A stretch of DNA of 64,000 bases, taken from positions 2,240,001 through 2,304,000 of the forward strand of contig CBDDDZ010000005.1 in the NCBI GenBank assembly GCA_965226795.1, given 5' to 3'. The first letter of the stretch is position 1. Each line of letters opens with the position of its first letter. The DNA comes from Candidatus Latescibacterota bacterium (GTDB lineage: Bacteria > Latescibacterota > UBA2968 > GCA-2709665). The notes under the pieces were generated by a model. The model did no database searches. It was not told the origin of the DNA and saw nothing but the letters and a program-made list of their open reading frames with translations. The translations under genes and the position numbers were made by a program. Below are positions 1 through 64,000 of this stretch, piece after piece.

Positions 1-9
1 TGTATACGC

Positions 10-663
10 CTATCTGCCAGCAGTTCCATCCAATAGAAGCGCGTTGACCAGATCGTGAAAAGAATCGTAGATCTCACAGTCCGCGTCCCCAAACCGAAAC
101 CTGTCCTGGTGCCCTTGCAATACGACAATCGGACGGCAGCCCACGGCGCGTGCCACCTCCACGTCATGGTCCGTGTCGCCTATGAATAGCGTCACGGATG
201 GATCGAGATTGAAGTCGTCTATCAGATCGCGGCATCTCTGTTCTTTCGACGCAGCCAATCGATCGGAAAGCCCGTACACACCCTTGAAGTGTTCCTGAAT
301 TCCGTGAATACGCACCCATGAAACGACCATTTCTTCTTCGGCAGCCGACAAAACGAACTGATCTATTCCATGTTTTTCCTGGAAATCCAGCGCCTCCGCG
401 ATTCCTGGATTGAGTGAACACGATCCGATACCGGAGTGGTACACTCTGTGGAATTCGTCGGAAATGTCGCGTTGTTCTTCCCTGTCCAGGTCGAATCCCA
501 GGTGGCGATAGTAATCGGATACGGGAAACCGGAAGATCCGCTTATGTTTCGCTTTGTCGATCGTCGGGAGTTTTCTTCTGTGCAACAGTTCGTTCATTGA
601 GCGTGTCGCAAGTTGCACGTCATCCAGAATGGTGCCGTTGAAGTCCCAAATGACTGATTTCAT
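10..663 (-). CDS. HAD family hydrolase (phosphoglycolate phosphatase-like)
   Basis: Motif I WDFNGT and motif IV FIGDTDHD; ATG at 663 preferred over GTG at 687. Confidence 0.88.
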   Translation of the reverse strand: MKSVIWDFNGTILDDVQLATRSMNELLHRRKLPTIDKAKHKRIFRFPVSDYYRHLGFDLDREEQRDISDEFHRVYHSGIGSCSLNPGIAEALDFQEKHGIDQFVLSAAEEEMVVSWVRIHGIQEHFKGVYGLSDRLAASKEQRCRDLIDDFNLDPSVTLFIGDTDHDVEVARAVGCRPIVVLQGHQDRFRFGDADCEIYDSFHDLVNALLLDGTAGR

Positions 664-814
664 TGCACTTTTATAAAGTTCCCGCACCTACGAAAAACAC
701 ATCCGCTCATTGCATACAATCCCCGCCAGCCAACCGCACCAACGGGGATTTGCATACATAGCAAATTCGATTGTATTTAATCGAGTAAAGCGTCAGGACC
801 TTTCACGTCAGGTG

Positions 815-1054
815 TCAGTCATCACCAACATCTTCAGAAAGCGCCGGTCTGTTTTCTCTGGTGACTCGAATCAGGAATCGCAATGCCGCGTTCACAGAAT
901 CAGCGTCTGGAAAAACCTCTGCAACGTCAGGCTCCAATCGGACGACGTGCCTGCCAAAGTTCTTTCGCCCAGAACCAACCTTCCTCACCCGCAGGCTTTT
1001 CAAATCATACTCGGCCCGCGGTTCATCCTGCGTTGACACCTCAACCTTCGTCAT
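815..1054 (-). CDS. BrnA-like antitoxin (orphan)
   Basis: RAEYD...VRLEPDVAEVFPDADSVNAALRFL resembles BrnA-type antitoxins; a toxin C-terminal remnant overlaps its start. Confidence 0.65.
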   Translation of the reverse strand: MTKVEVSTQDEPRAEYDLKSLRVRKVGSGRKNFGRHVVRLEPDVAEVFPDADSVNAALRFLIRVTRENRPALSEDVGDD

Positions 1055-1091
1055 AAGACTCTCGCACCCTTCGGATTGCTAACCAAGCGCC
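1041..1091 (-). pseudogene. C-terminal remnant of BrnT-like toxin
   Basis: Translates GAWLAIRRVRESYDEG*, like the BrnT tail SARxATxxERxxYEE, and overlaps the antitoxin start. Confidence 0.5.
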
Positions 1092-1244
1092 AAGCTCATC
1101 TCACATTCCGCGGTACTCTCCTTACAATATAGCCGCGAAAACTGATGGCTGCAAGGTCGATCTGCTCGACCTGCGTTGAGGCGCCATTCCTCGGCAACGC
1201 AGTCAAACCGTCAGCCGTCGGCTTGCGTCTCGGTCGTTTTCCCT

Positions 1245-1354
1245 GGTTTCGAGAAGGTAAGCCGTTCTACAATCTGTCCCAAATCGTTGTTACACTATAT
1301 GGCGATCTGCGTTCGAATGGCATGAATTTCCTCAACGATCGGATCTTTCCACAT
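1245..1354 (-). pseudogene. Small antitoxin-like gene remnant (MWKDPIVEE type)
   Basis: AAAGGAG RBS, then MWKDPIVEEIHAIRTQIAI*CNNDLGQIVERL with an in-frame TAG. Confidence 0.45.
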
Positions 1355-1468
1355 GATTACTCTCCTTTGGGGATTTCCAAGAATGGGCAGATCCTGAAAT
1401 TAGTTGAAATAACAGAGGCGTCCGTGACGAGAGGAACGTATAAAGCCTGGACTGAAAATCCAACTCAC

Positions 1469-2755
1469 TTACTTTGTCAAGTTCCTGAGAACTTCAATTC
1501 CCTTCTTCAAAATCTGATCCTCTGATTCGCTCCAGACTTCCGACACCGGATCGATTAACACCGAAGGGATATATTCGCTTCTTGACGATCCAACGAATTC
1601 TCGCGACGCCGAATCCCCCTTCAACGTGCCGTTGAAGATCTTCTGTTTGGTACACTGAAATCCAATTCCCGTATGGGGCATTCGCATCGTGTAGACCGAA
1701 CCCTCCAATCCTGCCATCTTCGTTCCGACGACAGTTGCTCTTTCGATGGCATCCAGGCTGATTGCCAGACCCTCACCCGCGCTTCCGGTCCAGCGGTTTA
1801 CCAGAATGACAACCGGGCGTTTATACTGCCACTCACCTCTTGGTTTGACACGGCTCAGAAATGGGTCTCCGTTTCGAGGCACGGTTCTCTGATAGACGCG
1901 TTCCCCATCGATCAGACGTCCGATAATTCCTTCAACAATCCTGGTATTACCGCCGCCGACTCTGCGCAGGTCAAGTATCAATCCGTCAGTTTCAGACAGA
2001 TCGTCGTGTGCGGAATCGAATAGCTCCAGCAGTCCAGTATCGGCCAGAGAACCATTGATGACCATGTATCCGATTCGGTGATCCAAAATTCAAAAATCGA
2101 GTCTCGATCGGTGTTGGGATTCATATGCGATATCAAACTGATCCGGAGGGATCGACATCCGCCTCGTTTCATGCTGGTGTCTCACGTCAATCGTCCTTGT
2201 CTGATTTCGATATCCCGCGAGCACTTTTCTTAGCGTCCAACTCTCTATTTCGTCGTTGATCTGAACAAAGGATCTGCCCATTCGTTTTCGGATAGCGTCT
2301 TCGTTCGGCATTCCATTGAAGCTAAGGATTTCCATCCCCGGACACAGACCCGCGGCATCGGCTGGGAACCCCGGTCGGATTCCCGTTATGATTGCTTTCC
2401 CGTCTTTCCATTCGGCCCGGATGTCGGTCCGCGACGGGACGATGTTCGGAGAAGATGCCGTATGCGTGTTCAAGTGAATGTGGTCGTCGTACAGTTCCTC
2501 AAGGACCGTCTCCAGCAACGCCACAAATTCCGATTTTGCGACAATCGATTGGATCTGCGGCCGGTAGATCTCTCTGACTCGATCCCAGTCTGTCCGCTTT
2601 TCGTCAAAATAGGCATAGTCCGTCCTGAACGTCTCCCACAGAAAATCGAAGTCCGCTTCATATTGTTCTGCACTCAGGTCGTTCTGTGCGAACGCAAGAG
2701 AATAGCTGAGGCAATTGAAAGTCAGAAGCGCGCAAAGGATCAACACAAAAAGCAT
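1469..2755 (-). pseudogene. S41 family peptidase with signal peptide and PDZ domain, split by in-frame TGA at 2090-2092
   Basis: DLRRVGGG and TGSAGE motifs; the two ORFs are in the same frame (LDF*ILDHRIGY). Confidence 0.8.
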
Positions 2756-2943
2756 AGGATATGGGCCTGTGTTTTGATGGTGCTGGGTGAGTATGGTCTT
2801 AACCTGATTAATTCATGAATTGTCACGGATAGCGGTATCAGGAAGCAGAAACAGCTTCCGAGTGAAACGAGAAAGTGAAGTCGGCGCGAGGTTTGCGGGC
2901 TGACATGTTAGAAGAAGAACGACAGCTCTGGCGAGACCTGCGG

Positions 2944-3193
2944 GACCGACCCCCTAACCCCCTTCCTGAGAGGAAGGGGGAACCGTGATCGGTTAATGAA
3001 CCGTTGGATTGGCTGAAGACGTTTCCATTGTTGAAAAAATCCCGGCGAAATATTGTAATAGGTCAGCGTGTTGCGATCGAGAAAGTGACGAGATGACATT
3101 CTCCGATCAATCAGAGCGTAAAAAAACAGTATTTACGCAACGCTTGGTTCAACTCCCCCTCTCCTCGCAGGAGAGGGGGCCGGGGGGAGAGGT
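2944..3193 (+). repeat. 250-bp non-coding repeat bounded by two G/C-rich palindromes (copy 1)
   Basis: Diverged reverse complement of 61747-61996; hairpins CCCCCTTCCTGAGAGGAAGGGGG and CCCCCTCTCCTCGCAGGAGAGGGGG. Confidence 0.85.
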
Positions 3194-3487
3194 CCTCACT
3201 AAAGACTCGCGAAAAGGATTCTGTGATGATTATCTTGAGCCCCCACGCCAGGTTGCTCCAGGTTCATTGTTATAAGGTTAATTAAGTAACCAGAATACAA
3301 TGACTTGGGTAAGGAAACTTCCTTTTTTGTGAATTAATGAGGTTTTTTGGCTGAAAATCGTCAAGCCACGTCGCCGTATTCGGCTCTTTCAGTGCCCGAT
3401 ACAGCGGGTGGTTGACAAGCCCGAATTCCAAGGGGGCGCAGAACGAAGATGAACGTTGGACGACACGGCGAAGGTGCCACGACCAAG

Positions 3488-4033
3488 TCAGTTCAGGAGT
3501 ATTGTGTCCCGGACCCGAAGGATTTCGCATTCCGTGAACATACTCTCTTGGTACGTCAATCTTACCCCTTCGCAGTAGTTGCACGAAGGCCCCCAGACTC
3601 CATGGTCCGCATCGGGAAGGCAACCGACCGCACTGGCTTCGACAAAACCTCCGTGAGAGATTACGAGAGCCCGGCCGCCTTCCGGGAGCGACCGGGCGAC
3701 GTCGCCGTGAAAAACGGCCAGTTCTCTGGCGAAGTTGGTGACGACGCTATCCGGATGTTGACGAATATAGGCAGAGAATCCGCCAAAGCCAGCGTCAAAA
3801 TTTATCTCCACGTCCGAAGGCATGGACGCCAGCAGTTCGACCTGATGGTCAACTGCAAATCCCATCGCAATACCGGTTTCGAATGCGCGCGGGACAGGAC
3901 TGGTATAGACCTTGTCGAATCTCGCCATTCCCGCGCCAACCCGCCTGGCGAGGTCGACGCCGGCCTGCGAGAGATGCTGACCGGGTTTCGTTCTCATGGC
4001 GTGTCGTCGATGCTCAATGAATCTGGCGGGCAT
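3488..4033 (-). CDS. Histidine phosphatase family protein
   Basis: RRHA N-terminal motif, YTSPVPRAFET and VISHGG. Confidence 0.8.
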   Translation of the reverse strand: MPARFIEHRRHAMRTKPGQHLSQAGVDLARRVGAGMARFDKVYTSPVPRAFETGIAMGFAVDHQVELLASMPSDVEINFDAGFGGFSAYIRQHPDSVVTNFARELAVFHGDVARSLPEGGRALVISHGGFVEASAVGCLPDADHGVWGPSCNYCEGVRLTYQESMFTECEILRVRDTILLN

Positions 4034-4168
4034 TCGCGGAACCTTGTTAGGAGACTGTTCTGTCGTCTGCGTCGCGCGGCGATTCAGCGCCCTCGTACCT
4101 CGATGGGCTTGCGCGAGGATTGGCCGGGAGCCCATCCGGGTGTGTTTTACGTAGTCGAAACGAACGCG

Positions 4169-4912
4169 TTACGTGACCGTGAAGATAGCGTCAGGCAACT
4201 CAGATAGGGATCCGATGGTGAGATCAAAATGGTCCAATCCCGCGCCGCCCACCTTGACCGTCTTTGCGCCAAGCTTCCTGGCGGCCAGAAGCGGGCTGTC
4301 GTCATCATCCACAACGATTGAAACTTCCGGCAAGGCCCCGACTTCCTTCAGAATCCTGGCGTGGAAAGTTCTGTGCCCCTTGTGATAGCCGACCAAATCA
4401 GATCCAAAGGGTTTACCTATCAGTTCACGTACATCCATTCCGGACAGCAAGGTCTCTATGACCCAGGAGGGATTGCCCGATGCGGTATGGATTTCGAAGT
4501 TTTTCGCCAGGGCCTTGATGGCCGTTCCGGATCCCGGAAAAACCGCATTGGTGTTCAGATACACGTTGGTGAGTGCGCGTTCGGCAGCGTCGACACGCTC
4601 CTCGAAAGTGCACGGCGCCTCGACTCCAACTTCATCACACAGTTGCAAGACCCACTCGGCATGGAGACGGTCCCACCATCGGGAAAGATTCAGTCTTCGC
4701 AATCCCAACGCCTCCCTGTACTCTTCGTTTCCGTTATTCCAGACCCACAGCCATAGCCTTTCCTGATGCTCAGCCCAGATATCGGTGTCTCCACCCAGCC
4801 ATTCGCTGAACGCGGCGCCAGCCAACCTGCTGCTCTCCGATTCCCATTTGGCGTTATCGAAGATCACCCCGTCAACATCCAGAAAGAGAAACCTGAGATC
4901 GTCCTGGCTCAT
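4169..4912 (-). CDS. HAD family hydrolase
   Basis: FLDVDGVI motif I and VVDDD motif IV; start moved to ATG at 4912. Confidence 0.8.
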   Translation of the reverse strand: MSQDDLRFLFLDVDGVIFDNAKWESESSRLAGAAFSEWLGGDTDIWAEHQERLWLWVWNNGNEEYREALGLRRLNLSRWWDRLHAEWVLQLCDEVGVEAPCTFEERVDAAERALTNVYLNTNAVFPGSGTAIKALAKNFEIHTASGNPSWVIETLLSGMDVRELIGKPFGSDLVGYHKGHRTFHARILKEVGALPEVSIVVDDDDSPLLAARKLGAKTVKVGGAGLDHFDLTIGSLSELPDAIFTVT

Positions 4913-4965
4913 TTTATCTCTCGTTTCGCATCGAAGCCACGAAGCAGTATGGTCATCACCAACGC

Positions 4966-4983
4966 GTCTAACACCTGTTAGCC
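4966..4983 (-). other. Collapsed attC-like site (R'' and R' boxes 4 nt apart)
   Basis: Minus strand GGCTAAC-aggt-GTTAGAC; the TAA of the first box is the stop codon of the upstream hydrolase. Confidence 0.5.
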
Positions 4984-5845
4984 CGCTTTTCGGAAGAACG
5001 CCATCAGATCTGCGCGCACCCGCGCGCTTCTGTGGACAACGCTGTGAGGTTCTTCCGGATACATCCGGAATTCGGCGCCGGGGATCTTCGTTGTCAGATC
5101 CTTGCCCCAATCCACGGGAACTTCCCGGTCCCTGGCTCCGTGAACCACAAGCGTGGGCGCCTCTATCCAACTGCATTCGACAGTTAAATCTCTGTCAAGG
5201 TACGCGTCACACGACCGCAACTGGGTCTCATACCACTGCACCCCTTCCGGCAGACTGGACTTGGCCACGAGCTTCCGGATTCGCGCTTCATATTCCGCCA
5301 GGGCGCCCCGCTCCTCCATCTCTTCTCGTTCCCACAGAACATCCGGAGAAAGTCCGACACCTTCCGGCCTGTTCTTCCACGCAGCTCCAGAACCCTGTTT
5401 ATAAAGGATCTCCAACTGTTCCCTGACAATTCGGGTAACCTGGTCTTCCTGTGGCCAGAGATCCGCTGCGGTACCGGCCAGTACCAGTGTCTTCACTTTC
5501 TCGGGGTGGAGCGTTGCAAACAGGATCGCAATCGGACCTCCCGCGGAGGAACCGATTACGTGTGCTCTTTCCATGTCGAGGTGGTCCAGCAGTTCGGACA
5601 GGTCGCGCCTGATTCGCGATGTCATAGCCGGATTCCGGACGGGAAGACAGCCAGCAGCCCCGGCGATCGCACATCACAAACCGGAATTCCGGCGTGAAAT
5701 CAATCTCCCAACCCCACTGGCCGCTCTGATCGGCACGGAGATGCATGTCGAGCGAAGGAAATCCCCCGTGGATGAACACGACAACGTCCCCCTCCCCCCG
5801 CACGTCGTAGAACAGCCTGAAGCCGTTTATGGTAGCATATGGCAT
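4978..5845 (-). pseudogene. Alpha/beta hydrolase, frameshifted near 5605
   Basis: FIHGG, DRRGCW, GSSAGG nucleophile elbow, HGARD and C-terminal His; restoring 2 bp in a GCGCG run joins ORFs 5399-5845 and 4978-5625. Confidence 0.8.
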
Positions 5846-5864
5846 GATCGTTCTCGCGATACCT

Positions 5865-6269
5865 TCACGACCTCCTGGTTTTCAGATGCCCGATGATCTT
5901 TCGATCCGCCTCGAATGCCATGTCCGCCGGCGGCTGCCCAAGAGGAAACAGCTCGACTTCAGCGGCATCGTCTCCGGCAACGAGGTCGCCCCCTTTTTCC
6001 TTGACGAAGAAATAGACGCCAACGACGCTGCGCTCCGGCGAGTGATGGGTCGAGAGCACGTCCAGGACGTCGCCGACTTCCACGTCCAGGCCCGTCTCTT
6101 CCCTGATCTCGCATCTCACGGCCGTTCGAACGTCCTCGCCAACCTCGACGTTACCGCAAGGGATACACCATTTGCCCCTGTATGCCCCGTATTTCCGCCG
6201 GACCAGAACGATTCGGTTACCCCTGAGAATCACCCCGGCGACGCCCGCTTTCACGAAATGCGACGGCAT
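5865..6269 (-). CDS. NUDIX hydrolase
   Basis: Nudix box GNVEVGEDVRTAVRCEIREETGL. Confidence 0.88.
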   Translation of the reverse strand: MPSHFVKAGVAGVILRGNRIVLVRRKYGAYRGKWCIPCGNVEVGEDVRTAVRCEIREETGLDVEVGDVLDVLSTHHSPERSVVGVYFFVKEKGGDLVAGDDAAEVELFPLGQPPADMAFEADRKIIGHLKTRRS

Positions 6270-6280
6270 TGTTTTTACCC

Positions 6281-6331
6281 TTCAACAGCCCTTCGCCGAC
6301 CCTTCGACAAGCTCAGGGAGCGGCTCAGGGC
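6281..6331 (+). repeat. REP-like CCCTTCGACAAGCTCAGG family repeat
   Basis: Same core recurs at 18641-18749, 25445-25459, 32424-32511, 34015-34086 and 37700-37805. Confidence 0.8.
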
Positions 6332-6399
6332 ACGGTTGGAACGCTTCGTTACACGTCCTCCGCATTGGAATCCGGAAATATGCTTTGTGCATCGGGTGG

Positions 6400-6760
6400 C
6401 AACCGGCAGACATGTGTGAAAAAGGCCAACGATTTTTCAATATCCTCTGCCGGAAATCGATATCGATAGTGATTTCCGGCGGACTGCGCGGCCCGGACAA
6501 ACAACCCGTGTATTGCCAGCAGCGACTCCCGGATATCGTCGTAATCCGATCCGGAGTAGGTGCGCTCGAACTCCCGCCATTCCTCAGGTTCGAGGTGTTT
6601 CTCCAGGTTTTTACCTTCGCTGCCCAGCGATCTCTCGAATCCCTTCGTTCACCGGGATCCGGGAGATCCGGAATGAGACCGTCCTTGTCCAGCAGGACCC
6701 GGGTGAGGCTGTCGAACGGTCGACTCTCCAGCATCTCAACAGGCAAAAACGCCATGCGAG
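6400..6760 (-). pseudogene. Internally deleted aminoglycoside 6-adenylyltransferase (ANT(6)/AadE-like) remnant
   Basis: DSLTRVLLDKDGLIPDLPDP followed in another frame by GKNLEKHLEPEEWREFERTY...SLLAIHGLFVRAA...YRFP; N-terminus and middle are missing. Confidence 0.6.
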
Positions 6761-6988
6761 AATCAACGTTTTTCTAATCCGCCAACGAATCACTCGGTGC
6801 CAAATGGGTCAAGAACAGGAAAGCGAGCCAGTAGTGTAACGTTGGCAGAAGTCGCAGGTACGACAGTTCCCTCAGATTTCGAGATCAATGCGTAAATACA
6901 GTTCTCATAATAGTATGGCTCGTTCTTTCTGACCTACATCCCATCGGTTGGAGAAGCGCAATTGCTGACAAAATGGGGTTCTACGCTC

Positions 6989-7897
6989 TTATCCCGTCCC
7001 GACAAGAACGAGCCCTGCGAATACCACGACGACGCCAATGTACTTGGAAACATATGCGGGTTCTTTGAGAATGAGGATACCCAAAACAGTGCCCAAAGGA
7101 ACGCTGATCTGCCGAAATGCAACGACATAGCTTACGTTTGAGACAAAGGCGAGACTGATCAGAACCAAGGTATAAGTGGCAAACATGCCAGCCCCCGCCA
7201 GTAAGGCTAGGGATGGCCGCGTTTTCAGGATTTCCCGCACAACATTGCGACCACGATCTCGAAATAGAACCCACGTCCCCAGCCAGAGAGAGGTGGTGAG
7301 GCCTTCGAAAAAAGCGTATAACATCGTAGCCTGCCACGCTGCAATGGGAAGGGCGGAAGGTTCTCTCAGGCGTCGCAAAGCTTCGTCATCGATGATGGTA
7401 TAGCCCGCCGTTGCGAAGGCGGCCGACAACGCAAACAATACGGATGAATTCAAGTAGTTGCCAATTCGAAAATCGCCAAAGCTCTTCATGGGCAGGGCAA
7501 ACATCCCAACCAATACCAGTACAATCCCACAGATGCATTGTGCGCTGACCTGGTCCGATCGATTAAGAAAAAGTGTGACAATTATGACTATGATGATTGG
7601 AGAGGACCGTGCGATGGGATAGACTATGGAAAGGTCTCCCCTACGGTAGGCGTTAGCCAACCCGAGCATGTAGAGGGCCTGAACAAATCCTGTTGCGGCA
7701 AGCAACAGCCAAACTGAGGCAGGGAAGGCTGGAATTGCGGAACCGAACAGGACAAGCGTAGGCAACAAACACAGAAATCCAAATGTGTTGGCCAACAGAA
7801 AGAAGGCAGCGGACGGTTGTTCCCGCTTACCCAGCAGGTTCCAGCCTACGTGAGTGAAGGCCGAGATGAGAATCAGGACGACGGCGGTGAGGGTCAC
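6989..7897 (-). CDS. EamA/DMT family transporter
   Basis: About 10 hydrophobic segments; GDLSIVYPIARSSP and YVVAFRQISV...ILKE motifs. Confidence 0.9.
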   Translation of the reverse strand: MTLTAVVLILISAFTHVGWNLLGKREQPSAAFFLLANTFGFLCLLPTLVLFGSAIPAFPASVWLLLAATGFVQALYMLGLANAYRRGDLSIVYPIARSSPIIIVIIVTLFLNRSDQVSAQCICGIVLVLVGMFALPMKSFGDFRIGNYLNSSVLFALSAAFATAGYTIIDDEALRRLREPSALPIAAWQATMLYAFFEGLTTSLWLGTWVLFRDRGRNVVREILKTRPSLALLAGAGMFATYTLVLISLAFVSNVSYVVAFRQISVPLGTVLGILILKEPAYVSKYIGVVVVFAGLVLVGTG

Positions 7898-8202
7898 GGC
7901 GACATTTTTCGAATTCTACGGTGATCTGTCTTCGTGGAAAATACGTATATTCGGTAGATAGACTCGACGGTTTCCAATCGCCACATTGGTAAACAGGTAC
8001 CCCTTACGTTCCCATCTGTTGTGAGACAATTGCCCACCTAAAATAGAGAACGACGGAGCGGGCGAACGAGCGTCGAACGGTGTTTGATGAATCAGGTCTT
8101 CCAAAGGCCCCAATAGAGACTCGGATCCTTTCGCTGTAGAATTACGGCAATCCTTTAGGCGGGTCAAATCCGATCTGCCGACCAGAGATGCTTGGAAGCC
8201 AA

Positions 8203-9132
8203 TCACACTCCGGCGGCGGCGATGAAGTTGCGAAATACGTCGCGATAATCAGGCTGCGAATCCGCCAGGTCAGGTTGCCACTGACGGGCAGCCATCCAAC
8301 CCAGCGCGATTTTCGTAGCAGTAACCAGTTCGGAACCCTCGAGGCTCCTGAGGCCTGCGGCGCGGCGTTTGACGGCCATTCTATGGACGAGACCCCGGTG
8401 GCCGGGACGATTCCTGTCTCCTGAATTCAAAACCTGGAGATAGGCCGGGTCCAGAATCCACGGTCGACGATTCGGGTGGATATCAATCAGAACCGCACGC
8501 GCGCCTTCCGAAGGCGGATCTCTCATCAAGCCGTTGCACAGGTGGAAGTCATCGAAGCAAGTTTCCGATCCACACTTCTCGAAGACGAAATCCCAATGGT
8601 CGTCGAGTCTAGATAAGAGCACGTCGGCGGATCCCGGACATTGCTGCCTGATCGCTCCCTCGAGCCAGCCGGCAACTTCGGTCTGTGTCGTGACATTCAA
8701 TGCAGGGTCGGAAATCAGCTTCGCCTGTTGATAGAAGCGAATCCCGGCGTCCAGAAACAATTCAAACTCCCTGCCGTTCCAGGCATCGCCCAAGGGCCCG
8801 TAAGGAATCGCTTCCGATGCCAGCCAATGCACGTCAATACTTCCCAGACGTGATCCTGCAGCATAGACGGCAGGCGCCAGGCCGGGAGCCAGGCGATGGA
8901 GTTCCCTGCACCAGAAATTTTCCCGCTCGCTGGTACCAACCTTGACAATGACGACAAGGCCTGTCTCCCGGTGCAAACCCCGGAGATGAACCGCGATCAA
9001 TCCGTATTCCTGGACGAAAAGCTCTATTTCACGCGCGATCAAAGTGATCTCTTCGGTTTTGTTGACGGCTTCGAGAATCGTGCGCAAGACCGCGTCCGAT
9101 CGCGATACCCGTCCATGGTCGAAGATTTCCAC
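8203..9132 (-). CDS. Aminoglycoside phosphotransferase/kinase-like protein
   Basis: VIVKVG lysine strand, Brenner-like FDDFHLCN and LID motifs. Confidence 0.7.
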   Translation of the reverse strand: MEIFDHGRVSRSDAVLRTILEAVNKTEEITLIAREIELFVQEYGLIAVHLRGLHRETGLVVIVKVGTSERENFWCRELHRLAPGLAPAVYAAGSRLGSIDVHWLASEAIPYGPLGDAWNGREFELFLDAGIRFYQQAKLISDPALNVTTQTEVAGWLEGAIRQQCPGSADVLLSRLDDHWDFVFEKCGSETCFDDFHLCNGLMRDPPSEGARAVLIDIHPNRRPWILDPAYLQVLNSGDRNRPGHRGLVHRMAVKRRAAGLRSLEGSELVTATKIALGWMAARQWQPDLADSQPDYRDVFRNFIAAAGV

Positions 9133-9229
9133 CGTTTCACTCCTGTCAAGTCCTGTCGTAGCTGGGACCGCTCGTCTCGGACGACCCCGCTCCAGGTTTT
9201 TTTCGTCTGATTGGTCCGGCGCGCGGGCA

Positions 9230-10321
9230 TCAGAAATGGTCCGGCGCCCAGAAGATAACCTCGCGGCGGGGGAACCAATCCTCCAGTTGGCGAGCTTCCC
9301 CGGCCTCCAGCGAGATCCCGCGGGCGCGAAGGATGGGTTCCAATTCGCGGCCAGAGGACTCGCCGAACAGAAGGCGACACATCAGATCGGCCGGCAGCCT
9401 TGGCGCCAACTCCGCCGCCTCGGGTACGGCCATGGCGATCAGCGAACCGAGGTCGAAGGGCAGGGCCATCATCGAGTTGTTGCCAGTGAGTCCCAGATCG
9501 GCGTCAGCGGCAGCAACCAGTGCGTCGACAAACGGGTGGCCATGGGGGATCTCGCCCTGGATCTGCATCACCCCGGCCTCAGCGCACGCGTCGAGCAGGC
9601 ACTGCACAAGGGCATCAAGGGCCGGGCCGCTCTCGTAAGCGACCTCATACACCCTGGCATGTTCGCCGTCGCTCTCCCAGTTGATATACCCGCAGAGTCC
9701 CACCGGGCCACGGACGACGGTAGTGGGCAGCACGCCCCGCACACGGGAGGGGGCGTAGTCCCAGTACGGACGCGGACGCAACAGGCTGCCGCTGCGACCG
9801 GCGTTGTGACGCTGATAGAGCGCTACCGTCTCCTCCAGGTCGCGGCTCTCGTCGAAAGGCAGAACCTCGAGTAGGGACCGGCCCGGCTGCGGAGGACGGC
9901 GCAACTCTGCGTGAAAACCCGTCAGCGGCACGCAACACCAGCCGAGGCGCCGGTAGAAGCGTGCCGGGATCATTGTGAACAGCAGACCCAGGTCGTAAGC
10001 ATCGTGGCGCATGTGCTCCGCCGCATGCTCCATCAGCCGCGTGGCTATGCCGCGTTCCCGGTAGTCCGGATGCGTGGTGACGCCGCCGATGCCGCCCATG
10101 CGGACGGGCGTGGCGCCAACGTGGACCCGGCGGTCCCAGATACGCAGCGTCGATACAATCCGGCTTCCGACAACGACGACGGGTGTCTGTGGCGGACTCC
10201 AGGTCGGATCGCCTTCAATGTAGCCTATGTAGCGCTCGCGGCCCCCGGGGTTGTGCACGGCGCAGAGCAGGTCGAGGAGCTCCTCGAGTTCCGACTCGCG
10301 GATGGGGCGAATCTCTTCCAT
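9230..10321 (-). CDS. GNAT N-acetyltransferase, Eis-like tandem
   Basis: GGIGGVTTHPDYRERGIA and FYRRLGW motifs. Confidence 0.88.
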   Translation of the reverse strand: MEEIRPIRESELEELLDLLCAVHNPGGRERYIGYIEGDPTWSPPQTPVVVVGSRIVSTLRIWDRRVHVGATPVRMGGIGGVTTHPDYRERGIATRLMEHAAEHMRHDAYDLGLLFTMIPARFYRRLGWCCVPLTGFHAELRRPPQPGRSLLEVLPFDESRDLEETVALYQRHNAGRSGSLLRPRPYWDYAPSRVRGVLPTTVVRGPVGLCGYINWESDGEHARVYEVAYESGPALDALVQCLLDACAEAGVMQIQGEIPHGHPFVDALVAAADADLGLTGNNSMMALPFDLGSLIAMAVPEAAELAPRLPADLMCRLLFGESSGRELEPILRARGISLEAGEARQLEDWFPRREVIFWAPDHF

Positions 10322-10373
10322 AGTATCCGTTTTAAACTAATGAGGGCAGCCGCCGCAGCGCGGTATCCTGCCG

Positions 10374-10584
10374 TCACCGATCGAATGCCAGCGACAATCC
10401 GTCAAATGCGACTCTGAACCCATGGCTGGCGGCATACCTGTCCAGTTCGTCGTGTTCCAGGTAGCCTTCGTGTGAAATGTGTGTCGCGTACACCTGCGCG
10501 CCTCGCGCCGGAGCAGGCCTGACACACGCAGAAAGGGTTTGGCATCGAAGGCGCGGCTGATGTGCCAAGAAAGGTGACTTGCAT
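10374..10584 (-). pseudogene. Internally deleted MBL-fold (PhnP-like) metallo-hydrolase
   Basis: N-terminal MQVTFLGTSAAPSMPNPFCVCQAC abuts C-terminal VYATHISHEG...VAFDGL; the HxHxDH core is absent. Confidence 0.65.
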
Positions 10585-10620
10585 CGTTTAACCAGTTTCC
10601 GTCGTGGTACATCGCGAAGC

Positions 10621-11523
10621 TCACGCCAGATGCTCCGTCCGCAGTTGCCGCGACCACTCAAAGTATTCGCCCAGCCGCACCAACTCGAATTCATCGACAA
10701 TGTCGGCGGCGGTGCGTTCCGCAGACTCGCTGTAGATCACCGAAGTGCCCACCTCCCCGGTCGTGACAATGCGCACGGCCTCGCCGTATCGCCGATGAAT
10801 ATCGTCGAACCTGGCCCGATTCTTGTCGAGGTGCACCACTTCATAGTCCAGATTGATGCGCGCCGTGGCCCAACTCTGATAGTTATTGCTCTCTGTCAGT
10901 GTGGTCCCCTGCGGATCGATAATGGTGCAGGGGGTTCCCCTGTACACCGAGCCGACGAAAAAGGCCTGCACGTCCAGAGCCCAGAAGTTCTGCACCAGCC
11001 CGCCGTGGTACATGGAACTGAAAAGCAGCAATTTGGGCTTGAGCTTTTTGTACTGGGCCCGTAATTCCCCAAAGTTCAGATCAAAACAGATCACCCCACC
11101 CACCGGCCCGAATTCGGTGCGGATCAGGGTCGCGCCCGGACCGGGACGAGTGCCGTGGTCGAACTCCGGGTAGACCGGAATGTATTTGCGGTAGATACCG
11201 GCCAATTCCCCCCGCCGATCGAGCAGCCCGAGGACATTGAAGACCGCCCCGCTCTTGCGCTCCTTCTCATGTACCGGCACGGTGATATAGCAGCTGTACT
11301 CCCGGGCCAGGCCGGCCAGAAGCTGAGTTGTCGGCCCCTCGGGCACTTCCTCGTCGCAGTTCCGGCAGATGGTCTCGGGCAGGACGATCAGATCGGGCGT
11401 GGTGGCCCGGGCGACCTGCCCCACCAGGTCCTCCAGATCCTTGTGGGTCTGCTTCATCACCTTCTGGTCGTCTCCGCTGATCGGAGCGTAAGAAATGCTC
11501 GATACGACGATATAATTGCTCAT
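10621..11523 (-). CDS. Carbon-nitrogen hydrolase (nitrilase superfamily)
   Basis: LPE, YRK and ICFD catalytic triad motifs; start at MSNY (11523). Confidence 0.88.
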   Translation of the reverse strand: MSNYIVVSSISYAPISGDDQKVMKQTHKDLEDLVGQVARATTPDLIVLPETICRNCDEEVPEGPTTQLLAGLAREYSCYITVPVHEKERKSGAVFNVLGLLDRRGELAGIYRKYIPVYPEFDHGTRPGPGATLIRTEFGPVGGVICFDLNFGELRAQYKKLKPKLLLFSSMYHGGLVQNFWALDVQAFFVGSVYRGTPCTIIDPQGTTLTESNNYQSWATARINLDYEVVHLDKNRARFDDIHRRYGEAVRIVTTGEVGTSVIYSESAERTAADIVDEFELVRLGEYFEWSRQLRTEHLA

Positions 11524-11535
11524 GGTTTTTCCCTT

Positions 11536-11625
11536 TCGAAAGTCGATCCGTGTGGCTTTAATTCCTTGCTCCGCCAGGGCGATCGTTATCCGTCCTGCTC
11601 GACAGCCAAACTCGAGCACCCTTCC
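11536..11625 (-). pseudogene. Class I SAM methyltransferase fragment
   Basis: VLEFGCRAGRITIALAEQGIKATRID parallels VLELGCGTGRITLPLARQGVDVTGID of the gene at 31560-32345. Confidence 0.55.
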
Positions 11626-11982
11626 GCCGGAGCCTCACGTGCGCCGACCCAGACCTCGTTTCCATCCGGATCGCGAACGCGAAATTCTGTCATGTCGTAG
11701 AATGTTACACCGATGGGATTGGGGTCGAAACCTGCGGCAATTAGGCGTTCTCGTACCGTTTCAATATCGCACGTATAGTAGTAAACGACTGTGGAAGCGT
11801 TCGATTCCTTGCGTATGGATCGGTCAATCATCATCTGGCAACCATGTTCGCCTTCCAGCAAGGCAATGGCCCCACTCGTCTCTGCGGCGGACGACCTGCA
11901 GACCCAGGCCTTGCGAGTAGAAGGCGATAGCCTGATCCAATTGGGTTATCGGAACCATCGAGGTGATACGATGTATGCCCAC
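11586..11982 (-). pseudogene. VOC/glyoxalase family protein, frameshifted near 11870
   Basis: LDQAIAFYSQGLG and YDMTEFRVRDPDGNEV lie in different frames; GGGAGG RBS before GTG at 11982. Confidence 0.7.
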
Positions 11983-12084
11983 AGTCTTGCCTCCCAACTG
12001 GTCATCGAACCGCGAAAATGCAGCCCCTCCCATGTATCTTTGTGATTCTCAATTCACTGAACGAATTCAGGCATCAAGACCAGA

Positions 12085-12635
12085 TTAGCTGTGGATCCAT
12101 TTGTCGCGATTAATGAGATATACGCAGCGTTCGGGCAATACATCGGTGTTGAATTCACCCGGTGCATGGCCCGGCGGTACGCGTTCCGTCTCCACGAATC
12201 CCAGCCGGCGGAGAAGACGCACGGACCGTCATTTGCAGCAACGCATCTGGCTTCAATCTCGTCTAGATCCAAATCCGAAAATCCGAAATCAAGCATCGCT
12301 CGAACAGCCTCAGTTGCAAAACCGTTCCCCCAGTGAGCGGGAGACAGTTCATAGCCAATGTCACCTCGCCGGCTACCGGGATTGTCTGTCCGCACCCCGC
12401 AGTCCCCCAGTAATGCTCCGCTCGAACGGTCTGTAATCGCCAACTGGAATTTGCATCTCGGCCTTTCCTGTGACCATCCGATGCATATGTCGACAAAGCA
12501 TTCACACTCCTCCCGACTATAGGCCGGCCGGTAGTAGAATTCCAGGTATCTCGGATCCTCCCTGAATTCCGCAATGGCGTCCACGTCCTGTTCGGTAAAC
12601 TCCCGCAGGCGCAGCCGTTCAGTCAGTTTTTCCAT
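12085..12635 (-). pseudogene. GNAT (RimJ/RimL-like), frameshifted near 12228
   Basis: TERLRLREF and HWGNGFATEA; the expected SVRLLRRLGF continues in another frame to TAA at 12085. Confidence 0.75.
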
Positions 12636-12767
12636 CCCAGAGGACCCGTTTGTAATTTTCTGCTAACGGGAGTCCGGCTTGGGACCCCGCGAATTCGGAG
12701 CAGCGAATGCCAGGAGGCCACGGAACGCCGAAATGGAAAGGCGAAGTCGCTCTTCGAGGAGATCAAA

Positions 12768-13295
12768 TCAACGAGCAGTCTGATAAGAATAATCGACACC
12801 CGCGTCAGAGAAAATCCTGGATAGTTCGGGCACAGAGTCGACCGGGATGAGTAGGATGCACCATCTCCGCAAGATCTCAGGCATCCCATATGATTCCGAA
12901 CCGATGGCTTCGACCGGTTCTCTCGAGATGTACTCGTTGCTGGGCGTCTTCGTGAAATGGCGATCCTCGAAAACATAGACATTGGCCTCGAACTCCATTA
13001 TCCGCCTCTCATCCTCCGTATTTACAAAGATGTAACATTTCTTGTCCGGATCGGTCTCTATTACGAGACACAAGAGCTTGCGCCTGGATGCTTCAGAGTT
13101 TCTGACCCTTATTCGATGTATTCTTGGGAACAGGTGAATTGAAATCTCTTCGAAACCGCCGGCATAGAGCAGGCAGTCCGGGATGTAGCCTGGTTTGGCC
13201 CGGGTACTGCTGCTCCGGAAATCACTGGTACGGTAGAATTTCGTTGGATTGAACACCATGCTCTTGCGGGGAGCAGTTACTTTGTATAGGAGCAT
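12768..13295 (-). CDS. Hypothetical protein
   Basis: 175-aa ORF co-oriented with neighbours; no motif recognised with confidence. Confidence 0.6.
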   Translation of the reverse strand: MLLYKVTAPRKSMVFNPTKFYRTSDFRSSSTRAKPGYIPDCLLYAGGFEEISIHLFPRIHRIRVRNSEASRRKLLCLVIETDPDKKCYIFVNTEDERRIMEFEANVYVFEDRHFTKTPSNEYISREPVEAIGSESYGMPEILRRWCILLIPVDSVPELSRIFSDAGVDYSYQTAR

Positions 13296-13764
13296 TGTAT
13301 CGACACCGATCTTGCAGCAGAATCAAGCCTAAGGCGATCTCGTACGTCCAACAGGGATACGCCGATACATTCCATTATTTCATATATTTGCCGAGCCTGG
13401 AATTTAGCCTGTACTCCTGGAAATGCGTATGATACAAGGTTCAGCAGGCAAGACAAGTGTTCAGAGCCTGGTGTTTCAACGGAGATTGAGTTCGTTATCA
13501 CGTTCCATTGTAGAGTGTTTCACCAATATCTCCGGACAATCCACCATCGACTTTGGCGAATCGATGGCGTCCCGTCTCAGCGCCGATCCACGGAAAGATC
13601 AGCTACAATCCATTCCTATTAGGAATATAAATTAGCGCCGTCAGCAGAATCCTGAATCGTTCGGGCATTCAGCGGACGCACGCCCGTGGCTGCGGCCAAA
13701 TGTGTCGCGTAGAGTGCAGGCCCGTGTCAGTTTCGTGTTTATTCTCCCGGTTTGCATGGGTGCT

Positions 13765-13828
13765 CCTATAGAATAGCCCGGGAGCCACGCCGCGCGTGCG
13801 GCACAGCGCATTGCGGCGGTGTTATACG
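13765..13828 (-). other. Degenerate attC-like hairpin
   Basis: Minus-strand GTATAAC about 19 nt after the GNAT stop, with a central GC palindrome; distal box eroded. Confidence 0.35.
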
Positions 13829-13845
13829 CTGGAAGATACAGAAAC

Positions 13846-14319
13846 CTACCGGTTCAGCTCATCCTTCAATTCCATTCGTACAAATTCGAACTCGCCTCCG
13901 TTTGTCCGATTCATGTAGTGTTCGACTTCTTTGAAACCAACTCGTTGATATACCTTGATTGCCCGTTTGTTGAAAGCCGCAACCCGAAGCTGGATGGCTT
14001 TGGGAGAGAATCGAGATTGCGCGAAATCCAGGCCTGCGCGAACAAACGCCGCCCCTAAACCCTTCCCCGTCAGGTCGGGACGAAGTCCCAGACCGAAATC
14101 CACCACGGCGTCCGTGTTCTGGAACGCAAAGAACCCCACCAATTCGCCTGCGCTATCCCGAACAGCGAACATGGAGTCACCCCGGAGCGCGGGATCGAGA
14201 AGCTCCGCCAGATCTTCGGGATCCGCTTCAGGATCATAAAAGGCGTATTCGCCGTCGTAGTGCCAGGTAGCGATTCTCTCAGCAACAGATTGTTCCAATG
14301 GCTCAATATCGAATCGCAT
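13846..14319 (-). CDS. GNAT N-acetyltransferase
   Basis: GLGLRPDLTGKGLG and NKRAIKVYQRVGF; GTTAGCA about 20 nt upstream. Confidence 0.92.
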   Translation of the reverse strand: MRFDIEPLEQSVAERIATWHYDGEYAFYDPEADPEDLAELLDPALRGDSMFAVRDSAGELVGFFAFQNTDAVVDFGLGLRPDLTGKGLGAAFVRAGLDFAQSRFSPKAIQLRVAAFNKRAIKVYQRVGFKEVEHYMNRTNGGEFEFVRMELKDELNR

Positions 14320-14358
14320 CTGATGATATCCGATGCTAACTGCGGATGGCAGTCAAGC

Positions 14359-14721
14359 CTACTTGGGGGTAGGGCTCGTGAAGGTCAGCTTATTCTCAAA
14401 TGGATCCATAAGCCTTAGCTCCGTAAAGCCCCATGCCTGGTCTATGGGCTCTTCCGTCATGTCGCTCTTTTTACCCTTTAGCTCTTCGAAGATATCGAGG
14501 ACGTTTTCGACTTGGAGCAGGGCTGCGCCAGGGCGGCCTGCCGGTTCGCCGAGATGCTCCGATAGATGAAGTGCAAGGCCGCCTCGCGTAACGCCCATAT
14601 AGACGGGGAAATCCACAGCGTGACGCCACTCAAAGTCGATTTTGAACCCCAAAAACCCGATATAATAGCTCTTTGCCACTTCATAATCGTCAATCCGGAG
14701 GATGGGGTAAGCGCGTTCCAT
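14359..14721 (-). CDS. Glyoxalase/bleomycin resistance superfamily protein
   Basis: PILRI...YYIGFLGF...LHLSEH...WGFTELRLMDPFENKL. Confidence 0.88.
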   Translation of the reverse strand: MERAYPILRIDDYEVAKSYYIGFLGFKIDFEWRHAVDFPVYMGVTRGGLALHLSEHLGEPAGRPGAALLQVENVLDIFEELKGKKSDMTEEPIDQAWGFTELRLMDPFENKLTFTSPTPK

Positions 14722-14767
14722 GACTATTTTTCTCCTCCTCTGAGGTGTAGATTTTCTTCGATTGACG

Positions 14768-16189
14768 TCAGTTCTGAGGATCGGGATGGACGTCGGAGGC
14801 CAACTCGCGCAACACGTCGACCGCCAGGAGCACGTCCTCCCTACGACAGTCGAACTGCCCGACCTGGAAGCGGATGACGAACTGCCCCTCGTGGATCGTA
14901 TGCGTCAGGTAGATCCGGCCATCGTCGTTCACCGAACGGAGCAGACGTTCGGTGGCTTCGCTGGCACTTTCGCCGACGGGGGCGTACTGGAAGGTGAAGA
15001 GCGACAGTCGACACTCCGTCGTCAGGCGGAATCCGTCCAGCGATGCGATTGCGGCGGCCGCCTCCTCGGCCCACGAGATATGGTCCCGGATGCGTTGGCG
15101 GAGGTCTTCGAGACCGTGAGCGCGGAGCAGAAACCAGAGCTTGAGGGCCCGGAACCTGCGCCCCAGGGGGATCGTCCACTCGCTATAGTTGGTAATCTCG
15201 GACTGGCCGAGTGTCTGGAGATAGTCCGGCCGAATGCCCAGGGTGCGGACCTGCGGTTCCGGGTCCGCGAGAAACTGGATCGAGCAGTCGAACTGAGCGC
15301 CGAGCCACTTGTGGGGATTGAAAACGATGCTGTCTGCGTTCTCGATCCCCGTCCACACCCCCCGTAGCTCGGGGCAGATCATCGCGGAACCGGCCCACGC
15401 CGCGTCGACGTGGACGTAGAGATCATACGCTCGCGCGACTTCGATGGCCTCGTGCAACCGGTCTGATGCGCCGATCGACGTGCCCCCGACACACAGTACC
15501 ACGCCGGCCGGGAGGAATCCCGCCGCGCGATCATCATCGATCGCTACGCGAAGCGCCTCCGGGTCGAGCGCGCCTGAACCGTCGGTCGGGACCTTGACGA
15601 GATTCCGCTGGCCGATCCCGGCGATCCGTACCGCCTTGTCGATGGACGAGTGGGTCTCCAGCGAGGCGTAGATCCTGAGTTGTTGCTCCCCCGCCATTCC
15701 GGAATCGGTTCCTCGCCAGCCGAGCGCGTGCTCCCGCATTGTCAGAACGGCGCAGAGATTCGCCGTCGTTGCCGTGTCCTGGATCACCCCCTGGAACCCT
15801 TCCGGCAGTCCGAGCGCCTGGCGCATCCAGTCGACCATGCGCGTCTCGATCTCCGTCGCCGCGGGCGAGGTCTGCCAGAGCATGCATTGGGCCGCCATGA
15901 CTGCCGTCAGGTTCTCGGCGACCATCGAAACCGGTGCGGCGCTGGCGGGGAAGTAGGCGAAAAAGCGCCGGTGTTGCCAGTGGGTCATGCCGTCCGGCAC
16001 GATGCGCTCGAAGTCGGCGAAGATCGTCTCCATGTCCACCGGCGCTTCAGGCGGCGCCGCGGGCAGCATCGCGGCGATCTCGCCGGGTCGGGTCTGCGCC
16101 CGGACCGGCCGCTCCTCCAACGTAGACAGATAGTCCGCGCCCCACCTTGCGGCACGTTCGGCCCATCGAAAATAATCTTCTCTTTTCAT
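14768..16189 (-). CDS. Group II PLP-dependent decarboxylase (aromatic-L-amino-acid decarboxylase-like)
   Basis: THWQH, SPAATEIE, HVDAAWAG, NPHKW and LGRRFRALKLW motifs; start at MKRED (16189). Confidence 0.92.
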   Translation of the reverse strand: MKREDYFRWAERAARWGADYLSTLEERPVRAQTRPGEIAAMLPAAPPEAPVDMETIFADFERIVPDGMTHWQHRRFFAYFPASAAPVSMVAENLTAVMAAQCMLWQTSPAATEIETRMVDWMRQALGLPEGFQGVIQDTATTANLCAVLTMREHALGWRGTDSGMAGEQQLRIYASLETHSSIDKAVRIAGIGQRNLVKVPTDGSGALDPEALRVAIDDDRAAGFLPAGVVLCVGGTSIGASDRLHEAIEVARAYDLYVHVDAAWAGSAMICPELRGVWTGIENADSIVFNPHKWLGAQFDCSIQFLADPEPQVRTLGIRPDYLQTLGQSEITNYSEWTIPLGRRFRALKLWFLLRAHGLEDLRQRIRDHISWAEEAAAAIASLDGFRLTTECRLSLFTFQYAPVGESASEATERLLRSVNDDGRIYLTHTIHEGQFVIRFQVGQFDCRREDVLLAVDVLRELASDVHPDPQN

Positions 16190-16511
16190 AAGACGGCGGG
16201 TACACCTCGCAATGTCGTCGTTGGGGAAGTTGTGTCCTTGTTTTCCGCTCTTCCAATATAACAAAATCGCTTCAAAACCACTATTCTTCGTAATTCCAAT
16301 TGCGGAAACGGACTTACAACGGGCAGATGTGCAAAATATGGGGTCCTGCGGGCATTGTTTGGACTGTCCTGTAGCGGACATGGTATAGAACTTGAAACAG
16401 GGACCGGGATTGTATAGCTTGATACCAGACCGGTTTCGCTCCGTCGCAGCGCCCGGGCCTGCTAAGCATTAGGTTGAAGTTCCACCTCCCCCCGACGTCC
16501 CCTATTCCCTT

Positions 16512-16713
16512 GTCCTTTTTCTTATTCGCGTAAGAAAAAGGACCAAAAAGAACCGCGCCTGCCTGCCGAGCACGACTCGGCGCAGGCAGGCCGCTCGGCG
16601 CGGAGCCGGTTTTTCCGTGAATCTCGTCAGGGGCACAAATGGAAATTGGTTGCCCTGCGACCGCTGCGGGAACTACCTACCTACGGAGATGTACGGAATG
16701 ACACGGAAAAACC
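16512..16713. repeat. Highly structured intergenic element (nested hairpins)
   Basis: Perfect 13-bp stem 16512-16543, GCCTGCCTGC hairpin 16557-16591 and 12-bp long-range stem 16608-16619/16702-16713. Confidence 0.55.
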
Positions 16714-17256
16714 CCCAACACCCGGACTGTTCACGTGAGGGGTGAACCGCTCCTGTAAACAAAGTTATGTGCTTTCTCGTACCGTGATATTGCTGTTCGG
16801 ATCAGCGCGGAGAACCAACCTCAACCCGCGCAGCGGGTGACCTGTTGTTCCGAGGGTTTATGCGGAACAACCAGGGACGCCGGGTTCTGGCGTTCGAGGC
16901 TGATGGTGAGCGGCGCGAATTCTGCCGCGAACAAACCCACCTCTCCGCCACCGGCCGCCCGAGGGAAGAATTGCAATACGATGGTGATGCTGGACCTTAT
17001 AACGCGGAGAAACAACCTCCGCCCGCGTCCTGGTGTTTTCATCTCCCATTGAAGTCGTCGGACCGTGTCGCTAACCGGTGTCGGCTGAATACTGGCACGT
17101 AGCTGCCGATCGCAAGTTTTGATGTTTTGGCAAAAAACGACTGAGCTATATTGCCACCGCTATCGAAAAATTGCCACCGGTAAGCATAGCCCATAGAACA
17201 GAGATTACAGTCGCCGACTTCGTACAAGGACCCCCAATTATCGAGAGAAACTACCA

Positions 17257-18530
17257 ATGGATACACTTCCAATGCCTTCCCGTCCCGACCTTGCACAATA
17301 TGTGAAACGCTCCGAGGATCTTGTCAACTCGGCGCAGTCCGAAAATACCAGCGCGCTAAAGGAGTTCTGCAACGATTGGCTTGAGAAGATTGTCCGTATC
17401 TCCGGACCCGACCTGACGGATTTTATACAGGGCAGCTATCAGCGCGCCATCGGCGAAGTTGAAAAAGGCGCACGTGAAATGAAGGAGAAGGCGGGAAAGG
17501 GTGGCCGGGAATTCGGGCTTGCCGACGCGCAATTTCTCATTGCGCGGGCCCACAGTTTCGAGAGTTGGAACGCGTTTGCCGTCCACGTCGACCTTGCCTC
17601 GCGCGAGACTCCCGATGGGGCTGAGTTCGAGGTCACGGCCGATGCCGTGGCTGACGGGGATCTCCCGCAACTCGAGTCGCTGCTGCGCCGGAATCCGGCG
17701 TTGGCGCATGCCCGCTCCAATCGTGAACATCGGGCGACGCTGCTATATTACCTCGCCGCCAACGGCGTGGAGGACTTTCGCCAGCGGTCTCCCGCCAATG
17801 CGCCGGAGATCGCGCGGCTGCTGCTGGACGCCGGCGCCGAGGTGGATGCCCTGTGCGGGCCGGGTGAATCGGGAGACACGCCCATGTTGGCGCTGGTGAC
17901 GAGCGTTCATCCACACTATCGCGGCGTCGCGACCGAACTGATCGAGATATTCGTCAAGGCGGGTTCCAAAGTGGACGGGGTCAACGGGGACGGCGCGCCG
18001 GTACGCCTGGCCCTCAAGTTCGGATATCCCGAATCGGAAGCCGCCCTGGTGCGTCTCGGCGCAGAGGTTAAGACCGTCGCGATGGCCGCCGGTCTGGGCA
18101 GGCTGGAGCTGACGAGGGAATTCGTTGAAGAACGCGGCGTATCTGAGGCGGAGCAGGCAGCCTCGTTTGAAGATGCCTGTCGGTTCGGACGGACGGATAC
18201 CGCCGAATACCTTCTGGCAAAGGGCGCCGACGTGGACGGACAGGGCACGTGGAAGATGACAGGCCTGATGTGGGCAGCTTCCAAGGTCATATCGACACCA
18301 TGGCCATGATCCTCGGTCACGGTCCCTCGCTCGAATTGAGGAACGAGTTCGGAGGAACCGCGATGGGAACGGCCCTGCATTTCGCGATCAATTCGCCGAA
18401 CCCGGGGGCCGACCATTCGGCTGTGATCGACCTGCTCCTGAAGGCGGGAGTGAAGTTCGAGGGACCCAGGAAAGGAACCGGTGTCGCGAATCTGGACACC
18501 GTGCTTCGCAGGCACGGTCGGATTGACTAG
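17257..18530 (+). pseudogene. Ankyrin repeat protein, frameshifted near 18279
   Basis: Multiple ankyrin repeats (TLLYY, TPMLAL, TGLMWAA, TAMGTA); adding one T gives MWAAFQGHIDT and joins both ORFs. Confidence 0.8.
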
Positions 18531-18640
18531 ACCCGCAATCCGTCCACAGGCATCATCGGAAGAAAATCAAGGCGCGGCCAGGACGGCTGCGCTTTTCTGT
18601 TGGTGAACGCGAATGGCATTGCCACGTAATGTTTGCCGAT

Positions 18641-18749
18641 CTGAGAACCTCGAGCTCGGCCGCTGAGCCTGAACCCTGAGCCAGTTGCCCCTAAGGCCTG
18701 ACCTGAGCCGCCCCCTGAGCCTGTCGAAGGGTCGGCGAAGGGTGTTGAA
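18641..18749 (+). repeat. Composite REP-like element
   Basis: CTGAGAACCTCGAGCTCGGCCGCTGAGCCTG...CCTGAGCCTGTCGAAGGGTCGGCGAAGGG, similar to 34015-34086, 34710-34807 and 57672-57712. Confidence 0.75.
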
Positions 18750-19119
18750 GCGCGGCGAGCGGTTGCCGAATACCAGAGCACCAACGGCCCGCAGCGAAAT
18801 CCGCTCTGTCAAGGGACAGTTTACTCTTTCTGTGTGATTCCATTGCCTCCAAAAGCAAGTCGATCTTGTCGTCATAGTTGGCGACAAGCTTTGGAAGCGC
18901 CCGGAAATCGGCCAAGAAAAAATCGAAACGATCGAACAAAGATCCGTCCTCACCGGCTTCGCCATGACGCCAGATTTCTTCATCGGACGCCTCCACAGAC
19001 AGATGAAAGAACCAGCAGTCCTGTAGCTCATCGGTACCGCAATACCACATATCACGGGTATCCTGGTCCAGGAACCGCTCATAGGTACGAGAAATAGGAA
19101 TCGTGCCTCCCGGTTCCAT
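18691..19119 (-). CDS. Hypothetical protein whose 3' end runs into a REP-like repeat
   Basis: AAGGAG RBS; the last ~25 codons derive from the repeat. Confidence 0.45.
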   Translation of the reverse strand: MEPGGTIPISRTYERFLDQDTRDMWYCGTDELQDCWFFHLSVEASDEEIWRHGEAGEDGSLFDRFDFFLADFRALPKLVANYDDKIDLLLEAMESHRKSKLSLDRADFAAGRWCSGIRQPLAALQHPSPTLRQAQGAAQVRP

Positions 19120-19533
19120 TTTGTCTCCTTATCGTGCGTCATTCACTTCCATATTTTCCATTTTCACTTTGCAGTTGAATCGAACCGTCTCCCGCCAACG
19201 ACCCGACGGTATGGGTGCAAACGGCGGTTCAGACGGTCAACTTCGCAGCCTCCGACATCGCGTCGTCCGGAAGCAACTACATCAATTTCATCCTGGCCCT
19301 GACCCGTCCGGCGACACCTGAACCCACGGCGACGCCCGGCGTTCATTCCGTGGTCGTCGAGCCTCAATGGTATTACCCGGAGTTTGCACTGCATGCGACG
19401 GACGCGTGCAAGGACGAACCCATGCGCTCTGCGGATGAGGACGGTTGGGGCTATGACCTGGAAAACCGGACATCGTACGAGTACTCTCTTACCGTGAGTT
19501 CCCGTCGCCTTCCTGACTTTGCGAACGACATGC

Positions 19534-19562
19534 TTGACAATTCGCACATAATGCTTTATGCT
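19534..19562 (+). promoter_or_regulatory. Sigma70-type promoter for the four-gene operon
   Basis: TTGACA (19534-19539), 17 bp, TATGCT (19557-19562), 140 nt upstream of ATG 19703. Confidence 0.7.
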
Positions 19563-19702
19563 GAATTAACCACGCCACCACAGGGCTAAATTGGCTATTT
19601 TGATGACGAGGAACAGTGAGATGTTCCGGTCATGGCTGTGTTTACGCCACCGATTGATCATGTCGCTGGTTCGGCAGGTCTTTCAAACCCAGGAAACACG
19701 AT

Positions 19703-20503
19703 ATGGACAGTATCGAACAAGCATTTGACAACTCCGAAAATGCAGCGAAATCAGCCCTCCAATCCGCTACCAACCTGGTGAAGTTGTCCAGACGTCTGCA
19801 AAAGGCGGCCAAAGAGGGTAACATCGCTGTAATCAAGAAGTCCCGAGGCGGATTTAACGACGCCCTGGAGAACCTGACGCAGGTGGTGGCAGACGCTGTC
19901 CAATCCTGGCCCTATGGAGATGAAGAAGTGGAAGAATACCTCAAGGGTGGCTATACTGAGGAACTGCGTCGTGCCGCCTCGGAAATGGGCCTGGAAATCC
20001 ATGAACGGGACAAGCAGTTGATCTCACACCCGTCCACCTTGCGAATTTTAACCGAGGATGAGGCGGTCCGAATCGACAACAAGAAGATCTCGACCATTAA
20101 GCCGTCCTACCTGGTCGATCTGCTGATCGCGAATCAGAGGAAGCGCAGCCGCTTCTCGGCTAAACGCTTTCTGGAGGCCCTGTACAAAGTGTACTCGGAG
20201 CTTGTGAATGAAGATTCTTCGGACGGACTCATGACGGGCGGCTCCGGGCGCGTGGTACTTTTGGCCAGAATCTACAGGTTGTTCACGTCTCTGCCGGGCA
20301 GTGGACGAGATTATGCTCAAATTGACTTTGCCCGTGATCTTTACCAGTTGGAAACAAGCGGAGTCTCTAAGACGACGTCAGGCGCCAGTATATTCTTCCA
20401 CGCATCCACGGGAACCCGGGGCGCCAGAAACGTCTTCACCTTTGTCGGGCCGCACGGCCAGGACATCAAGTACTACGGCATTCGATTTACAAGGGATGAC
20501 TGA
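19703..20503 (+). CDS. Hypothetical protein, gene 1 of candidate defence operon (helical N-terminus, possible winged-helix C-terminus)
   Basis: 266-aa ORF with AGGA RBS; stop overlaps the next start (TGATG). Confidence 0.75.
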   Translation: MDSIEQAFDNSENAAKSALQSATNLVKLSRRLQKAAKEGNIAVIKKSRGGFNDALENLTQVVADAVQSWPYGDEEVEEYLKGGYTEELRRAASEMGLEIHERDKQLISHPSTLRILTEDEAVRIDNKKISTIKPSYLVDLLIANQRKRSRFSAKRFLEALYKVYSELVNEDSSDGLMTGGSGRVVLLARIYRLFTSLPGSGRDYAQIDFARDLYQLETSGVSKTTSGASIFFHASTGTRGARNVFTFVGPHGQDIKYYGIRFTRDD

Positions 20504-21471
20504 TGCACAACACAATCTCCATCTCTCTTAAGGACTGGCTGCAGGTTATTAACGAAGAGTACCTTTCGTCTTTCGTCCGTGGTGGCGGCGCGTCGATCAA
20601 ATTCGCAGTGCCATCAGACGAGGGGTCCAGGGCTGGTATGTACGAAAAAATGGAGGCCCATTGCCATGAGTTGGACTATCTTTTCATTAAACTGAACGCG
20701 GGTACAATGCGTGCCCATATGCCGCAGGACTTCTTTTTTATGATCGCCAGGCAAGTCGATTGGCGGCTATTGGCTCGCCGCATGATTTTGGGGATGGCCG
20801 CCGAGCAGGGCTACCAGATTGGTGGAATCCGCCCCGGCGTAGACGGCAACGTCTTCGACGCCATCGCGACAGTCAACGGTCTCGAATCGGAGTTCGTGCT
20901 CGGAAACCTGAGGCTGACGATACAGAACACTGTCTTCAAGAACACAAAGATGGCGAGAGATTTCCGGATGTGTATGAGCCATCTTTGCATGGAAGAATAC
21001 AGCCGTGGCGGGTATACTGGCGAGCCGCTCCTGGAGTGGCTGACGGGTGAGAACACGCGAATTAGTGGCGTCCGGCCCTTTTCCATCTACACCAGTATCA
21101 ATCGTAACACGGCCAGATACTTCATCGAATCGGCCCTCTACTGGATTCATCATGTGGGGCACTCCGGAACTGTAGTATTGTTTGACAACGCACGCGTAAC
21201 GGTGGCTAGAAATCCGAAGGACGATCTGCGCTACTACACCAGAGCCATGGCGATGGAACACTACGAGTTACTGCGGGAATTTATCGACGGCGTTGACCGG
21301 TTGACGAGCACGGTACTGGTGGTCGTAACCAACAACGACTTCCTCGACGACAGTGGCGATCGCAGGTCCCGAGGCTACGGGATATATGAGGCCCTGCGCA
21401 CCCGCGTGATGGACGATGTTCGCGATAGGAACAGGGTCAATCCGGTCGCATCCCTGGTGAGGCTGACATAG
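20503..21471 (+). CDS. BrxD/DUF2791-like ATPase-fold protein with degenerate Walker motifs
   Basis: Same layout as the downstream ATPase, but the Walker A position reads KFAVPSDEGSR and Walker B reads VVLFDN; retains YELLREFID and YEALRTR motifs. Confidence 0.65.
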   Translation: MHNTISISLKDWLQVINEEYLSSFVRGGGASIKFAVPSDEGSRAGMYEKMEAHCHELDYLFIKLNAGTMRAHMPQDFFFMIARQVDWRLLARRMILGMAAEQGYQIGGIRPGVDGNVFDAIATVNGLESEFVLGNLRLTIQNTVFKNTKMARDFRMCMSHLCMEEYSRGGYTGEPLLEWLTGENTRISGVRPFSIYTSINRNTARYFIESALYWIHHVGHSGTVVLFDNARVTVARNPKDDLRYYTRAMAMEHYELLREFIDGVDRLTSTVLVVVTNNDFLDDSGDRRSRGYGIYEALRTRVMDDVRDRNRVNPVASLVRLT

Positions 21472-21485
21472 GAAGGTGGAAGGCA

Positions 21486-22754
21486 GTGGCAGTTTGCGCC
21501 GATAAACACAAATTCGCCTCCAGGCGAGCCCTGGAGGCTCTCCGAAACGGCGTACCCAACAGGGACGCAGTGAAGATATTGGGCTGCAACCAGCCTGAGG
21601 CTGAAGATCAGTTCGAAGACATGTTGAACAGGGCTACAGAAGGCGTCGACCTTTCGTCCGGCACTTTCGGGATGCTGGTCTCCGGCGATTTCGGCTCCGG
21701 GAAGTCTCACCTGCTTACTCACCTGGAAGATCAGGCCCTTTCCCGGGGTTTCGTCTGTAGCAAGGTGACCATCAGCAAGGAGACGCCGCTATACGACTTG
21801 GGCAAGGTATTCAAGTCGGCCGTGGATAACGCCCAGATGCCCGACCGCACCGGCCGGTTGATGGAGGAACTGGGACAGGCGTTGAAGCCCGATTCACAAA
21901 AATACGCCGGTTTCTTTAAGTGGGCAAACGACTCCGGCTCTAACGGGCTGAGCCAGATGTTCCCCGCCAGTCTGCTCGTTCACGAACGGGCGGGCGACCT
22001 CGAGCTGAACAACGAGATAGAGAACTTCTGGGCGGGTGACAGAATTTACATTTCCCGGGTCAAGAATGGCCTCAGGCAGATAGGGCAAAAGCAGAGTTAC
22101 ACCTTCCGAGCGCCCAGGGCCGCCGACCTGCCGCCCCAGCGTCTCCGTTTCGCCGTCCAGCTGATCAAGGCTGCTGGTTACAAGGGCTGGGTGGTGCTGC
22201 TGGACGAGATCGAACTCGTCGGTTCGTACTCTCTCCTGCAGCGGGGAAGGTCTTACGCCGAGCTGGCTCGCTGGCTGGGACAGGCCGCCAGCGGGTCCTA
22301 TCCCGGGCTGAGAACCGTGGGTTCCGTCACCAACGATTTTGCTTCCGCAATCATCACGGATGGAAAAAAAGACCGCGACTACGTGGTACCAAAGTTGGAT
22401 AGTACGGATCGTTACGAAAGTTTGAAGGTAGACGCCGATACCGGTATGAGATTGCTCATACGAGGATGTTCGCCGTTGAATCAACCAACAGACGCGGACG
22501 TTCAACTGACCATGGAGAATCTACGGAGACTCTACGCCGACGCCTACGGCTGGGATGCTCCCCCGGTGCCAATAAGGGCCGGCGGCGCCGGGTATCAGAA
22601 CCGGATGCGCTACAAGGTCCGCGCCGCCATCAACGAATGGGATTTGATGCGGCGCTATCCCGATTACCAACCCAACACCGAGGGCGAGGAGTTCCGACAC
22701 CCCTATGCAGAGAACGCCGACCTCGAACGAGAGTCCCGGGACGACACTGATTAG
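21486..22754 (+). CDS. BrxD/DUF2791-like P-loop ATPase
   Basis: RRALEALRNGVP N-terminus, Walker A GDFGSGKSH and Walker B VVLLDEIE. Confidence 0.82.
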   Translation: MAVCADKHKFASRRALEALRNGVPNRDAVKILGCNQPEAEDQFEDMLNRATEGVDLSSGTFGMLVSGDFGSGKSHLLTHLEDQALSRGFVCSKVTISKETPLYDLGKVFKSAVDNAQMPDRTGRLMEELGQALKPDSQKYAGFFKWANDSGSNGLSQMFPASLLVHERAGDLELNNEIENFWAGDRIYISRVKNGLRQIGQKQSYTFRAPRAADLPPQRLRFAVQLIKAAGYKGWVVLLDEIELVGSYSLLQRGRSYAELARWLGQAASGSYPGLRTVGSVTNDFASAIITDGKKDRDYVVPKLDSTDRYESLKVDADTGMRLLIRGCSPLNQPTDADVQLTMENLRRLYADAYGWDAPPVPIRAGGAGYQNRMRYKVRAAINEWDLMRRYPDYQPNTEGEEFRHPYAENADLERESRDDTD

Positions 22755-22789
22755 AAGGCGACCATTTCTCCTTCCTGGGGTATACTGAA

Positions 22790-24922
22790 TTGCCGGAACT
22801 TTTTAATGAACTTAAATCGGTGAATACGGGATCCGGCGCGGTGGCCTGGCTGCGGTTCGTCGAAGAAAAGGGCGGTAAAGGCATACGGGCGGCGCTATTC
22901 CAGACGTCCGCACAGGGTGAACCACTGGACTTCTGCTTCACCCGGACGATTTGCTCGGGGTCTGGCGGACAACTGGCAATCGTCAACCCGGGTTTCTTGC
23001 TATCGCTGGTAAAATCACTACTCAGAGCTATCACTTCGGTGCCAACGTTGATACTCGCTCGGGCCGATGAAGTACCTCATGGATCGATCAACGAAGAAAT
23101 AAAGGTACAAGTACCCTTTTGCCGTATCGCAACATCCGGTGTTCGGCCCAATGGCGAATCGGACGACCCTTATAACGAAGGCTATGAATTGCTTTGGGTT
23201 ACTGAAAAACCCAATCCGGATACCGAAGCGAGCCAACTTCTCGTAAAGATACTGGACCGGGGCAATCCCGCTGAACCTTTCGAACGGGCGACTGCAGGAT
23301 TGGACGTGGCCTTTGGCGACGATCGGATTCACGCTGTCACCGACCTTTCGGGTTTGGCCGTTGTAGTGAGCTTATCTTCATTGCCCGAACTCCTTGGATA
23401 TCCAGCCAGTGATTACTCGGCAATTCGTGAGAATATCCATAAGGCAAGTTCAGGCCCACGACCCGACGTAACTCTGGCCGAACGTTTGTGGACCGTTCTG
23501 GCCAATCCGCCGGAACCTTCGCGAACGATCCCGCTGCATTGGGCCGGTGACTTGATGCCCTTCCAGCAGCAGGGTGTCCGGGCTTTGCTGGAAAACCGCC
23601 GGCTGCTGTTAGCCGACGACATGGGCCTGGGTAAAACCGTACAGGCGATCACAGCCTTACGGATTCTCCGGGCACGTCGCGAAATCAAATCGTGCTTGAT
23701 CACGGCTCCTGCAAGCGTGCTGAACCAGTGGCGGCGCGAAATCGAAAAGTGGGCGCCTGAGCTTTCCGCCATCATCATCCGTGGTTCGGTATCGGACCGC
23801 AGTTGGCAGTGGCATGCCGAGAAAGAAATAACACTCGTGAGTTACGATACTCTGAGGTCCGACTTCAGCACCCAATCTCTGGTGGGTCGCAAAAACTGGG
23901 ATGTGGTCGTAGCGGACGAGGCTCAGAGGATCAAGAACCGCAACGATACGAGCGATGCCCTGAAGGGGTTGAAAAGAAATCGCTCCTGGGCTCTGACCGG
24001 CACCCCTATGGAAAATCGCGAAGAGGAGCTGGCCTCGATACTGGAGTTCGTTGATTATGACCGCACTGGAGTGACAAAGCGGTACCGTCCAGGTGTGGAA
24101 TTGCAGAGGCGTCACCGTGAGTTGCAGGTTCGACGCAAAAAAGCGGAGGTCTTGAAAGACCTGCCTGTCAAGCAGGTCACGAAGGTAGACATCGAGTTGG
24201 GCTCCCGCCAACGCGAGAGCTACGATAAGGCCGAACAGGAGGGCATCGTCTACCTCAAGTCTCTTGGCGCGGAAGTCAACGTGCGGCACGTGCTTGAGCT
24301 CATCACTCGCTTGAAGCAAATCTGCAATGCCGACCCAAAGACCGGTGAATCCAGCAAATTAGCAGACATCAAGGACCGCGTGGACCAACTGGTAGCACAG
24401 GGACACAAGACGCTAATCTTTTCGCAGTACGTCAGCGAAACATCCGGCGTGGGGGCCGTGGCCAACCATTTGCGGGATTTCATTCCGCTTACCATCACCG
24501 GAGACTTGCCTCAGCAGGAGCGAGCCGAAATCATCGAACGATTCAAAACCTGCAGCGAACACAAAGTGTTGGTACTGTCGCTGCGGGCGGGCGGTCTGGG
24601 ATTGAACCTGCAGGAGGCGTCCTACGTGATTCACCTGGACCGTTGGTGGAACCCGGCCGTGGAAAGTCAAGCCGAAGACCGAAGCCACCGCATCGGCCAG
24701 ACGGTCAAAGTCAACGTCATCAAGTATTCCTGCATCGGAACCATTGAGGAGCGTATTGACGATATTCTGGAGAACAAACGGGAACTGTTTAACCAACTCA
24801 TCGACGATGTGTCGATGGATCTGTCCGCCCAGTTGAACAGTGATGAACTTTTCGGGCTGTTCGGACTAGAACGGCAGCTCGACTCGTGCTTTCATCATAA
24901 AAAAGGACCAATCCAAAACTAA
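22790..24922 (+). CDS. SNF2-family helicase/translocase with ~250-aa uncharacterised N-terminal region
   Basis: LADDMGLGKT, DEAQ, TGTP, LKQICN, IFSQY, GGLGLNL and DRWWNPAVESQAEDRSHRIGQ; start uncertain (TTG 22790 or GTG 22820). Confidence 0.93.
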   Translation: MPELFNELKSVNTGSGAVAWLRFVEEKGGKGIRAALFQTSAQGEPLDFCFTRTICSGSGGQLAIVNPGFLLSLVKSLLRAITSVPTLILARADEVPHGSINEEIKVQVPFCRIATSGVRPNGESDDPYNEGYELLWVTEKPNPDTEASQLLVKILDRGNPAEPFERATAGLDVAFGDDRIHAVTDLSGLAVVVSLSSLPELLGYPASDYSAIRENIHKASSGPRPDVTLAERLWTVLANPPEPSRTIPLHWAGDLMPFQQQGVRALLENRRLLLADDMGLGKTVQAITALRILRARREIKSCLITAPASVLNQWRREIEKWAPELSAIIIRGSVSDRSWQWHAEKEITLVSYDTLRSDFSTQSLVGRKNWDVVVADEAQRIKNRNDTSDALKGLKRNRSWALTGTPMENREEELASILEFVDYDRTGVTKRYRPGVELQRRHRELQVRRKKAEVLKDLPVKQVTKVDIELGSRQRESYDKAEQEGIVYLKSLGAEVNVRHVLELITRLKQICNADPKTGESSKLADIKDRVDQLVAQGHKTLIFSQYVSETSGVGAVANHLRDFIPLTITGDLPQQERAEIIERFKTCSEHKVLVLSLRAGGLGLNLQEASYVIHLDRWWNPAVESQAEDRSHRIGQTVKVNVIKYSCIGTIEERIDDILENKRELFNQLIDDVSMDLSAQLNSDELFGLFGLERQLDSCFHHKKGPIQN

Positions 24923-25168
24923 TGTAGAGATGGGGCACAGCGTGATTCGAGCGGTGACCGAAATGCGCGAGACGCAAACCTGCCGCGTGTTTGCAGTTCC
25001 GTGGCAGGCAATCCACACGTGTCCGCGCCTTGCTGTGCCGATCTCGCGATGGCGCACAGTGTGATGCTCAACCCTGCCCTTCGGCCAACGCCCTTTTGCT
25101 GTCGTATATCTACCAATAGACGATATAATGCGATTCCCAGACCCTCGAGCCAAAAGGAGATCTCACAT

Positions 25169-25390
25169 TGCAGGCTCCGACACCGCAAGACAAACTGGCC
25201 GAATTTGACGCCCGCTCGTCGCGGATCGAGGGGATTGTTGAGCCGATGGATGCACGATTGAACAGCCTGCAGCACGACCGATGACGAGCAAGGCCAACGT
25301 AATATTTTGTCCTGGATTCGATGGCTTTTAGGAATCCAGATTACAAGCTTGATCACGCTTGGCACGCTCATTTTGATCGAGCTTGGATAA
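25169..25390 (+). pseudogene. Decayed small coiled-coil plus C-terminal TM protein
   Basis: AAAGGAG RBS, interrupted frames, and a final WIRWLLGIQITSLITLGTLILIELG*. Confidence 0.35.
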
Positions 25391-25463
25391 CCCCAACTGC
25401 GGGTTTCCAATTCCGCGAATATAGACCCGCGGCCTCATTGAAGCCCCTTCGACAAGCTCCTAA

Positions 25464-25623
25464 CAGTCCGTTGAAAAAGTCGCTCTGCAGGCGAGGCCGA
25501 GTCATTGTGGCCAAAGACAAGGCGCGCGACCGCGTCGAATCGGGGGATTCGGGGAGGGAGTGCAACGCAGTAATTCGGCCACAAGGGCCGGACGCAGCCC
25601 GGATGGACTTTTTCAACGGGCTG
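25464..25623 (+). mobile_element. 160-bp MITE (copy 1) with CTAA target duplication
   Basis: Terminal IRs CAGTCCGTTGAAAAAGT / ACTTTTTCAACGGGCTG, flanked by CTAA at 25460-25463 and 25624-25627. Confidence 0.85.
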
Positions 25624-25752
25624 CTAAGTGTCGGTACTGATGCATCCGTCAACGTTCGGCGTTGCTTCGCCATCTTCATTGTTCCCTATTTTCAAAAAAG
25701 GAAATAGTCTCACTATTATATGCACCGAGGGGTATTGCCTTCTATCCCGCAA

Positions 25753-26508
25753 TCATTCCTCCGATAAATCTGCCGCGATAACACTGAACGCGCCTTTCGG
25801 ATGCGTCTCATATTTGCCCTGTGTCAGCGCTCTTTCAAGTGCGGATTTCGCATTCTCGATAGGACGCAGGTTGTGACCGTTCAGGACAATCTCAAAGTCA
25901 TAATTTTCAAGGCGTACATACCTGCGTCTCATTTCGCTGGTACTGACTTCGCCATTCATCTGCAACCGGATCCCGCCTTCCTGAATCCAGTACGATACGG
26001 TCGCACCATCGAACCCTCCCCTCCGGGATTGTCCATATATCGTATCCGCGCAAATCAGGACCCGGGATGTCCTGGAAGCCCTCCACAATAGCCACATCTC
26101 ACCTCGTTTATCTCCTCACCAGATCGCGCGAATGTTCCCGGGAAGTAAATCGCCATCTCGATATAGTTCATCTGACTTCAGTCTGATGCGTGACCTGGCA
26201 GGGTCCAACTCCGGACCGTATACAGGTATCCTGAACCGTTTGCAGAACCACTCTACATCTCGTTCGTGGTTTGGACTCGTGCAGACGACAGCTTGAAATC
26301 GACCATCAGCATATTCCTTCAGGGCATTCAGAGCCTGTCTACCGATGGGCTGTATCGGATCAACCAGAATAGATCCATCGGATGTGGAAAGCAAATATGA
26401 CTGTTGAATGTCGTTATTGCCCCATGTCGTCCATCGAACCAGCCCTGGCTTTGGTTTTGTCCCGATCTCGACGAGAAACCTGGTGCCGTACTGAATAGGG
26501 GTCTCCAC
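25753..26508 (-). pseudogene. MBL-fold-like protein split by in-frame TGA at 26116-26118
   Basis: ILVDP, TSPNHERD, ICADT and LNGH motifs; the two ORFs are in the same frame (AIW*GDKRGE). Confidence 0.65.
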
Positions 26509-26631
26509 AGTTTTCCCCTTTCTCCAAAGCGACGTACCGGCGAAAAACAAAATTCCGAAGCTGTGCAATGAGCTTGGAAACTGCCAAATTGGATCTGTGC
26601 GACATCGGAAAGGGCTGTGCGGAGTTGGACT

Positions 26632-27015
26632 CTACTGTTGCATCATCTGGATGAGATTGCCGCACGTATCATCAAAGACCGCCAGGATAACGTCTTCCCA
26701 CTCCGTCGGCTCCATCGTAAATGTTACCCCGCGCGCCTTCAGTCGCTCAAACTCCGCATGAATATCGTCAACGCCAAAAGCCGTCGCGGCGATACCCTGT
26801 TCGAATATTCCTTTCTGGTATGCCTTCGCTACCGGATTCTCGTTCGGCTCGAGCAAAAGCTCAGTCCCGTCCTGGTCTTCGGGTGAAACGACGGTGAGCC
26901 ATTTGAACTCCCCGACGGGAACATCATGCTTTTTCACAAAACCAAGCGTTTCAGTATAGAACTTCAGGGCTTTGTCCTGGTCCTTCACAAATACACTATT
27001 GAGTATGATTTTCAT
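26632..27015 (-). CDS. VOC family protein
   Basis: SVFVKDQDKALKFYTETLGF...FDDTCGNLIQ. Confidence 0.93.
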   Translation of the reverse strand: MKIILNSVFVKDQDKALKFYTETLGFVKKHDVPVGEFKWLTVVSPEDQDGTELLLEPNENPVAKAYQKGIFEQGIAATAFGVDDIHAEFERLKARGVTFTMEPTEWEDVILAVFDDTCGNLIQMMQQ

Positions 27016-27097
27016 TTTGGTGTCACCCCGGTTTGGTGGTCCGTTTCAAGCGTGGGCGTCAAGCCCATTCTTGATGAATTTCCCCGCAGGTCGTTTT

Positions 27098-27898
27098 TCA
27101 CGCAGCCATGAAGTCGGCAAAAGTACATCCCTTTGGATGAAGGTAGTTGTACTTGAAGTACGACTTGAATCCGATTCTCCGGTAGACTGGTTCACCCATC
27201 GTCGAGGCCTGTCGTACGGCAATCCTGTACCCCAGTTGACGAGCGTCCTCCATCGGAGCCAGCGTCATCGTGGTTCCGATTCCCTGCCTTCGGTGCTCCG
27301 GCGAAACTTCCACCTGATACAGCCCGGCATCGCCCGATGACAGAAACATCATCGAAACTCCAACCGGCTCACCGTCAATTCTCCCCACATAAAGCTTAAC
27401 CATGGGCGACTGGATGAGAACCCTGAACATCTGGAATTCGAATAACGTGAAGAATGACAGCCATTCACGTAGTGCCCGGTCATCACTCACCCGCTCGATT
27501 CTGAGGTCGTCCGGGACCGGATGTCCCCCTTTCATCGTGTCCAATCTTATCGCCATCCATGGAGGATTGTGATCCATCGCCACGAATCCGTTGCTCAACA
27601 GATGCGCTCTCAGATTCTTCGGCTCTGCTTTCGGACCGAACTTCAGGAGCGGCGGAAGCTTCCTCTGCTCAATTTCCTCACGAATACGGTGTATGCGGCT
27701 CTCGAGAGTTTCGTCGCGGAAGCGAGGCTCGACGAGGTAGTTCGGCCACCACGGCTTGCCGATGACCGCGGTGAAGTCTTCCTCCCTCAAGATGGTTTTT
27801 CGGCCCACGGCGGCGGCAAAGAGGAACAGATCGATGTTGTTCTGCTCGATCGCAGCAGTGACTTGGAAATCCGAAAGGTCGTCCAACATAGAACACAT
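27098..27898 (-). CDS. GNAT N-acetyltransferase (C-terminal GNAT domain)
   Basis: VSPEHRRQGIG and GEPVYRRIGF. Confidence 0.85.
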   Translation of the reverse strand: MCSMLDDLSDFQVTAAIEQNNIDLFLFAAAVGRKTILREEDFTAVIGKPWWPNYLVEPRFRDETLESRIHRIREEIEQRKLPPLLKFGPKAEPKNLRAHLLSNGFVAMDHNPPWMAIRLDTMKGGHPVPDDLRIERVSDDRALREWLSFFTLFEFQMFRVLIQSPMVKLYVGRIDGEPVGVSMMFLSSGDAGLYQVEVSPEHRRQGIGTTMTLAPMEDARQLGYRIAVRQASTMGEPVYRRIGFKSYFKYNYLHPKGCTFADFMAA

Positions 27899-27908
27899 CT
27901 ATAGAGCC

Positions 27909-28508
27909 TCAGCGCCTGATTTCGCTGCGGAGTTTCGATACCAAGACCTCGTCGACGTCCGCAAATCGACACAATTCCGAAAGCAAGGTCTCCACATTCT
28001 CATCCGAATACGCCAGCCCTGGTCGACCCAGTTTCTGGCAGGCGCTGGTCATGTAGTGGTGCGCATCCCTTTCGCCCCGCCTGGATCGCTTCACCGCCCA
28101 GACGATATTCCAGAACGCGGACGTGGCGACAGACCAGTCCGGAAACGGTGAAGGCCATTTCTGAAGGGCGTCCCGGTCTGACCTGATATCGAGTTCTATC
28201 CTCCAAGAGACGGGATAGTCATGAAAATTGATCCGTACGTTCTGTGCCATCCGGTCGTTTTTCTGCTGTGGATCATACCGGACGGAAAGTGGGCCGAAAT
28301 GTCCGTTCAGACACTCTGCTAAAGAATCGAAGAATCCCTGCGTGAGTTCAACCTGGACATTGACTTCGAGGTCGACGTCGCTGTAATTATCGACTTTCCC
28401 TGTGGCGAATGAACCGATGAAGGTGACATTTCCCGGCTCGAGATGCCTCCGCAGGGCGTCGCGTACTGCGTTTCCGAACTGATGTATCGTCATCAAGCGT
28501 TTACCCAA
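27909..28508 (-). CDS. Nucleotidyltransferase domain protein
   Basis: GSFATGKVDNYSDVDL Pol-beta-type signature. Confidence 0.78.
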   Translation of the reverse strand: MGKRLMTIHQFGNAVRDALRRHLEPGNVTFIGSFATGKVDNYSDVDLEVNVQVELTQGFFDSLAECLNGHFGPLSVRYDPQQKNDRMAQNVRINFHDYPVSWRIELDIRSDRDALQKWPSPFPDWSVATSAFWNIVWAVKRSRRGERDAHHYMTSACQKLGRPGLAYSDENVETLLSELCRFADVDEVLVSKLRSEIRR

Positions 28509-28804
28509 TGCTTATTGCAGATGTGTTCCCTTCATTCAGGTGAGAACTGCAAACATCGACGATCTCATAATCGACAAATCCAAGGGTTTAGAATTGGACT
28601 CCAAAGACAGTGATGTGAGTTGATGAGGGTGGCAGGGGAAGATCCTTATGCCGTGTGGTGATGGGATTGTATAGCCAGGCCTACAGTGTGAGCTGGCGTA
28701 AACGAAACCTATCCCCACGGATGGAGGATGGCGGTGGAGTGATGGGGGAGTCGGTCAGGAAGGACCCGGTGAAGTGGATTCCCATGACGTAACGAAGCAT
28801 AGAT

Positions 28805-31229
28805 TCAAGGAGTTAGCGTCTGGACAATACGGAAACCGATGGTGTAGTACCGCCTCTCAACGGTGCCCCTGCCACGGATCGCGGAACGAAGGATCCAGGG
28901 CTTACCGCTCCACGCGCCGCCGCGCAAAATGTGACGCGAGCAATCGCCGCTCACCCAGGCGGTGCCGTCCGGCGGCGCGCCCAGGTAACTGGTGGTCCAG
29001 CAGTCCTGCACCCATTCAGATACGTTGCCGTGCATATCATGAAGGCCCCAGGCGTTTGCATTGAAGGAACCCACTGGAGCCGTACTGGCAAGCAACCCGT
29101 CCCACTGGCTTCCACAGCCATCGCAGTTAGCCCGGTTGTTCCCGATGTCATCCCCCCAGCTGTACCTCGTCGTCGTGCCCGCACGCGCCGCATATTCCCA
29201 CTCCGACTCGCTCGGCAATCGGTACCGTTTCGATCCCTCCATCTCGTTGAGCTTACTGATAAATACTTGCGCATCGTTCCACGAGACCTGCTCTACGGGG
29301 CAATCCGGGCACCCCTTGAAGTGTGACGGGTTGCTTGCCATTACGGCCTCCCACTGCGCCTGCGTCACCTCGTACTTCCCTATGTAAAATCCCTGGTGGA
29401 TGCGTACCTCATGCACCGGACCCTCGTCCGATTCACGATGCACCTCGGACGGAGGGGACCCCATTTGAAACGCCCCCGGCGCAATCCACACCATCTTCAG
29501 CGATGCGCCTCCCGGGAGGGTTACGGCGCCCATACCCAATACTTCTGCCTGTAACCGCCTTTTCCAACCCGTTTGCCCGGTCGAACACCCGCAGAGTCGC
29601 TGTCTGGCCGCTGTCCCCGACTGCAATCGCCCACGCCATCGCACCATCAACCGAATCTGACTCGATCGAGACGATTTCGCTATCACTCGACTCCCAGATA
29701 TACTGTGGAGTCTCGGTCCCGAGGTACGTCACGGCCCGAAGGCGCACCGTATCACCTTGGGCAATCCTCAGTTCCTGTAGCCCATCGGAATCGGAACAAG
29801 GGAATGAATTGACGAACACGCCCTGCCGCACCGAACAAAAGTTCCTGCTATTGAAGCCCCACCTGATCGCGGAATTCAGCTGGTTCCCCTTCACGCTCAA
29901 TGCCAGCGTATGATTCCTGTCTCCCCGCTTTGGACTCAGGTAATTTAACTGGTAAAAGCTGTCCACCAACAATCCGATCTCGGTCTGGATCTCGCTAAAC
30001 TGGCCGGCCAGTTCGCTGACATCGATGAGCTTGAAAAACCCAGCATTGCCAAGCTGCCGCAGAACCTCCGGGTCAATCTCGTCCCCCAAGCCGATTGTGT
30101 ATATATTCCTATCCCCTCGCGCCGAAAGCGCTTCTGCGAGGGTATGGGATCCCTGTGTGTCGCTACCATCGGTCAGCATGACCAGGAACCCCTTTTGGAC
30201 TTCGTCTGTCGTATAGATATCCGTCCACCGCTCCATTCCGGCAATTACACTACCGTACAGATTGGTGGTGGAAAAGCCCAGACGGATCTCCCGTATCGCG
30301 TTAATCAAAGCCCCGGCCTCGCTGGTGAAATCCTGCAAGAGCACCGGCGTTTCAGAGAATTCGTAAAGGGCGATCTCTTGATGCTCGGTCATGTTTTCCA
30401 CTAAAGTGATCGCCGCTTGCTTGATCTGCTGCAGGTGTTGCTTTACGCTCGTGCTGGTGTCGAGCATCAGAACCGTCTTCACCCGGTAGGTGCGGGGAGT
30501 CGCCTTCCACTTTTGAACGCGCAAAGCCGACTCGGCAGGCGAAACCGCCTGATCGTCCTCGCGCACTTCGAAATGGCCGGCGGTCAGAGATGTCACCCCC
30601 CTATTGTCGGAGTCGAGCACTTGGAATAGAACATTGACAAAGCTGGGCAATTCGGTCGTGATCTGGTGCCCGATCAAATTGAACCGGAATGCTACCACCC
30701 TTACGGTAATGGTCTCGGCGGCTGTCCCACGCCGCCCATCATCTACCGTGAACGTGATGCGGTGCGTGTCGCCTTCGCCGCTCGATGGGGTCCAGCGGAA
30801 GGTGTTCCCGGACAGCGACGAGGCCCCCGGATGCCCGTTCACACGGAAGGACAGGTCATCGTCGTCCGGATCGGAAGCGACAAGCGTTATGGTCAACGTA
30901 ACGCCCATTGGTACGCCCTGGTCGCCAATCCGCTCCAACACTGGCGGCTCGTTGGGAACGGCACTTTGACCAAAAAACCCGGCGAACGCCAAAAAATCTG
31001 AAAAATCCACCTGTCCGTCGCTATCCAGATCGTACTTCGCTTCGTATCCGTCATCGCCTCGACTGGTCCCAAATTTACCTGCGAACGACAGAAAATCGCT
31101 AAATCCGACTTGGCCGTTGTCATCAAAATCCGCATCCGCCGCGGTCTGGGCATAAACGAAAGCGATCCCTCCGAAAATAATTCCCATCACTACCAACAAT
31201 CCACCGACAGTACCCTTCGTGAATTTCAT
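28805..31229 (-). pseudogene. Secreted multidomain protein: dockerin-like EF-hand, cadherin/Ig-like, vWA, Ig-like and FGE-sulfatase (SUMF1); frameshift near 29550
   Basis: Signal peptide; ADFDDNGQVGFSDFL repeated twice; LDTSTS MIDAS and TDG; GKYEVTQAQW, RLPSESEWEYAAR and DMHGNVSEW. Confidence 0.8.
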
Positions 31230-31559
31230 TGCTTTGTCCCCGCCGATTGGGGAATTCCCCATTCCTGATCGCACTCTACACGAACATTCAACTGTCCATC
31301 TCCAAACCTGTGGAAATTCCAATAAACGAAATTTCTATCAACTCTCACGATGCGCCCAGACCAACCCACAACAATCGGAAATATACCTATTCGGGACTAT
31401 TCTGATTGCTTTCTGACTTGAAACCTAGTTCTACGCAAGAAAACCTTCAATGGTGAGTGGCTGCGTCAACTTCCGATTATCGGCTTTCAATTTCCCGCTG
31501 CTCACGACACCCCAACTGTTGCCTGAAGTGGATTCTCCCTCCGTCGTCGAACAAAGCTA

Positions 31560-32345
31560 CTACCGGCGCTTCAGGAGGAATATCAGCTCGGGCGTATCCG
31601 GCCCTATCGGCTTTCGGTCAAACGATCCGTATTCTATCACGCTCTCAAGACCGACAGCGTAGAAAAGCGCTTTGAGGTGAGGATAGGTGTAGACGCTCAT
31701 CTTGAATGGCTCAGCTTCCTCGGATAGAACCTGATCATCCTCGCACAGCCGGAAAATGAAGGTGCCGGAAAAAACCAGATTGACCGGGTCGAACCCGTCC
31801 TTTACAAAGTACCGCCGGAGCACTCGATCCGTCCCATCCCGTGCCGGCCACTCCAGCTCCAGAAGTTCCTCGCCGGCGCCCGACACAAGCTTGTCGAAAC
31901 GGGGATTGAATACGTCAAACGCGAGGATCCCGCCATCCGCCAGGTGTCTCCGGGCGTTTTTCAGGGCCGCCAGTTGATCGTCTATCGTGTACATATGCTG
32001 CATGGGTCTGAATGGGATCACGACCAGGGGATATTGATCGCCAAGACAAAGGGTCCTAAAATCTCCCTCTACAACTCGTACTCTGCGTTTTACGGCGGCA
32101 GATTCGTCGGCGAGCTTTGCCCGCAGGACCTCCAGCATCGCGCGAGATGCATCTATCCCCGTGACGTCAACACCCTGCCGCGCAAGCGGCAAAGTGATTC
32201 TACCGGTCCCGCAGCCAAGCTCGAGTACAGGTCCGCCATACTCCTTGGCCAGATCCAGATAGAATTCCCTGTCAACCAGGTCTTCCTTGGCGCTGTACGC
32301 GGCGTCGTAGTGCTTCGCTGCCAAACTGTAGGAATCATCAGTCAT
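31560..32345 (-). CDS. Class I SAM-dependent methyltransferase
   Basis: VLELGCGTGR motif I. Confidence 0.9.
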   Translation of the reverse strand: MTDDSYSLAAKHYDAAYSAKEDLVDREFYLDLAKEYGGPVLELGCGTGRITLPLARQGVDVTGIDASRAMLEVLRAKLADESAAVKRRVRVVEGDFRTLCLGDQYPLVVIPFRPMQHMYTIDDQLAALKNARRHLADGGILAFDVFNPRFDKLVSGAGEELLELEWPARDGTDRVLRRYFVKDGFDPVNLVFSGTFIFRLCEDDQVLSEEAEPFKMSVYTYPHLKALFYAVGLESVIEYGSFDRKPIGPDTPELIFLLKRR

Positions 32346-32423
32346 TGTGAGTTGCCTATCGTGCTGTCAGGGTCTGTCCATTTGTTGTAGCGGTGTGCCG
32401 GTCTGCGATCCCGGAACCAGGCT

Positions 32424-32511
32424 GCTGACCCTGAACCCTGAGCTTGCGGTCCCTGAGCCTGCGGTCCCTGAGCTTGTCGAAGGGTCGAAGGGCAGTCGAA
32501 GGGTGTCGAAG
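32424..32511 (+). repeat. REP-like repeat with internal 15-bp tandem duplication
   Basis: GCGGTCCCTGAGC(C/T)T twice, then GTCGAAGGG units. Confidence 0.75.
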
Positions 32512-32545
32512 CCGGGCACGGGATCTTTTTCGCTGGCTGTTTCAC

Positions 32546-33358
32546 TCATGCCGTGCCAACGAGTTTCTCCCTCAGTTTGACCGCAGTCTGGTACGCATCG
32601 GCAAGAAACTCAGTCGGCGGTTGAGCGCGATCCCGGGGCACGGCCTCAATCATGACTGGACCATCGTACGATGTGGGATATCCTTTCGAAACTGCATCCC
32701 AATCTACGATTCCTTTCATCGGCAACCAGTGAACGTCGACCTGTCCGTCGGTGTCTGAAAAGTGCGTTGTGATGAGACGCTTCGCCCACTTCCCAAGTAC
32801 AGCGGTGGGAGTGCCGGAATGCAGATAGTCGTGTGAGCTATCGTAGCACAAGCCCAGGCTCTCCAGGGGTACTTCATTTAAGATGAAGTCCAGGTGAGTG
32901 GTTGCCCTTGTATTCTCAAGCGCCAATTTGATTCCAGCGTTTGCTGCCTCCTCGCCCAACCGTTGAAAAATCTCCAGTCCTTTCACGTGAGGCGGAGGCG
33001 GTGTTGGTCCCCTGGTTACGTGAAGCACAATGGACGAAATCATATGCCGACTGCAGTATTCAATCAACTCAAGGTTCTCATGAACCAATGCATCGCGTTC
33101 GCTGGGCTTGTCAGACCAGAAAGCATTCGCGGTTTCGAATGTTGCGTGGGCGTGATCCACCTTAAGCCCGGCATCGGCAACCATTCCCGGCATTTCGTGC
33201 GCACGACCGGATTCCACCATGGGTTCCTGGCTACCCATCCACAAAAATGTGTGACTGAAACCACTCTGCCTGATCAGACTCAGGCGCTCGGTAAGAGGCA
33301 GTTCGTAGCCGAACCAGACAAATGTGCCGAGGGAGGCCTCGGCTCTACCGGAAGTCAT
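32546..33358 (-). CDS. Sugar phosphate isomerase/epimerase (xylose isomerase-like TIM barrel)
   Basis: LALEN, CYDSSH, THFSD, HWLP.KG.VDW and MIE motifs. Confidence 0.87.
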   Translation of the reverse strand: MTSGRAEASLGTFVWFGYELPLTERLSLIRQSGFSHTFLWMGSQEPMVESGRAHEMPGMVADAGLKVDHAHATFETANAFWSDKPSERDALVHENLELIEYCSRHMISSIVLHVTRGPTPPPPHVKGLEIFQRLGEEAANAGIKLALENTRATTHLDFILNEVPLESLGLCYDSSHDYLHSGTPTAVLGKWAKRLITTHFSDTDGQVDVHWLPMKGIVDWDAVSKGYPTSYDGPVMIEAVPRDRAQPPTEFLADAYQTAVKLREKLVGTA

Positions 33359-33477
33359 GAATTGTTCTTCTCATCATATTGCGCCTGACCGCGCATTAGG
33401 GAACAGATGCAACAATCCAGACCAGATCTGAGGAATCGTGGCGAGCGTCGTCGAAAAAGCTTTTGCCGGCATGCGGG

Positions 33478-33870
33478 TCAACCCACCGGGCCAGCGTCCG
33501 CGAGGGGTTGCTCCCGCGCTGCACGTCGGAATAACCAGGACGAAACGACCCACAAAGCAATGAAGAACCCGTTCAGACCGAGGATCTCAAGCGGCCCGCT
33601 CGCGGGGTACCCCAACCTGCCAATTAGCGCGACCGCGGTGACCAACGCCTGGGCGAGCGCCGTCGCGAACAGTGCGAGTGCCATTCCCCGAGGCTGGAAG
33701 CGCGCGGTGACGGCACCGATGATTCCGACGGCGAGTACCCCGAAATACATCAGGTTTGCGTCGTTGTTCTCGGATCCGATCATGCCGACTGCGCCATTCA
33801 CCCAGAGGAGGATGACCGCTGTCGCGAGCGCGATGCCGATGGCAAATCGGTAGGGATTACACGTAGTCAT
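33478..33870 (-). CDS. Small membrane protein (about 4 TM segments)
   Basis: Hydrophobic 130-aa ORF with AGGAG RBS. Confidence 0.75.
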   Translation of the reverse strand: MTTCNPYRFAIGIALATAVILLWVNGAVGMIGSENNDANLMYFGVLAVGIIGAVTARFQPRGMALALFATALAQALVTAVALIGRLGYPASGPLEILGLNGFFIALWVVSSWLFRRAAREQPLADAGPVG

Positions 33871-33990
33871 TGCTTCTCCTATCGTCCCGGCGGGGTTGTT
33901 TGACCATCAGGAGTTTCGGATTCCTGGTTACGATACACTGTGCACACGGAATGAGCCGAATCCTCAGCCTTTTTCGGCGTCGATATTGCC

Positions 33991-34146
33991 GCTGACGTTC
34001 CCGAGCCCCTGCAAAAACCCCGAGCTGGGCCGCTGAGCCTGCGCCCTGAGCCGCTCCCTGAGCTTGTCGAAGGGTCGGCGAAGGGTGACGATGAGTTGCC
34101 GGAGGCCTGGGTGCCGCAGGCGCTTAGTGGTAACTGGTTGTTATAG
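33991..34146 (-). other. attC-like frame containing a REP-like element
   Basis: Minus-strand CTATAAC about 9 nt after the GNAT stop and a distal GTCAGC box; REP copy at 34015-34086 lies between them. Confidence 0.4.
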
Positions 34147-34154
34147 GCAACGGA

Positions 34155-34649
34155 TCACCCACATCTCAAATGCTTGATCATGATCAGGCAGGGGTTCTCC
34201 TCGCCCCATAGGTTCGTTTCCTCAATGGGCCGGAAACCAGCGGTCTCATAGAATGCGCGGGTCTGCGCATAGTGTGCAGACGGCCTGGAGGGGCCGAGCG
34301 TTTTGACTTCCAAATATTCCACGCCCAGGGAATTAAGGGATTGTTCCACGTGGTTTACCAGGTTTCGCCCAATACCCTTCCTGTGAAAATCCTTCCTGAC
34401 GGCCATCACGTGAATTTCCGCCGTATACGGATTGTGCTGCTGAATCGTGATGAAGCCCACGACCTTCCTGTTCACTTCAACAACATATGAATCCATTGCC
34501 TTGATATCTTGAGAGTACTGCACAATCGACTCTTCAATGCCAAACCAATCGGGAAGGGATCGCATGATGGCTTCGCAGTCCGTTGCTTCTTCACCTGCCA
34601 GGGGGCGGATGACAAATGGTATTTCCTGCAGGTGGCTTCGTTTTTCCAC
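34155..34649 (-). CDS. GNAT N-acetyltransferase
   Basis: SLPDWFG, HRKGIG, LEVKTL and TRAFYETAGF. Confidence 0.9.
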   Translation of the reverse strand: MEKRSHLQEIPFVIRPLAGEEATDCEAIMRSLPDWFGIEESIVQYSQDIKAMDSYVVEVNRKVVGFITIQQHNPYTAEIHVMAVRKDFHRKGIGRNLVNHVEQSLNSLGVEYLEVKTLGPSRPSAHYAQTRAFYETAGFRPIEETNLWGEENPCLIMIKHLRCG

Positions 34650-34857
34650 AGTGGCCTTAAGACGTTAATCGGTAGTGGTGATTCCAGTTTCTATAACTTC
34701 CCGTCGGTTTGAGAACCCCGAACTCGGCCTTGGTGCCTGCACCCTCAGCCTTGCCCTGAGCTTTTACTCTAAGCCTGTCGGAGAGATGCAGAGGGCGTTG
34801 CCGAAGGCCCATGCGGCGCGCTACAGGAACCGGATGTCATGCGATGGGGTTCATTTC

Positions 34858-35661
34858 CTACGCGAGCGGCCGTCCCCAGGAAATCCGCGTTTGCAGATCG
34901 AAGCTTAGAATCCCGCCTTCGTCAGCGTACTCGAAGAGGATGCTCGATAGCTCGGCATCAAATGCCGCTGCATTGTCCTCCCCCATGTGTTTGACGGACA
35001 TGCTCTCACGCGAATGAAAGGATCCGACGTAGTCCCGAATCGATTGCGAGAAACGAACAGGCCTGGTTAGTTTGTCGTCCAACGGCTGGAAGTGGCCCCG
35101 GTCCTGAAGTTCCTGAATCAGGTCGATATCCTCATAGTGCGGGTTCGTCGAATACTTGCGAATCAACGCAAGTTCAGCTTCTCGCCAGGGCGGGGCCATG
35201 GGTCGATCTCCTTCGACAATGACGACGCACCCGCCATCCGACAACGCATTCTTGAATCTTGGAAAGACTGTCCTCCACTCCATCCAGTGAATACTTGCGC
35301 CCGCTGTCACCATGGAGTAGGGCGGGTTCAATTCCGCCTCCTCGACCCGTCCCTGGATCCATGTGAGGCGTGGATGGCCACCGTTGACCAGTGACTTTCC
35401 CACCCGAATCATCTCCTCTGAAAAGTCGATTGCATCCACACCTTCTGAGTATTCCACAAGCAACCGCGCGATCTTCCCCGGACCGCATCCGACGTCCAGA
35501 ACCCTGCCCGGAGACTCGCCAAGCAGAACCCTCAGTATTTCATACGTCTCTTCCGGATATGGTGGACGAAGTTCGTAGGCATCGGCCAGGCTCTTATGCT
35601 TGAATCGGCTCGCGTGATCATCCCAGTATTGCCGCGGCCTCGCGGAGATATCTGTGGCCAT
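34858..35661 (-). CDS. Class I SAM-dependent methyltransferase (copy A)
   Basis: YELRPPYP, VLDVGCGPG and SIHWME; paralog at 40575-41380. Confidence 0.88.
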   Translation of the reverse strand: MATDISARPRQYWDDHASRFKHKSLADAYELRPPYPEETYEILRVLLGESPGRVLDVGCGPGKIARLLVEYSEGVDAIDFSEEMIRVGKSLVNGGHPRLTWIQGRVEEAELNPPYSMVTAGASIHWMEWRTVFPRFKNALSDGGCVVIVEGDRPMAPPWREAELALIRKYSTNPHYEDIDLIQELQDRGHFQPLDDKLTRPVRFSQSIRDYVGSFHSRESMSVKHMGEDNAAAFDAELSSILFEYADEGGILSFDLQTRISWGRPLA

Positions 35662-35764
35662 CCTGACCGACCTTCCAATGTTTTTTGGATGGTCGACCCG
35701 ATTCGCGAGCGCCGTGACCTCGAAGGACGGCTGGGCGACATGGCGAAAGCCCAAACGGGCCGTG

Positions 35765-36018
35765 CCACAACGTTAGCCGATCGGCCGGCTCCACGTGCGC
35801 CGAGAGGAAAGACGCCTGTACGGGCTGCTCTCAGAGCGGCACGACCCAAATTTATATCCGGATAAATGGCATTATTCCTGCCTCGCCAATCCCAGATGAC
35901 GGCTCCGGATACGAGGGGAATATTCTCCCAGTTTATGGAATAATTCTGCAAAGCGAGGAGCTCAGCGCGCACACCGAGAGCTGATTCAAGACCGTAGAGA
36001 GAGCCGCCAGTTTGACCT
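35765..36018 (-). pseudogene. Internal fragment of P1/DmpA (S58) peptidase
   Basis: GGSLYGLE...IPLVSGAVIWD...YPDINLGRAAL...GARGAG. Confidence 0.55.
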
Positions 36019-36576
36019 TCACGAGCGCCGGGTCCGTTTCATATCATAAGCGAATTGGTATAGTTCCCCGAAGTCCGCCGACGCCGGGCCGAACAGCTCT
36101 GCCGCCTGTCTGAAATGGACGGCCCGAACTTCCACAATCCTGCTATGCGGATCCGGATCGGGTCTGTCCTCGGGTCTTCCAACCACATCCGCCCAGGAGA
36201 CGATTCGCACATGTACCGGGTGTGGGACATGGGGCAACCTGGGTCGGTCGTTTCGGGAAACGCAGTGATACATCCCGATCGGATGAAGTTTCCCCGGGAT
36301 GCTCCCGGTTTCTTCCAGCAGTTCGCGACGACCGGCCTCGCCCCAATTCTCGCCGGGTTCGAGGGTGCCTCCCGGCAGGACCCATTTCCCGTTCGCCCGC
36401 CGGGTCACGAGACATTCACTGTCCGAGACAAAGGGAATGATATAGGATGCGCCGCAAATGGTCGAAGCCAGTTCGTTTTGGAATCTGCGGAAGTGGACAC
36501 CGGGACGCAGCTGCTCCTGCTCCTCGCTCAAGACAAGGTATTTAGAGATGATCTTGTCGAAGTGCGTACGGTCCAT
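36019..36576 (-). CDS. NUDIX hydrolase
   Basis: PGGTLEPGENWGEAGRRELLEETG. Confidence 0.88.
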   Translation of the reverse strand: MDRTHFDKIISKYLVLSEEQEQLRPGVHFRRFQNELASTICGASYIIPFVSDSECLVTRRANGKWVLPGGTLEPGENWGEAGRRELLEETGSIPGKLHPIGMYHCVSRNDRPRLPHVPHPVHVRIVSWADVVGRPEDRPDPDPHSRIVEVRAVHFRQAAELFGPASADFGELYQFAYDMKRTRRS

Positions 36577-36654
36577 GTTCAGCCTGTGTCTGGTCATCCG
36601 GCGACGCGTCGTGCGCCTCAACGCTTGTCTAGCGCGTGATTTCCAAAGTTCATC

Positions 36655-37539
36655 TCAAAGCATTCCCATAACACGCTCAGCCCTGTTGTGGATTTCCCCA
36701 CTCTCTGCAAGTTTGAGGCTTTCCTCCGCCCAGGACGGAAATCTGGGCCGACGGAAGGCTTCAACGAGGGCATACAGGGGAGCCCTTACGTCGTCCAAGA
36801 CTTTCTCCCCGGGATCGGTCTCGCCGTATGCAGACCGGAATGCATCCGCAGCAACCGGGCCAAGAGAGCCCGTAACGTTTCTGTAATCCGAATACCGCAA
36901 TCCAATCCCCAGAAGATGATAGTCAAACACCACGGCGCTGATCGGCTTCACGTTCCGAGACAATGCCAGATTGGTCCAATGAAAGTCATTGTAAGTTAGC
37001 GTCTCAGCGGAAGTTATCGCGGCGATCCTGATTCTGTCGATATTGTCGGCGAGCGTGACCCACCTGGACTTATATGGGCCGCCAACCTTCGAGGCCACTT
37101 CCAGGATCGAAGCGGGCGAAATTTCGTCGATCTCACGCCGCATGAATAAATGCCCGTGCTGACGAGTCCAACCCCTCCAGTCTGCACCGTGGAGTGCTTG
37201 ATACCAGGCTGCTAGCGCGACGCCAACTTCCGGATTCCCGATATCCTCCTCACAGGCAAGCCTGAGATGTTCGCTGACGTCAAGATCCTCAAGCAGAAGT
37301 GCATCATTCGTACTCGAAATGACGCGAAGGGTCGGAATCCCAAGATCCTTGAGCATCGCATAGGCCCCGACTTCCCTCGACGCATCCGGATCTACGAATA
37401 CTTTCAGTATGTACGAAGAACCATCTAACGCGATCCGAAAGAGATGGCGACCAGGTTTCTTCCGGATTGGCTCGACTTTTTCCAAATGGGAGTCGCATAA
37501 CCCCGTCTTTGCCAGGGTAACGCACACATCGTCGGACAT
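36655..37539 (-). CDS. Aminoglycoside phosphotransferase-like kinase
   Basis: YILKVF, LLLEDL, YNDFHWTN and VFDY. Confidence 0.8.
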   Translation of the reverse strand: MSDDVCVTLAKTGLCDSHLEKVEPIRKKPGRHLFRIALDGSSYILKVFVDPDASREVGAYAMLKDLGIPTLRVISSTNDALLLEDLDVSEHLRLACEEDIGNPEVGVALAAWYQALHGADWRGWTRQHGHLFMRREIDEISPASILEVASKVGGPYKSRWVTLADNIDRIRIAAITSAETLTYNDFHWTNLALSRNVKPISAVVFDYHLLGIGLRYSDYRNVTGSLGPVAADAFRSAYGETDPGEKVLDDVRAPLYALVEAFRRPRFPSWAEESLKLAESGEIHNRAERVMGML

Positions 37540-37699
37540 CTTGATCAGCCTCTATACGTCGCCTTGCTCGTTGACCCTTTTTGCGTAGCGGAATTCACGG
37601 CGCTATTACCAGAAGCGGAAAATAGTTGACGTTTTTTCCTCTGCTATAGAGGAGGATGTAAACCATACGGTGTTCCCCGAACCTGTGGCCCGTAGCCCT

Positions 37700-37805
37700 G
37701 CCCTGAGCCGCTCCCTGAGCCTGTCGAAGGGTCGATGGAGCGAAGGGCTGACGAAGCATGTCGAGCGGATCCGGGACGCCAAAGGGGCCCTTCGACAGGC
37801 TCAGG
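37700..37805. repeat. Inverted pair of REP-like cores
   Basis: CCTGAGCCTGTCGAAGGG ... CCCTTCGACAGGCTCAGG. Confidence 0.8.
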
Positions 37806-37938
37806 ATAAACTCCGCGACGCAGCGTAACACGGTACTGTCAGATATCGCTGTGTGTGTCCAACAGGTCTTCACTTTGCCAATTTACTTCGAAGATCATGA
37901 GTTGGAATGGCAGTCGACATCATTGGCATTCAACGGCA

Positions 37939-38376
37939 TCAAAGCCGTTGCTGTTGCTTGAGTTCGGGGACGATGTACTTCCGCAAGATAGGATTCAGTG
38001 GATATTTCCCTGATTCGAGATCCTCCATAGATGCCCAGGCGATCTCGAGCACCTCGTCCTGGTCCGGAACAGGTTCTCCCTCAAAACCTGCTACGTATGC
38101 TCGAACTCTAACCCTGTACCTCTCACCGGTTTTCGAAGGGTAGGCCAGACGCTCGTATTCGCCGAAGAATTCAGGATCCGTGGTCGTAATGTTGAGCTCT
38201 TCCATCAGTTCTCTCCGCAACGAATCCAGATCCGACTCACCGTCCTCGAGCTTTCCGCCGGGCAAGAGGTAATCCTGGATGCCATCGCACTTCACAAGCA
38301 AGAGGCCATCCTGCGTAATCAGAATCCCCGAGATGCGAACGATCGTCTTCATTCTTTCCTTTACCAGGTCTGGCAC
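37939..38376 (-). CDS. NUDIX hydrolase
   Basis: PGGKLEDGESDLDSLRRELMEEL. Confidence 0.88.
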   Translation of the reverse strand: MPDLVKERMKTIVRISGILITQDGLLLVKCDGIQDYLLPGGKLEDGESDLDSLRRELMEELNITTTDPEFFGEYERLAYPSKTGERYRVRVRAYVAGFEGEPVPDQDEVLEIAWASMEDLESGKYPLNPILRKYIVPELKQQQRL

Positions 38377-39216
38377 TCAAATCAGACCGCTCTTTTTGAA
38401 CAGAAACAGGGCTTCCACGGTAAAACTCGCTCGGTGTTTTTCTCCATGATTTGTGATCCAGCCCCCATCACTTTGTTGATTGCTCTTCACCCTGGCAAGT
38501 GACAATTCAAAGAGGTCTTCCGCAACATTACCGGCAAGAAGGCTGGCGTAGGCAATCGAGATTATGTCTCCAGGATCTGCCTCGTCTCTCTCCACAGCCT
38601 CATACAGCCTCTTCTTACATCCTCTGATAATCTGCTCATCTGTCCCACTGCCGGACCCTTGTAGACGAAACAGAGGCATTGCCATCCAATGCGTGTGCGC
38701 GTAGTCTGGAAATCTCTCGCCGTTCCATCCCCGTCGGACGAATTCCAGTACTTTTGTAAAATCCACTTGATGTGCCTGGCCTAATTCCTTCAATTTGCAG
38801 CATATTGCAGAGGTCAACCACACCTGGTTCCCGTAGCGGCCTGGCAACATCCAAAAAGGTGGGTTGAAACTGACAATCTCTTCTGGCTCATCCCAGCATC
38901 CATCTTCACGCTGGGTCCTTCGGAGAAAGTCCAGCGTGTTCAGTAGCACAGAGCTTTTCCGATCTCCAATCCAGTTCAACCATTGCAGCGTGACAAATGT
39001 TGCGGTGATGATGGACAAATCTCCCTGAAAATCCTTGTCAGTTCTGGTCCAGCCACCATCCTCTCTCTGATTGATCCTGAGAGCTTCGATTGCCTCCTCA
39101 CGACTGCAATCGCCAGTTGCATATTTGGCTAAACCTGAAAGAACGGGATCATTCGCGTTAAGAACGAAAGTCATCGCTCTGTCCAGATCAACGGTGCTCA
39201 TTATTCTTTCCTCCAA
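38377..39216 (-). CDS. Prenyltransferase/squalene cyclase repeat protein
   Basis: Repeated QxxDGgW motifs (QREDGGW, QREDGCW, QQSDGGW). Confidence 0.78.
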   Translation of the reverse strand: MEERIMSTVDLDRAMTFVLNANDPVLSGLAKYATGDCSREEAIEALRINQREDGGWTRTDKDFQGDLSIITATFVTLQWLNWIGDRKSSVLLNTLDFLRRTQREDGCWDEPEEIVSFNPPFWMLPGRYGNQVWLTSAICCKLKELGQAHQVDFTKVLEFVRRGWNGERFPDYAHTHWMAMPLFRLQGSGSGTDEQIIRGCKKRLYEAVERDEADPGDIISIAYASLLAGNVAEDLFELSLARVKSNQQSDGGWITNHGEKHRASFTVEALFLFKKSGLI

Positions 39217-39320
39217 CTGTCATTTGAACCGGATCGCGGCAGGTCGAGTCTGACGCAAATTTGCTCGGCGACAGGATAAGATGGGCGCGTCGAACATCGA
39301 CAGACAATTGAATACCCGGG

Positions 39321-40382
39321 CTATTTCAAGAAGTCCTCGCAACCCCAATCCACGAAGGCTTCGATTGCGAATTTCATCGAAATCACTCGCTTCCAGATCA
39401 GCGGACAAAAGACGCACGAAATGATCGAAAGCTGGAAGTCGTATTCGAATTCGTCACGGGAATAGTCGCTGATTCCACCGGCAATCAGTCCATCGTAATA
39501 CTGGTTCATCAGGCCGCTCTCAAATTGGCGCCGCCCACTCGTACCATGAACCAGCAGATATGCGAGATCATAGGCGCCGATGCCGCGTTTATACGTCTCC
39601 CAGTCAAAAAGGATCAGCTTGTCAGACGCCTTATTCTTCGGGTAGTAGAGATTCCACATATGGGCATCGCCGTGCAATAAAGTGATATTCCGCCCATCTG
39701 AGACGCGTGCGAGAAATACTTTAGGGTATCTTGCAATCGCCCGTTCGGTTGTCTCGATCCAGGCGGGCTGCAGTTCGTCGCCTGCCTCTTTCACGAAATC
39801 CTCAAGCGCAGGTTCGAACGCGCGACAACTCGCATGAACGTCCTTTTCGGCGATGGCCTGCGCCATCCGTAGCGGACCGCCATGGCGAACGTAAAAGGGC
39901 CATGTTTCCAGCCGTGGATGGTTCCACCACCGAACGTGGTATTTGAGCAATTCCGCGACGACCTGGTCGTGGGGGCGATCCTTTGCGTTCATTGGCGGTT
40001 CGGTATGCGTCCTGGAAAGGTCGGCCATTATAAGGTGGCAAATCTTATTTTCATGGTCGATTCCGCCGTCATAGACGGGGCAGACATGCGCTCCGGGTGT
40101 ATTGGTCGCAAGTTCGTTGTAAAAAGCCCACTCGAGGACGCCGCCCCCAAACCACCCTTTTCGAAAGACCTTCAGCACAAGCGCATTCGATACACCGCCA
40201 TCGCAATCATCGCTGAATTCAACGGTGAGCCGATCCCATTCTGCGGCAGAGGTTTCGAAGGAATCGGTCTTCTCGACGGAAAGGACCCGTCCGGATCGAA
40301 TGAAACCGTTCCGGGCCAATCTTCCGGTCAGTTCTGCTGGCGTGATTTGCTTCGCTTCGGTGATTGGATCCGATAGCTCCAT
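39321..40382 (-). CDS. Phosphotransferase (APH/EcKinase-like)
   Basis: LVLKV, EWAFY, LLHGDAHMWN and LFDWE. Confidence 0.85.
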   Translation of the reverse strand: MELSDPITEAKQITPAELTGRLARNGFIRSGRVLSVEKTDSFETSAAEWDRLTVEFSDDCDGGVSNALVLKVFRKGWFGGGVLEWAFYNELATNTPGAHVCPVYDGGIDHENKICHLIMADLSRTHTEPPMNAKDRPHDQVVAELLKYHVRWWNHPRLETWPFYVRHGGPLRMAQAIAEKDVHASCRAFEPALEDFVKEAGDELQPAWIETTERAIARYPKVFLARVSDGRNITLLHGDAHMWNLYYPKNKASDKLILFDWETYKRGIGAYDLAYLLVHGTSGRRQFESGLMNQYYDGLIAGGISDYSRDEFEYDFQLSIISCVFCPLIWKRVISMKFAIEAFVDWGCEDFLK

Positions 40383-40458
40383 CCGTGAGTCTCCTCATAA
40401 TTCCATTTGATTTGGCTCTATCGATACACAATACACACGGTGACCGCTGGCGGCCTCG

Positions 40459-40529
40459 CCGTGCGCGAACTGCCGGAATCAGTTGGGCGGGGGTGCGGAT
40501 GCACCGAACCGCGCACGGACGTGTTAGCC
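40459..40529 (-). other. Degenerate attC-like hairpin
   Basis: Minus-strand GGCTAAC after the methyltransferase; CCGTGCGCG/CGCGCACGG stem; distal box lost. Confidence 0.35.
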
Positions 40530-40574
40530 GAAGCTGCCAGTCTCCGCAACACTTTAGGCGTCGCGGGTCACTTT

Positions 40575-41380
40575 TCAGGCGCGCGGCCTTCCCCAGGATA
40601 CCCGCGTTTGCAGATCGAAGCTGAGAATCCCGGCTTCGTCAGCATACTCGAGGAGGATGCTCGACAACCTGGCGTCAAAGGCCGTTGCGTTATCCGGTCC
40701 CATGTGTTCAACTGACAAACTCTCCCGCGAATGAAACGATCCGACGTAGTCCCGAATCGATTGTGAAAAACGAACGGGGCTGGTCAGCTTATCGCCCAGC
40801 GGCAGGAAGTCGTCACGGTTCCGGAGTTCCTGAATCAAATCGATGTCCTCGTAGTGCCGGTTGGTCGAATACTTGCGGATCAGCTGAAGCTCTGCTTCAC
40901 GCCAGGGCGACTCCAAAGGACGGTCTCCTTCGATAATGACGACGCGCCCACCACATCCGACATCGCATTCTTGAATCGTGGAAAGACTACGCTCCACTCC
41001 ATCCAGTGAATACTTGCGCCCGCTGTCACCAGGGAGTACGGCGGGTTCCATTCTACGTCCTCGACGCGTCCGTGGATCCATCTCAGGCGTGGATGGTCAC
41101 CGTTCCGTAGCGACTTTCCCACACGGATCATTTCCTGTGAAAAGTCGATTGAGTCCACGCCTTCCGTGTAATCCACAAGCAGCCGCGCGATCTTCCCAGG
41201 ACCGCATCCAGCATCCAATACCCTGCCCGAAGACTCACCAAGTAAGTCCCTGAGTATGTCGTACGTCTCTTCCGGATATGGAGGTCGAAGTCCGTAGGCG
41301 TCGGCCAGGCTTTTGTTCTTGAATCGGGACGCGTGACTATCCCAGTATTGGCGCGGCCTCGCGGAGATTCCTGTGGCCAT
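40575..41380 (-). pseudogene. Class I SAM-dependent methyltransferase (copy B), 2-bp insertion near 40955
   Basis: Collinear with 34858-35661; an extra CA relative to copy A breaks the frame. Confidence 0.85.
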
Positions 41381-41391
41381 CCTGATCAACC

Positions 41392-41429
41392 TCCTAACCT
41401 GATCAATTCATGAAATGTCACGGTTAGCT
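41392..41429 (-). other. Short palindromic attC-like remnant
   Basis: Plus strand CTAACC-TGA...TCA-C-GGTTAG near-palindrome with an unpaired base, just upstream of a gene start. Confidence 0.35.
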
Positions 41430-41660
41430 GCTTTATTCGCCAATCAATCAGCTCCGCCGCCGCACAATGGCGTGTCGAGCCATTGAAGATGCGCGTGTGA
41501 AGGTGGGGTAGTCATTCCTGTCTGCGCTTCTCATTGTCCTTCTGCCGGAATGCAGACAGAAGTGATCCAATAGATAGCGCCCTCCTTTTTCCAGTGGAGG
41601 TGACGGCGGCGAGTTTTGGTGTGCCCCGACACAGGATTCCGAGGTTCCGGATTCAGGTAC

Positions 41661-41688
41661 GTGAGCAGACAAGAATGTCCGCTCCACC
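41661..41688 (-). repeat. GTGG-type REP palindrome
   Basis: GTGG-AGCGGAC-ATTCTT-GTCTGCT. Confidence 0.5.
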
Positions 41689-41719
41689 ATTTCAAGCGTG
41701 TATTGTCGGGATTCCGACT

Positions 41720-42475
41720 CTACAATATCGGCTTGAATCCGGCTTGAAGAATCCTCTGGGCTGATGACTCGCCAAAGGGCGCGCCACACCCCCTGAGGTC
41801 GCCCACGACGGTGTGGTAATTGTAGTTCAATCTGTGATTCGCCACGTGCCATTCCCGCCCATCCCACGACACCGTGGCATATCCGACCCGATGGTCGCCG
41901 TCAAACGGAAACCCGACGGAATCGATGATCGCATAACGCTGGCCGCAAGGCGCGCCACTGGACGCGTAGTGGAGGTGCCCCGCCACAATCAGATTGGCCT
42001 CCGCATCCCCGAGCAGGACCCTGGCCTCCTCCTCCGGTGTAACCGTCAGAAGCCCGAAAGGATCAGGCTGGAGAACCAGCACACCGGTCACGTCAGCAGG
42101 CGTCGCGTGGACGATGAGAAGATCATCTTCCGGAGATGTGCCTCCCGGCGGGGTTATCCTGCGCTCAAACGGCAGACGCTTCAGATAGTTCAATCCATCT
42201 GATCCAAGCCTCTCTCTCACCCAGTCCACGCCGTCGAAGGAATATTCTTCATCAAAGACGAACAGGTCTGCGTTGCCGTAAATCGTGGGTGCATCTAGAT
42301 CCCGTATCGTGTCCAGGCTTTCGCGCGGGCGGGGTCCGTTCAGCACCAGGTCGCCAGCGACCACCAGACAGTCATACGGTCGACGCTTGAGATCCTCGAG
42401 AACGGCGTTGAGCGCAACGGCGTTGCCGTGAATATCTGCAATTACCGCAACTGTATATGGCACGGAATCACTCAT
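41720..42475 (-). CDS. Metallophosphoesterase (calcineurin-like)
   Basis: ADIHGN, GDLV, GNAD, VHATP and GHLH. Confidence 0.9.
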   Translation of the reverse strand: MSDSVPYTVAVIADIHGNAVALNAVLEDLKRRPYDCLVVAGDLVLNGPRPRESLDTIRDLDAPTIYGNADLFVFDEEYSFDGVDWVRERLGSDGLNYLKRLPFERRITPPGGTSPEDDLLIVHATPADVTGVLVLQPDPFGLLTVTPEEEARVLLGDAEANLIVAGHLHYASSGAPCGQRYAIIDSVGFPFDGDHRVGYATVSWDGREWHVANHRLNYNYHTVVGDLRGCGAPFGESSAQRILQAGFKPIL

Positions 42476-42755
42476 TCAAAGCTCGAAATCCTGGCGGCGC
42501 AACGTGAAATCCGCCGGCGGCGGGGCGGAACGAAGTGAAGCTGCGGCTTGAATTTATCTGACACGCAGGCTTTTCACAAGAACCATCAGTCAGGCATTTG
42601 TACAATGTTTTCAGGCGCTGTGATAACGTCCCACGGTCTGCGAACACCGACGGGGTTGCCGAAAGTCAAGGCGCCCTTCCACAAGCTCAGAATGAATTCC
42701 GCGCCGGAGCCGGGCACGGTCGTGATAATGGATGTGGGATGCATTCAACCGTTAG

Positions 42756-43225
42756 TCAAACTGAAGTCAGGTCAAGAGCAAGGTGAACCTCGCCGCCAAA
42801 GTGACCCTCCTGATGGTGTGTGACACGAAAACCGAATCGCTTGTAGAACTCGATAATGTCAGACCAGGTAGAAGTCGTTTCCAGGACAATGCGTTGAAAT
42901 CCCAACTCTTTAGCCTCCTGACAGAGCCTTTCCGGCATTTTTCCACCGATTCCTCGTCTCCGAATCTCCGGTGCCACGGACATCCTGGCTATCTCTGCGA
43001 CCTGGTCTGACCTGGGATCAGTGCACCCGAGCCGATAATTCTGCCATCAAGCCAGGCTACCAGAAACGTGGCATCGTTGTAACTGTCACGGATGTCGTTC
43101 AAATCCGGATTTAATGTCGGATCAATTTCCCCCCCGTGTTCGGCAAGTCCAGCTAAAATTAGACTCCGGACAGCGTCTTGATCCTCGCTCTCAAATGGCT
43201 TTATCAATTTTGCCTTTACGTCCAC
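42756..43225 (-). pseudogene. GNAT N-acetyltransferase, frameshifted near 43015
   Basis: IIGSGAL, then RMSVAPEIRRRGIG and FYKRFGF in the adjacent frame; one C missing from a CCC run. Confidence 0.78.
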
Positions 43226-43298
43226 GCTAACCTCAATGATTTTTTCATTTCATGTAGCGTTCTCGGCACCCGCGAACCTGCCGACCCATCGCGAATGC

Positions 43299-43393
43299 TG
43301 TCAACGGATCCCCATAGTTGCAGACCAGCTACGCGGGTGGCAGGTTTCAGCGCAGGCGCGAACGCGCCGAAGCCGTGGGTGCTCGTGTTAGCT
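43299..43393 (-). other. attC-like site (95 bp)
   Basis: Minus strand AGCTAAC...CCCACGGCT//AACTATGGG...GTTGACA; paired inner boxes, unpaired spacers and an inner GGCGCG hairpin. Confidence 0.5.
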
Positions 43394-43583
43394 GCTGTTT
43401 GCGACTTGGAGGGGCACCCCGCAAAAGGTCCGATGTCAGAAAAGGGTGAGTGGTGTTATATTCTTCCTGAAAAAGATAGGTGGAAATTCGCCCTTCTCCA
43501 AGTTTTCTGTCACCTTTCCGAACCTGAATGACACTTTATATCGAAGGCCTTCGAGCGAATTCTTCTTGGTGAAGGAACATTGC

Positions 43584-45051
43584 ATGCAGTCAAGTTGTGA
43601 CCTTGTCAGGGCTGCCTCCGACGGTGACCCGACGAAGCGGCATGCCGCGTTTGAGTGTCTGGTACGTCAGTTTCAAAACGTGGCTTACGGATGCGCGTAC
43701 GGGATTTTGGGTAATTTTCATCTCGCTCAGGACGCTTCACAGGATGCGTTCCTTACCGCGTACACCGAGCTCGGAAAATTGGAAGCTCCCGAGGCGTTTC
43801 CCGGATGGTTTAAGCGAATTGTGATACGGAAGGCACTCCGCCTTATTCAGACTCGCCGTCTCCCGTTCGAGCCGATTGAGGTAGCCTTGAGTGTTTCCAC
43901 AGATGGTCCGGACCAGATGGAACAGATAGAAACTCAGGAAACGCAGTCGTTGGTTCACGCGGCTATCGAGGCTCTCCCTGAGCACGAGCGGACTGTCACG
44001 GTACTGTTCTACTTGACTGAATACTCTCAAAAGAAGATCGCCGAATTCTTGGACCTGTCGCTGCCATCGGTGAAGAAACGGCTACTAGAGGTCCCGGAAG
44101 CGGCTTGAGGAAAGGATAATAAGGATGGTGGATGATACGCTTGAGGGCCATCGGCCTTCCAGAGACGATAGATTCGCCAACGAGGTGGTGGAGATAATTC
44201 GGGCGACAGAAGCGGGCGATCTTTCCAAACTCGCAGCTCTCCTGGCCCGCAACCCAGGTCTAGTCGATTCTAATGCACCTCTGTCAAACTCGTATCCCGT
44301 ACAGGCAAGGGGCTGGAAACCTCTGCATATAGCAGCTTGGCACGGCCATACAAAGGCCGTTGAGTTTCTCCTTGAACAAGGAGCAAAAATTAACGCTCCG
44401 TGCGGATCGAACCGGACACCGCTCCATTACGCAATCGAAGCGGGAAGTCAGGAAACCCGGCAACTACTGTTAGATAACGGAGCAGATGTCGACATTACGA
44501 TTGCGTCCATACTAGGTATGACGGACCGAGTGAAGGACTTGCTTGCGAAAGATCCCAAACTGGCGAATGACAGTTCCAAGGGGCATACTCCGTTGGAGTG
44601 GGCTGCTTGGGGTGGGAGAGTTGATGTAGCCCAGATTCTGTTGGAACACGGAGCCAAGATTCGAGGAGAGGCCATATTCATCCCAGCGGCCAACGGAAGT
44701 GTGACGTTCCTCCGCTTTCTATTGGATCATGGCGCAAACCCCAATGCCCGATCTGGAGGTCGAAATGACGCTCCTCAGTTTGACCATACCGTGCTCCACG
44801 CGGCTGTTAGGATGCCATTCACCAGTGACAACACAGGAGTGATAGAGCTACTGATAGAGCGCGGTGCGGACGTGAATGCGTTGGACGAAGCGGGTAGGAC
44901 GCCTTTGGATCGAGCGCTCGAGAAGGGAGCCGATGGGCCGTATACCGCAAATCCCTATGAAACATCGAATGAGCAGAAGGAATACGACAAGATCATCGCT
45001 CTGTTTGGTAAACACGGAGGGAAGACAAGCGAAGAGCCTGTATCGGCTTAG
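43584..45051 (+). pseudogene. ECF sigma factor fused to ankyrin repeats, split by one extra base near 44086
   Basis: Sigma region 2 (AQDASQDAFL, FPGWFKRI) and region 4 (LPEHER, SQKKIAEFL); deleting T44086 gives VKKRLQRSRKRLEERIIRMVDD in frame with the ankyrin ORF. Confidence 0.8.
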
Positions 45052-45070
45052 TCAGACGAGAATGCAATCG

Positions 45071-45104
45071 AAAACTGGCGGTCCCAGTGCGGGGCCGCCT
45101 TTTT
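45071..45104. terminator. Intrinsic terminator between convergent genes
   Basis: GGCGGTCCC-AGTGC-GGGGCCGCC stem, followed by TTTTT and preceded by AAAA. Confidence 0.75.
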
Positions 45105-45264
45105 ACTGTCGCAAATTGCAGCTAACGACGGCATTAGCGAACAGATACGGCAATACGGATCAGATCCGAGGATTCCCGAACGCATGGTAACATATCGGTT
45201 TGACGGCGGCCTGGTACCGGAACGTGATGAATCCACTCAAGCCCCGTCAGCTTCCATAAGACAC

Positions 45265-46581
45265 CTAATCATCCCCGTTTTCGCTTTTCGCCAGACTGGC
45301 ACAGACCAGTTCTTCATCGTTTCGGGCGAACACATGTTTGTAAGCAAACGCAGGATGCGCCCACGTGACGCCGCCTCTACGATTCAACTGGTCGCGCGTC
45401 GGTTCGATCAGTTTCGCGCGGCTGATGATATCCAGTCCGTCGGGCGAAAGCGTGGTAATCAGGAGTTCGCCGCGCTCATTGAACATCCAGACCCTATCGC
45501 CGTTCCTGATAAAATGGATGTTGCTCCAGCGGGCCTTGGGTACCGCTGTCAGGTCTTCCCAGATCCGATCGCCGTTTCGGGCATCGAGACAGCGGAGTTC
45601 CCCGTAGCTATCCACACCGTATATAAAATCGCCAAGTCGGATCGGAGTTGACATCGTGGAATGGAGGGCCTCCGTGTTCCTCTCGTCCTTACCCTTCCGG
45701 TGCCACCCGAATTGCATCGTCGGCTTAGCCGGATTCAGTTTCAACAGCAACGAACCTTCATAGAAATCAGTAAAAAACAACTCGTTCCCATAAAGAACCG
45801 GACTTGCGATCCCGATCTCCATACGAGTCGGCGGGAACGGATGGAGCCAATACACGCTGCCTGTCTGCGGGTTGAGACCGGCGATTTGCGTACCTGTCCA
45901 ACAGACCAGTACACGCTGGTTACCCTGTGAGATCACAATCGGGGCCGAGTACGATGCCTTGTCGTCAAGGGCCTTCCATCTTTCAGTTCCGGTTTCGCGG
46001 TCGAAAGCGACGATGCAGGCTCCGGGCGTACCGCCGATCTGGACGATCAGGTTTGAACCTTCAACGATAGGCGCGCTCGCAATTCCCCACGTTGGCATCG
46101 CGATATTGTAGTCGGTTTTAAGATCCCTTTTCCACTTCAATTCGCCCGTCGCCGCATCAAAGCAGTGGAGATGCCCCATCGCTCCCAGGGAATAAGCAAG
46201 GCCATTGTGAACGGTAACTGTCGCGCGGGGACCTGCAACATATTCAATCCTGTACTCGCAATCGTACGTGTAGGACCAGATCGGTTCTCCCGTTTCCCAC
46301 GCAAAACAGTGAACCCGCTCGACCTGTTTCGGTTTCGCAAGACGGTCAGTAACGTAAACGCGCCCGTCCGCGACGCTCGGGCCGCTATAACCGCTGCCGA
46401 TCGGCACTCGCCAGCGGATCGGGATCTTGGGTCCGTCGAATGCTTCCAATATCCCGGTTTCACTCCAGACTCCGTCTCGTGCCGGTCCTCGCCACTGCGG
46501 CCATTCATCGGCCAAAACCGAAGAGAGGGGGATCAACACAGCGAGCAACAATAGTGTAAATCTCAATTGTAACCGGTTCAT
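45265..46581 (-). CDS. PQQ-binding-like beta-propeller repeat protein (secreted)
   Basis: Signal peptide, WPQWRGPARDG and repeated CFD..TGE..W blades. Confidence 0.9.
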   Translation of the reverse strand: MNRLQLRFTLLLLAVLIPLSSVLADEWPQWRGPARDGVWSETGILEAFDGPKIPIRWRVPIGSGYSGPSVADGRVYVTDRLAKPKQVERVHCFAWETGEPIWSYTYDCEYRIEYVAGPRATVTVHNGLAYSLGAMGHLHCFDAATGELKWKRDLKTDYNIAMPTWGIASAPIVEGSNLIVQIGGTPGACIVAFDRETGTERWKALDDKASYSAPIVISQGNQRVLVCWTGTQIAGLNPQTGSVYWLHPFPPTRMEIGIASPVLYGNELFFTDFYEGSLLLKLNPAKPTMQFGWHRKGKDERNTEALHSTMSTPIRLGDFIYGVDSYGELRCLDARNGDRIWEDLTAVPKARWSNIHFIRNGDRVWMFNERGELLITTLSPDGLDIISRAKLIEPTRDQLNRRGGVTWAHPAFAYKHVFARNDEELVCASLAKSENGDD

Positions 46582-46741
46582 GGTTTATCCTGTCCTTTCC
46601 ACTGTCACGTCCATCTGTTCAACGAAAACGATGTCCCCGGCCTTCGGGTCGGCAGGGCGCGACGTGTGTACCCGGGTTGCCGGACGGTTTGCAAACCGGG
46701 AAAGGGGTGCCCGGGACCAGGGAACGTAGTAATTGAAGAAC

Positions 46742-46776
46742 AAGCCGGCTATCACCGGTTGTGCCGGCTTTTTTTA
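46742..46776 (+). terminator. Possible intrinsic terminator
   Basis: AAGCCGGC...GCCGGCTT stem followed by a T run. Confidence 0.4.
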
Positions 46777-46987
46777 TCGGAAAAAGAAAAAAGGAACTGC
46801 CACCGGCTGCCGAAACTCCCGTGCATATGCAGGATGCGGCTGGTAAGTCACAAACCTCCTTTTCTCTTCATCAAGGTAACAAGACGATGGATGTCCACCA
46901 AATCGGGTCAAGTCCCATAAACACCAGACGCCGTATGGCGCAGCGCAAATGGATGTGACAGCGGGCGTTGGAATTTTCACGAATGAT

Positions 46988-47776
46988 TCAGCCCGACAAG
47001 GGCGTTATGACTATTTCATCATTGATTTTGTCAATATCGCAGAATAATAACTCCTCCTCAGTGTATGAAGCTCTCACCAGAATCCGTCCCGAAGCATCAC
47101 AAATGATCGAACTTCCCAATATGCGATCTTCAGCCATCGCACTAATCTGAGCAACATAGTTTGACTGAATCACGGGAATACCAAACGTCTGAGATATCGT
47201 CTGGGCTCCGTCGCCACATCCGTCTTCGGTAATGCGCCGCTCCGAATCTATGGTACTTGTCGATACCGATGGCCATAAGATCACATCGCTATCCTCCAAG
47301 CCTCTACCTTTCACTCGATCAAGAAAGCTCGACTCTGCGCAGAAAACAGAGCCGAAGCGAAATGGACCAATTCGTATGGGCGAACGATCCTGCGCTTCGA
47401 CAAATGCCCACACCTTCTTCCAGCCGTCAACGAGAAAGGTTCTGGCCCCCCCTAAAACGGGTGCTTTTCCGGGCTGGAGCAGTAACAACGCGTTGAGATA
47501 GCCTTTTCCCGATGAATACGGCGTACCGATGAGGGTTCTGACATTTACTCTACAAGCAGCGTCGTTTATTTCCGATATCGCATTCTCGACGCCTTGATAC
47601 CAATTGGGTTCTCTAAAAAAGCTGTGCAGGTGAAAATCATAGCCTATTAGCATCATCTCCGGAAAGACCATTAACTCGGCATTGTGCTCCGATGCTTTCT
47701 CCATCCATCTTGTAATCGTTGCGACATTCTCAGCTATAGTCGCTGACATCACCGGCTGTACTGAGCAGACCTTCAT
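46988..47776 (-). CDS. Carbon-nitrogen hydrolase family protein (divergent)
   Basis: VFPE, YLNAL and FCAE motifs; the catalytic Lys position appears to be Arg. Confidence 0.75.
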   Translation of the reverse strand: MKVCSVQPVMSATIAENVATITRWMEKASEHNAELMVFPEMMLIGYDFHLHSFFREPNWYQGVENAISEINDAACRVNVRTLIGTPYSSGKGYLNALLLLQPGKAPVLGGARTFLVDGWKKVWAFVEAQDRSPIRIGPFRFGSVFCAESSFLDRVKGRGLEDSDVILWPSVSTSTIDSERRITEDGCGDGAQTISQTFGIPVIQSNYVAQISAMAEDRILGSSIICDASGRILVRASYTEEELLFCDIDKINDEIVITPLSG

Positions 47777-47807
47777 TTGTACCCCGCCATGGAAGTTATC
47801 CAATGTC

Positions 47808-47886
47808 CTCTAACGATCTTGCAGGCTCCTACCCGGCGCAGACGGCTTCTGCGAATGCACCGGAGCCGCAGCCTGTCGCGTTGGCC
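47808..47886 (-). other. attC-like site (79 bp), best preserved in the window
   Basis: Minus strand GGCCAAC-gcga-CAGGCT...CCGGTGCA//TGCGCCGG...AGCCTG-caagatc-GTTAGAG, about 32 nt upstream of ATG 47776. Confidence 0.6.
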
Positions 47887-48060
47887 ACCCGACGTACCCG
47901 ATGCGTGCCTGCCAGAACGCCACGCCCGCATGCTCACAGGAATCACTGTAACGTTCCGTTCGCTGCACAAGGTCACATCGTGTCCGAAGCATTCAACGGG
48001 ATCCAATGACCTATACAGGTTGTCCACGGCCCATGAATGTGCACACGCCACGGGGCTTCG

Positions 48061-48400
48061 GGTTCCAGTTGACCGGCCTGAATCCGGCTTGAACAATCCC
48101 CGGGGCGGAAGACTCACCAGGTGGCGCACCGCAGCGCCGAACATCCTCGACAACCCTGCGGTAATCGCAACTCAATCTGTTATGCGATGTCTCTCCTCGT
48201 GACAACGAGAAGAATGTGGTCGCCAACCGAGATGTCCTTCTCGATGAGTGACCGACGCACGAAGGCACGAACCGTCTCTCTGACATCTTTCGTAGCCATT
48301 TTAGTCCTGCACATTGGCATAGAAATTGACGATGTTCCGGTCCGGATCCCGAAACCAGAAGGATTGGCGCACCCACGGTTGGGTTGTCGGCGGCTTGACC
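48061..48400 (-). pseudogene. Mosaic of remnants: VOC C-terminus (48301-48400) and metallophosphoesterase tail (48061-48185)
   Basis: PTTQPWVRQSFWFRDPDRNIVNFY*; HNRLSCDYRRVVEDVRRCGAPPGESSAPGIVQAGFRP matches the C-terminus of 41720-42475. Confidence 0.6.
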
Positions 48401-48444
48401 CGCGGCTCCGTCGTGCCCACCACAACATAAGAAAATTTGAATAC

Positions 48445-49257
48445 TCACGGCTCGATCGCTGGACACCAGTCGGCGGCAAAATCATTGGCCGAGCTATTGG
48501 AGAGATTAATCAGATTCCCGCCGTCGAAATCGATCCGGTAAATCTGCTGACGGCCGTCTCTGTTGGCCGTAAAGACGATTTGCTGACCCGTCGGAGACCA
48601 TGAAAGTTCTCCAACGCCCTTTTCAAGGTCCGTGAGGCGTCTGGGGTGGGACCCATCCGCCTTCATGACGTAGACGTGCCTTTCACCGTCACGGTCCGAG
48701 TTGAAGGCAATCCACCTGCCGTCCGGTGACCAGGCAGGATCCCCGTCGTCGCCCTGCGAAACGTGCAGCCGTCGCTGCCCGCTGCCATCCGAGTTCATCA
48801 CGTAGATTTGCGATTTTCCATCACGGTCCGTGGTGAACGCAATCTGAGAGCCGTCAGGGGAATAGGTCGATTCCAGTTCGCGCGCCGGATGATTGGTCAG
48901 GTTTCTCTGGTTTGAGCCGTCGCGGTTCATCGCGTAGATTTCTACGTTGTCGTTGCGATCAGTGGTAAAGATGATCGTCTGTCCATCCGGCGACCAATGC
49001 GGACGAAGATCGGGTGCGGAATTGCGGGTCAGTCGCTTTGGATTCCTCCCATCTGCATCGATCAGGTAGATTTCCCCCTTACCGTGACGGCGGTCGCAGT
49101 ACGCGATGCACGTGCCGTCGGGCGACCAGCGAGGATGATCTTCCTCCCATTCCGCGGTACGGGTAATATTCTTCTGATTGCTTCCGTCCGCGTTCATTAA
49201 GAAGAGATCAAAGGTCCCGTCCCGATCGCTGACAAACGTGATCTTCGAAGACTCCAT
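48445..49257 (-). CDS. TolB-like PD40 beta-propeller protein without a signal peptide
   Basis: Repeated PxWSPDG..IAF..DRDG...IY.M..DG blades. Confidence 0.88.
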   Translation of the reverse strand: MESSKITFVSDRDGTFDLFLMNADGSNQKNITRTAEWEEDHPRWSPDGTCIAYCDRRHGKGEIYLIDADGRNPKRLTRNSAPDLRPHWSPDGQTIIFTTDRNDNVEIYAMNRDGSNQRNLTNHPARELESTYSPDGSQIAFTTDRDGKSQIYVMNSDGSGQRRLHVSQGDDGDPAWSPDGRWIAFNSDRDGERHVYVMKADGSHPRRLTDLEKGVGELSWSPTGQQIVFTANRDGRQQIYRIDFDGGNLINLSNSSANDFAADWCPAIEP

Positions 49258-49396
49258 GGCTGTGCTCTCTCAGGCGATCAATGTGACAATGCAGAGCGGT
49301 TAACGTCCAGGTTGGCCCGAAGGTGCAGCCGCGGCGTGTGTGCTGCGGTGATGTGTTGCGACAAGTCCGTGAGCCAAGTCCCTGAAATAAAAGAAG

Positions 49397-50077
49397 CTAG
49401 ACTTCATGTTTCCTCAGGACGAGAAGCTCATCTTCCGTCAGAGCCTCAAGCGTAAAGTTGAACCGGTCCGCATCCAGACACATTTCAACATCTCGTGGAT
49501 TCACTCCCTTGTACCCCGCCGCTGCGGCCTGACGGATGTCGATCGCTGCTTTGGACTCGGAAGCTCTTCGGATATATGGGGCTGGATCAATTGCGGGATC
49601 TCGAATGAGAGCATCGATATATTCGGCGCACGCCAGATCCTCTTCAGCCGTCCCCTCCTCACCCGTCACGACATAGGTCAACTCCGTCGGCGTCAGTTCG
49701 CGCAACCTCCGAGCGGCGGCCGATGCGCAGACGAAGCCCGTGCAGAGTAGTGGTTTGCAATGGCGAACGGCGACGGCGCCAATCGTTCCGGCAGTTGTCC
49801 GCTGCACGATGGTTTTGCCGCGAATATCCACTTCCTGCAGGTCCGCGGGTGAATTATACAGATCGAAACCCTTTGCTGGCGCACCATCCTTCAATGCCAG
49901 GGATCCCGGAAATCGTGCCTTGATTTGCAGTGCTTCTTCAAGATCTTTAACCAGAATCATACGGGACGCGCCTTTGTGCATGGCCCATGCGGCAACGGTA
50001 TATGCTCGCATTACGTCGATTACAACTGCTGCGCCCGAAACAGATTCACACTCCCCGATACCTACAAATCTTGCCAT
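49397..50077 (-). CDS. comB: 2-phosphosulfolactate phosphatase family protein
   Basis: VVIDVMRA, FDLYNSP, TTAGT and EDLACA. Confidence 0.82.
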   Translation of the reverse strand: MARFVGIGECESVSGAAVVIDVMRAYTVAAWAMHKGASRMILVKDLEEALQIKARFPGSLALKDGAPAKGFDLYNSPADLQEVDIRGKTIVQRTTAGTIGAVAVRHCKPLLCTGFVCASAAARRLRELTPTELTYVVTGEEGTAEEDLACAEYIDALIRDPAIDPAPYIRRASESKAAIDIRQAAAAGYKGVNPRDVEMCLDADRFNFTLEALTEDELLVLRKHEV

Positions 50078-50089
50078 GGAATATCCGCC

Positions 50090-50926
50090 TCACTTTTCAT
50101 GTGGTTTGCTATGGGATTGAAATTGATCGAACTCCGGATAAGGGTTTTCGGAGAGCCTGACTCCCCCTACCCAGGTCACATGGTGTGTGGTCGCGATCTC
50201 ACCGGATGAGGTGGTATTGCGTTCGGCGAACAGCTTCAGGCGTGGGTCATCGTAGCGAGGAAGGGATTCGCCGCCCCAGGCCCAGATGGAACATTGGAAA
50301 TGGAGCCATTCGCAGACATCCGGATAGATTCGCTTCTCGATGATGTCGGCTGCAAATCGAATCCCTACGCCGTTCCTTTCCATTGAAACGCGCATCTGGT
50401 CTTGAACGGTAATCATCTGGCTTAGCCGTGTCTTGTCGCCAAAAACCTCGCCCACCTCCTGATGGTGCAGTTCCCCTATCAGTTCACAGAAGATGAGACC
50501 TCCCGGCTTCAGAACTCGGAGAGCGGCCTGTACCCCGAAACTGTCATACCCGATGGGTGCCCGTTCGGAGTAGACAAAGTCAAACGATTCCGGCGCCAGG
50601 GCCTCTCCTTCCGCAAGGAAGTCGAGAAGCCTGAACTCTACGTTCCTCGTTTTGCTGTTTCTCAGGGCCTCTTCAGCCAGTTCTATGTGGCTGGGGTCGT
50701 TGTCGACACCGAGAGCTGAGTCAAAGCAATTGGCATAATGTACCAGAGTTCCGCCGTTCCCGCACCCGATATCCAGAACTCGCATCTCCGGGCGAAACTG
50801 CGACGCGATAATCTCTGTTGCCCGTGGCGCGATGTTTGAATCAGTGCGGTACTTCGCCGGCCGAGAGCCGTAGAAGGAGTGTTCCTGATTCAGAATCGAC
50901 TTCAGGCGATCTTCGTCAAGACGCAT
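50090..50926 (-). CDS. Class I SAM-dependent methyltransferase
   Basis: VLDIGCGNG and RVLKPGG. Confidence 0.88.
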   Translation of the reverse strand: MRLDEDRLKSILNQEHSFYGSRPAKYRTDSNIAPRATEIIASQFRPEMRVLDIGCGNGGTLVHYANCFDSALGVDNDPSHIELAEEALRNSKTRNVEFRLLDFLAEGEALAPESFDFVYSERAPIGYDSFGVQAALRVLKPGGLIFCELIGELHHQEVGEVFGDKTRLSQMITVQDQMRVSMERNGVGIRFAADIIEKRIYPDVCEWLHFQCSIWAWGGESLPRYDDPRLKLFAERNTTSSGEIATTHHVTWVGGVRLSENPYPEFDQFQSHSKPHEK

Positions 50927-51013
50927 TTATTGGACCTCCATTCGTGTGTGGCTGCGCCAAGTGCGCGAGCACGGGGCAGGATGTTAGCCGAATGCCGCTC
51001 TGACAGATCTCAC

Positions 51014-51676
51014 CTATAACCGCTCGTTTCTGACAGAATAGAAAAATGGGTGAACCTCATCCAGCGCATCGACACGGGTAAGCCCCGCTCCTACGATACC
51101 TTCCCGTTCGATCTCAAACCCGGTCTCAGCAAGAAACTTCCTGTAGGTCGAGGGGCCGAAGTTGCTCCAGTACATCGTCTCCCCGAAGAAGCCTTCTTCA
51201 GTATATCCAGGCCCGTCGTTCTTCCTGGCAACCGTAAACAGAAGAAGCCCACCGGGCCGAAGCCACCGTGCGAATCGCCGAAAGAGATTCAGATGTTCCT
51301 GTCTCGGGATGTGGAAAATGGCGTAAAAGCTGACAATCGCATCGAAGCTGGCTACGGGAAATTCCATCTCCATCATGTCGGCGGTGACAAACCTTGCTGC
51401 GGGTACGTTTTTTCTGGCCAGCGCTATCATGCTCGAGGAGATGTCGATACCCGTGACGCGAAATGTCGTCGCAAGTTGCCGCGCGACCGGGATACCAGCG
51501 CCGCAGCCAACGTCAAGGATCCTGGAACCAGGTGTCAGACGTTCGGTTATCAGCTTGAACTCAGTGTCGGCCATGGTGCACCGTTGCTCGGCGTATTCTA
51601 TGGCGCATCGGTCATAAGCCGCCCTGACGAGCGCCCGATAATCCGTATTCGGATCGTCAGGAATCTTGAATGGCAT
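51014..51676 (-). CDS. Class I SAM-dependent methyltransferase
   Basis: ILDVGCGAG, YAIFHIPR and WLRPGG; minus-strand GGCTAAC about 25 nt after the stop. Confidence 0.9.
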   Translation of the reverse strand: MPFKIPDDPNTDYRALVRAAYDRCAIEYAEQRCTMADTEFKLITERLTPGSRILDVGCGAGIPVARQLATTFRVTGIDISSSMIALARKNVPAARFVTADMMEMEFPVASFDAIVSFYAIFHIPRQEHLNLFRRFARWLRPGGLLLFTVARKNDGPGYTEEGFFGETMYWSNFGPSTYRKFLAETGFEIEREGIVGAGLTRVDALDEVHPFFYSVRNERL

Positions 51677-51852
51677 TATGTCACATACCTGACCTGAGTA
51701 TCTCGTTTCAATGAAGGTTTTCGGCTTTCGTTATGCCGGATTGTGATCCAAAGGCGTGGGAGGCAGGCCTTTCCAGGGATGTGTGACCAGGGTTCCCTGC
51801 AGGACGAAGCGAAAGAACCCAGGGCGAACAATGTCGTCATATCAGGCGGAAA

Positions 51853-52221
51853 CTATCCGTTTTTGTCTTGAGCAATACAAAGACTGTTTCCGTCGGGAAC
51901 TTCGAAACTGAACTCAATATTGCCCCAGCTTTGGTCCCAGAGCCGTCCAACCGGGATACCCGCTTGCTTGAACTCCTCGTAGACGGCTGCCGCGTCCTCG
52001 ACGTAGATCTGAACAGTCCGCGTCCCGGGCGGACCATCGCCGGGAAATGAGGATATGACGATGTGGGCCGCATCCCGGCCGACGCCCATGTAGCAGGGGT
52101 CGAGCCTGGTCGGATGGGGCCTCCACGCGTACCGGCGACGGAACCCGAGTTTTCCGCAGTAGAATTCCTCGGCAGCCCTGGAACTCGACACGCCCAAAAT
52201 CGGTATCGCCTCTTTAAACAC
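51853..52221 (-). CDS. Glyoxalase/bleomycin resistance family protein
   Basis: AIPIL, FYCGKLGF and WGNIEFSFEVPDGNSL; GGAGG RBS. Confidence 0.85.
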   Translation of the reverse strand: MFKEAIPILGVSSSRAAEEFYCGKLGFRRRYAWRPHPTRLDPCYMGVGRDAAHIVISSFPGDGPPGTRTVQIYVEDAAAVYEEFKQAGIPVGRLWDQSWGNIEFSFEVPDGNSLCIAQDKNG

Positions 52222-52323
52222 GCCATTTCCTCCAATCAAATTAACTTCAGCACTCGCGAACAGGCACGGTAATACGGACCGGTCAGAAAAATCCCCGAAT
52301 GTTCGTGTGGGATTTAACTATCG

Positions 52324-52710
52324 TCAATCCGATTCAAATACATGTTGGGTCAACCACTCAACCAGACTCTCCTTTGAAACCTGGCCGGAAGCAACACCTA
52401 AAATAAGCGACTCTTGTTCATCCACACTGGCTCTGATTTCATGACCTTTCAGAATCAGAAATACCTCCATCGCTGCATGGCCCAATCTCTTATTCCCATC
52501 CACGAACGGGTGGTTTTGCACGAGGGAAAAGCATAACGCACCGGCTTTCTCGATCAACGAAGGATAGAGATCACGCCCCCCATAAGTGATACGGGGTTGC
52601 GCGACGGCCGACTCTAATCTGCCTGTATCGCGCAACCCCGATGCTCCGCCACTTTGATCAACAACGCGTCCGTAAAGTTCGATCACCTCTGCCAAAGAAA
52701 GATACCTCAT
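52324..52710 (-). CDS. doc: Doc (death-on-curing, Fic family) toxin
   Basis: GLRDTGRLESA and HPFVDGNKR. Confidence 0.92.
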   Translation of the reverse strand: MRYLSLAEVIELYGRVVDQSGGASGLRDTGRLESAVAQPRITYGGRDLYPSLIEKAGALCFSLVQNHPFVDGNKRLGHAAMEVFLILKGHEIRASVDEQESLILGVASGQVSKESLVEWLTQHVFESD

Positions 52711-52904
52711 TAACTCAGCCTTCTATAGAGTTCCTCATTCTTGCGTAAAACACGCTGTGCTGCAACTTCAAAATCCTCTTGAAGCTTATCAAGCAAATCG
52801 TCCAACGCAGCTTTTGCAAGCTGCTCCGGACGTATGCCAAGGCGTTTTGCGGTTGAATCCAACTTTTCGTTTTGTGATTCTGTGAGATCCAGATAAAGCT
52901 TCAT
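52710..52904 (-). CDS. Putative antitoxin of Doc
   Basis: 64 aa; stop overlaps the doc start; C-terminal VLRKNEELYRRLS. Confidence 0.8.
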   Translation of the reverse strand: MKLYLDLTESQNEKLDSTAKRLGIRPEQLAKAALDDLLDKLQEDFEVAAQRVLRKNEELYRRLS

Positions 52905-53145
52905 TTCAGTTCCTCCGTGCGTTGTTGGTTATTCCACATAATCGCAAATTACAGACCAGGGTTCAAGAGTGTTTTTTCTTTTCGGTTTGTCTGCAAATAC
53001 CGCTTCTGGGGGCTTTGCCAGTTTGCGAACCCCGACCCGTGCCCTGATCACAGCCTCCTGGTTTTCGGTTTTCATCATTAGCCACCAGGAGTCAAGATTA
53101 ACGACGTGTCCCGGCCCGATCATTGCAATCTTCAATTGGGGCTTT

Positions 53146-53229
53146 CTATATCGGTTGACCTATATCAATTCGGTTGCCATCAGAATCTGCGATGACAAAG
53201 TCCCGAAGACCGTATCTTTGATCGCGTAG
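53146..53229 (-). pseudogene. VOC/glyoxalase C-terminal remnant
   Basis: LRDQRYGLRDFVIADSDGNRIDIGQPI*. Confidence 0.55.
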
Positions 53230-53316
53230 TCCCTCCAGATTGCGAGAAACCGCTCCCGGCTGCTGCGAACCGTGCATCGTTGGACGAAGGGCCAAATGGC
53301 CCATAGCCGGGCATGG

Positions 53317-54144
53317 TTACGTCTTGTCGGCGACATTTGGTCCGTTCTGTGATACTGAATGCTCCTTGACGATCATTCTATCCGCATGAAGGGAGACAAA
53401 ATTGAAGCAAGGCGGGTGCTCTGCGTCAAAGTTCACTTTCTGTTCATCAGGCCAATAGTTGAGCTGGCAGAAAGTGCTTCCTACGCTGATATACGCAATG
53501 CCGTCTTTCTGGATATGGGTCCCTCGATGAACATGACCGAAAAACACGCCTCGCAGCCGATCTCTTGCCGGCAACAGTGCATCATGTAATTCGGCGCCAT
53601 TGAGCATGCCTACGTATTTGGAATACCACCTGGAATCCATATCGAGAGGCGAGTGATGAATGAAGACAGTCAATGAGCCGCTCCGCCGGCCAACTTCCGC
53701 TCGAACAATATCAAGCTGGTCTTCCGTAACTTTTCCGAAGTGGCCCACTTCATCGTATGGCTGCTGGGAATCCAGAACCAGAAACCGTTCGCTTGCAATT
53801 GAGAATCGATAACAGTTCAGGTCCGATCTGGATAGAACATCCTCTTTGGGCCCCATCTTTAGATGTTTGCGCATATAGGCACGCGTATCGTGGTTTCCTG
53901 TCACGAAGTACATGTGAATATTGATCTTAGCAAATGCCTCCGCAGCCAACTCGTAAGCGACTTCGGTGTCATGGTTCGCTATGTCGCCTGTATGGATTAT
54001 GAATCGAGGTTGGGTAGGAAGGCCATTTATGGCTTCAAGGACCCGCAGCAGATTGCGGTAAGGATTGTTGCCCAGCACGGCCCAATCTCTCGAATGCCCT
54101 AAGTGTGTGTCACTGATATGCACGAAATACAGGGGATCTGCCAT
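53317..54144 (-). CDS. Metallophosphoesterase, CpdA/Icc-like phosphodiesterase
   Basis: HISDTH, TGDI, GNHD, HHSP and GHVH. Confidence 0.88.
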   Translation of the reverse strand: MADPLYFVHISDTHLGHSRDWAVLGNNPYRNLLRVLEAINGLPTQPRFIIHTGDIANHDTEVAYELAAEAFAKINIHMYFVTGNHDTRAYMRKHLKMGPKEDVLSRSDLNCYRFSIASERFLVLDSQQPYDEVGHFGKVTEDQLDIVRAEVGRRSGSLTVFIHHSPLDMDSRWYSKYVGMLNGAELHDALLPARDRLRGVFFGHVHRGTHIQKDGIAYISVGSTFCQLNYWPDEQKVNFDAEHPPCFNFVSLHADRMIVKEHSVSQNGPNVADKT

Positions 54145-54360
54145 TTCTTCCTCCTCTACCGGGCGTTGCGGATCCAATGATTCATACATGTTGACCGCGG
54201 TCCTCGGATGGGCAGCGCCGGCTGTTCGAGGGCGCGCTTTCGGCTATTGACTCTCGCCGTACCCGAAGCCGGGGTCATGGATCTGCTATACGGCCCCCAA
54301 CGACCCACGCGGGAGAAACGAGCGGGATGTTTGCGATTGCAGTCCGACGTAAAAAAGCAC

Positions 54361-54912
54361 TCATTGCCTGGATCCATGCCTGGACTCAAATTCAGTCTTT
54401 AACAAACCGAACAAGAGCCTATCCCATCGGCAATTGGACCAATATGCAGCCTCACGCTCCCGTCCTTCCTGTGCAAATCCAAGCTTCTCAAGAACTCTTA
54501 TAGCGCCTGCATTGTTTGAAGTCGTCGCAGCCGAAATCCTGTACAAGTCCAATTCTTCGAACCCGAACCGAAGCATGACCAGCGCAGCATCCGTGCAATA
54601 CCCCTTCCCCCTGTCCTGTCTGAGTGCGATTCCAAAACCGAGACTCGCTGTGCGACTCCTCCAGTCGATTCCCGAAAGCTGAATATCACCGACGAGATTT
54701 CCATCATTATCGAAGATGCCCAGGTAAATTTGACTCTTGCCCTGTTGCTGCTGGATCTCGTCAAACCATTTCTCCGAGCCCTCGAGTGAATGACCAGGCC
54801 TCACCGGTTCGGTCGGAATTGGCTCCTCGAGCTCATACTGTTCCCATAGTGTGCGGCAATGCTGGCGTTCCATTGTCCGCAATACCGCTTTTTTGCCACG
54901 CAATTCAATCAT
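54361..54912 (-). CDS. GNAT (RimJ/RimL-like)
   Basis: RGKGYCTDA, NAGAIRVLEKLGF and EGRERE; start at MIEL (54912). Confidence 0.88.
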   Translation of the reverse strand: MIELRGKKAVLRTMERQHCRTLWEQYELEEPIPTEPVRPGHSLEGSEKWFDEIQQQQGKSQIYLGIFDNDGNLVGDIQLSGIDWRSRTASLGFGIALRQDRGKGYCTDAALVMLRFGFEELDLYRISAATTSNNAGAIRVLEKLGFAQEGREREAAYWSNCRWDRLLFGLLKTEFESRHGSRQ

Positions 54913-55268
54913 GAAAGGTAACCTGTCAACGTATTCACGATCTGGATATCCTCGCCGATGGATTTCAACAACATCGCTGCTGAGTTGGCATAGCAGTTTG
55001 GAGCATTTCCTGCATATTCGAGCATCGTCTTCTCCCCTCACTCGACGAACGTTCAGGCAGGAAAGGCGTTGCGCATAGCGTCCAGCAGGGCTGATGGCCG
55101 GTTTGGGAACCCGCGAAGCGGGTTGCGCAGGCCAGGGCGCCCGTCGGCAAGCGTAGGACAGGCTCCGCGCCGAAGCACAAGAGGACTTGTTATAGGTCTA
55201 CAAAGGTCTTCGGAGTTGCAACATCCAATTGGACACCCTCGCCGAGTCCCGGTTTTATCTTAAAGTCC

Positions 55269-55841
55269 TCATTCGCTGGCGCGAGCAAGGTATTGCAATG
55301 CCAACGAAATTGCAGAAACCCACGACAAGACCTTGAACTCTCCGGAGCCTAACGCATCTTCCAACTCCTGCCGAGAAAGAAACAGAAGTTGTTGATCCTC
55401 AATGTCATCACTGCAAGGTTCAGTTACTTGCCGTGCCTTACGAGCCAGGAACAAGTGCCGAACGCCAACACCGCGATTGGGGTCGACCTTGTAGCTGCCA
55501 AGGTCGATCCATTCCGTCGCTTCGAATCCAGTCTCCTCCAGCAGTTCACGCTTTGCAGCCGTTAATGGATCCTCACCGGGTTCAACCATACCTGCTACAG
55601 GCGCCAGAGTCGTTCCCTCGACCGCGTATTTCGTCTGCCGAAAACAAAGGAACCTGCCGTCAGAATCGACCGCGAGAATGATCGATGCGTCCGGGCCGAC
55701 TATCCAGGGCCAGTCGGCGATGACCTGTCCATCCGGCCATTGTACTGTGTGACGCTCTACATTCAGATATGGTCCGTGATTTAGAATTGTGCGACGCGAA
55801 AGGGTCTTGAACGGTCGCAGTTCCTTGCCATCGGTTGTCAT
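55269..55841 (-). CDS. NUDIX hydrolase (ADP-ribose pyrophosphatase-like)
   Basis: AGMVEPGEDPLTAAKRELLEETG. Confidence 0.9.
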   Translation of the reverse strand: MTTDGKELRPFKTLSRRTILNHGPYLNVERHTVQWPDGQVIADWPWIVGPDASIILAVDSDGRFLCFRQTKYAVEGTTLAPVAGMVEPGEDPLTAAKRELLEETGFEATEWIDLGSYKVDPNRGVGVRHLFLARKARQVTEPCSDDIEDQQLLFLSRQELEDALGSGEFKVLSWVSAISLALQYLARASE

Positions 55842-56109
55842 TTGTCCTCCCTCAGAATGCTGGGGCGTGGTGGATACAGTTCTTGCGGTTATCTACATGG
55901 TCTTGTCGATCCGGAAACCGGTGTTGTGTATGACGTTCAGCAATGGCTGGTGGCTGCCGACCGCCGCAGGCGGTTGGTGCGCCGCTTGCTTCTCTCGCTC
56001 TCACAGCAAGCGGTGTGACAAAGGCAGCTATACCTATAGGCCGAGGGGCGTCCGAACGGCGGCACCGCAAAAACCGTGAGGTCGACCGCAGTGCTCAGCC
56101 TGACCACGG

Positions 56110-56922
56110 CTAACCGAACTGTTCTTCCAGCCATGCGATCGCGAAGTCTGCCAGATCCTTGGCGTCGAACAGATACGAGTCCGCTGCACCAACCCGCCCC
56201 TCCGCGCAGCGTCCGAGAGCCATATACTCTTTTGAAATGGACTGGAAATAGCTGCCGTCGGGCCAGTCAACGATTCCGTTGGAAGTATCGAACTGCTCGA
56301 ACTCGATCCATTCGCACTTGCCACCGCGCAAGACCGGCCATCGATAGCGCTCGGTTCTCTTGTTGGGCACGTCAGCAACGTGTTCCGCGTAGTGGAGAAT
56401 GGTGAGGCTATCGAAAAGCGGTCCAAGCAGGAGTATTTTTCCCCGAACTTCGCACAACTTCTCGAGGGGGGAATCCGCGCCATAACCGAACTGTAGCGGA
56501 TGGTTTGACGTTATCCAATCCGCCCTCGCGCCAACTGCTGCCACTCGTGCCTCAGGATGGGCGCTGCAACGTGACCCTGGCCACGTGCGCAGGTACTCTG
56601 TAAGGATGCTCCACTCACGAAATGCGCGAGTCCGGGAAGGACCAAACGGTGGACACTCTGCGAGATAGGCTTTCTGCCAGTCCTCCGGCCACTCATCGAA
56701 TTCGTTCAGAGGCTCCTCGCACTTCACGTACATCATCAGGGTCCCCGATGAACCGAGCACGTCCAGGATCGCCCGAAGCACCATATCAGGCCCCCCGACG
56801 ATCCAACCGACTGCCTTGACAGAAGCATGCAGCATCACGGTGTCGCCTGAGGCAATCCCCAGTTTCGATAAGTCAGATACCAATCTGCTTCGTGTAATCG
56901 CCGGCAGATTTGTGTTGGCCAT
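56110..56922 (-). CDS. aac(3): Aminoglycoside 3-N-acetyltransferase (copy A)
   Basis: VMLHASVKAVGWIVGG, GTLMM, GKILLLG and TILHYAE; 270 aa from ATG 56922. Confidence 0.88.
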   Translation of the reverse strand: MANTNLPAITRSRLVSDLSKLGIASGDTVMLHASVKAVGWIVGGPDMVLRAILDVLGSSGTLMMYVKCEEPLNEFDEWPEDWQKAYLAECPPFGPSRTRAFREWSILTEYLRTWPGSRCSAHPEARVAAVGARADWITSNHPLQFGYGADSPLEKLCEVRGKILLLGPLFDSLTILHYAEHVADVPNKRTERYRWPVLRGGKCEWIEFEQFDTSNGIVDWPDGSYFQSISKEYMALGRCAEGRVGAADSYLFDAKDLADFAIAWLEEQFG

Positions 56923-57036
56923 GCCGCTTGCCTCCCGTGTCAGGGAAGTCATTTTATTGCAGAAAACGTCGTCCGTGACCACGAACCGCGCAACGTTAAC
57001 AGGCCTGCTGAGCTGTTGGCTTTCTACGAACTTTAG

Positions 57037-57196
57037 CAGCCCGTTGAAAAAGTCCATCCGGTCTGCGGCCGGCTCTTGTGGCCGAATTACTGCGTTGCGC
57101 TCCCTCTCCGAATCCCCGGATTCGGCTCGGTCGCGCGCCTTGTCTTCGGTCACAATGGCTCGGCCTCGCCTGCAGAGCAACTTTTTCAACGGACTG
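57037..57196 (-). mobile_element. 160-bp MITE (copy 2) with TTAG target duplication
   Basis: Reverse-complement copy of 25464-25623, flanked by TTAG at 57033-57036 and 57197-57200. Confidence 0.85.
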
Positions 57197-57299
57197 TTAG
57201 ACGTATGTCCACTCATTCTTGGGGCGCACTGCTTAGGGTTAAATCCTATTTGGACAAGGAACCGCGTCAAATCCTGCCTCAACTTCTGACCAATTCCCG

Positions 57300-57615
57300 G
57301 TCCGCACCCCCCCTGTACCAGCACCGGTATTTCCGACCGTGTCCGCCCGGGGATATTTGGATCGGCTCCCACGTGCAGCAAGAACCGGACGACTTCAACC
57401 CTTTTGCCGCGTGTTGCTTCCCACAGAAACGTCCTGTTGTGACCGCCGCTCTTGGCCAGCAGCAGCGACGGGTCCCGCTTCAGATGCCGTTTTACAGCGT
57501 TCGAATCTCCGCGTCGTGCATCCTTTAAAATCCTGTCGATACCGAAGCGGCCGCTGTGGCCTGAACGCGGCTTGACTTCATCTCCCCATTCGTGGTCGTC
57601 CGGAGCAGTACCCAT
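57300..57615 (-). pseudogene. Truncated ankyrin repeat protein
   Basis: RTFLWEATRGKRVEVVRFLLHVGADPN, after which ankyrin similarity is lost. Confidence 0.55.
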
Positions 57616-57772
57616 CGTCTCTGTACCTGATTCAGCCGGCTATTTCGGACTACTGACGTTACGTCGATTTCCGAACCCCGCGCTCGGCCGCGGCGCATGC
57701 CCTGAGCCGCTCACATTTGCACAAGTGGATGTAATGGAAGAGGTACGAACCCGAGAGATCGCCAAAAGAAAC

Positions 57773-57808
57773 AACGGGGCGGTCATCACCCCGTTTCGTG
57801 TTTTTTTC
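57773..57808. terminator. Intrinsic terminator-like hairpin downstream of hicA
   Basis: AACGGGG...CCCCGTT stem with A-rich and T-rich flanks. Confidence 0.55.
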
Positions 57809-57853
57809 CTGATAGGCGTACCAATTTTGCCGTAGACGATGTTGGAAATCAGT

Positions 57854-58080
57854 TCACATCAGGGCTCGAAATTCTTCCACGGTCAAACCGGCCTCGCGAA
57901 TGATCGCTCGAAGAGTTCCGCTTTGGCTACTTGTCTATGATTGGGGACTACGATACGGCGATAGGGTTCTCGATTCAGTCGTAATACGATGTGGCTTCCG
58001 CGTTGACGATCGTACTCATAGCCGATCTTTCCTAATGCGCTGACAACATCGCGACCGGACACAACCGGGAGCGGGCTCAA
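57854..58080 (-). pseudogene. hicA: HicA toxin, frameshifted near 57920
   Basis: RQRGSH and VVPNH; the canonical GTLRAIIREAGLTVEEF tail is out of frame. Confidence 0.8.
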
Positions 58081-58298
58081 ATTTTAATCTCGATGATTTC
58101 TTCCGTAATCGCGGGAGGAATCGGGTCCCCATGGGCTTCCAGACTCTCAATATAGAGCTCCATCGCTTCCTGCGCATTTTCCAGGGCTTCCTTTCGAGTA
58201 GACCCTTGCGAAATGCACCCTGGTAAAGCGGGAACCTCGGCCACAAAAATACCGTCTTCGTCTTGCTCGATGTGTACCCTGAATTTGATTTTGCTCAT
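58077..58298 (-). CDS. hicB: HicB family antitoxin
   Basis: VPALPGCISQGSTRKEALENAQEA. Confidence 0.92.
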   Translation of the reverse strand: MSKIKFRVHIEQDEDGIFVAEVPALPGCISQGSTRKEALENAQEAMELYIESLEAHGDPIPPAITEEIIEIKI

Positions 58299-58702
58299 TT
58301 CGCTGTCCCCGACTATCGACTATTCCCTCCAAATATGCTTTCCAACGCATCAAAGATAGCCATTATTCAATACCGTTGCAATCAGTATTGGAGTTTTTTG
58401 TCTTCCTCGATCAGAAAACCTGAACTACCATCTAATTGCGATTGGACCGTCTTCAGATCGCCTTGCGTGGCGCCTTCCAGGTTTACGGAAGACCGTGGCG
58501 GCTTAGCCGCCGCATTGGCGTACACGTTGTTTCCGGAAATCGGACATCACTTGGTACACTCGCAGTGCTCTTCCCGCGATCATTCCAGCCCGAGTCTTTG
58601 TTCCACCTATAGGGGTTATCCATATACGCTGACGTTTCCGACGCGCGGTCGTGTTACCCTGCGCGCATCGCCCAGTAACCAACACTTTCTATGCAATTGA
58701 AT

Positions 58703-59776
58703 CTACTCGGTCGCTTCAATAAGCGCGAGTGCCGCTTTGACACTGGCAATTGCGTTTCGTTCCGCCTGGAGCGCGGTAGAGATAAGCCTGCTCGCCTCGG
58801 CGCGGGCGTCATCGGTAAATTCGTCCGCATCCCCGGAGCACTCGCAGACCAAAAGGAGCTTACCCGACGCTTCGGCAACGCGATCATAGTGACCGGCTGC
58901 TGACCGGAGTTCGGAGTCGGCCACCGGGAATACATCGGTGAGATCCCGCAAATAAGCTGCGGCGTAGCGCCGGAGGGACGTCAGTACTCCTGCGTGGCTT
59001 TGAGTATCCTTAACGATTCCGTGGCTCCTCGGATGCCGCTGACCGGGATCGGGACTCGCTCCCGAATCGATGGCGTCCCGCCAGAGTTCGAAGGCGGCGA
59101 GGCCCCGAGCGTCCACTTTGATTGGGGCTTTGTCGGTATCGTATCGAGTCCCGTTCGCAAACGCGACCGCGTTCCTTAGCGCCTTGACGTGGGTGCTCGG
59201 CACATCGCCCTGCTCCGATCCATCGTAGACGAACACACAGAAATCTTCGGGAGGGTCGACGTCTCCGATCTCGTCGTAGCGAACGCCAAATTCCCCGCCG
59301 CGACGGCGAACGATGTAGGATTCGTCCGCCTCGTCGTAACCCACCAGGAGACCCCAATCGCGGGCCGAATCCTCTTTTGGATACATAGGGGCCCACGCAG
59401 CCGCCGGTATCCCACGGTCGATGCTTTCCCGAACGGCATCCCAGGCGGCAGCCTTGATCTTCCTGCTTTCGTCGGGGTCGGTGTCCCCCTGGCGCGCCTG
59501 AAAGCGCTGAATTCGGCAGCCCAGTTCCGCTTCCGGGCGGGCCTCGAAGACCAGCCACCAGTCCAGGTTCCCCTCCTGCCAGACGTCCCCGCCGCCTTTC
59601 TTCATTTCGAAACTGAAGGCATTGCCCAGTACGCCTTGAAGCCGCGCAGGCGACCATTCCGTTTGCCCCGGCGCCCGAAGCATGTCGTGGAAGGCACTGA
59701 TGATACGGGTCCAGACTTTCGTCCTCTCGATGTCCAGAACCTTGCGCAGATGCCCTCTTTTCGATTCGGATACCAT
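58703..59776 (-). CDS. Hypothetical protein, possibly BtrH-N/papain-like fold
   Basis: GAGGAG RBS before ATG 59776; VRESIDRGIP...WGLLVGYD and GLAAFELW motifs. Confidence 0.55.
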   Translation of the reverse strand: MVSESKRGHLRKVLDIERTKVWTRIISAFHDMLRAPGQTEWSPARLQGVLGNAFSFEMKKGGGDVWQEGNLDWWLVFEARPEAELGCRIQRFQARQGDTDPDESRKIKAAAWDAVRESIDRGIPAAAWAPMYPKEDSARDWGLLVGYDEADESYIVRRRGGEFGVRYDEIGDVDPPEDFCVFVYDGSEQGDVPSTHVKALRNAVAFANGTRYDTDKAPIKVDARGLAAFELWRDAIDSGASPDPGQRHPRSHGIVKDTQSHAGVLTSLRRYAAAYLRDLTDVFPVADSELRSAAGHYDRVAEASGKLLLVCECSGDADEFTDDARAEASRLISTALQAERNAIASVKAALALIEATE

Positions 59777-60035
59777 TTTCTTCTCCTCTATCACGTTCGC
59801 GCCGGGCGTTTCGAGCGCAACGACTGCGACGACCAGGGTAACTGAAATACGGACAAGGAAGGAAAGTACGATGTTTGGCAGCCCTCGCCGTACTTTTCCG
59901 CCATCAAGGACAAAGAGCCGTCGGACGCGTGATAGGACGGCGCCGCACGTTGCGACCAGAGCCAATATCGGGCTCATAGAGGCTTCCCGCTTGACAATCA
60001 CCTCCGCGTGCCGCTTGCGACCCGACTCCGGCGAT

Positions 60036-60212
60036 TCAGGTTGTTTCTCGCAATTCATAACCCAGGCGCTCCAGGCTCCTTTGAGGCCACGCTTTGTTCC
60101 TGTCGTATCCTTCTTCAAACTGAGAAACATGAGCCGGCAGCTCGAGCCAGGCATGCTTTTCTTTGGTCCAGATGTGCGCATTTATCTCAAGAAACCTCAT
60201 ATCCTCCAATGT
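60036..60212 (-). pseudogene. GFA-family C-terminal remnant
   Basis: TLEDMRFLEINAHIWTKEKHAWLELP...WPQRSLERL. Confidence 0.5.
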
Positions 60213-60246
60213 CTCATCCGAAACAACACCTCTGTGTTAAACACGA

Positions 60247-61191
60247 TTACCCCAACCGTTTCACCAGGTGGTAATCCACCAGTTGTCTCACCCTGTATCC
60301 GGCGCCGAAATAGATCTCCTGAGCCGGATTATTCAGTCCCGTATGGAGCGTATTGCGTACCATACCCCGTTTCTTGAACTCCGCACACATCAAATTGAAC
60401 AGCACCGTACCGATCTTGCCCCGCCGGTAGTCCGGATGTGTCCCGATCCCGGTAAAACCGCCGCTTCCATCCTTGCCCACCCGGATCGGCCCGGCAAAAC
60501 CCACCACTGTCGGCCCGTCCGTGGCGATCAGCACGGGATATGGCGGGTCTCCGTCCATACATCCTTGCACAGAAGCCTCCCAACCGCCCGGGAACAGTGC
60601 CTTCATAAACCCACACAACGCGTCCCGATGTCCGGCTTCGCACAACCCGAACAGGATGCCTCGATGTCGGTTCTTTTCAATAAAACCTTCTATCTCCTCC
60701 CGAAGTTCAAACTCGGCAAACGTCGCTTCCATAAACAGACTCACCGACCCGCTGTTGCGGAATCCCCGATTCAAGAAGAACGTATAGGCCGGCGTCTTTA
60801 CATCGACCCCAGTTGCAAATGACATCGGATTTCCCTTATAACCAATCCGAATTTCCGTACATCCGCAACCTGCCAGAAATCCCTCCGCGGCATCCAGGAG
60901 CATACCCCCAACCCATTTTTGACGAAAATCCGAATCCACCATCAACACGCTCAGGTAGCCTGTCTCTCCCGGCCCGGGCGCCACCGCCAGAACAAACCCG
61001 ACAACCCTGCCCTCCACGCTTGCAATTAACGCACCCTCGGGGTCAAAATCCGGATGAGCCAGGACGCGCTGCCGAAACCCCGCTTCATCCATCCGGAAAT
61101 CATATTTCCGGTCTGCAAACACCCGCTGCCAGAGATCCATAACCGGCTCCAGGTCTTTGTCTTTCCAGGGAGCAATCGCTAAAGTGTCCAT
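60247..61191 (-). CDS. Tandem GNAT N-acetyltransferase
   Basis: Two acetyl-CoA motifs (VDSDFRQKWVG and THPDYRRGKIG). Confidence 0.88.
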   Translation of the reverse strand: MDTLAIAPWKDKDLEPVMDLWQRVFADRKYDFRMDEAGFRQRVLAHPDFDPEGALIASVEGRVVGFVLAVAPGPGETGYLSVLMVDSDFRQKWVGGMLLDAAEGFLAGCGCTEIRIGYKGNPMSFATGVDVKTPAYTFFLNRGFRNSGSVSLFMEATFAEFELREEIEGFIEKNRHRGILFGLCEAGHRDALCGFMKALFPGGWEASVQGCMDGDPPYPVLIATDGPTVVGFAGPIRVGKDGSGGFTGIGTHPDYRRGKIGTVLFNLMCAEFKKRGMVRNTLHTGLNNPAQEIYFGAGYRVRQLVDYHLVKRLG

Positions 61192-61271
61192 AACTTTAAT
61201 CCACCAATCCCTTTGACTGCTTGTGAATTCCTGGACCTTTGGGGCCCCTCTTAGAAGCCCGGTCGGCGCTT

Positions 61272-61667
61272 CTAAGAGGGTGGGAGGAACGCTACGGCTT
61301 CAATCTCGACCAGATAATCGGATTGAGCGAGGCCGCTGACGAACAACAGCGTGTTCGGGGGGAACGGGTCCCTGAAGAAGCGGTTGCGGACACGACGAAG
61401 GGCCTCAAGGTGACTGCGTTCGGTCAGATAGGTGGTCAACTTGACGATGTCTTCCAGACGACCTCCGAGCTCCTCGAGAATGGCCTGAAGATTCGCGTAG
61501 ACCTGGTGTGTCTGTGCCTCGATATCGCCTTTCCCTACCAGGTTGCCGCCCGCGTCCAGGGCGATTTGACCGGCGATGTAGACGGTGTCGCCGGCCTTCG
61601 CTACGTGAGAGTAACCCACCCCTGCCGTCGAGTGTACGCTTGCCGGATGAATGATCTCTCGGGCCAT
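61272..61667 (-). CDS. RidA (YjgF/YER057c/UK114) family protein
   Basis: YSH, IAGQ, DIVKLTTYL and LVEIEAVA. Confidence 0.92.
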   Translation of the reverse strand: MAREIIHPASVHSTAGVGYSHVAKAGDTVYIAGQIALDAGGNLVGKGDIEAQTHQVYANLQAILEELGGRLEDIVKLTTYLTERSHLEALRRVRNRFFRDPFPPNTLLFVSGLAQSDYLVEIEAVAFLPPS

Positions 61668-61746
61668 CGCTCTCCACCTCCTGTGTTATTGTTGTGTTCG
61701 GCTCCAAAGGCTGCGGGTTCCGTGCGCAAGCGTTTAACCTGCACGA

Positions 61747-61996
61747 ACCTCTCCCCCCAGCCCCCTCTCCTGCGAGGAGAGGGGGAGTTGATCCAAGCGT
61801 TGCGTAAATGCTGTATCATATAAGCTCTGATTGATTGGAGGACGCCATCTCGTCACTTTCCAAGCGCAACTCGCCGACCAATCACGATATTTCGCCCGGG
61901 TTTTTTCATCAATCGAGACCTCTTCATCCTATCCAATCGTTCATCAACCGAACACAGTTCCCCCTTCCTCTCAGGAAGGGGGATAGGGGGTAGGTC
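61747..61996 (-). repeat. 250-bp non-coding repeat (copy 2)
   Basis: Inverted, diverged copy of 2944-3193. Confidence 0.85.
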
Positions 61997-62132
61997 TCGT
62001 CTGTTTTGAACAATTCAAATCCAGAATGGATTATACATTGGGATTCGCTCGGAAGCTGTCTCTGCTTCGTGAAATCGCAATCCGTGACAGTTCATGCATT
62101 ATTCAGGTTGAATAGACACAAAGAGTTGTACC

Positions 62133-62543
62133 TTACGTTCTTCCGGTTAATCTTCCACCAATACACGCCATGGGCACGTAAGCGCAAACCAGGTCCACGA
62201 CGTTGAACAGGACCGGGCCCCCTATCATGATGACATTGACGATGCCGCCGATCAGGAAGAGTCCCCCAACCACCATCGCCGCTGCCATCCTGCAGCTTGC
62301 GGCGATTTGGGCGGCCAGATACGCGCCCGCAAGGGTCCCAAGCGCATGAGCGAGAAACGGGAATATGAAGTGCTTGAACTCGAACAGGTGCATGGAAGAC
62401 CTGATGGACTCCACATTGGTCACGTCGACGCCATCAGGAGGAGGAATTATTACAGGGCCTACCATGACCACAATCATATTTGCGATACTGCCGACAACAA
62501 CACCAACAATGACGGCCAGGACATTCTTCAGTTTTGAACCCAT
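62133..62543 (-). CDS. Small membrane protein
   Basis: Hydrophobic 136-aa ORF with GAGG RBS; PFLAHALGT motif. Confidence 0.78.
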   Translation of the reverse strand: MGSKLKNVLAVIVGVVVGSIANMIVVMVGPVIIPPPDGVDVTNVESIRSSMHLFEFKHFIFPFLAHALGTLAGAYLAAQIAASCRMAAAMVVGGLFLIGGIVNVIMIGGPVLFNVVDLVCAYVPMACIGGRLTGRT

Positions 62544-62678
62544 AGATCACCTCATCTGTTAGAATTCCTTTTCGAATGCCTCTCCTTCACATCCTGTAGC
62601 TTTAGCCTTGATTCGCAAGAAATCGGATGAACCCGTGCCGCAATAAGCTACGGTGGATCACCACCGCTGCCGTTTGCC

Positions 62679-62703
62679 GCGCGCCCACAAGGGGCGCCCC
62701 TAC
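62679..62703 (-). repeat. GTAG-type REP palindrome
   Basis: GTAG-GGGCGCCC-CTTGT-GGGCGCGC. Confidence 0.6.
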
Positions 62704-63049
62704 AACGCGACGAGGAGTCAGTCAGGGCTGAAGGTGCTTGATCCGGTACCGCAAACTGGCAGTTTGCGGTCCGATAGCCGGACCATCGCCTCTAACGTAC
62801 CAAGCGGACCTCAAGCCTTCAAAAACAAGCAATTTACAGCCCTGCCAATCCGCGAAAATTGGGGAATGCACAGCGTTCAAATGTGCCGTCTATCGTTTCA
62901 CATTCGGTAAAATCGAGAACCGCCGCTTTGTGACGTCAAATCGCCTTTGTTCTTCTATATAAATCCAGGCTAATGTAGCCGAAGGCAAGGGCCCCGAAGG
63001 GCGGCCGTCTGCGCCCCAGCTTTGACCGCTATGCGTGGCTTGACCAGGT

Positions 63050-63862
63050 CTAGCCGAGATGTTTTTCCAGCCACGCGACCGCGAAATTCGCCAGATCCCG
63101 CGCGTCGAACAGATACGAGTCCGCGGCTCCAACCCGCCCCACCTCGTAGCGTCCCTGAGCCATATATTCTTTCGAAATGGTCTGGAAATAACTACCATCG
63201 GGCCAATCAGTGATTCCATTGGAAGTATCAAACTGCTCGAACTCTATCCATTCGCGCTTGCCGTCGCGCAAGACCGGCCATCGATATCGCTCGGTTCTCT
63301 TGTTGGGTATGTCAGCCATATGTTCCGCATAGTGAAGAATGGTCAGGCTGTCGAACAGGCGTCCCAGCAGGAGTATTTTACCCCCAACGTCGCACAGCTT
63401 CTCGTGCGGGGAACCTGCGCCATAACCAAACTGAAGCGGGTGATCTGACGTTATCCAATCCGCGTCTGCGCCGACTGCCGCGACTCGCGCTTCGGGATGG
63501 TCGCTGCATCGCGCCCCGGGCCACGTACGCACGTACTCAGTAAGGATGCGCCACCGGCGATTGGCGCGAGTCCGGTACGGGTCGAACGGCGGACATTCTG
63601 CCAGATAGGCCTTCTGCCAGTCCTCCGGCCAATCATCAATTTCGTTCAAAGGCTCCTCGCACTTCACGTACATCATCAAGGTCCCCGTTGTACCGAGCAC
63701 GTCCAGCATCGCCCGGAGCACCATGTCAGGCCCCCCTACGATCCAGCCGACTGCCTTGACGGAAGCATGTAGCATCACCGTGTCACCCGAGGCAAGCCCC
63801 AGTTTCGACAAGTCAGATAACAATCTGCTTCGTGTAATCACTGGCAGGGCTGTGTTGACCAT
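63050..63862 (-). CDS. aac(3): Aminoglycoside 3-N-acetyltransferase (copy B)
   Basis: Same length (813 bp) and collinear with 56110-56922. Confidence 0.88.
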   Translation of the reverse strand: MVNTALPVITRSRLLSDLSKLGLASGDTVMLHASVKAVGWIVGGPDMVLRAMLDVLGTTGTLMMYVKCEEPLNEIDDWPEDWQKAYLAECPPFDPYRTRANRRWRILTEYVRTWPGARCSDHPEARVAAVGADADWITSDHPLQFGYGAGSPHEKLCDVGGKILLLGRLFDSLTILHYAEHMADIPNKRTERYRWPVLRDGKREWIEFEQFDTSNGITDWPDGSYFQTISKEYMAQGRYEVGRVGAADSYLFDARDLANFAVAWLEKHLG

Positions 63863-64000
63863 TATGTTTGCTTCCCCCGTCAGGGAAGACCTTGCACTGG
63901 GGTTAACGATTCGATGTCCAGAATCGCGAAGTGGTTGGACGAGGGCGCCAATGTGCACAAGTGCTTGAAGCACGAAAGTGTAACCACCGGCAAAATGGCC

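Follow-up and report, generated by a model that had tools for sequence, protein, structure and literature searches.

The window, a 64,000-nucleotide stretch of a Candidatus Latescibacterota genome, harbors a cassette of four closely packed genes on the + strand (Table 1). An earlier note on the bare sequence had described this arrangement, and the ORF calls bear it out, with intergenic gaps of -1 (TGATG overlap), 14, and 35 nt. The sigma-70-type promoter proposed upstream of gene 1 is corroborated by its conservation, as the two hexamers are unchanged and 17 nt apart in 6/6 genus loci, the spacer sequence being variable. By itself, the motif scan does not exceed chance (5 sites as opposed to 3.5 ± 1.8 in shuffles), and RNA runs, inspected as contigs only, give a weak hint with contig starts at 19579 (two studies) and 19496 (one contig of a third study). 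Folding of the 5′ leader is no better than in shuffles (z -0.27). The cassette in general opposes the polarity of its surroundings, however, this contrast is not absolute because the ankyrin gene immediately upstream likewise lies on the + strand. The "many" lesions ascribed to the neighbors were overstated, since, of 17 neighbors set against their intact orthologues, four are clearly disrupted and one is doubtful. Two neighbor-gene frameshifts are read in frame in RNA-run contigs and may therefore represent strain or assembly differences. All cassette genes are under purifying selection (dN/dS 0.09–0.41, 25/25 comparisons).

Table 1. Features of the four-gene cassette, in window coordinates.
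Feature	Position	Strand	Remark
Shared block	19503..24881	+	common to cassette-bearing genus relatives; absent at the same site in others
Sigma-70-type promoter TTGACA-17-TATGCT	19534..19562	+	upstream of gene 1
Gene 1	19703-20503	+	266 aa ORF
Gene 2	20503-21471	+	322 aa ORF
Gene 3	21486-22754	+	422 aa ORF
Gene 4	22790-24922	+	710 aa ORF
Gene 4 head domain, about aa 1-180	22790..23329	+	separate 180-190 aa gene in relatives
Gene 4 SWI2/SNF2 ATPase	23564..24922	+	GKT K282, DEAQ D376-E377

The leading protein had been termed unknown, and Pfam, NCBIfam, and PADLOC searches indeed gave no match over cut-off. Its homologues form 801 clusters at 50% identity. The AF2 model (pLDDT 87.6) predicts a helical hairpin (residues 1–70), a small beta domain (about 100–145), and a C-terminal domain in which the order of elements suggests a winged helix. 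Four fold searches were either dominated by the N-terminal hairpin or yielded no significant match. Foldseek found nothing at E ≤ 0.001 in the PDB and viral sets, VIA-align matched residues 1–72 only, to generic coiled coils, and the ESM Atlas search returned unnamed clusters or nothing. Comparison with two SngA proteins by hhalign showed no similarity (prob 0.2–0.3), and a 302-aa protein of locus L109 was not counted as a homologue, its resemblance being weak (prob 1.9).

Genes 2 and 3 had been read as two BrxD/DUF2791-like ATPases. At the protein level, both belong to the PF10923/BrxD family, with matches of 33.9 bits (E 2e-8) for gene 2 and 71 bits (E 1e-19) for gene 3 against a gathering cut-off of 22.2 bits, but the pair consists of one dead and one live copy. 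Gene 3 carries intact BrxD-like AAA+ motifs (Walker A K73, Walker B D240-E241, and the invariant R375), and its catalytic K, D, and E are each present in 126/126 sequences. Gene 2 has neither the Walker A GK[ST] nor the Walker B DE of an active AAA+ protein: Walker A is missing in 139/139 homologues, the Walker B Glu is lost, most of these homologues having N or I after the D, and the protein terminates before the AAA+ lid. It retains R258, R290, and R301, the last of which is likely the arginine finger, as an arginine is near-invariant at this position among homologues. Judged by its sequence, gene 2 is an inactivated AAA+ core from the BrxD/SngB lineage. Direct comparison of genes 2 and 3 gives no BLAST match and a weak hhalign result (E 4e-4), and their relatedness was established via the intact first ATPases of distant relatives, which gene 2 matches over 280 columns (prob 98.5, E 4e-15). 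The ATPase tree, built in quick and FastTree versions, places gene 2 on the SngB side.

Gene 4, previously described as an SNF2 helicase, matches SNF2 and Helicase_C, but in fact comprises a fifth component fused to the SNF2 core. This head has conserved Glu, Glu, and Arg residues, is encoded as its own gene in the sister clade and is fused to the motor in 55/66 proteins. PDB-sequence and Pfam scans of the head were blank, and an endonuclease V homology suggested by eye gained no support, local and global hhalign being not significant and the comparison with a profile of 21 EndoV sequences (E 0.4) falling within shuffled scores. Within the cassette, constraint is strongest on the SNF2 core (dN/dS 0.09–0.12). 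Gene 4 stops about 60 aa past this core, without an Mrr domain. By motif, an Mrr tail is found at the C-terminus of 20/30 complete sister-clade SNF2 proteins, and Pfam Mrr_cat matches the SNF2 protein of locus L112 with E 8e-22. Mrr is absent from all 65 members of the window's clade (0/65), where no nuclease is recognizable.

Conserved gene order, which the earlier note had set as a check, was found in 63/77 full-length genome loci with room to show g1-g2-g3-g4, spanning seven phyla. The co-occurrence of SNF2 with genes 1–3 holds for most loci, including 26/26 metagenome loci with room to show it, but 13/77 genome loci hold intact genes 1–3 without gene 4. In a tree of gene 3, the latter are spread over three distinct branches, and a search of five such genomes found no close SNF2 orthologue elsewhere (best 36–40% identity). 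Within the genus, the cassette is present in 9/15 genomes, and 5/5 tested relatives without it show an empty site. In the gene 3 tree, the Latescibacterota copies nest among Dehalococcoidia copies. In distant relatives, a protein homologous to gene 1 (4/5 tested, hhalign E 6e-12 to 5e-6) occurs with two intact BrxD-like ATPases and a helicase matching BrxHI/SngC (E 3e-87 and 3e-73). A Cas4-like match in the helicase of one locus (L101) is below cut-off (E 0.067).

Given this composition of the distant relatives, the cassette is, on sequence grounds, an unnamed sister of Shango and the BREX BrxD-BrxHI dyad and a member of neither. The proposal of a distinct module has thus held up: PADLOC and HMM searches matched no named system, and no PglZ, PglX, BrxC, TerB-like, or Lhr-type gene was found at the locus, as had been noted from the sequence. 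A TerB_N search of the genome was blank, as was its control. The literature searched gives no description of the cassette, which large tables of predicted systems could list.

The cassette resembles Shango (SngA TerB-domain protein, SngB ATPase, SngC helicase), an ATPase-helicase system reported to protect against phage (10.1101/2022.11.11.516204), in that one small operon encodes a leading protein together with a PF10923 ATPase and an SF2 helicase. The SngB model matches gene 3 weakly (E 3e-6), and the distant relatives use an SngC-like helicase. However, gene 3 reaches 24 bits on this model as opposed to 588 for the true SngB in locus L110, and the leading protein shows no match to a TerB domain, unlike SngA. 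Furthermore, the cassette ATPase is duplicated with one copy dead, whereas Shango has a single SngB, and its helicase is an SNF2 protein with an extra head domain, whereas SngC is of the DEAD/DEAH-box type and is not among gene 4's 25 best PADLOC matches. None of the three defining components of Shango (SngA with TerB, a single SngB, an SngC helicase) is found in the cassette.

Similarly, type 2 BREX (Pgl) couples a BrxD-family ORC/Cdc6 ATPase to a helicase; BrxD has been assigned to ORC/Cdc6, has an arginine finger, and is a proposed helicase loader (PMC12839542). In contrast, the cassette ATPases score 64 and 24 bits on the BrxD equivalog NF033438 (cut-off 350), form two paralogues and precede an SNF2 instead of a Ski2/Lhr-like helicase, and no BrxD equivalog adjoins BrxHI. 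BrxC, PglX, PglZ, and PglW are not linked to the cassette; neither BrxC nor PglZ occurs among the window matches or the gene clusters shared by 80 loci, and no BREX DNA modification enzyme (PglX/PAPS reductase) is conserved beside it. A BREX system acting in trans was rejected, as the genome's sole PglZ match, 440 kb away, is a protein of 518 aa that has a receiver domain at its N-terminus and is present in all 15 genus genomes. Gene 2 is reminiscent of the inactive STAND subunits BrxB/BrxF, which likewise have a Walker-less ORC/Cdc6-type core without helical bundle beside an active ATPase (PMC12839542), but its origin lies in the BrxD/SngB lineage, and it is a well-conserved, not a fast-evolving, protein in which an arginine-finger-like motif persists. 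The best PADLOC match of gene 4 is ZorD of type I Zorya (E 3e-84), and sister-clade proteins share its SNF2 + Mrr layout. Gene 4, however, scores 151 vs 1500 bits on the ZorD equivalog, the window copy has no Mrr, and ZorA, ZorB, or ZorC do not accompany the cassette; ZorA/ZorB (MotA/MotB-like) are absent from the cassette and shared neighbors, and a MotB_plug search found nothing.

We consider the locus a horizontally transferred cassette that likely serves DNA-targeting defense against invading DNA, with a probability of roughly 0.6. This reading leads because relatives carry nuclease fusions. The suspected link to defense islands is weak: TA, R-M, or nuclease-type genes make up 23/123 adjacent as opposed to 9/117 distal proteins (p 0.014), or 19 as opposed to 8 in a stricter count (p 0.041), an enrichment owed mostly to PIN (6) and Uma2 (6) and classed by hand after the results were seen. 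This enrichment is modest, and neighbors elsewhere are mostly metabolic. One N6 methylase is among the 123 adjacent proteins. In L157, the cassette lies within a type I R-M locus, flanked by its hsdR and its YgjP-like gene; no defense neighbor was found in the window. Mechanistically, gene 1 would bind DNA via its winged-helix-like domain as a sensor or adaptor, while genes 2 and 3 would assemble into an ORC/Cdc6-like heteromer that has a single composite ATP site, with Walker motifs from gene 3 and an arginine finger from gene 2. This switch may load or license the SNF2 motor on DNA, and in copies of the sister clade, Mrr would travel with the motor to the DNA and cut it. For the Mrr-less window copy, the output is the least certain step; it could be supplied by the gene 4 head or result from the motor displacing DNA-bound proteins.

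An accessory module for DNA repair or DNA stress, recognizing damaged or stalled DNA-protein structures that the SNF2 motor clears, with no special role against invaders, appears unlikely. SNF2, Lhr-type, and UvrD-type helicases are also active in repair, and the mostly metabolic neighbors, the strong consensus promoter with RNA-run cover in uninduced samples and the nuclease-free clade would fit. Nevertheless, patchiness inside one genus with empty sites, cross-phylum transfer, and helicase swaps and Mrr fusion typical of conflict systems point away from it, as do the nearest characterized relatives, BrxD and SngB, which are defense proteins. It is quite unlikely that the clade is disarmed or incomplete, genes 1–3 being a sensing platform that works with an effector from another locus, and the cassette by itself being inert to phage. 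The absence of Mrr throughout the clade, the scattered absence of gene 4 and one unlinked Mrr_cat gene in the genome speak for this, but the constraint on the SNF2 core, the prevalent head-motor fusion and the non-BREX nature of the only PglZ match speak against it, and the spread as a unit over seven phyla argues for self-sufficiency. A mobile-element module for replication or maintenance that became stranded in chromosomes (DNA-binding protein, Cdc6-like loaders, and helicase) would account for ORC/Cdc6-type ATPases accompanying a helicase and for horizontal spread with empty sites, but is highly improbable, given that no integrase, primase, or common flanking gene travels with the cassette, no flanking repeats were found, transposase/integrase neighbors are no commoner adjacent than distal (8/123 vs 8/117), searches of 72,556 plasmids and of viral contigs gave no match, and SNF2 proteins are not known to be replicative helicases.

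Extending the defense reading, one may tentatively, if with considerable doubt, envisage an unrecognized family of Shango-sister defense systems with this cassette as founding member, in which motors of different kinds (Lhr-type, UvrD-type, SNF2) are interchangeable and are loaded by a new adaptor together with an ancient ORC-like ATPase heteropair. On this view, one ATPase of the present branch would have become a pure arginine-finger donor, and the cassette, although devoid of Mrr, would have spread through sponge symbionts of seven phyla, its defense being either nuclease-free or due to a new catalytic head. Of the components of BREX and Shango, BrxD and SngB rank among the least understood. 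The compact, self-contained cassette offers a natural dead/live pair as well as variants with and without Mrr or with other helicases, so that point mutants and swaps could test the helicase-loader idea directly. Finally, some of the PF10923 counts obtained from sponge metagenomes and interpreted as Pgl genes (PMC5099237) may come from this four-gene cassette.

The four tightly spaced plus-strand genes described in the earlier note were borne out as open reading frames, with intergenic gaps of −1, 14 and 35 nt in gene order (see the table for coordinates). Upstream of gene 1, the promoter-like TTGACA-17-TATGCT is not above chance as a match alone, but its hexamers and 17-nt spacing are exact in 6/6 genus loci. 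Many lesions had been claimed for the neighboring genes; compared with intact orthologues, 4 of 17 are clearly broken and one is doubtful. The ankyrin-repeat gene carries a frameshift near 18285, is intact (424 aa) in relatives and reads without the shift in one RNA-run contig.

Coordinates of the cassette, of other features of the window and of loci in relatives
Sequence	Feature	Positions	Strand	Description
window	accessory genes	1-64000	mainly −	long run of small genes; content differs between genus relatives
window	dispersed repeat	16470-17030		tens of copies genome-wide
window	ankyrin-repeat gene	17257-18527		frameshifted
window	dispersed repeat	18630-18760		tens of copies genome-wide
window	promoter	19534-19562	+	TTGACA-17-TATGCT
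window	gene 1	19703-20503	+	ORF, 266 aa
window	gene 2	20503-21471	+	ORF, 322 aa
window	gene 3	21486-22754	+	ORF, 422 aa
window	gene 4	22790-24922	+	ORF, 710 aa
window	MITE-like element	25460-25628		169 bp, terminal inverted repeats of 21 nt
L101	unnamed system	8140-17212		1890-aa double helicase (BrxHI/SngC-like + SF1); also in L102-L108
L109	relative	9058-15037		UvrD-like gene together with ATPase pair
L110	apparent true Shango	5766-12841		Latescibacterota genome
L255	apparent true Shango	5749-12344		second Latescibacterota genome
L157	cassette with flanking genes	3981-15650		type I restriction-modification locus, cassette lying between its hsdR and its YgjP-like gene
L252	relative	6585-13534		three BrxD-like ATPases; shorter helicase, named by motifs only
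L254	relative	8673-14143		ATPase pair, second with extra N-terminal domain; shorter helicase, named by motifs only

Genes 2 and 3 had been taken for two BrxD/DUF2791-like ATPases. The family assignment holds, both matching PF10923, but only gene 3 stands as an ATPase: among near-full-length matches, the Walker A lysine and Walker B DE are kept in 126/126 gene 3 homologues, whereas Walker A is found in 0/139 gene 2 homologues, whose Walker B is mostly DN or DI. The C-terminus of gene 2 stops short of the lid. Its arginines R258 and R290 (139/139 each) and R301 (138/139) are conserved, the gene 3 arginine matching R301 being less fixed (103/126), and R301 may be an arginine finger acting on gene 3. 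Distant relatives have an intact first ATPase with which gene 2 aligns over 280 columns (prob 98.5), the broken P-loop of gene 2 falling onto their Walker A and its R301 motif onto one common to these first ATPases and SngB of Shango; gene 3 aligns best with their second ATPase (E 1e-25). A 39-row tree, quick and with long branches, places gene 2, the first ATPases and SngB opposite gene 3 and the second ATPases (support 97). Because of these alignments and the tree split, the duplication is, on sequence evidence, old, and gene 2 catalysis was lost afterwards. Between the window and a relative (L021), dS is 0.04 in gene 1 vs. 0.22 in gene 2, and differences of RNA-run contigs likewise concentrate in gene 2, which suggests recombination between cassette copies.

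Gene 1 belongs to a large family (411 proteins; 801 clusters at 50% identity) and has no match in family-profile searches, none recurring among 121 aligned members. In its AF2 model (pLDDT 87.6) a helical hairpin is followed by a small beta domain and then by a three-helix/beta-hairpin domain, which we read, by element order alone, as winged-helix-like; fold searches of gene 1 are a poor test of this reading. In gene 4 a linker joins a head of ~180 aa to an SNF2 core whose motifs are intact. A gene of its own encodes the head in 11/66 genome-derived loci; among metagenome loci it is fused in 0/30. The head is matched by 534 proteins of about its size; its comparison with endonuclease V was not significant.

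At a probability of roughly 0.6, gene 1 would engage foreign DNA, a gene 2–gene 3 heteromer would act as ATP switch, and the SNF2 motor, once loaded, would deliver an effector; we infer every step. In the sister clade this effector would be Mrr, as in ZorD (available part of PMC11890865). That the cassette instead serves DNA repair appears unlikely, and a disarmed platform requiring a partner in trans is slightly less likely still. An Mrr motif ends 20/30 complete SNF2 proteins of the metagenome set, several of the 20 being near-copies, as well as the SNF2 protein of one further locus, L112 (Pfam E 8e-22), and 0/65 in the window's clade. Since the genome and metagenome sets were fetched with different alignments, their comparison is one of two clades and no habitat test.

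Under the preferred reading of DNA engagement, ATP switch and motor, the cassette would work like Shango (available parts of 10.1101/2022.11.11.516204; 10.1101/2022.05.11.491447) and like the BrxD–BrxHI dyad, but it falls outside Shango, BREX and Zorya in the membership tests of all three and is, as previously proposed, distinct from these systems. The literature searched, supplements being outside its scope, held no description of it, including the available parts of 10.1101/2025.09.30.679545 and PMC5099237. Eight loci (L101–L108) combine a gene 1 homologue and two intact BrxD-like ATPases with a helicase of 1890–1940 aa; in the single helicase scanned, hits to BrxHI (E 3e-87) and SngC (E 3e-73) are followed at the end by a second helicase, SF1. 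This unnamed system is itself a candidate. Leading proteins of distant relatives align with gene 1 in 4/5 tested (E values 6e-12 to 5e-6), unlike the two SngA proteins compared. Because leading protein and ATPases are kept while the helicase type differs among loci, the constant core is, as these comparisons indicate, an adaptor and an ATPase pair, to which different motors are joined. The two apparent Shango loci, one with an SngB model score of 588 bits (L110), are each followed by one unassigned gene.

Scans confirmed 125 relatives in genomes and 580 in metagenomes, 80 of each being kept. SNF2 was found to accompany genes 1–3 elsewhere: among loci with at least 5.5 kb of downstream sequence, gene order is complete in 63/77 genome loci (gene 4 absent in 13, the gene 2 call in one) and SNF2 is present in 26/26 metagenome loci. 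By record titles, the 80 genome loci span seven phyla (Chloroflexota 41, Acidobacteriota 15, Binatia 8, Latescibacterota 6, Pseudomonadota 4, Actinomycetota 4, Thermodesulfobacteriota 1, unassigned 1). The lineages carrying the cassette are typical sponge symbionts; the stretch is present in a run labeled sponge metagenome, and gene 1 is 99% identical to its closest named record, a Candidatus Latescibacterota genome. Latescibacterota copies nest within Dehalococcoidia copies (FastTree, support 98), and one Chloroflexota locus shares 73% DNA identity with the cassette across 5.2 kb. Gene 1 is carried by 9/15 genus genomes; in 5/6 of those lacking it (one left out), 10–1266 bp separate the ankyrin gene from the genes downstream, as against 7.2–8.0 kb here. 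dN/dS is 0.09–0.41 in 25/25 gene-by-relative comparisons, gene 2 included. Comparison of gene clusters of the kept loci revealed no additional co-traveling gene. A mobile-element maintenance module is very improbable; the cassette had no match in 72,556 plasmids or the viral contigs searched, and transposases/integrases did not differ between 123 adjacent and 117 distal proteins.

Defence-island enrichment stood in part: among these distinct proteins of genome loci (distal, at least 5.5 kb upstream), classed by hand, TA/R-M/nuclease genes number 23/123 adjacent vs. 9/117 distal (p 0.014; stricter count 19 vs. 8, p 0.041), half of the signal being PIN and Uma2 genes, but most neighbors are metabolic. 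True defence genes touch the cassette as type I R-M at L157, L137 and L042, and CARF and GmrSD lie beside it at L144; within the window it has no defence neighbor. The window's accessory genes include, by inspection, GNAT-, methyltransferase- and glyoxalase-like ones.

RNA data, which are contigs from runs found by means of this stretch, include four overlapping contigs over 19579–25459 (depth 25–31) in one metatranscriptome, with depth 0–3.4 from 25944 onward. In a second study a contig shares the 19579 start, which falls 17 nt past the −10 box, and a third study has one starting at 19496, upstream of the promoter; together these are a weak hint at cassette transcription. The MITE-like element, whose summed depth in RNA runs is very high, is absent from the corresponding site in L021 and has 24 matches in the genome, 17 of them full length; five genus relatives have dozens apiece.
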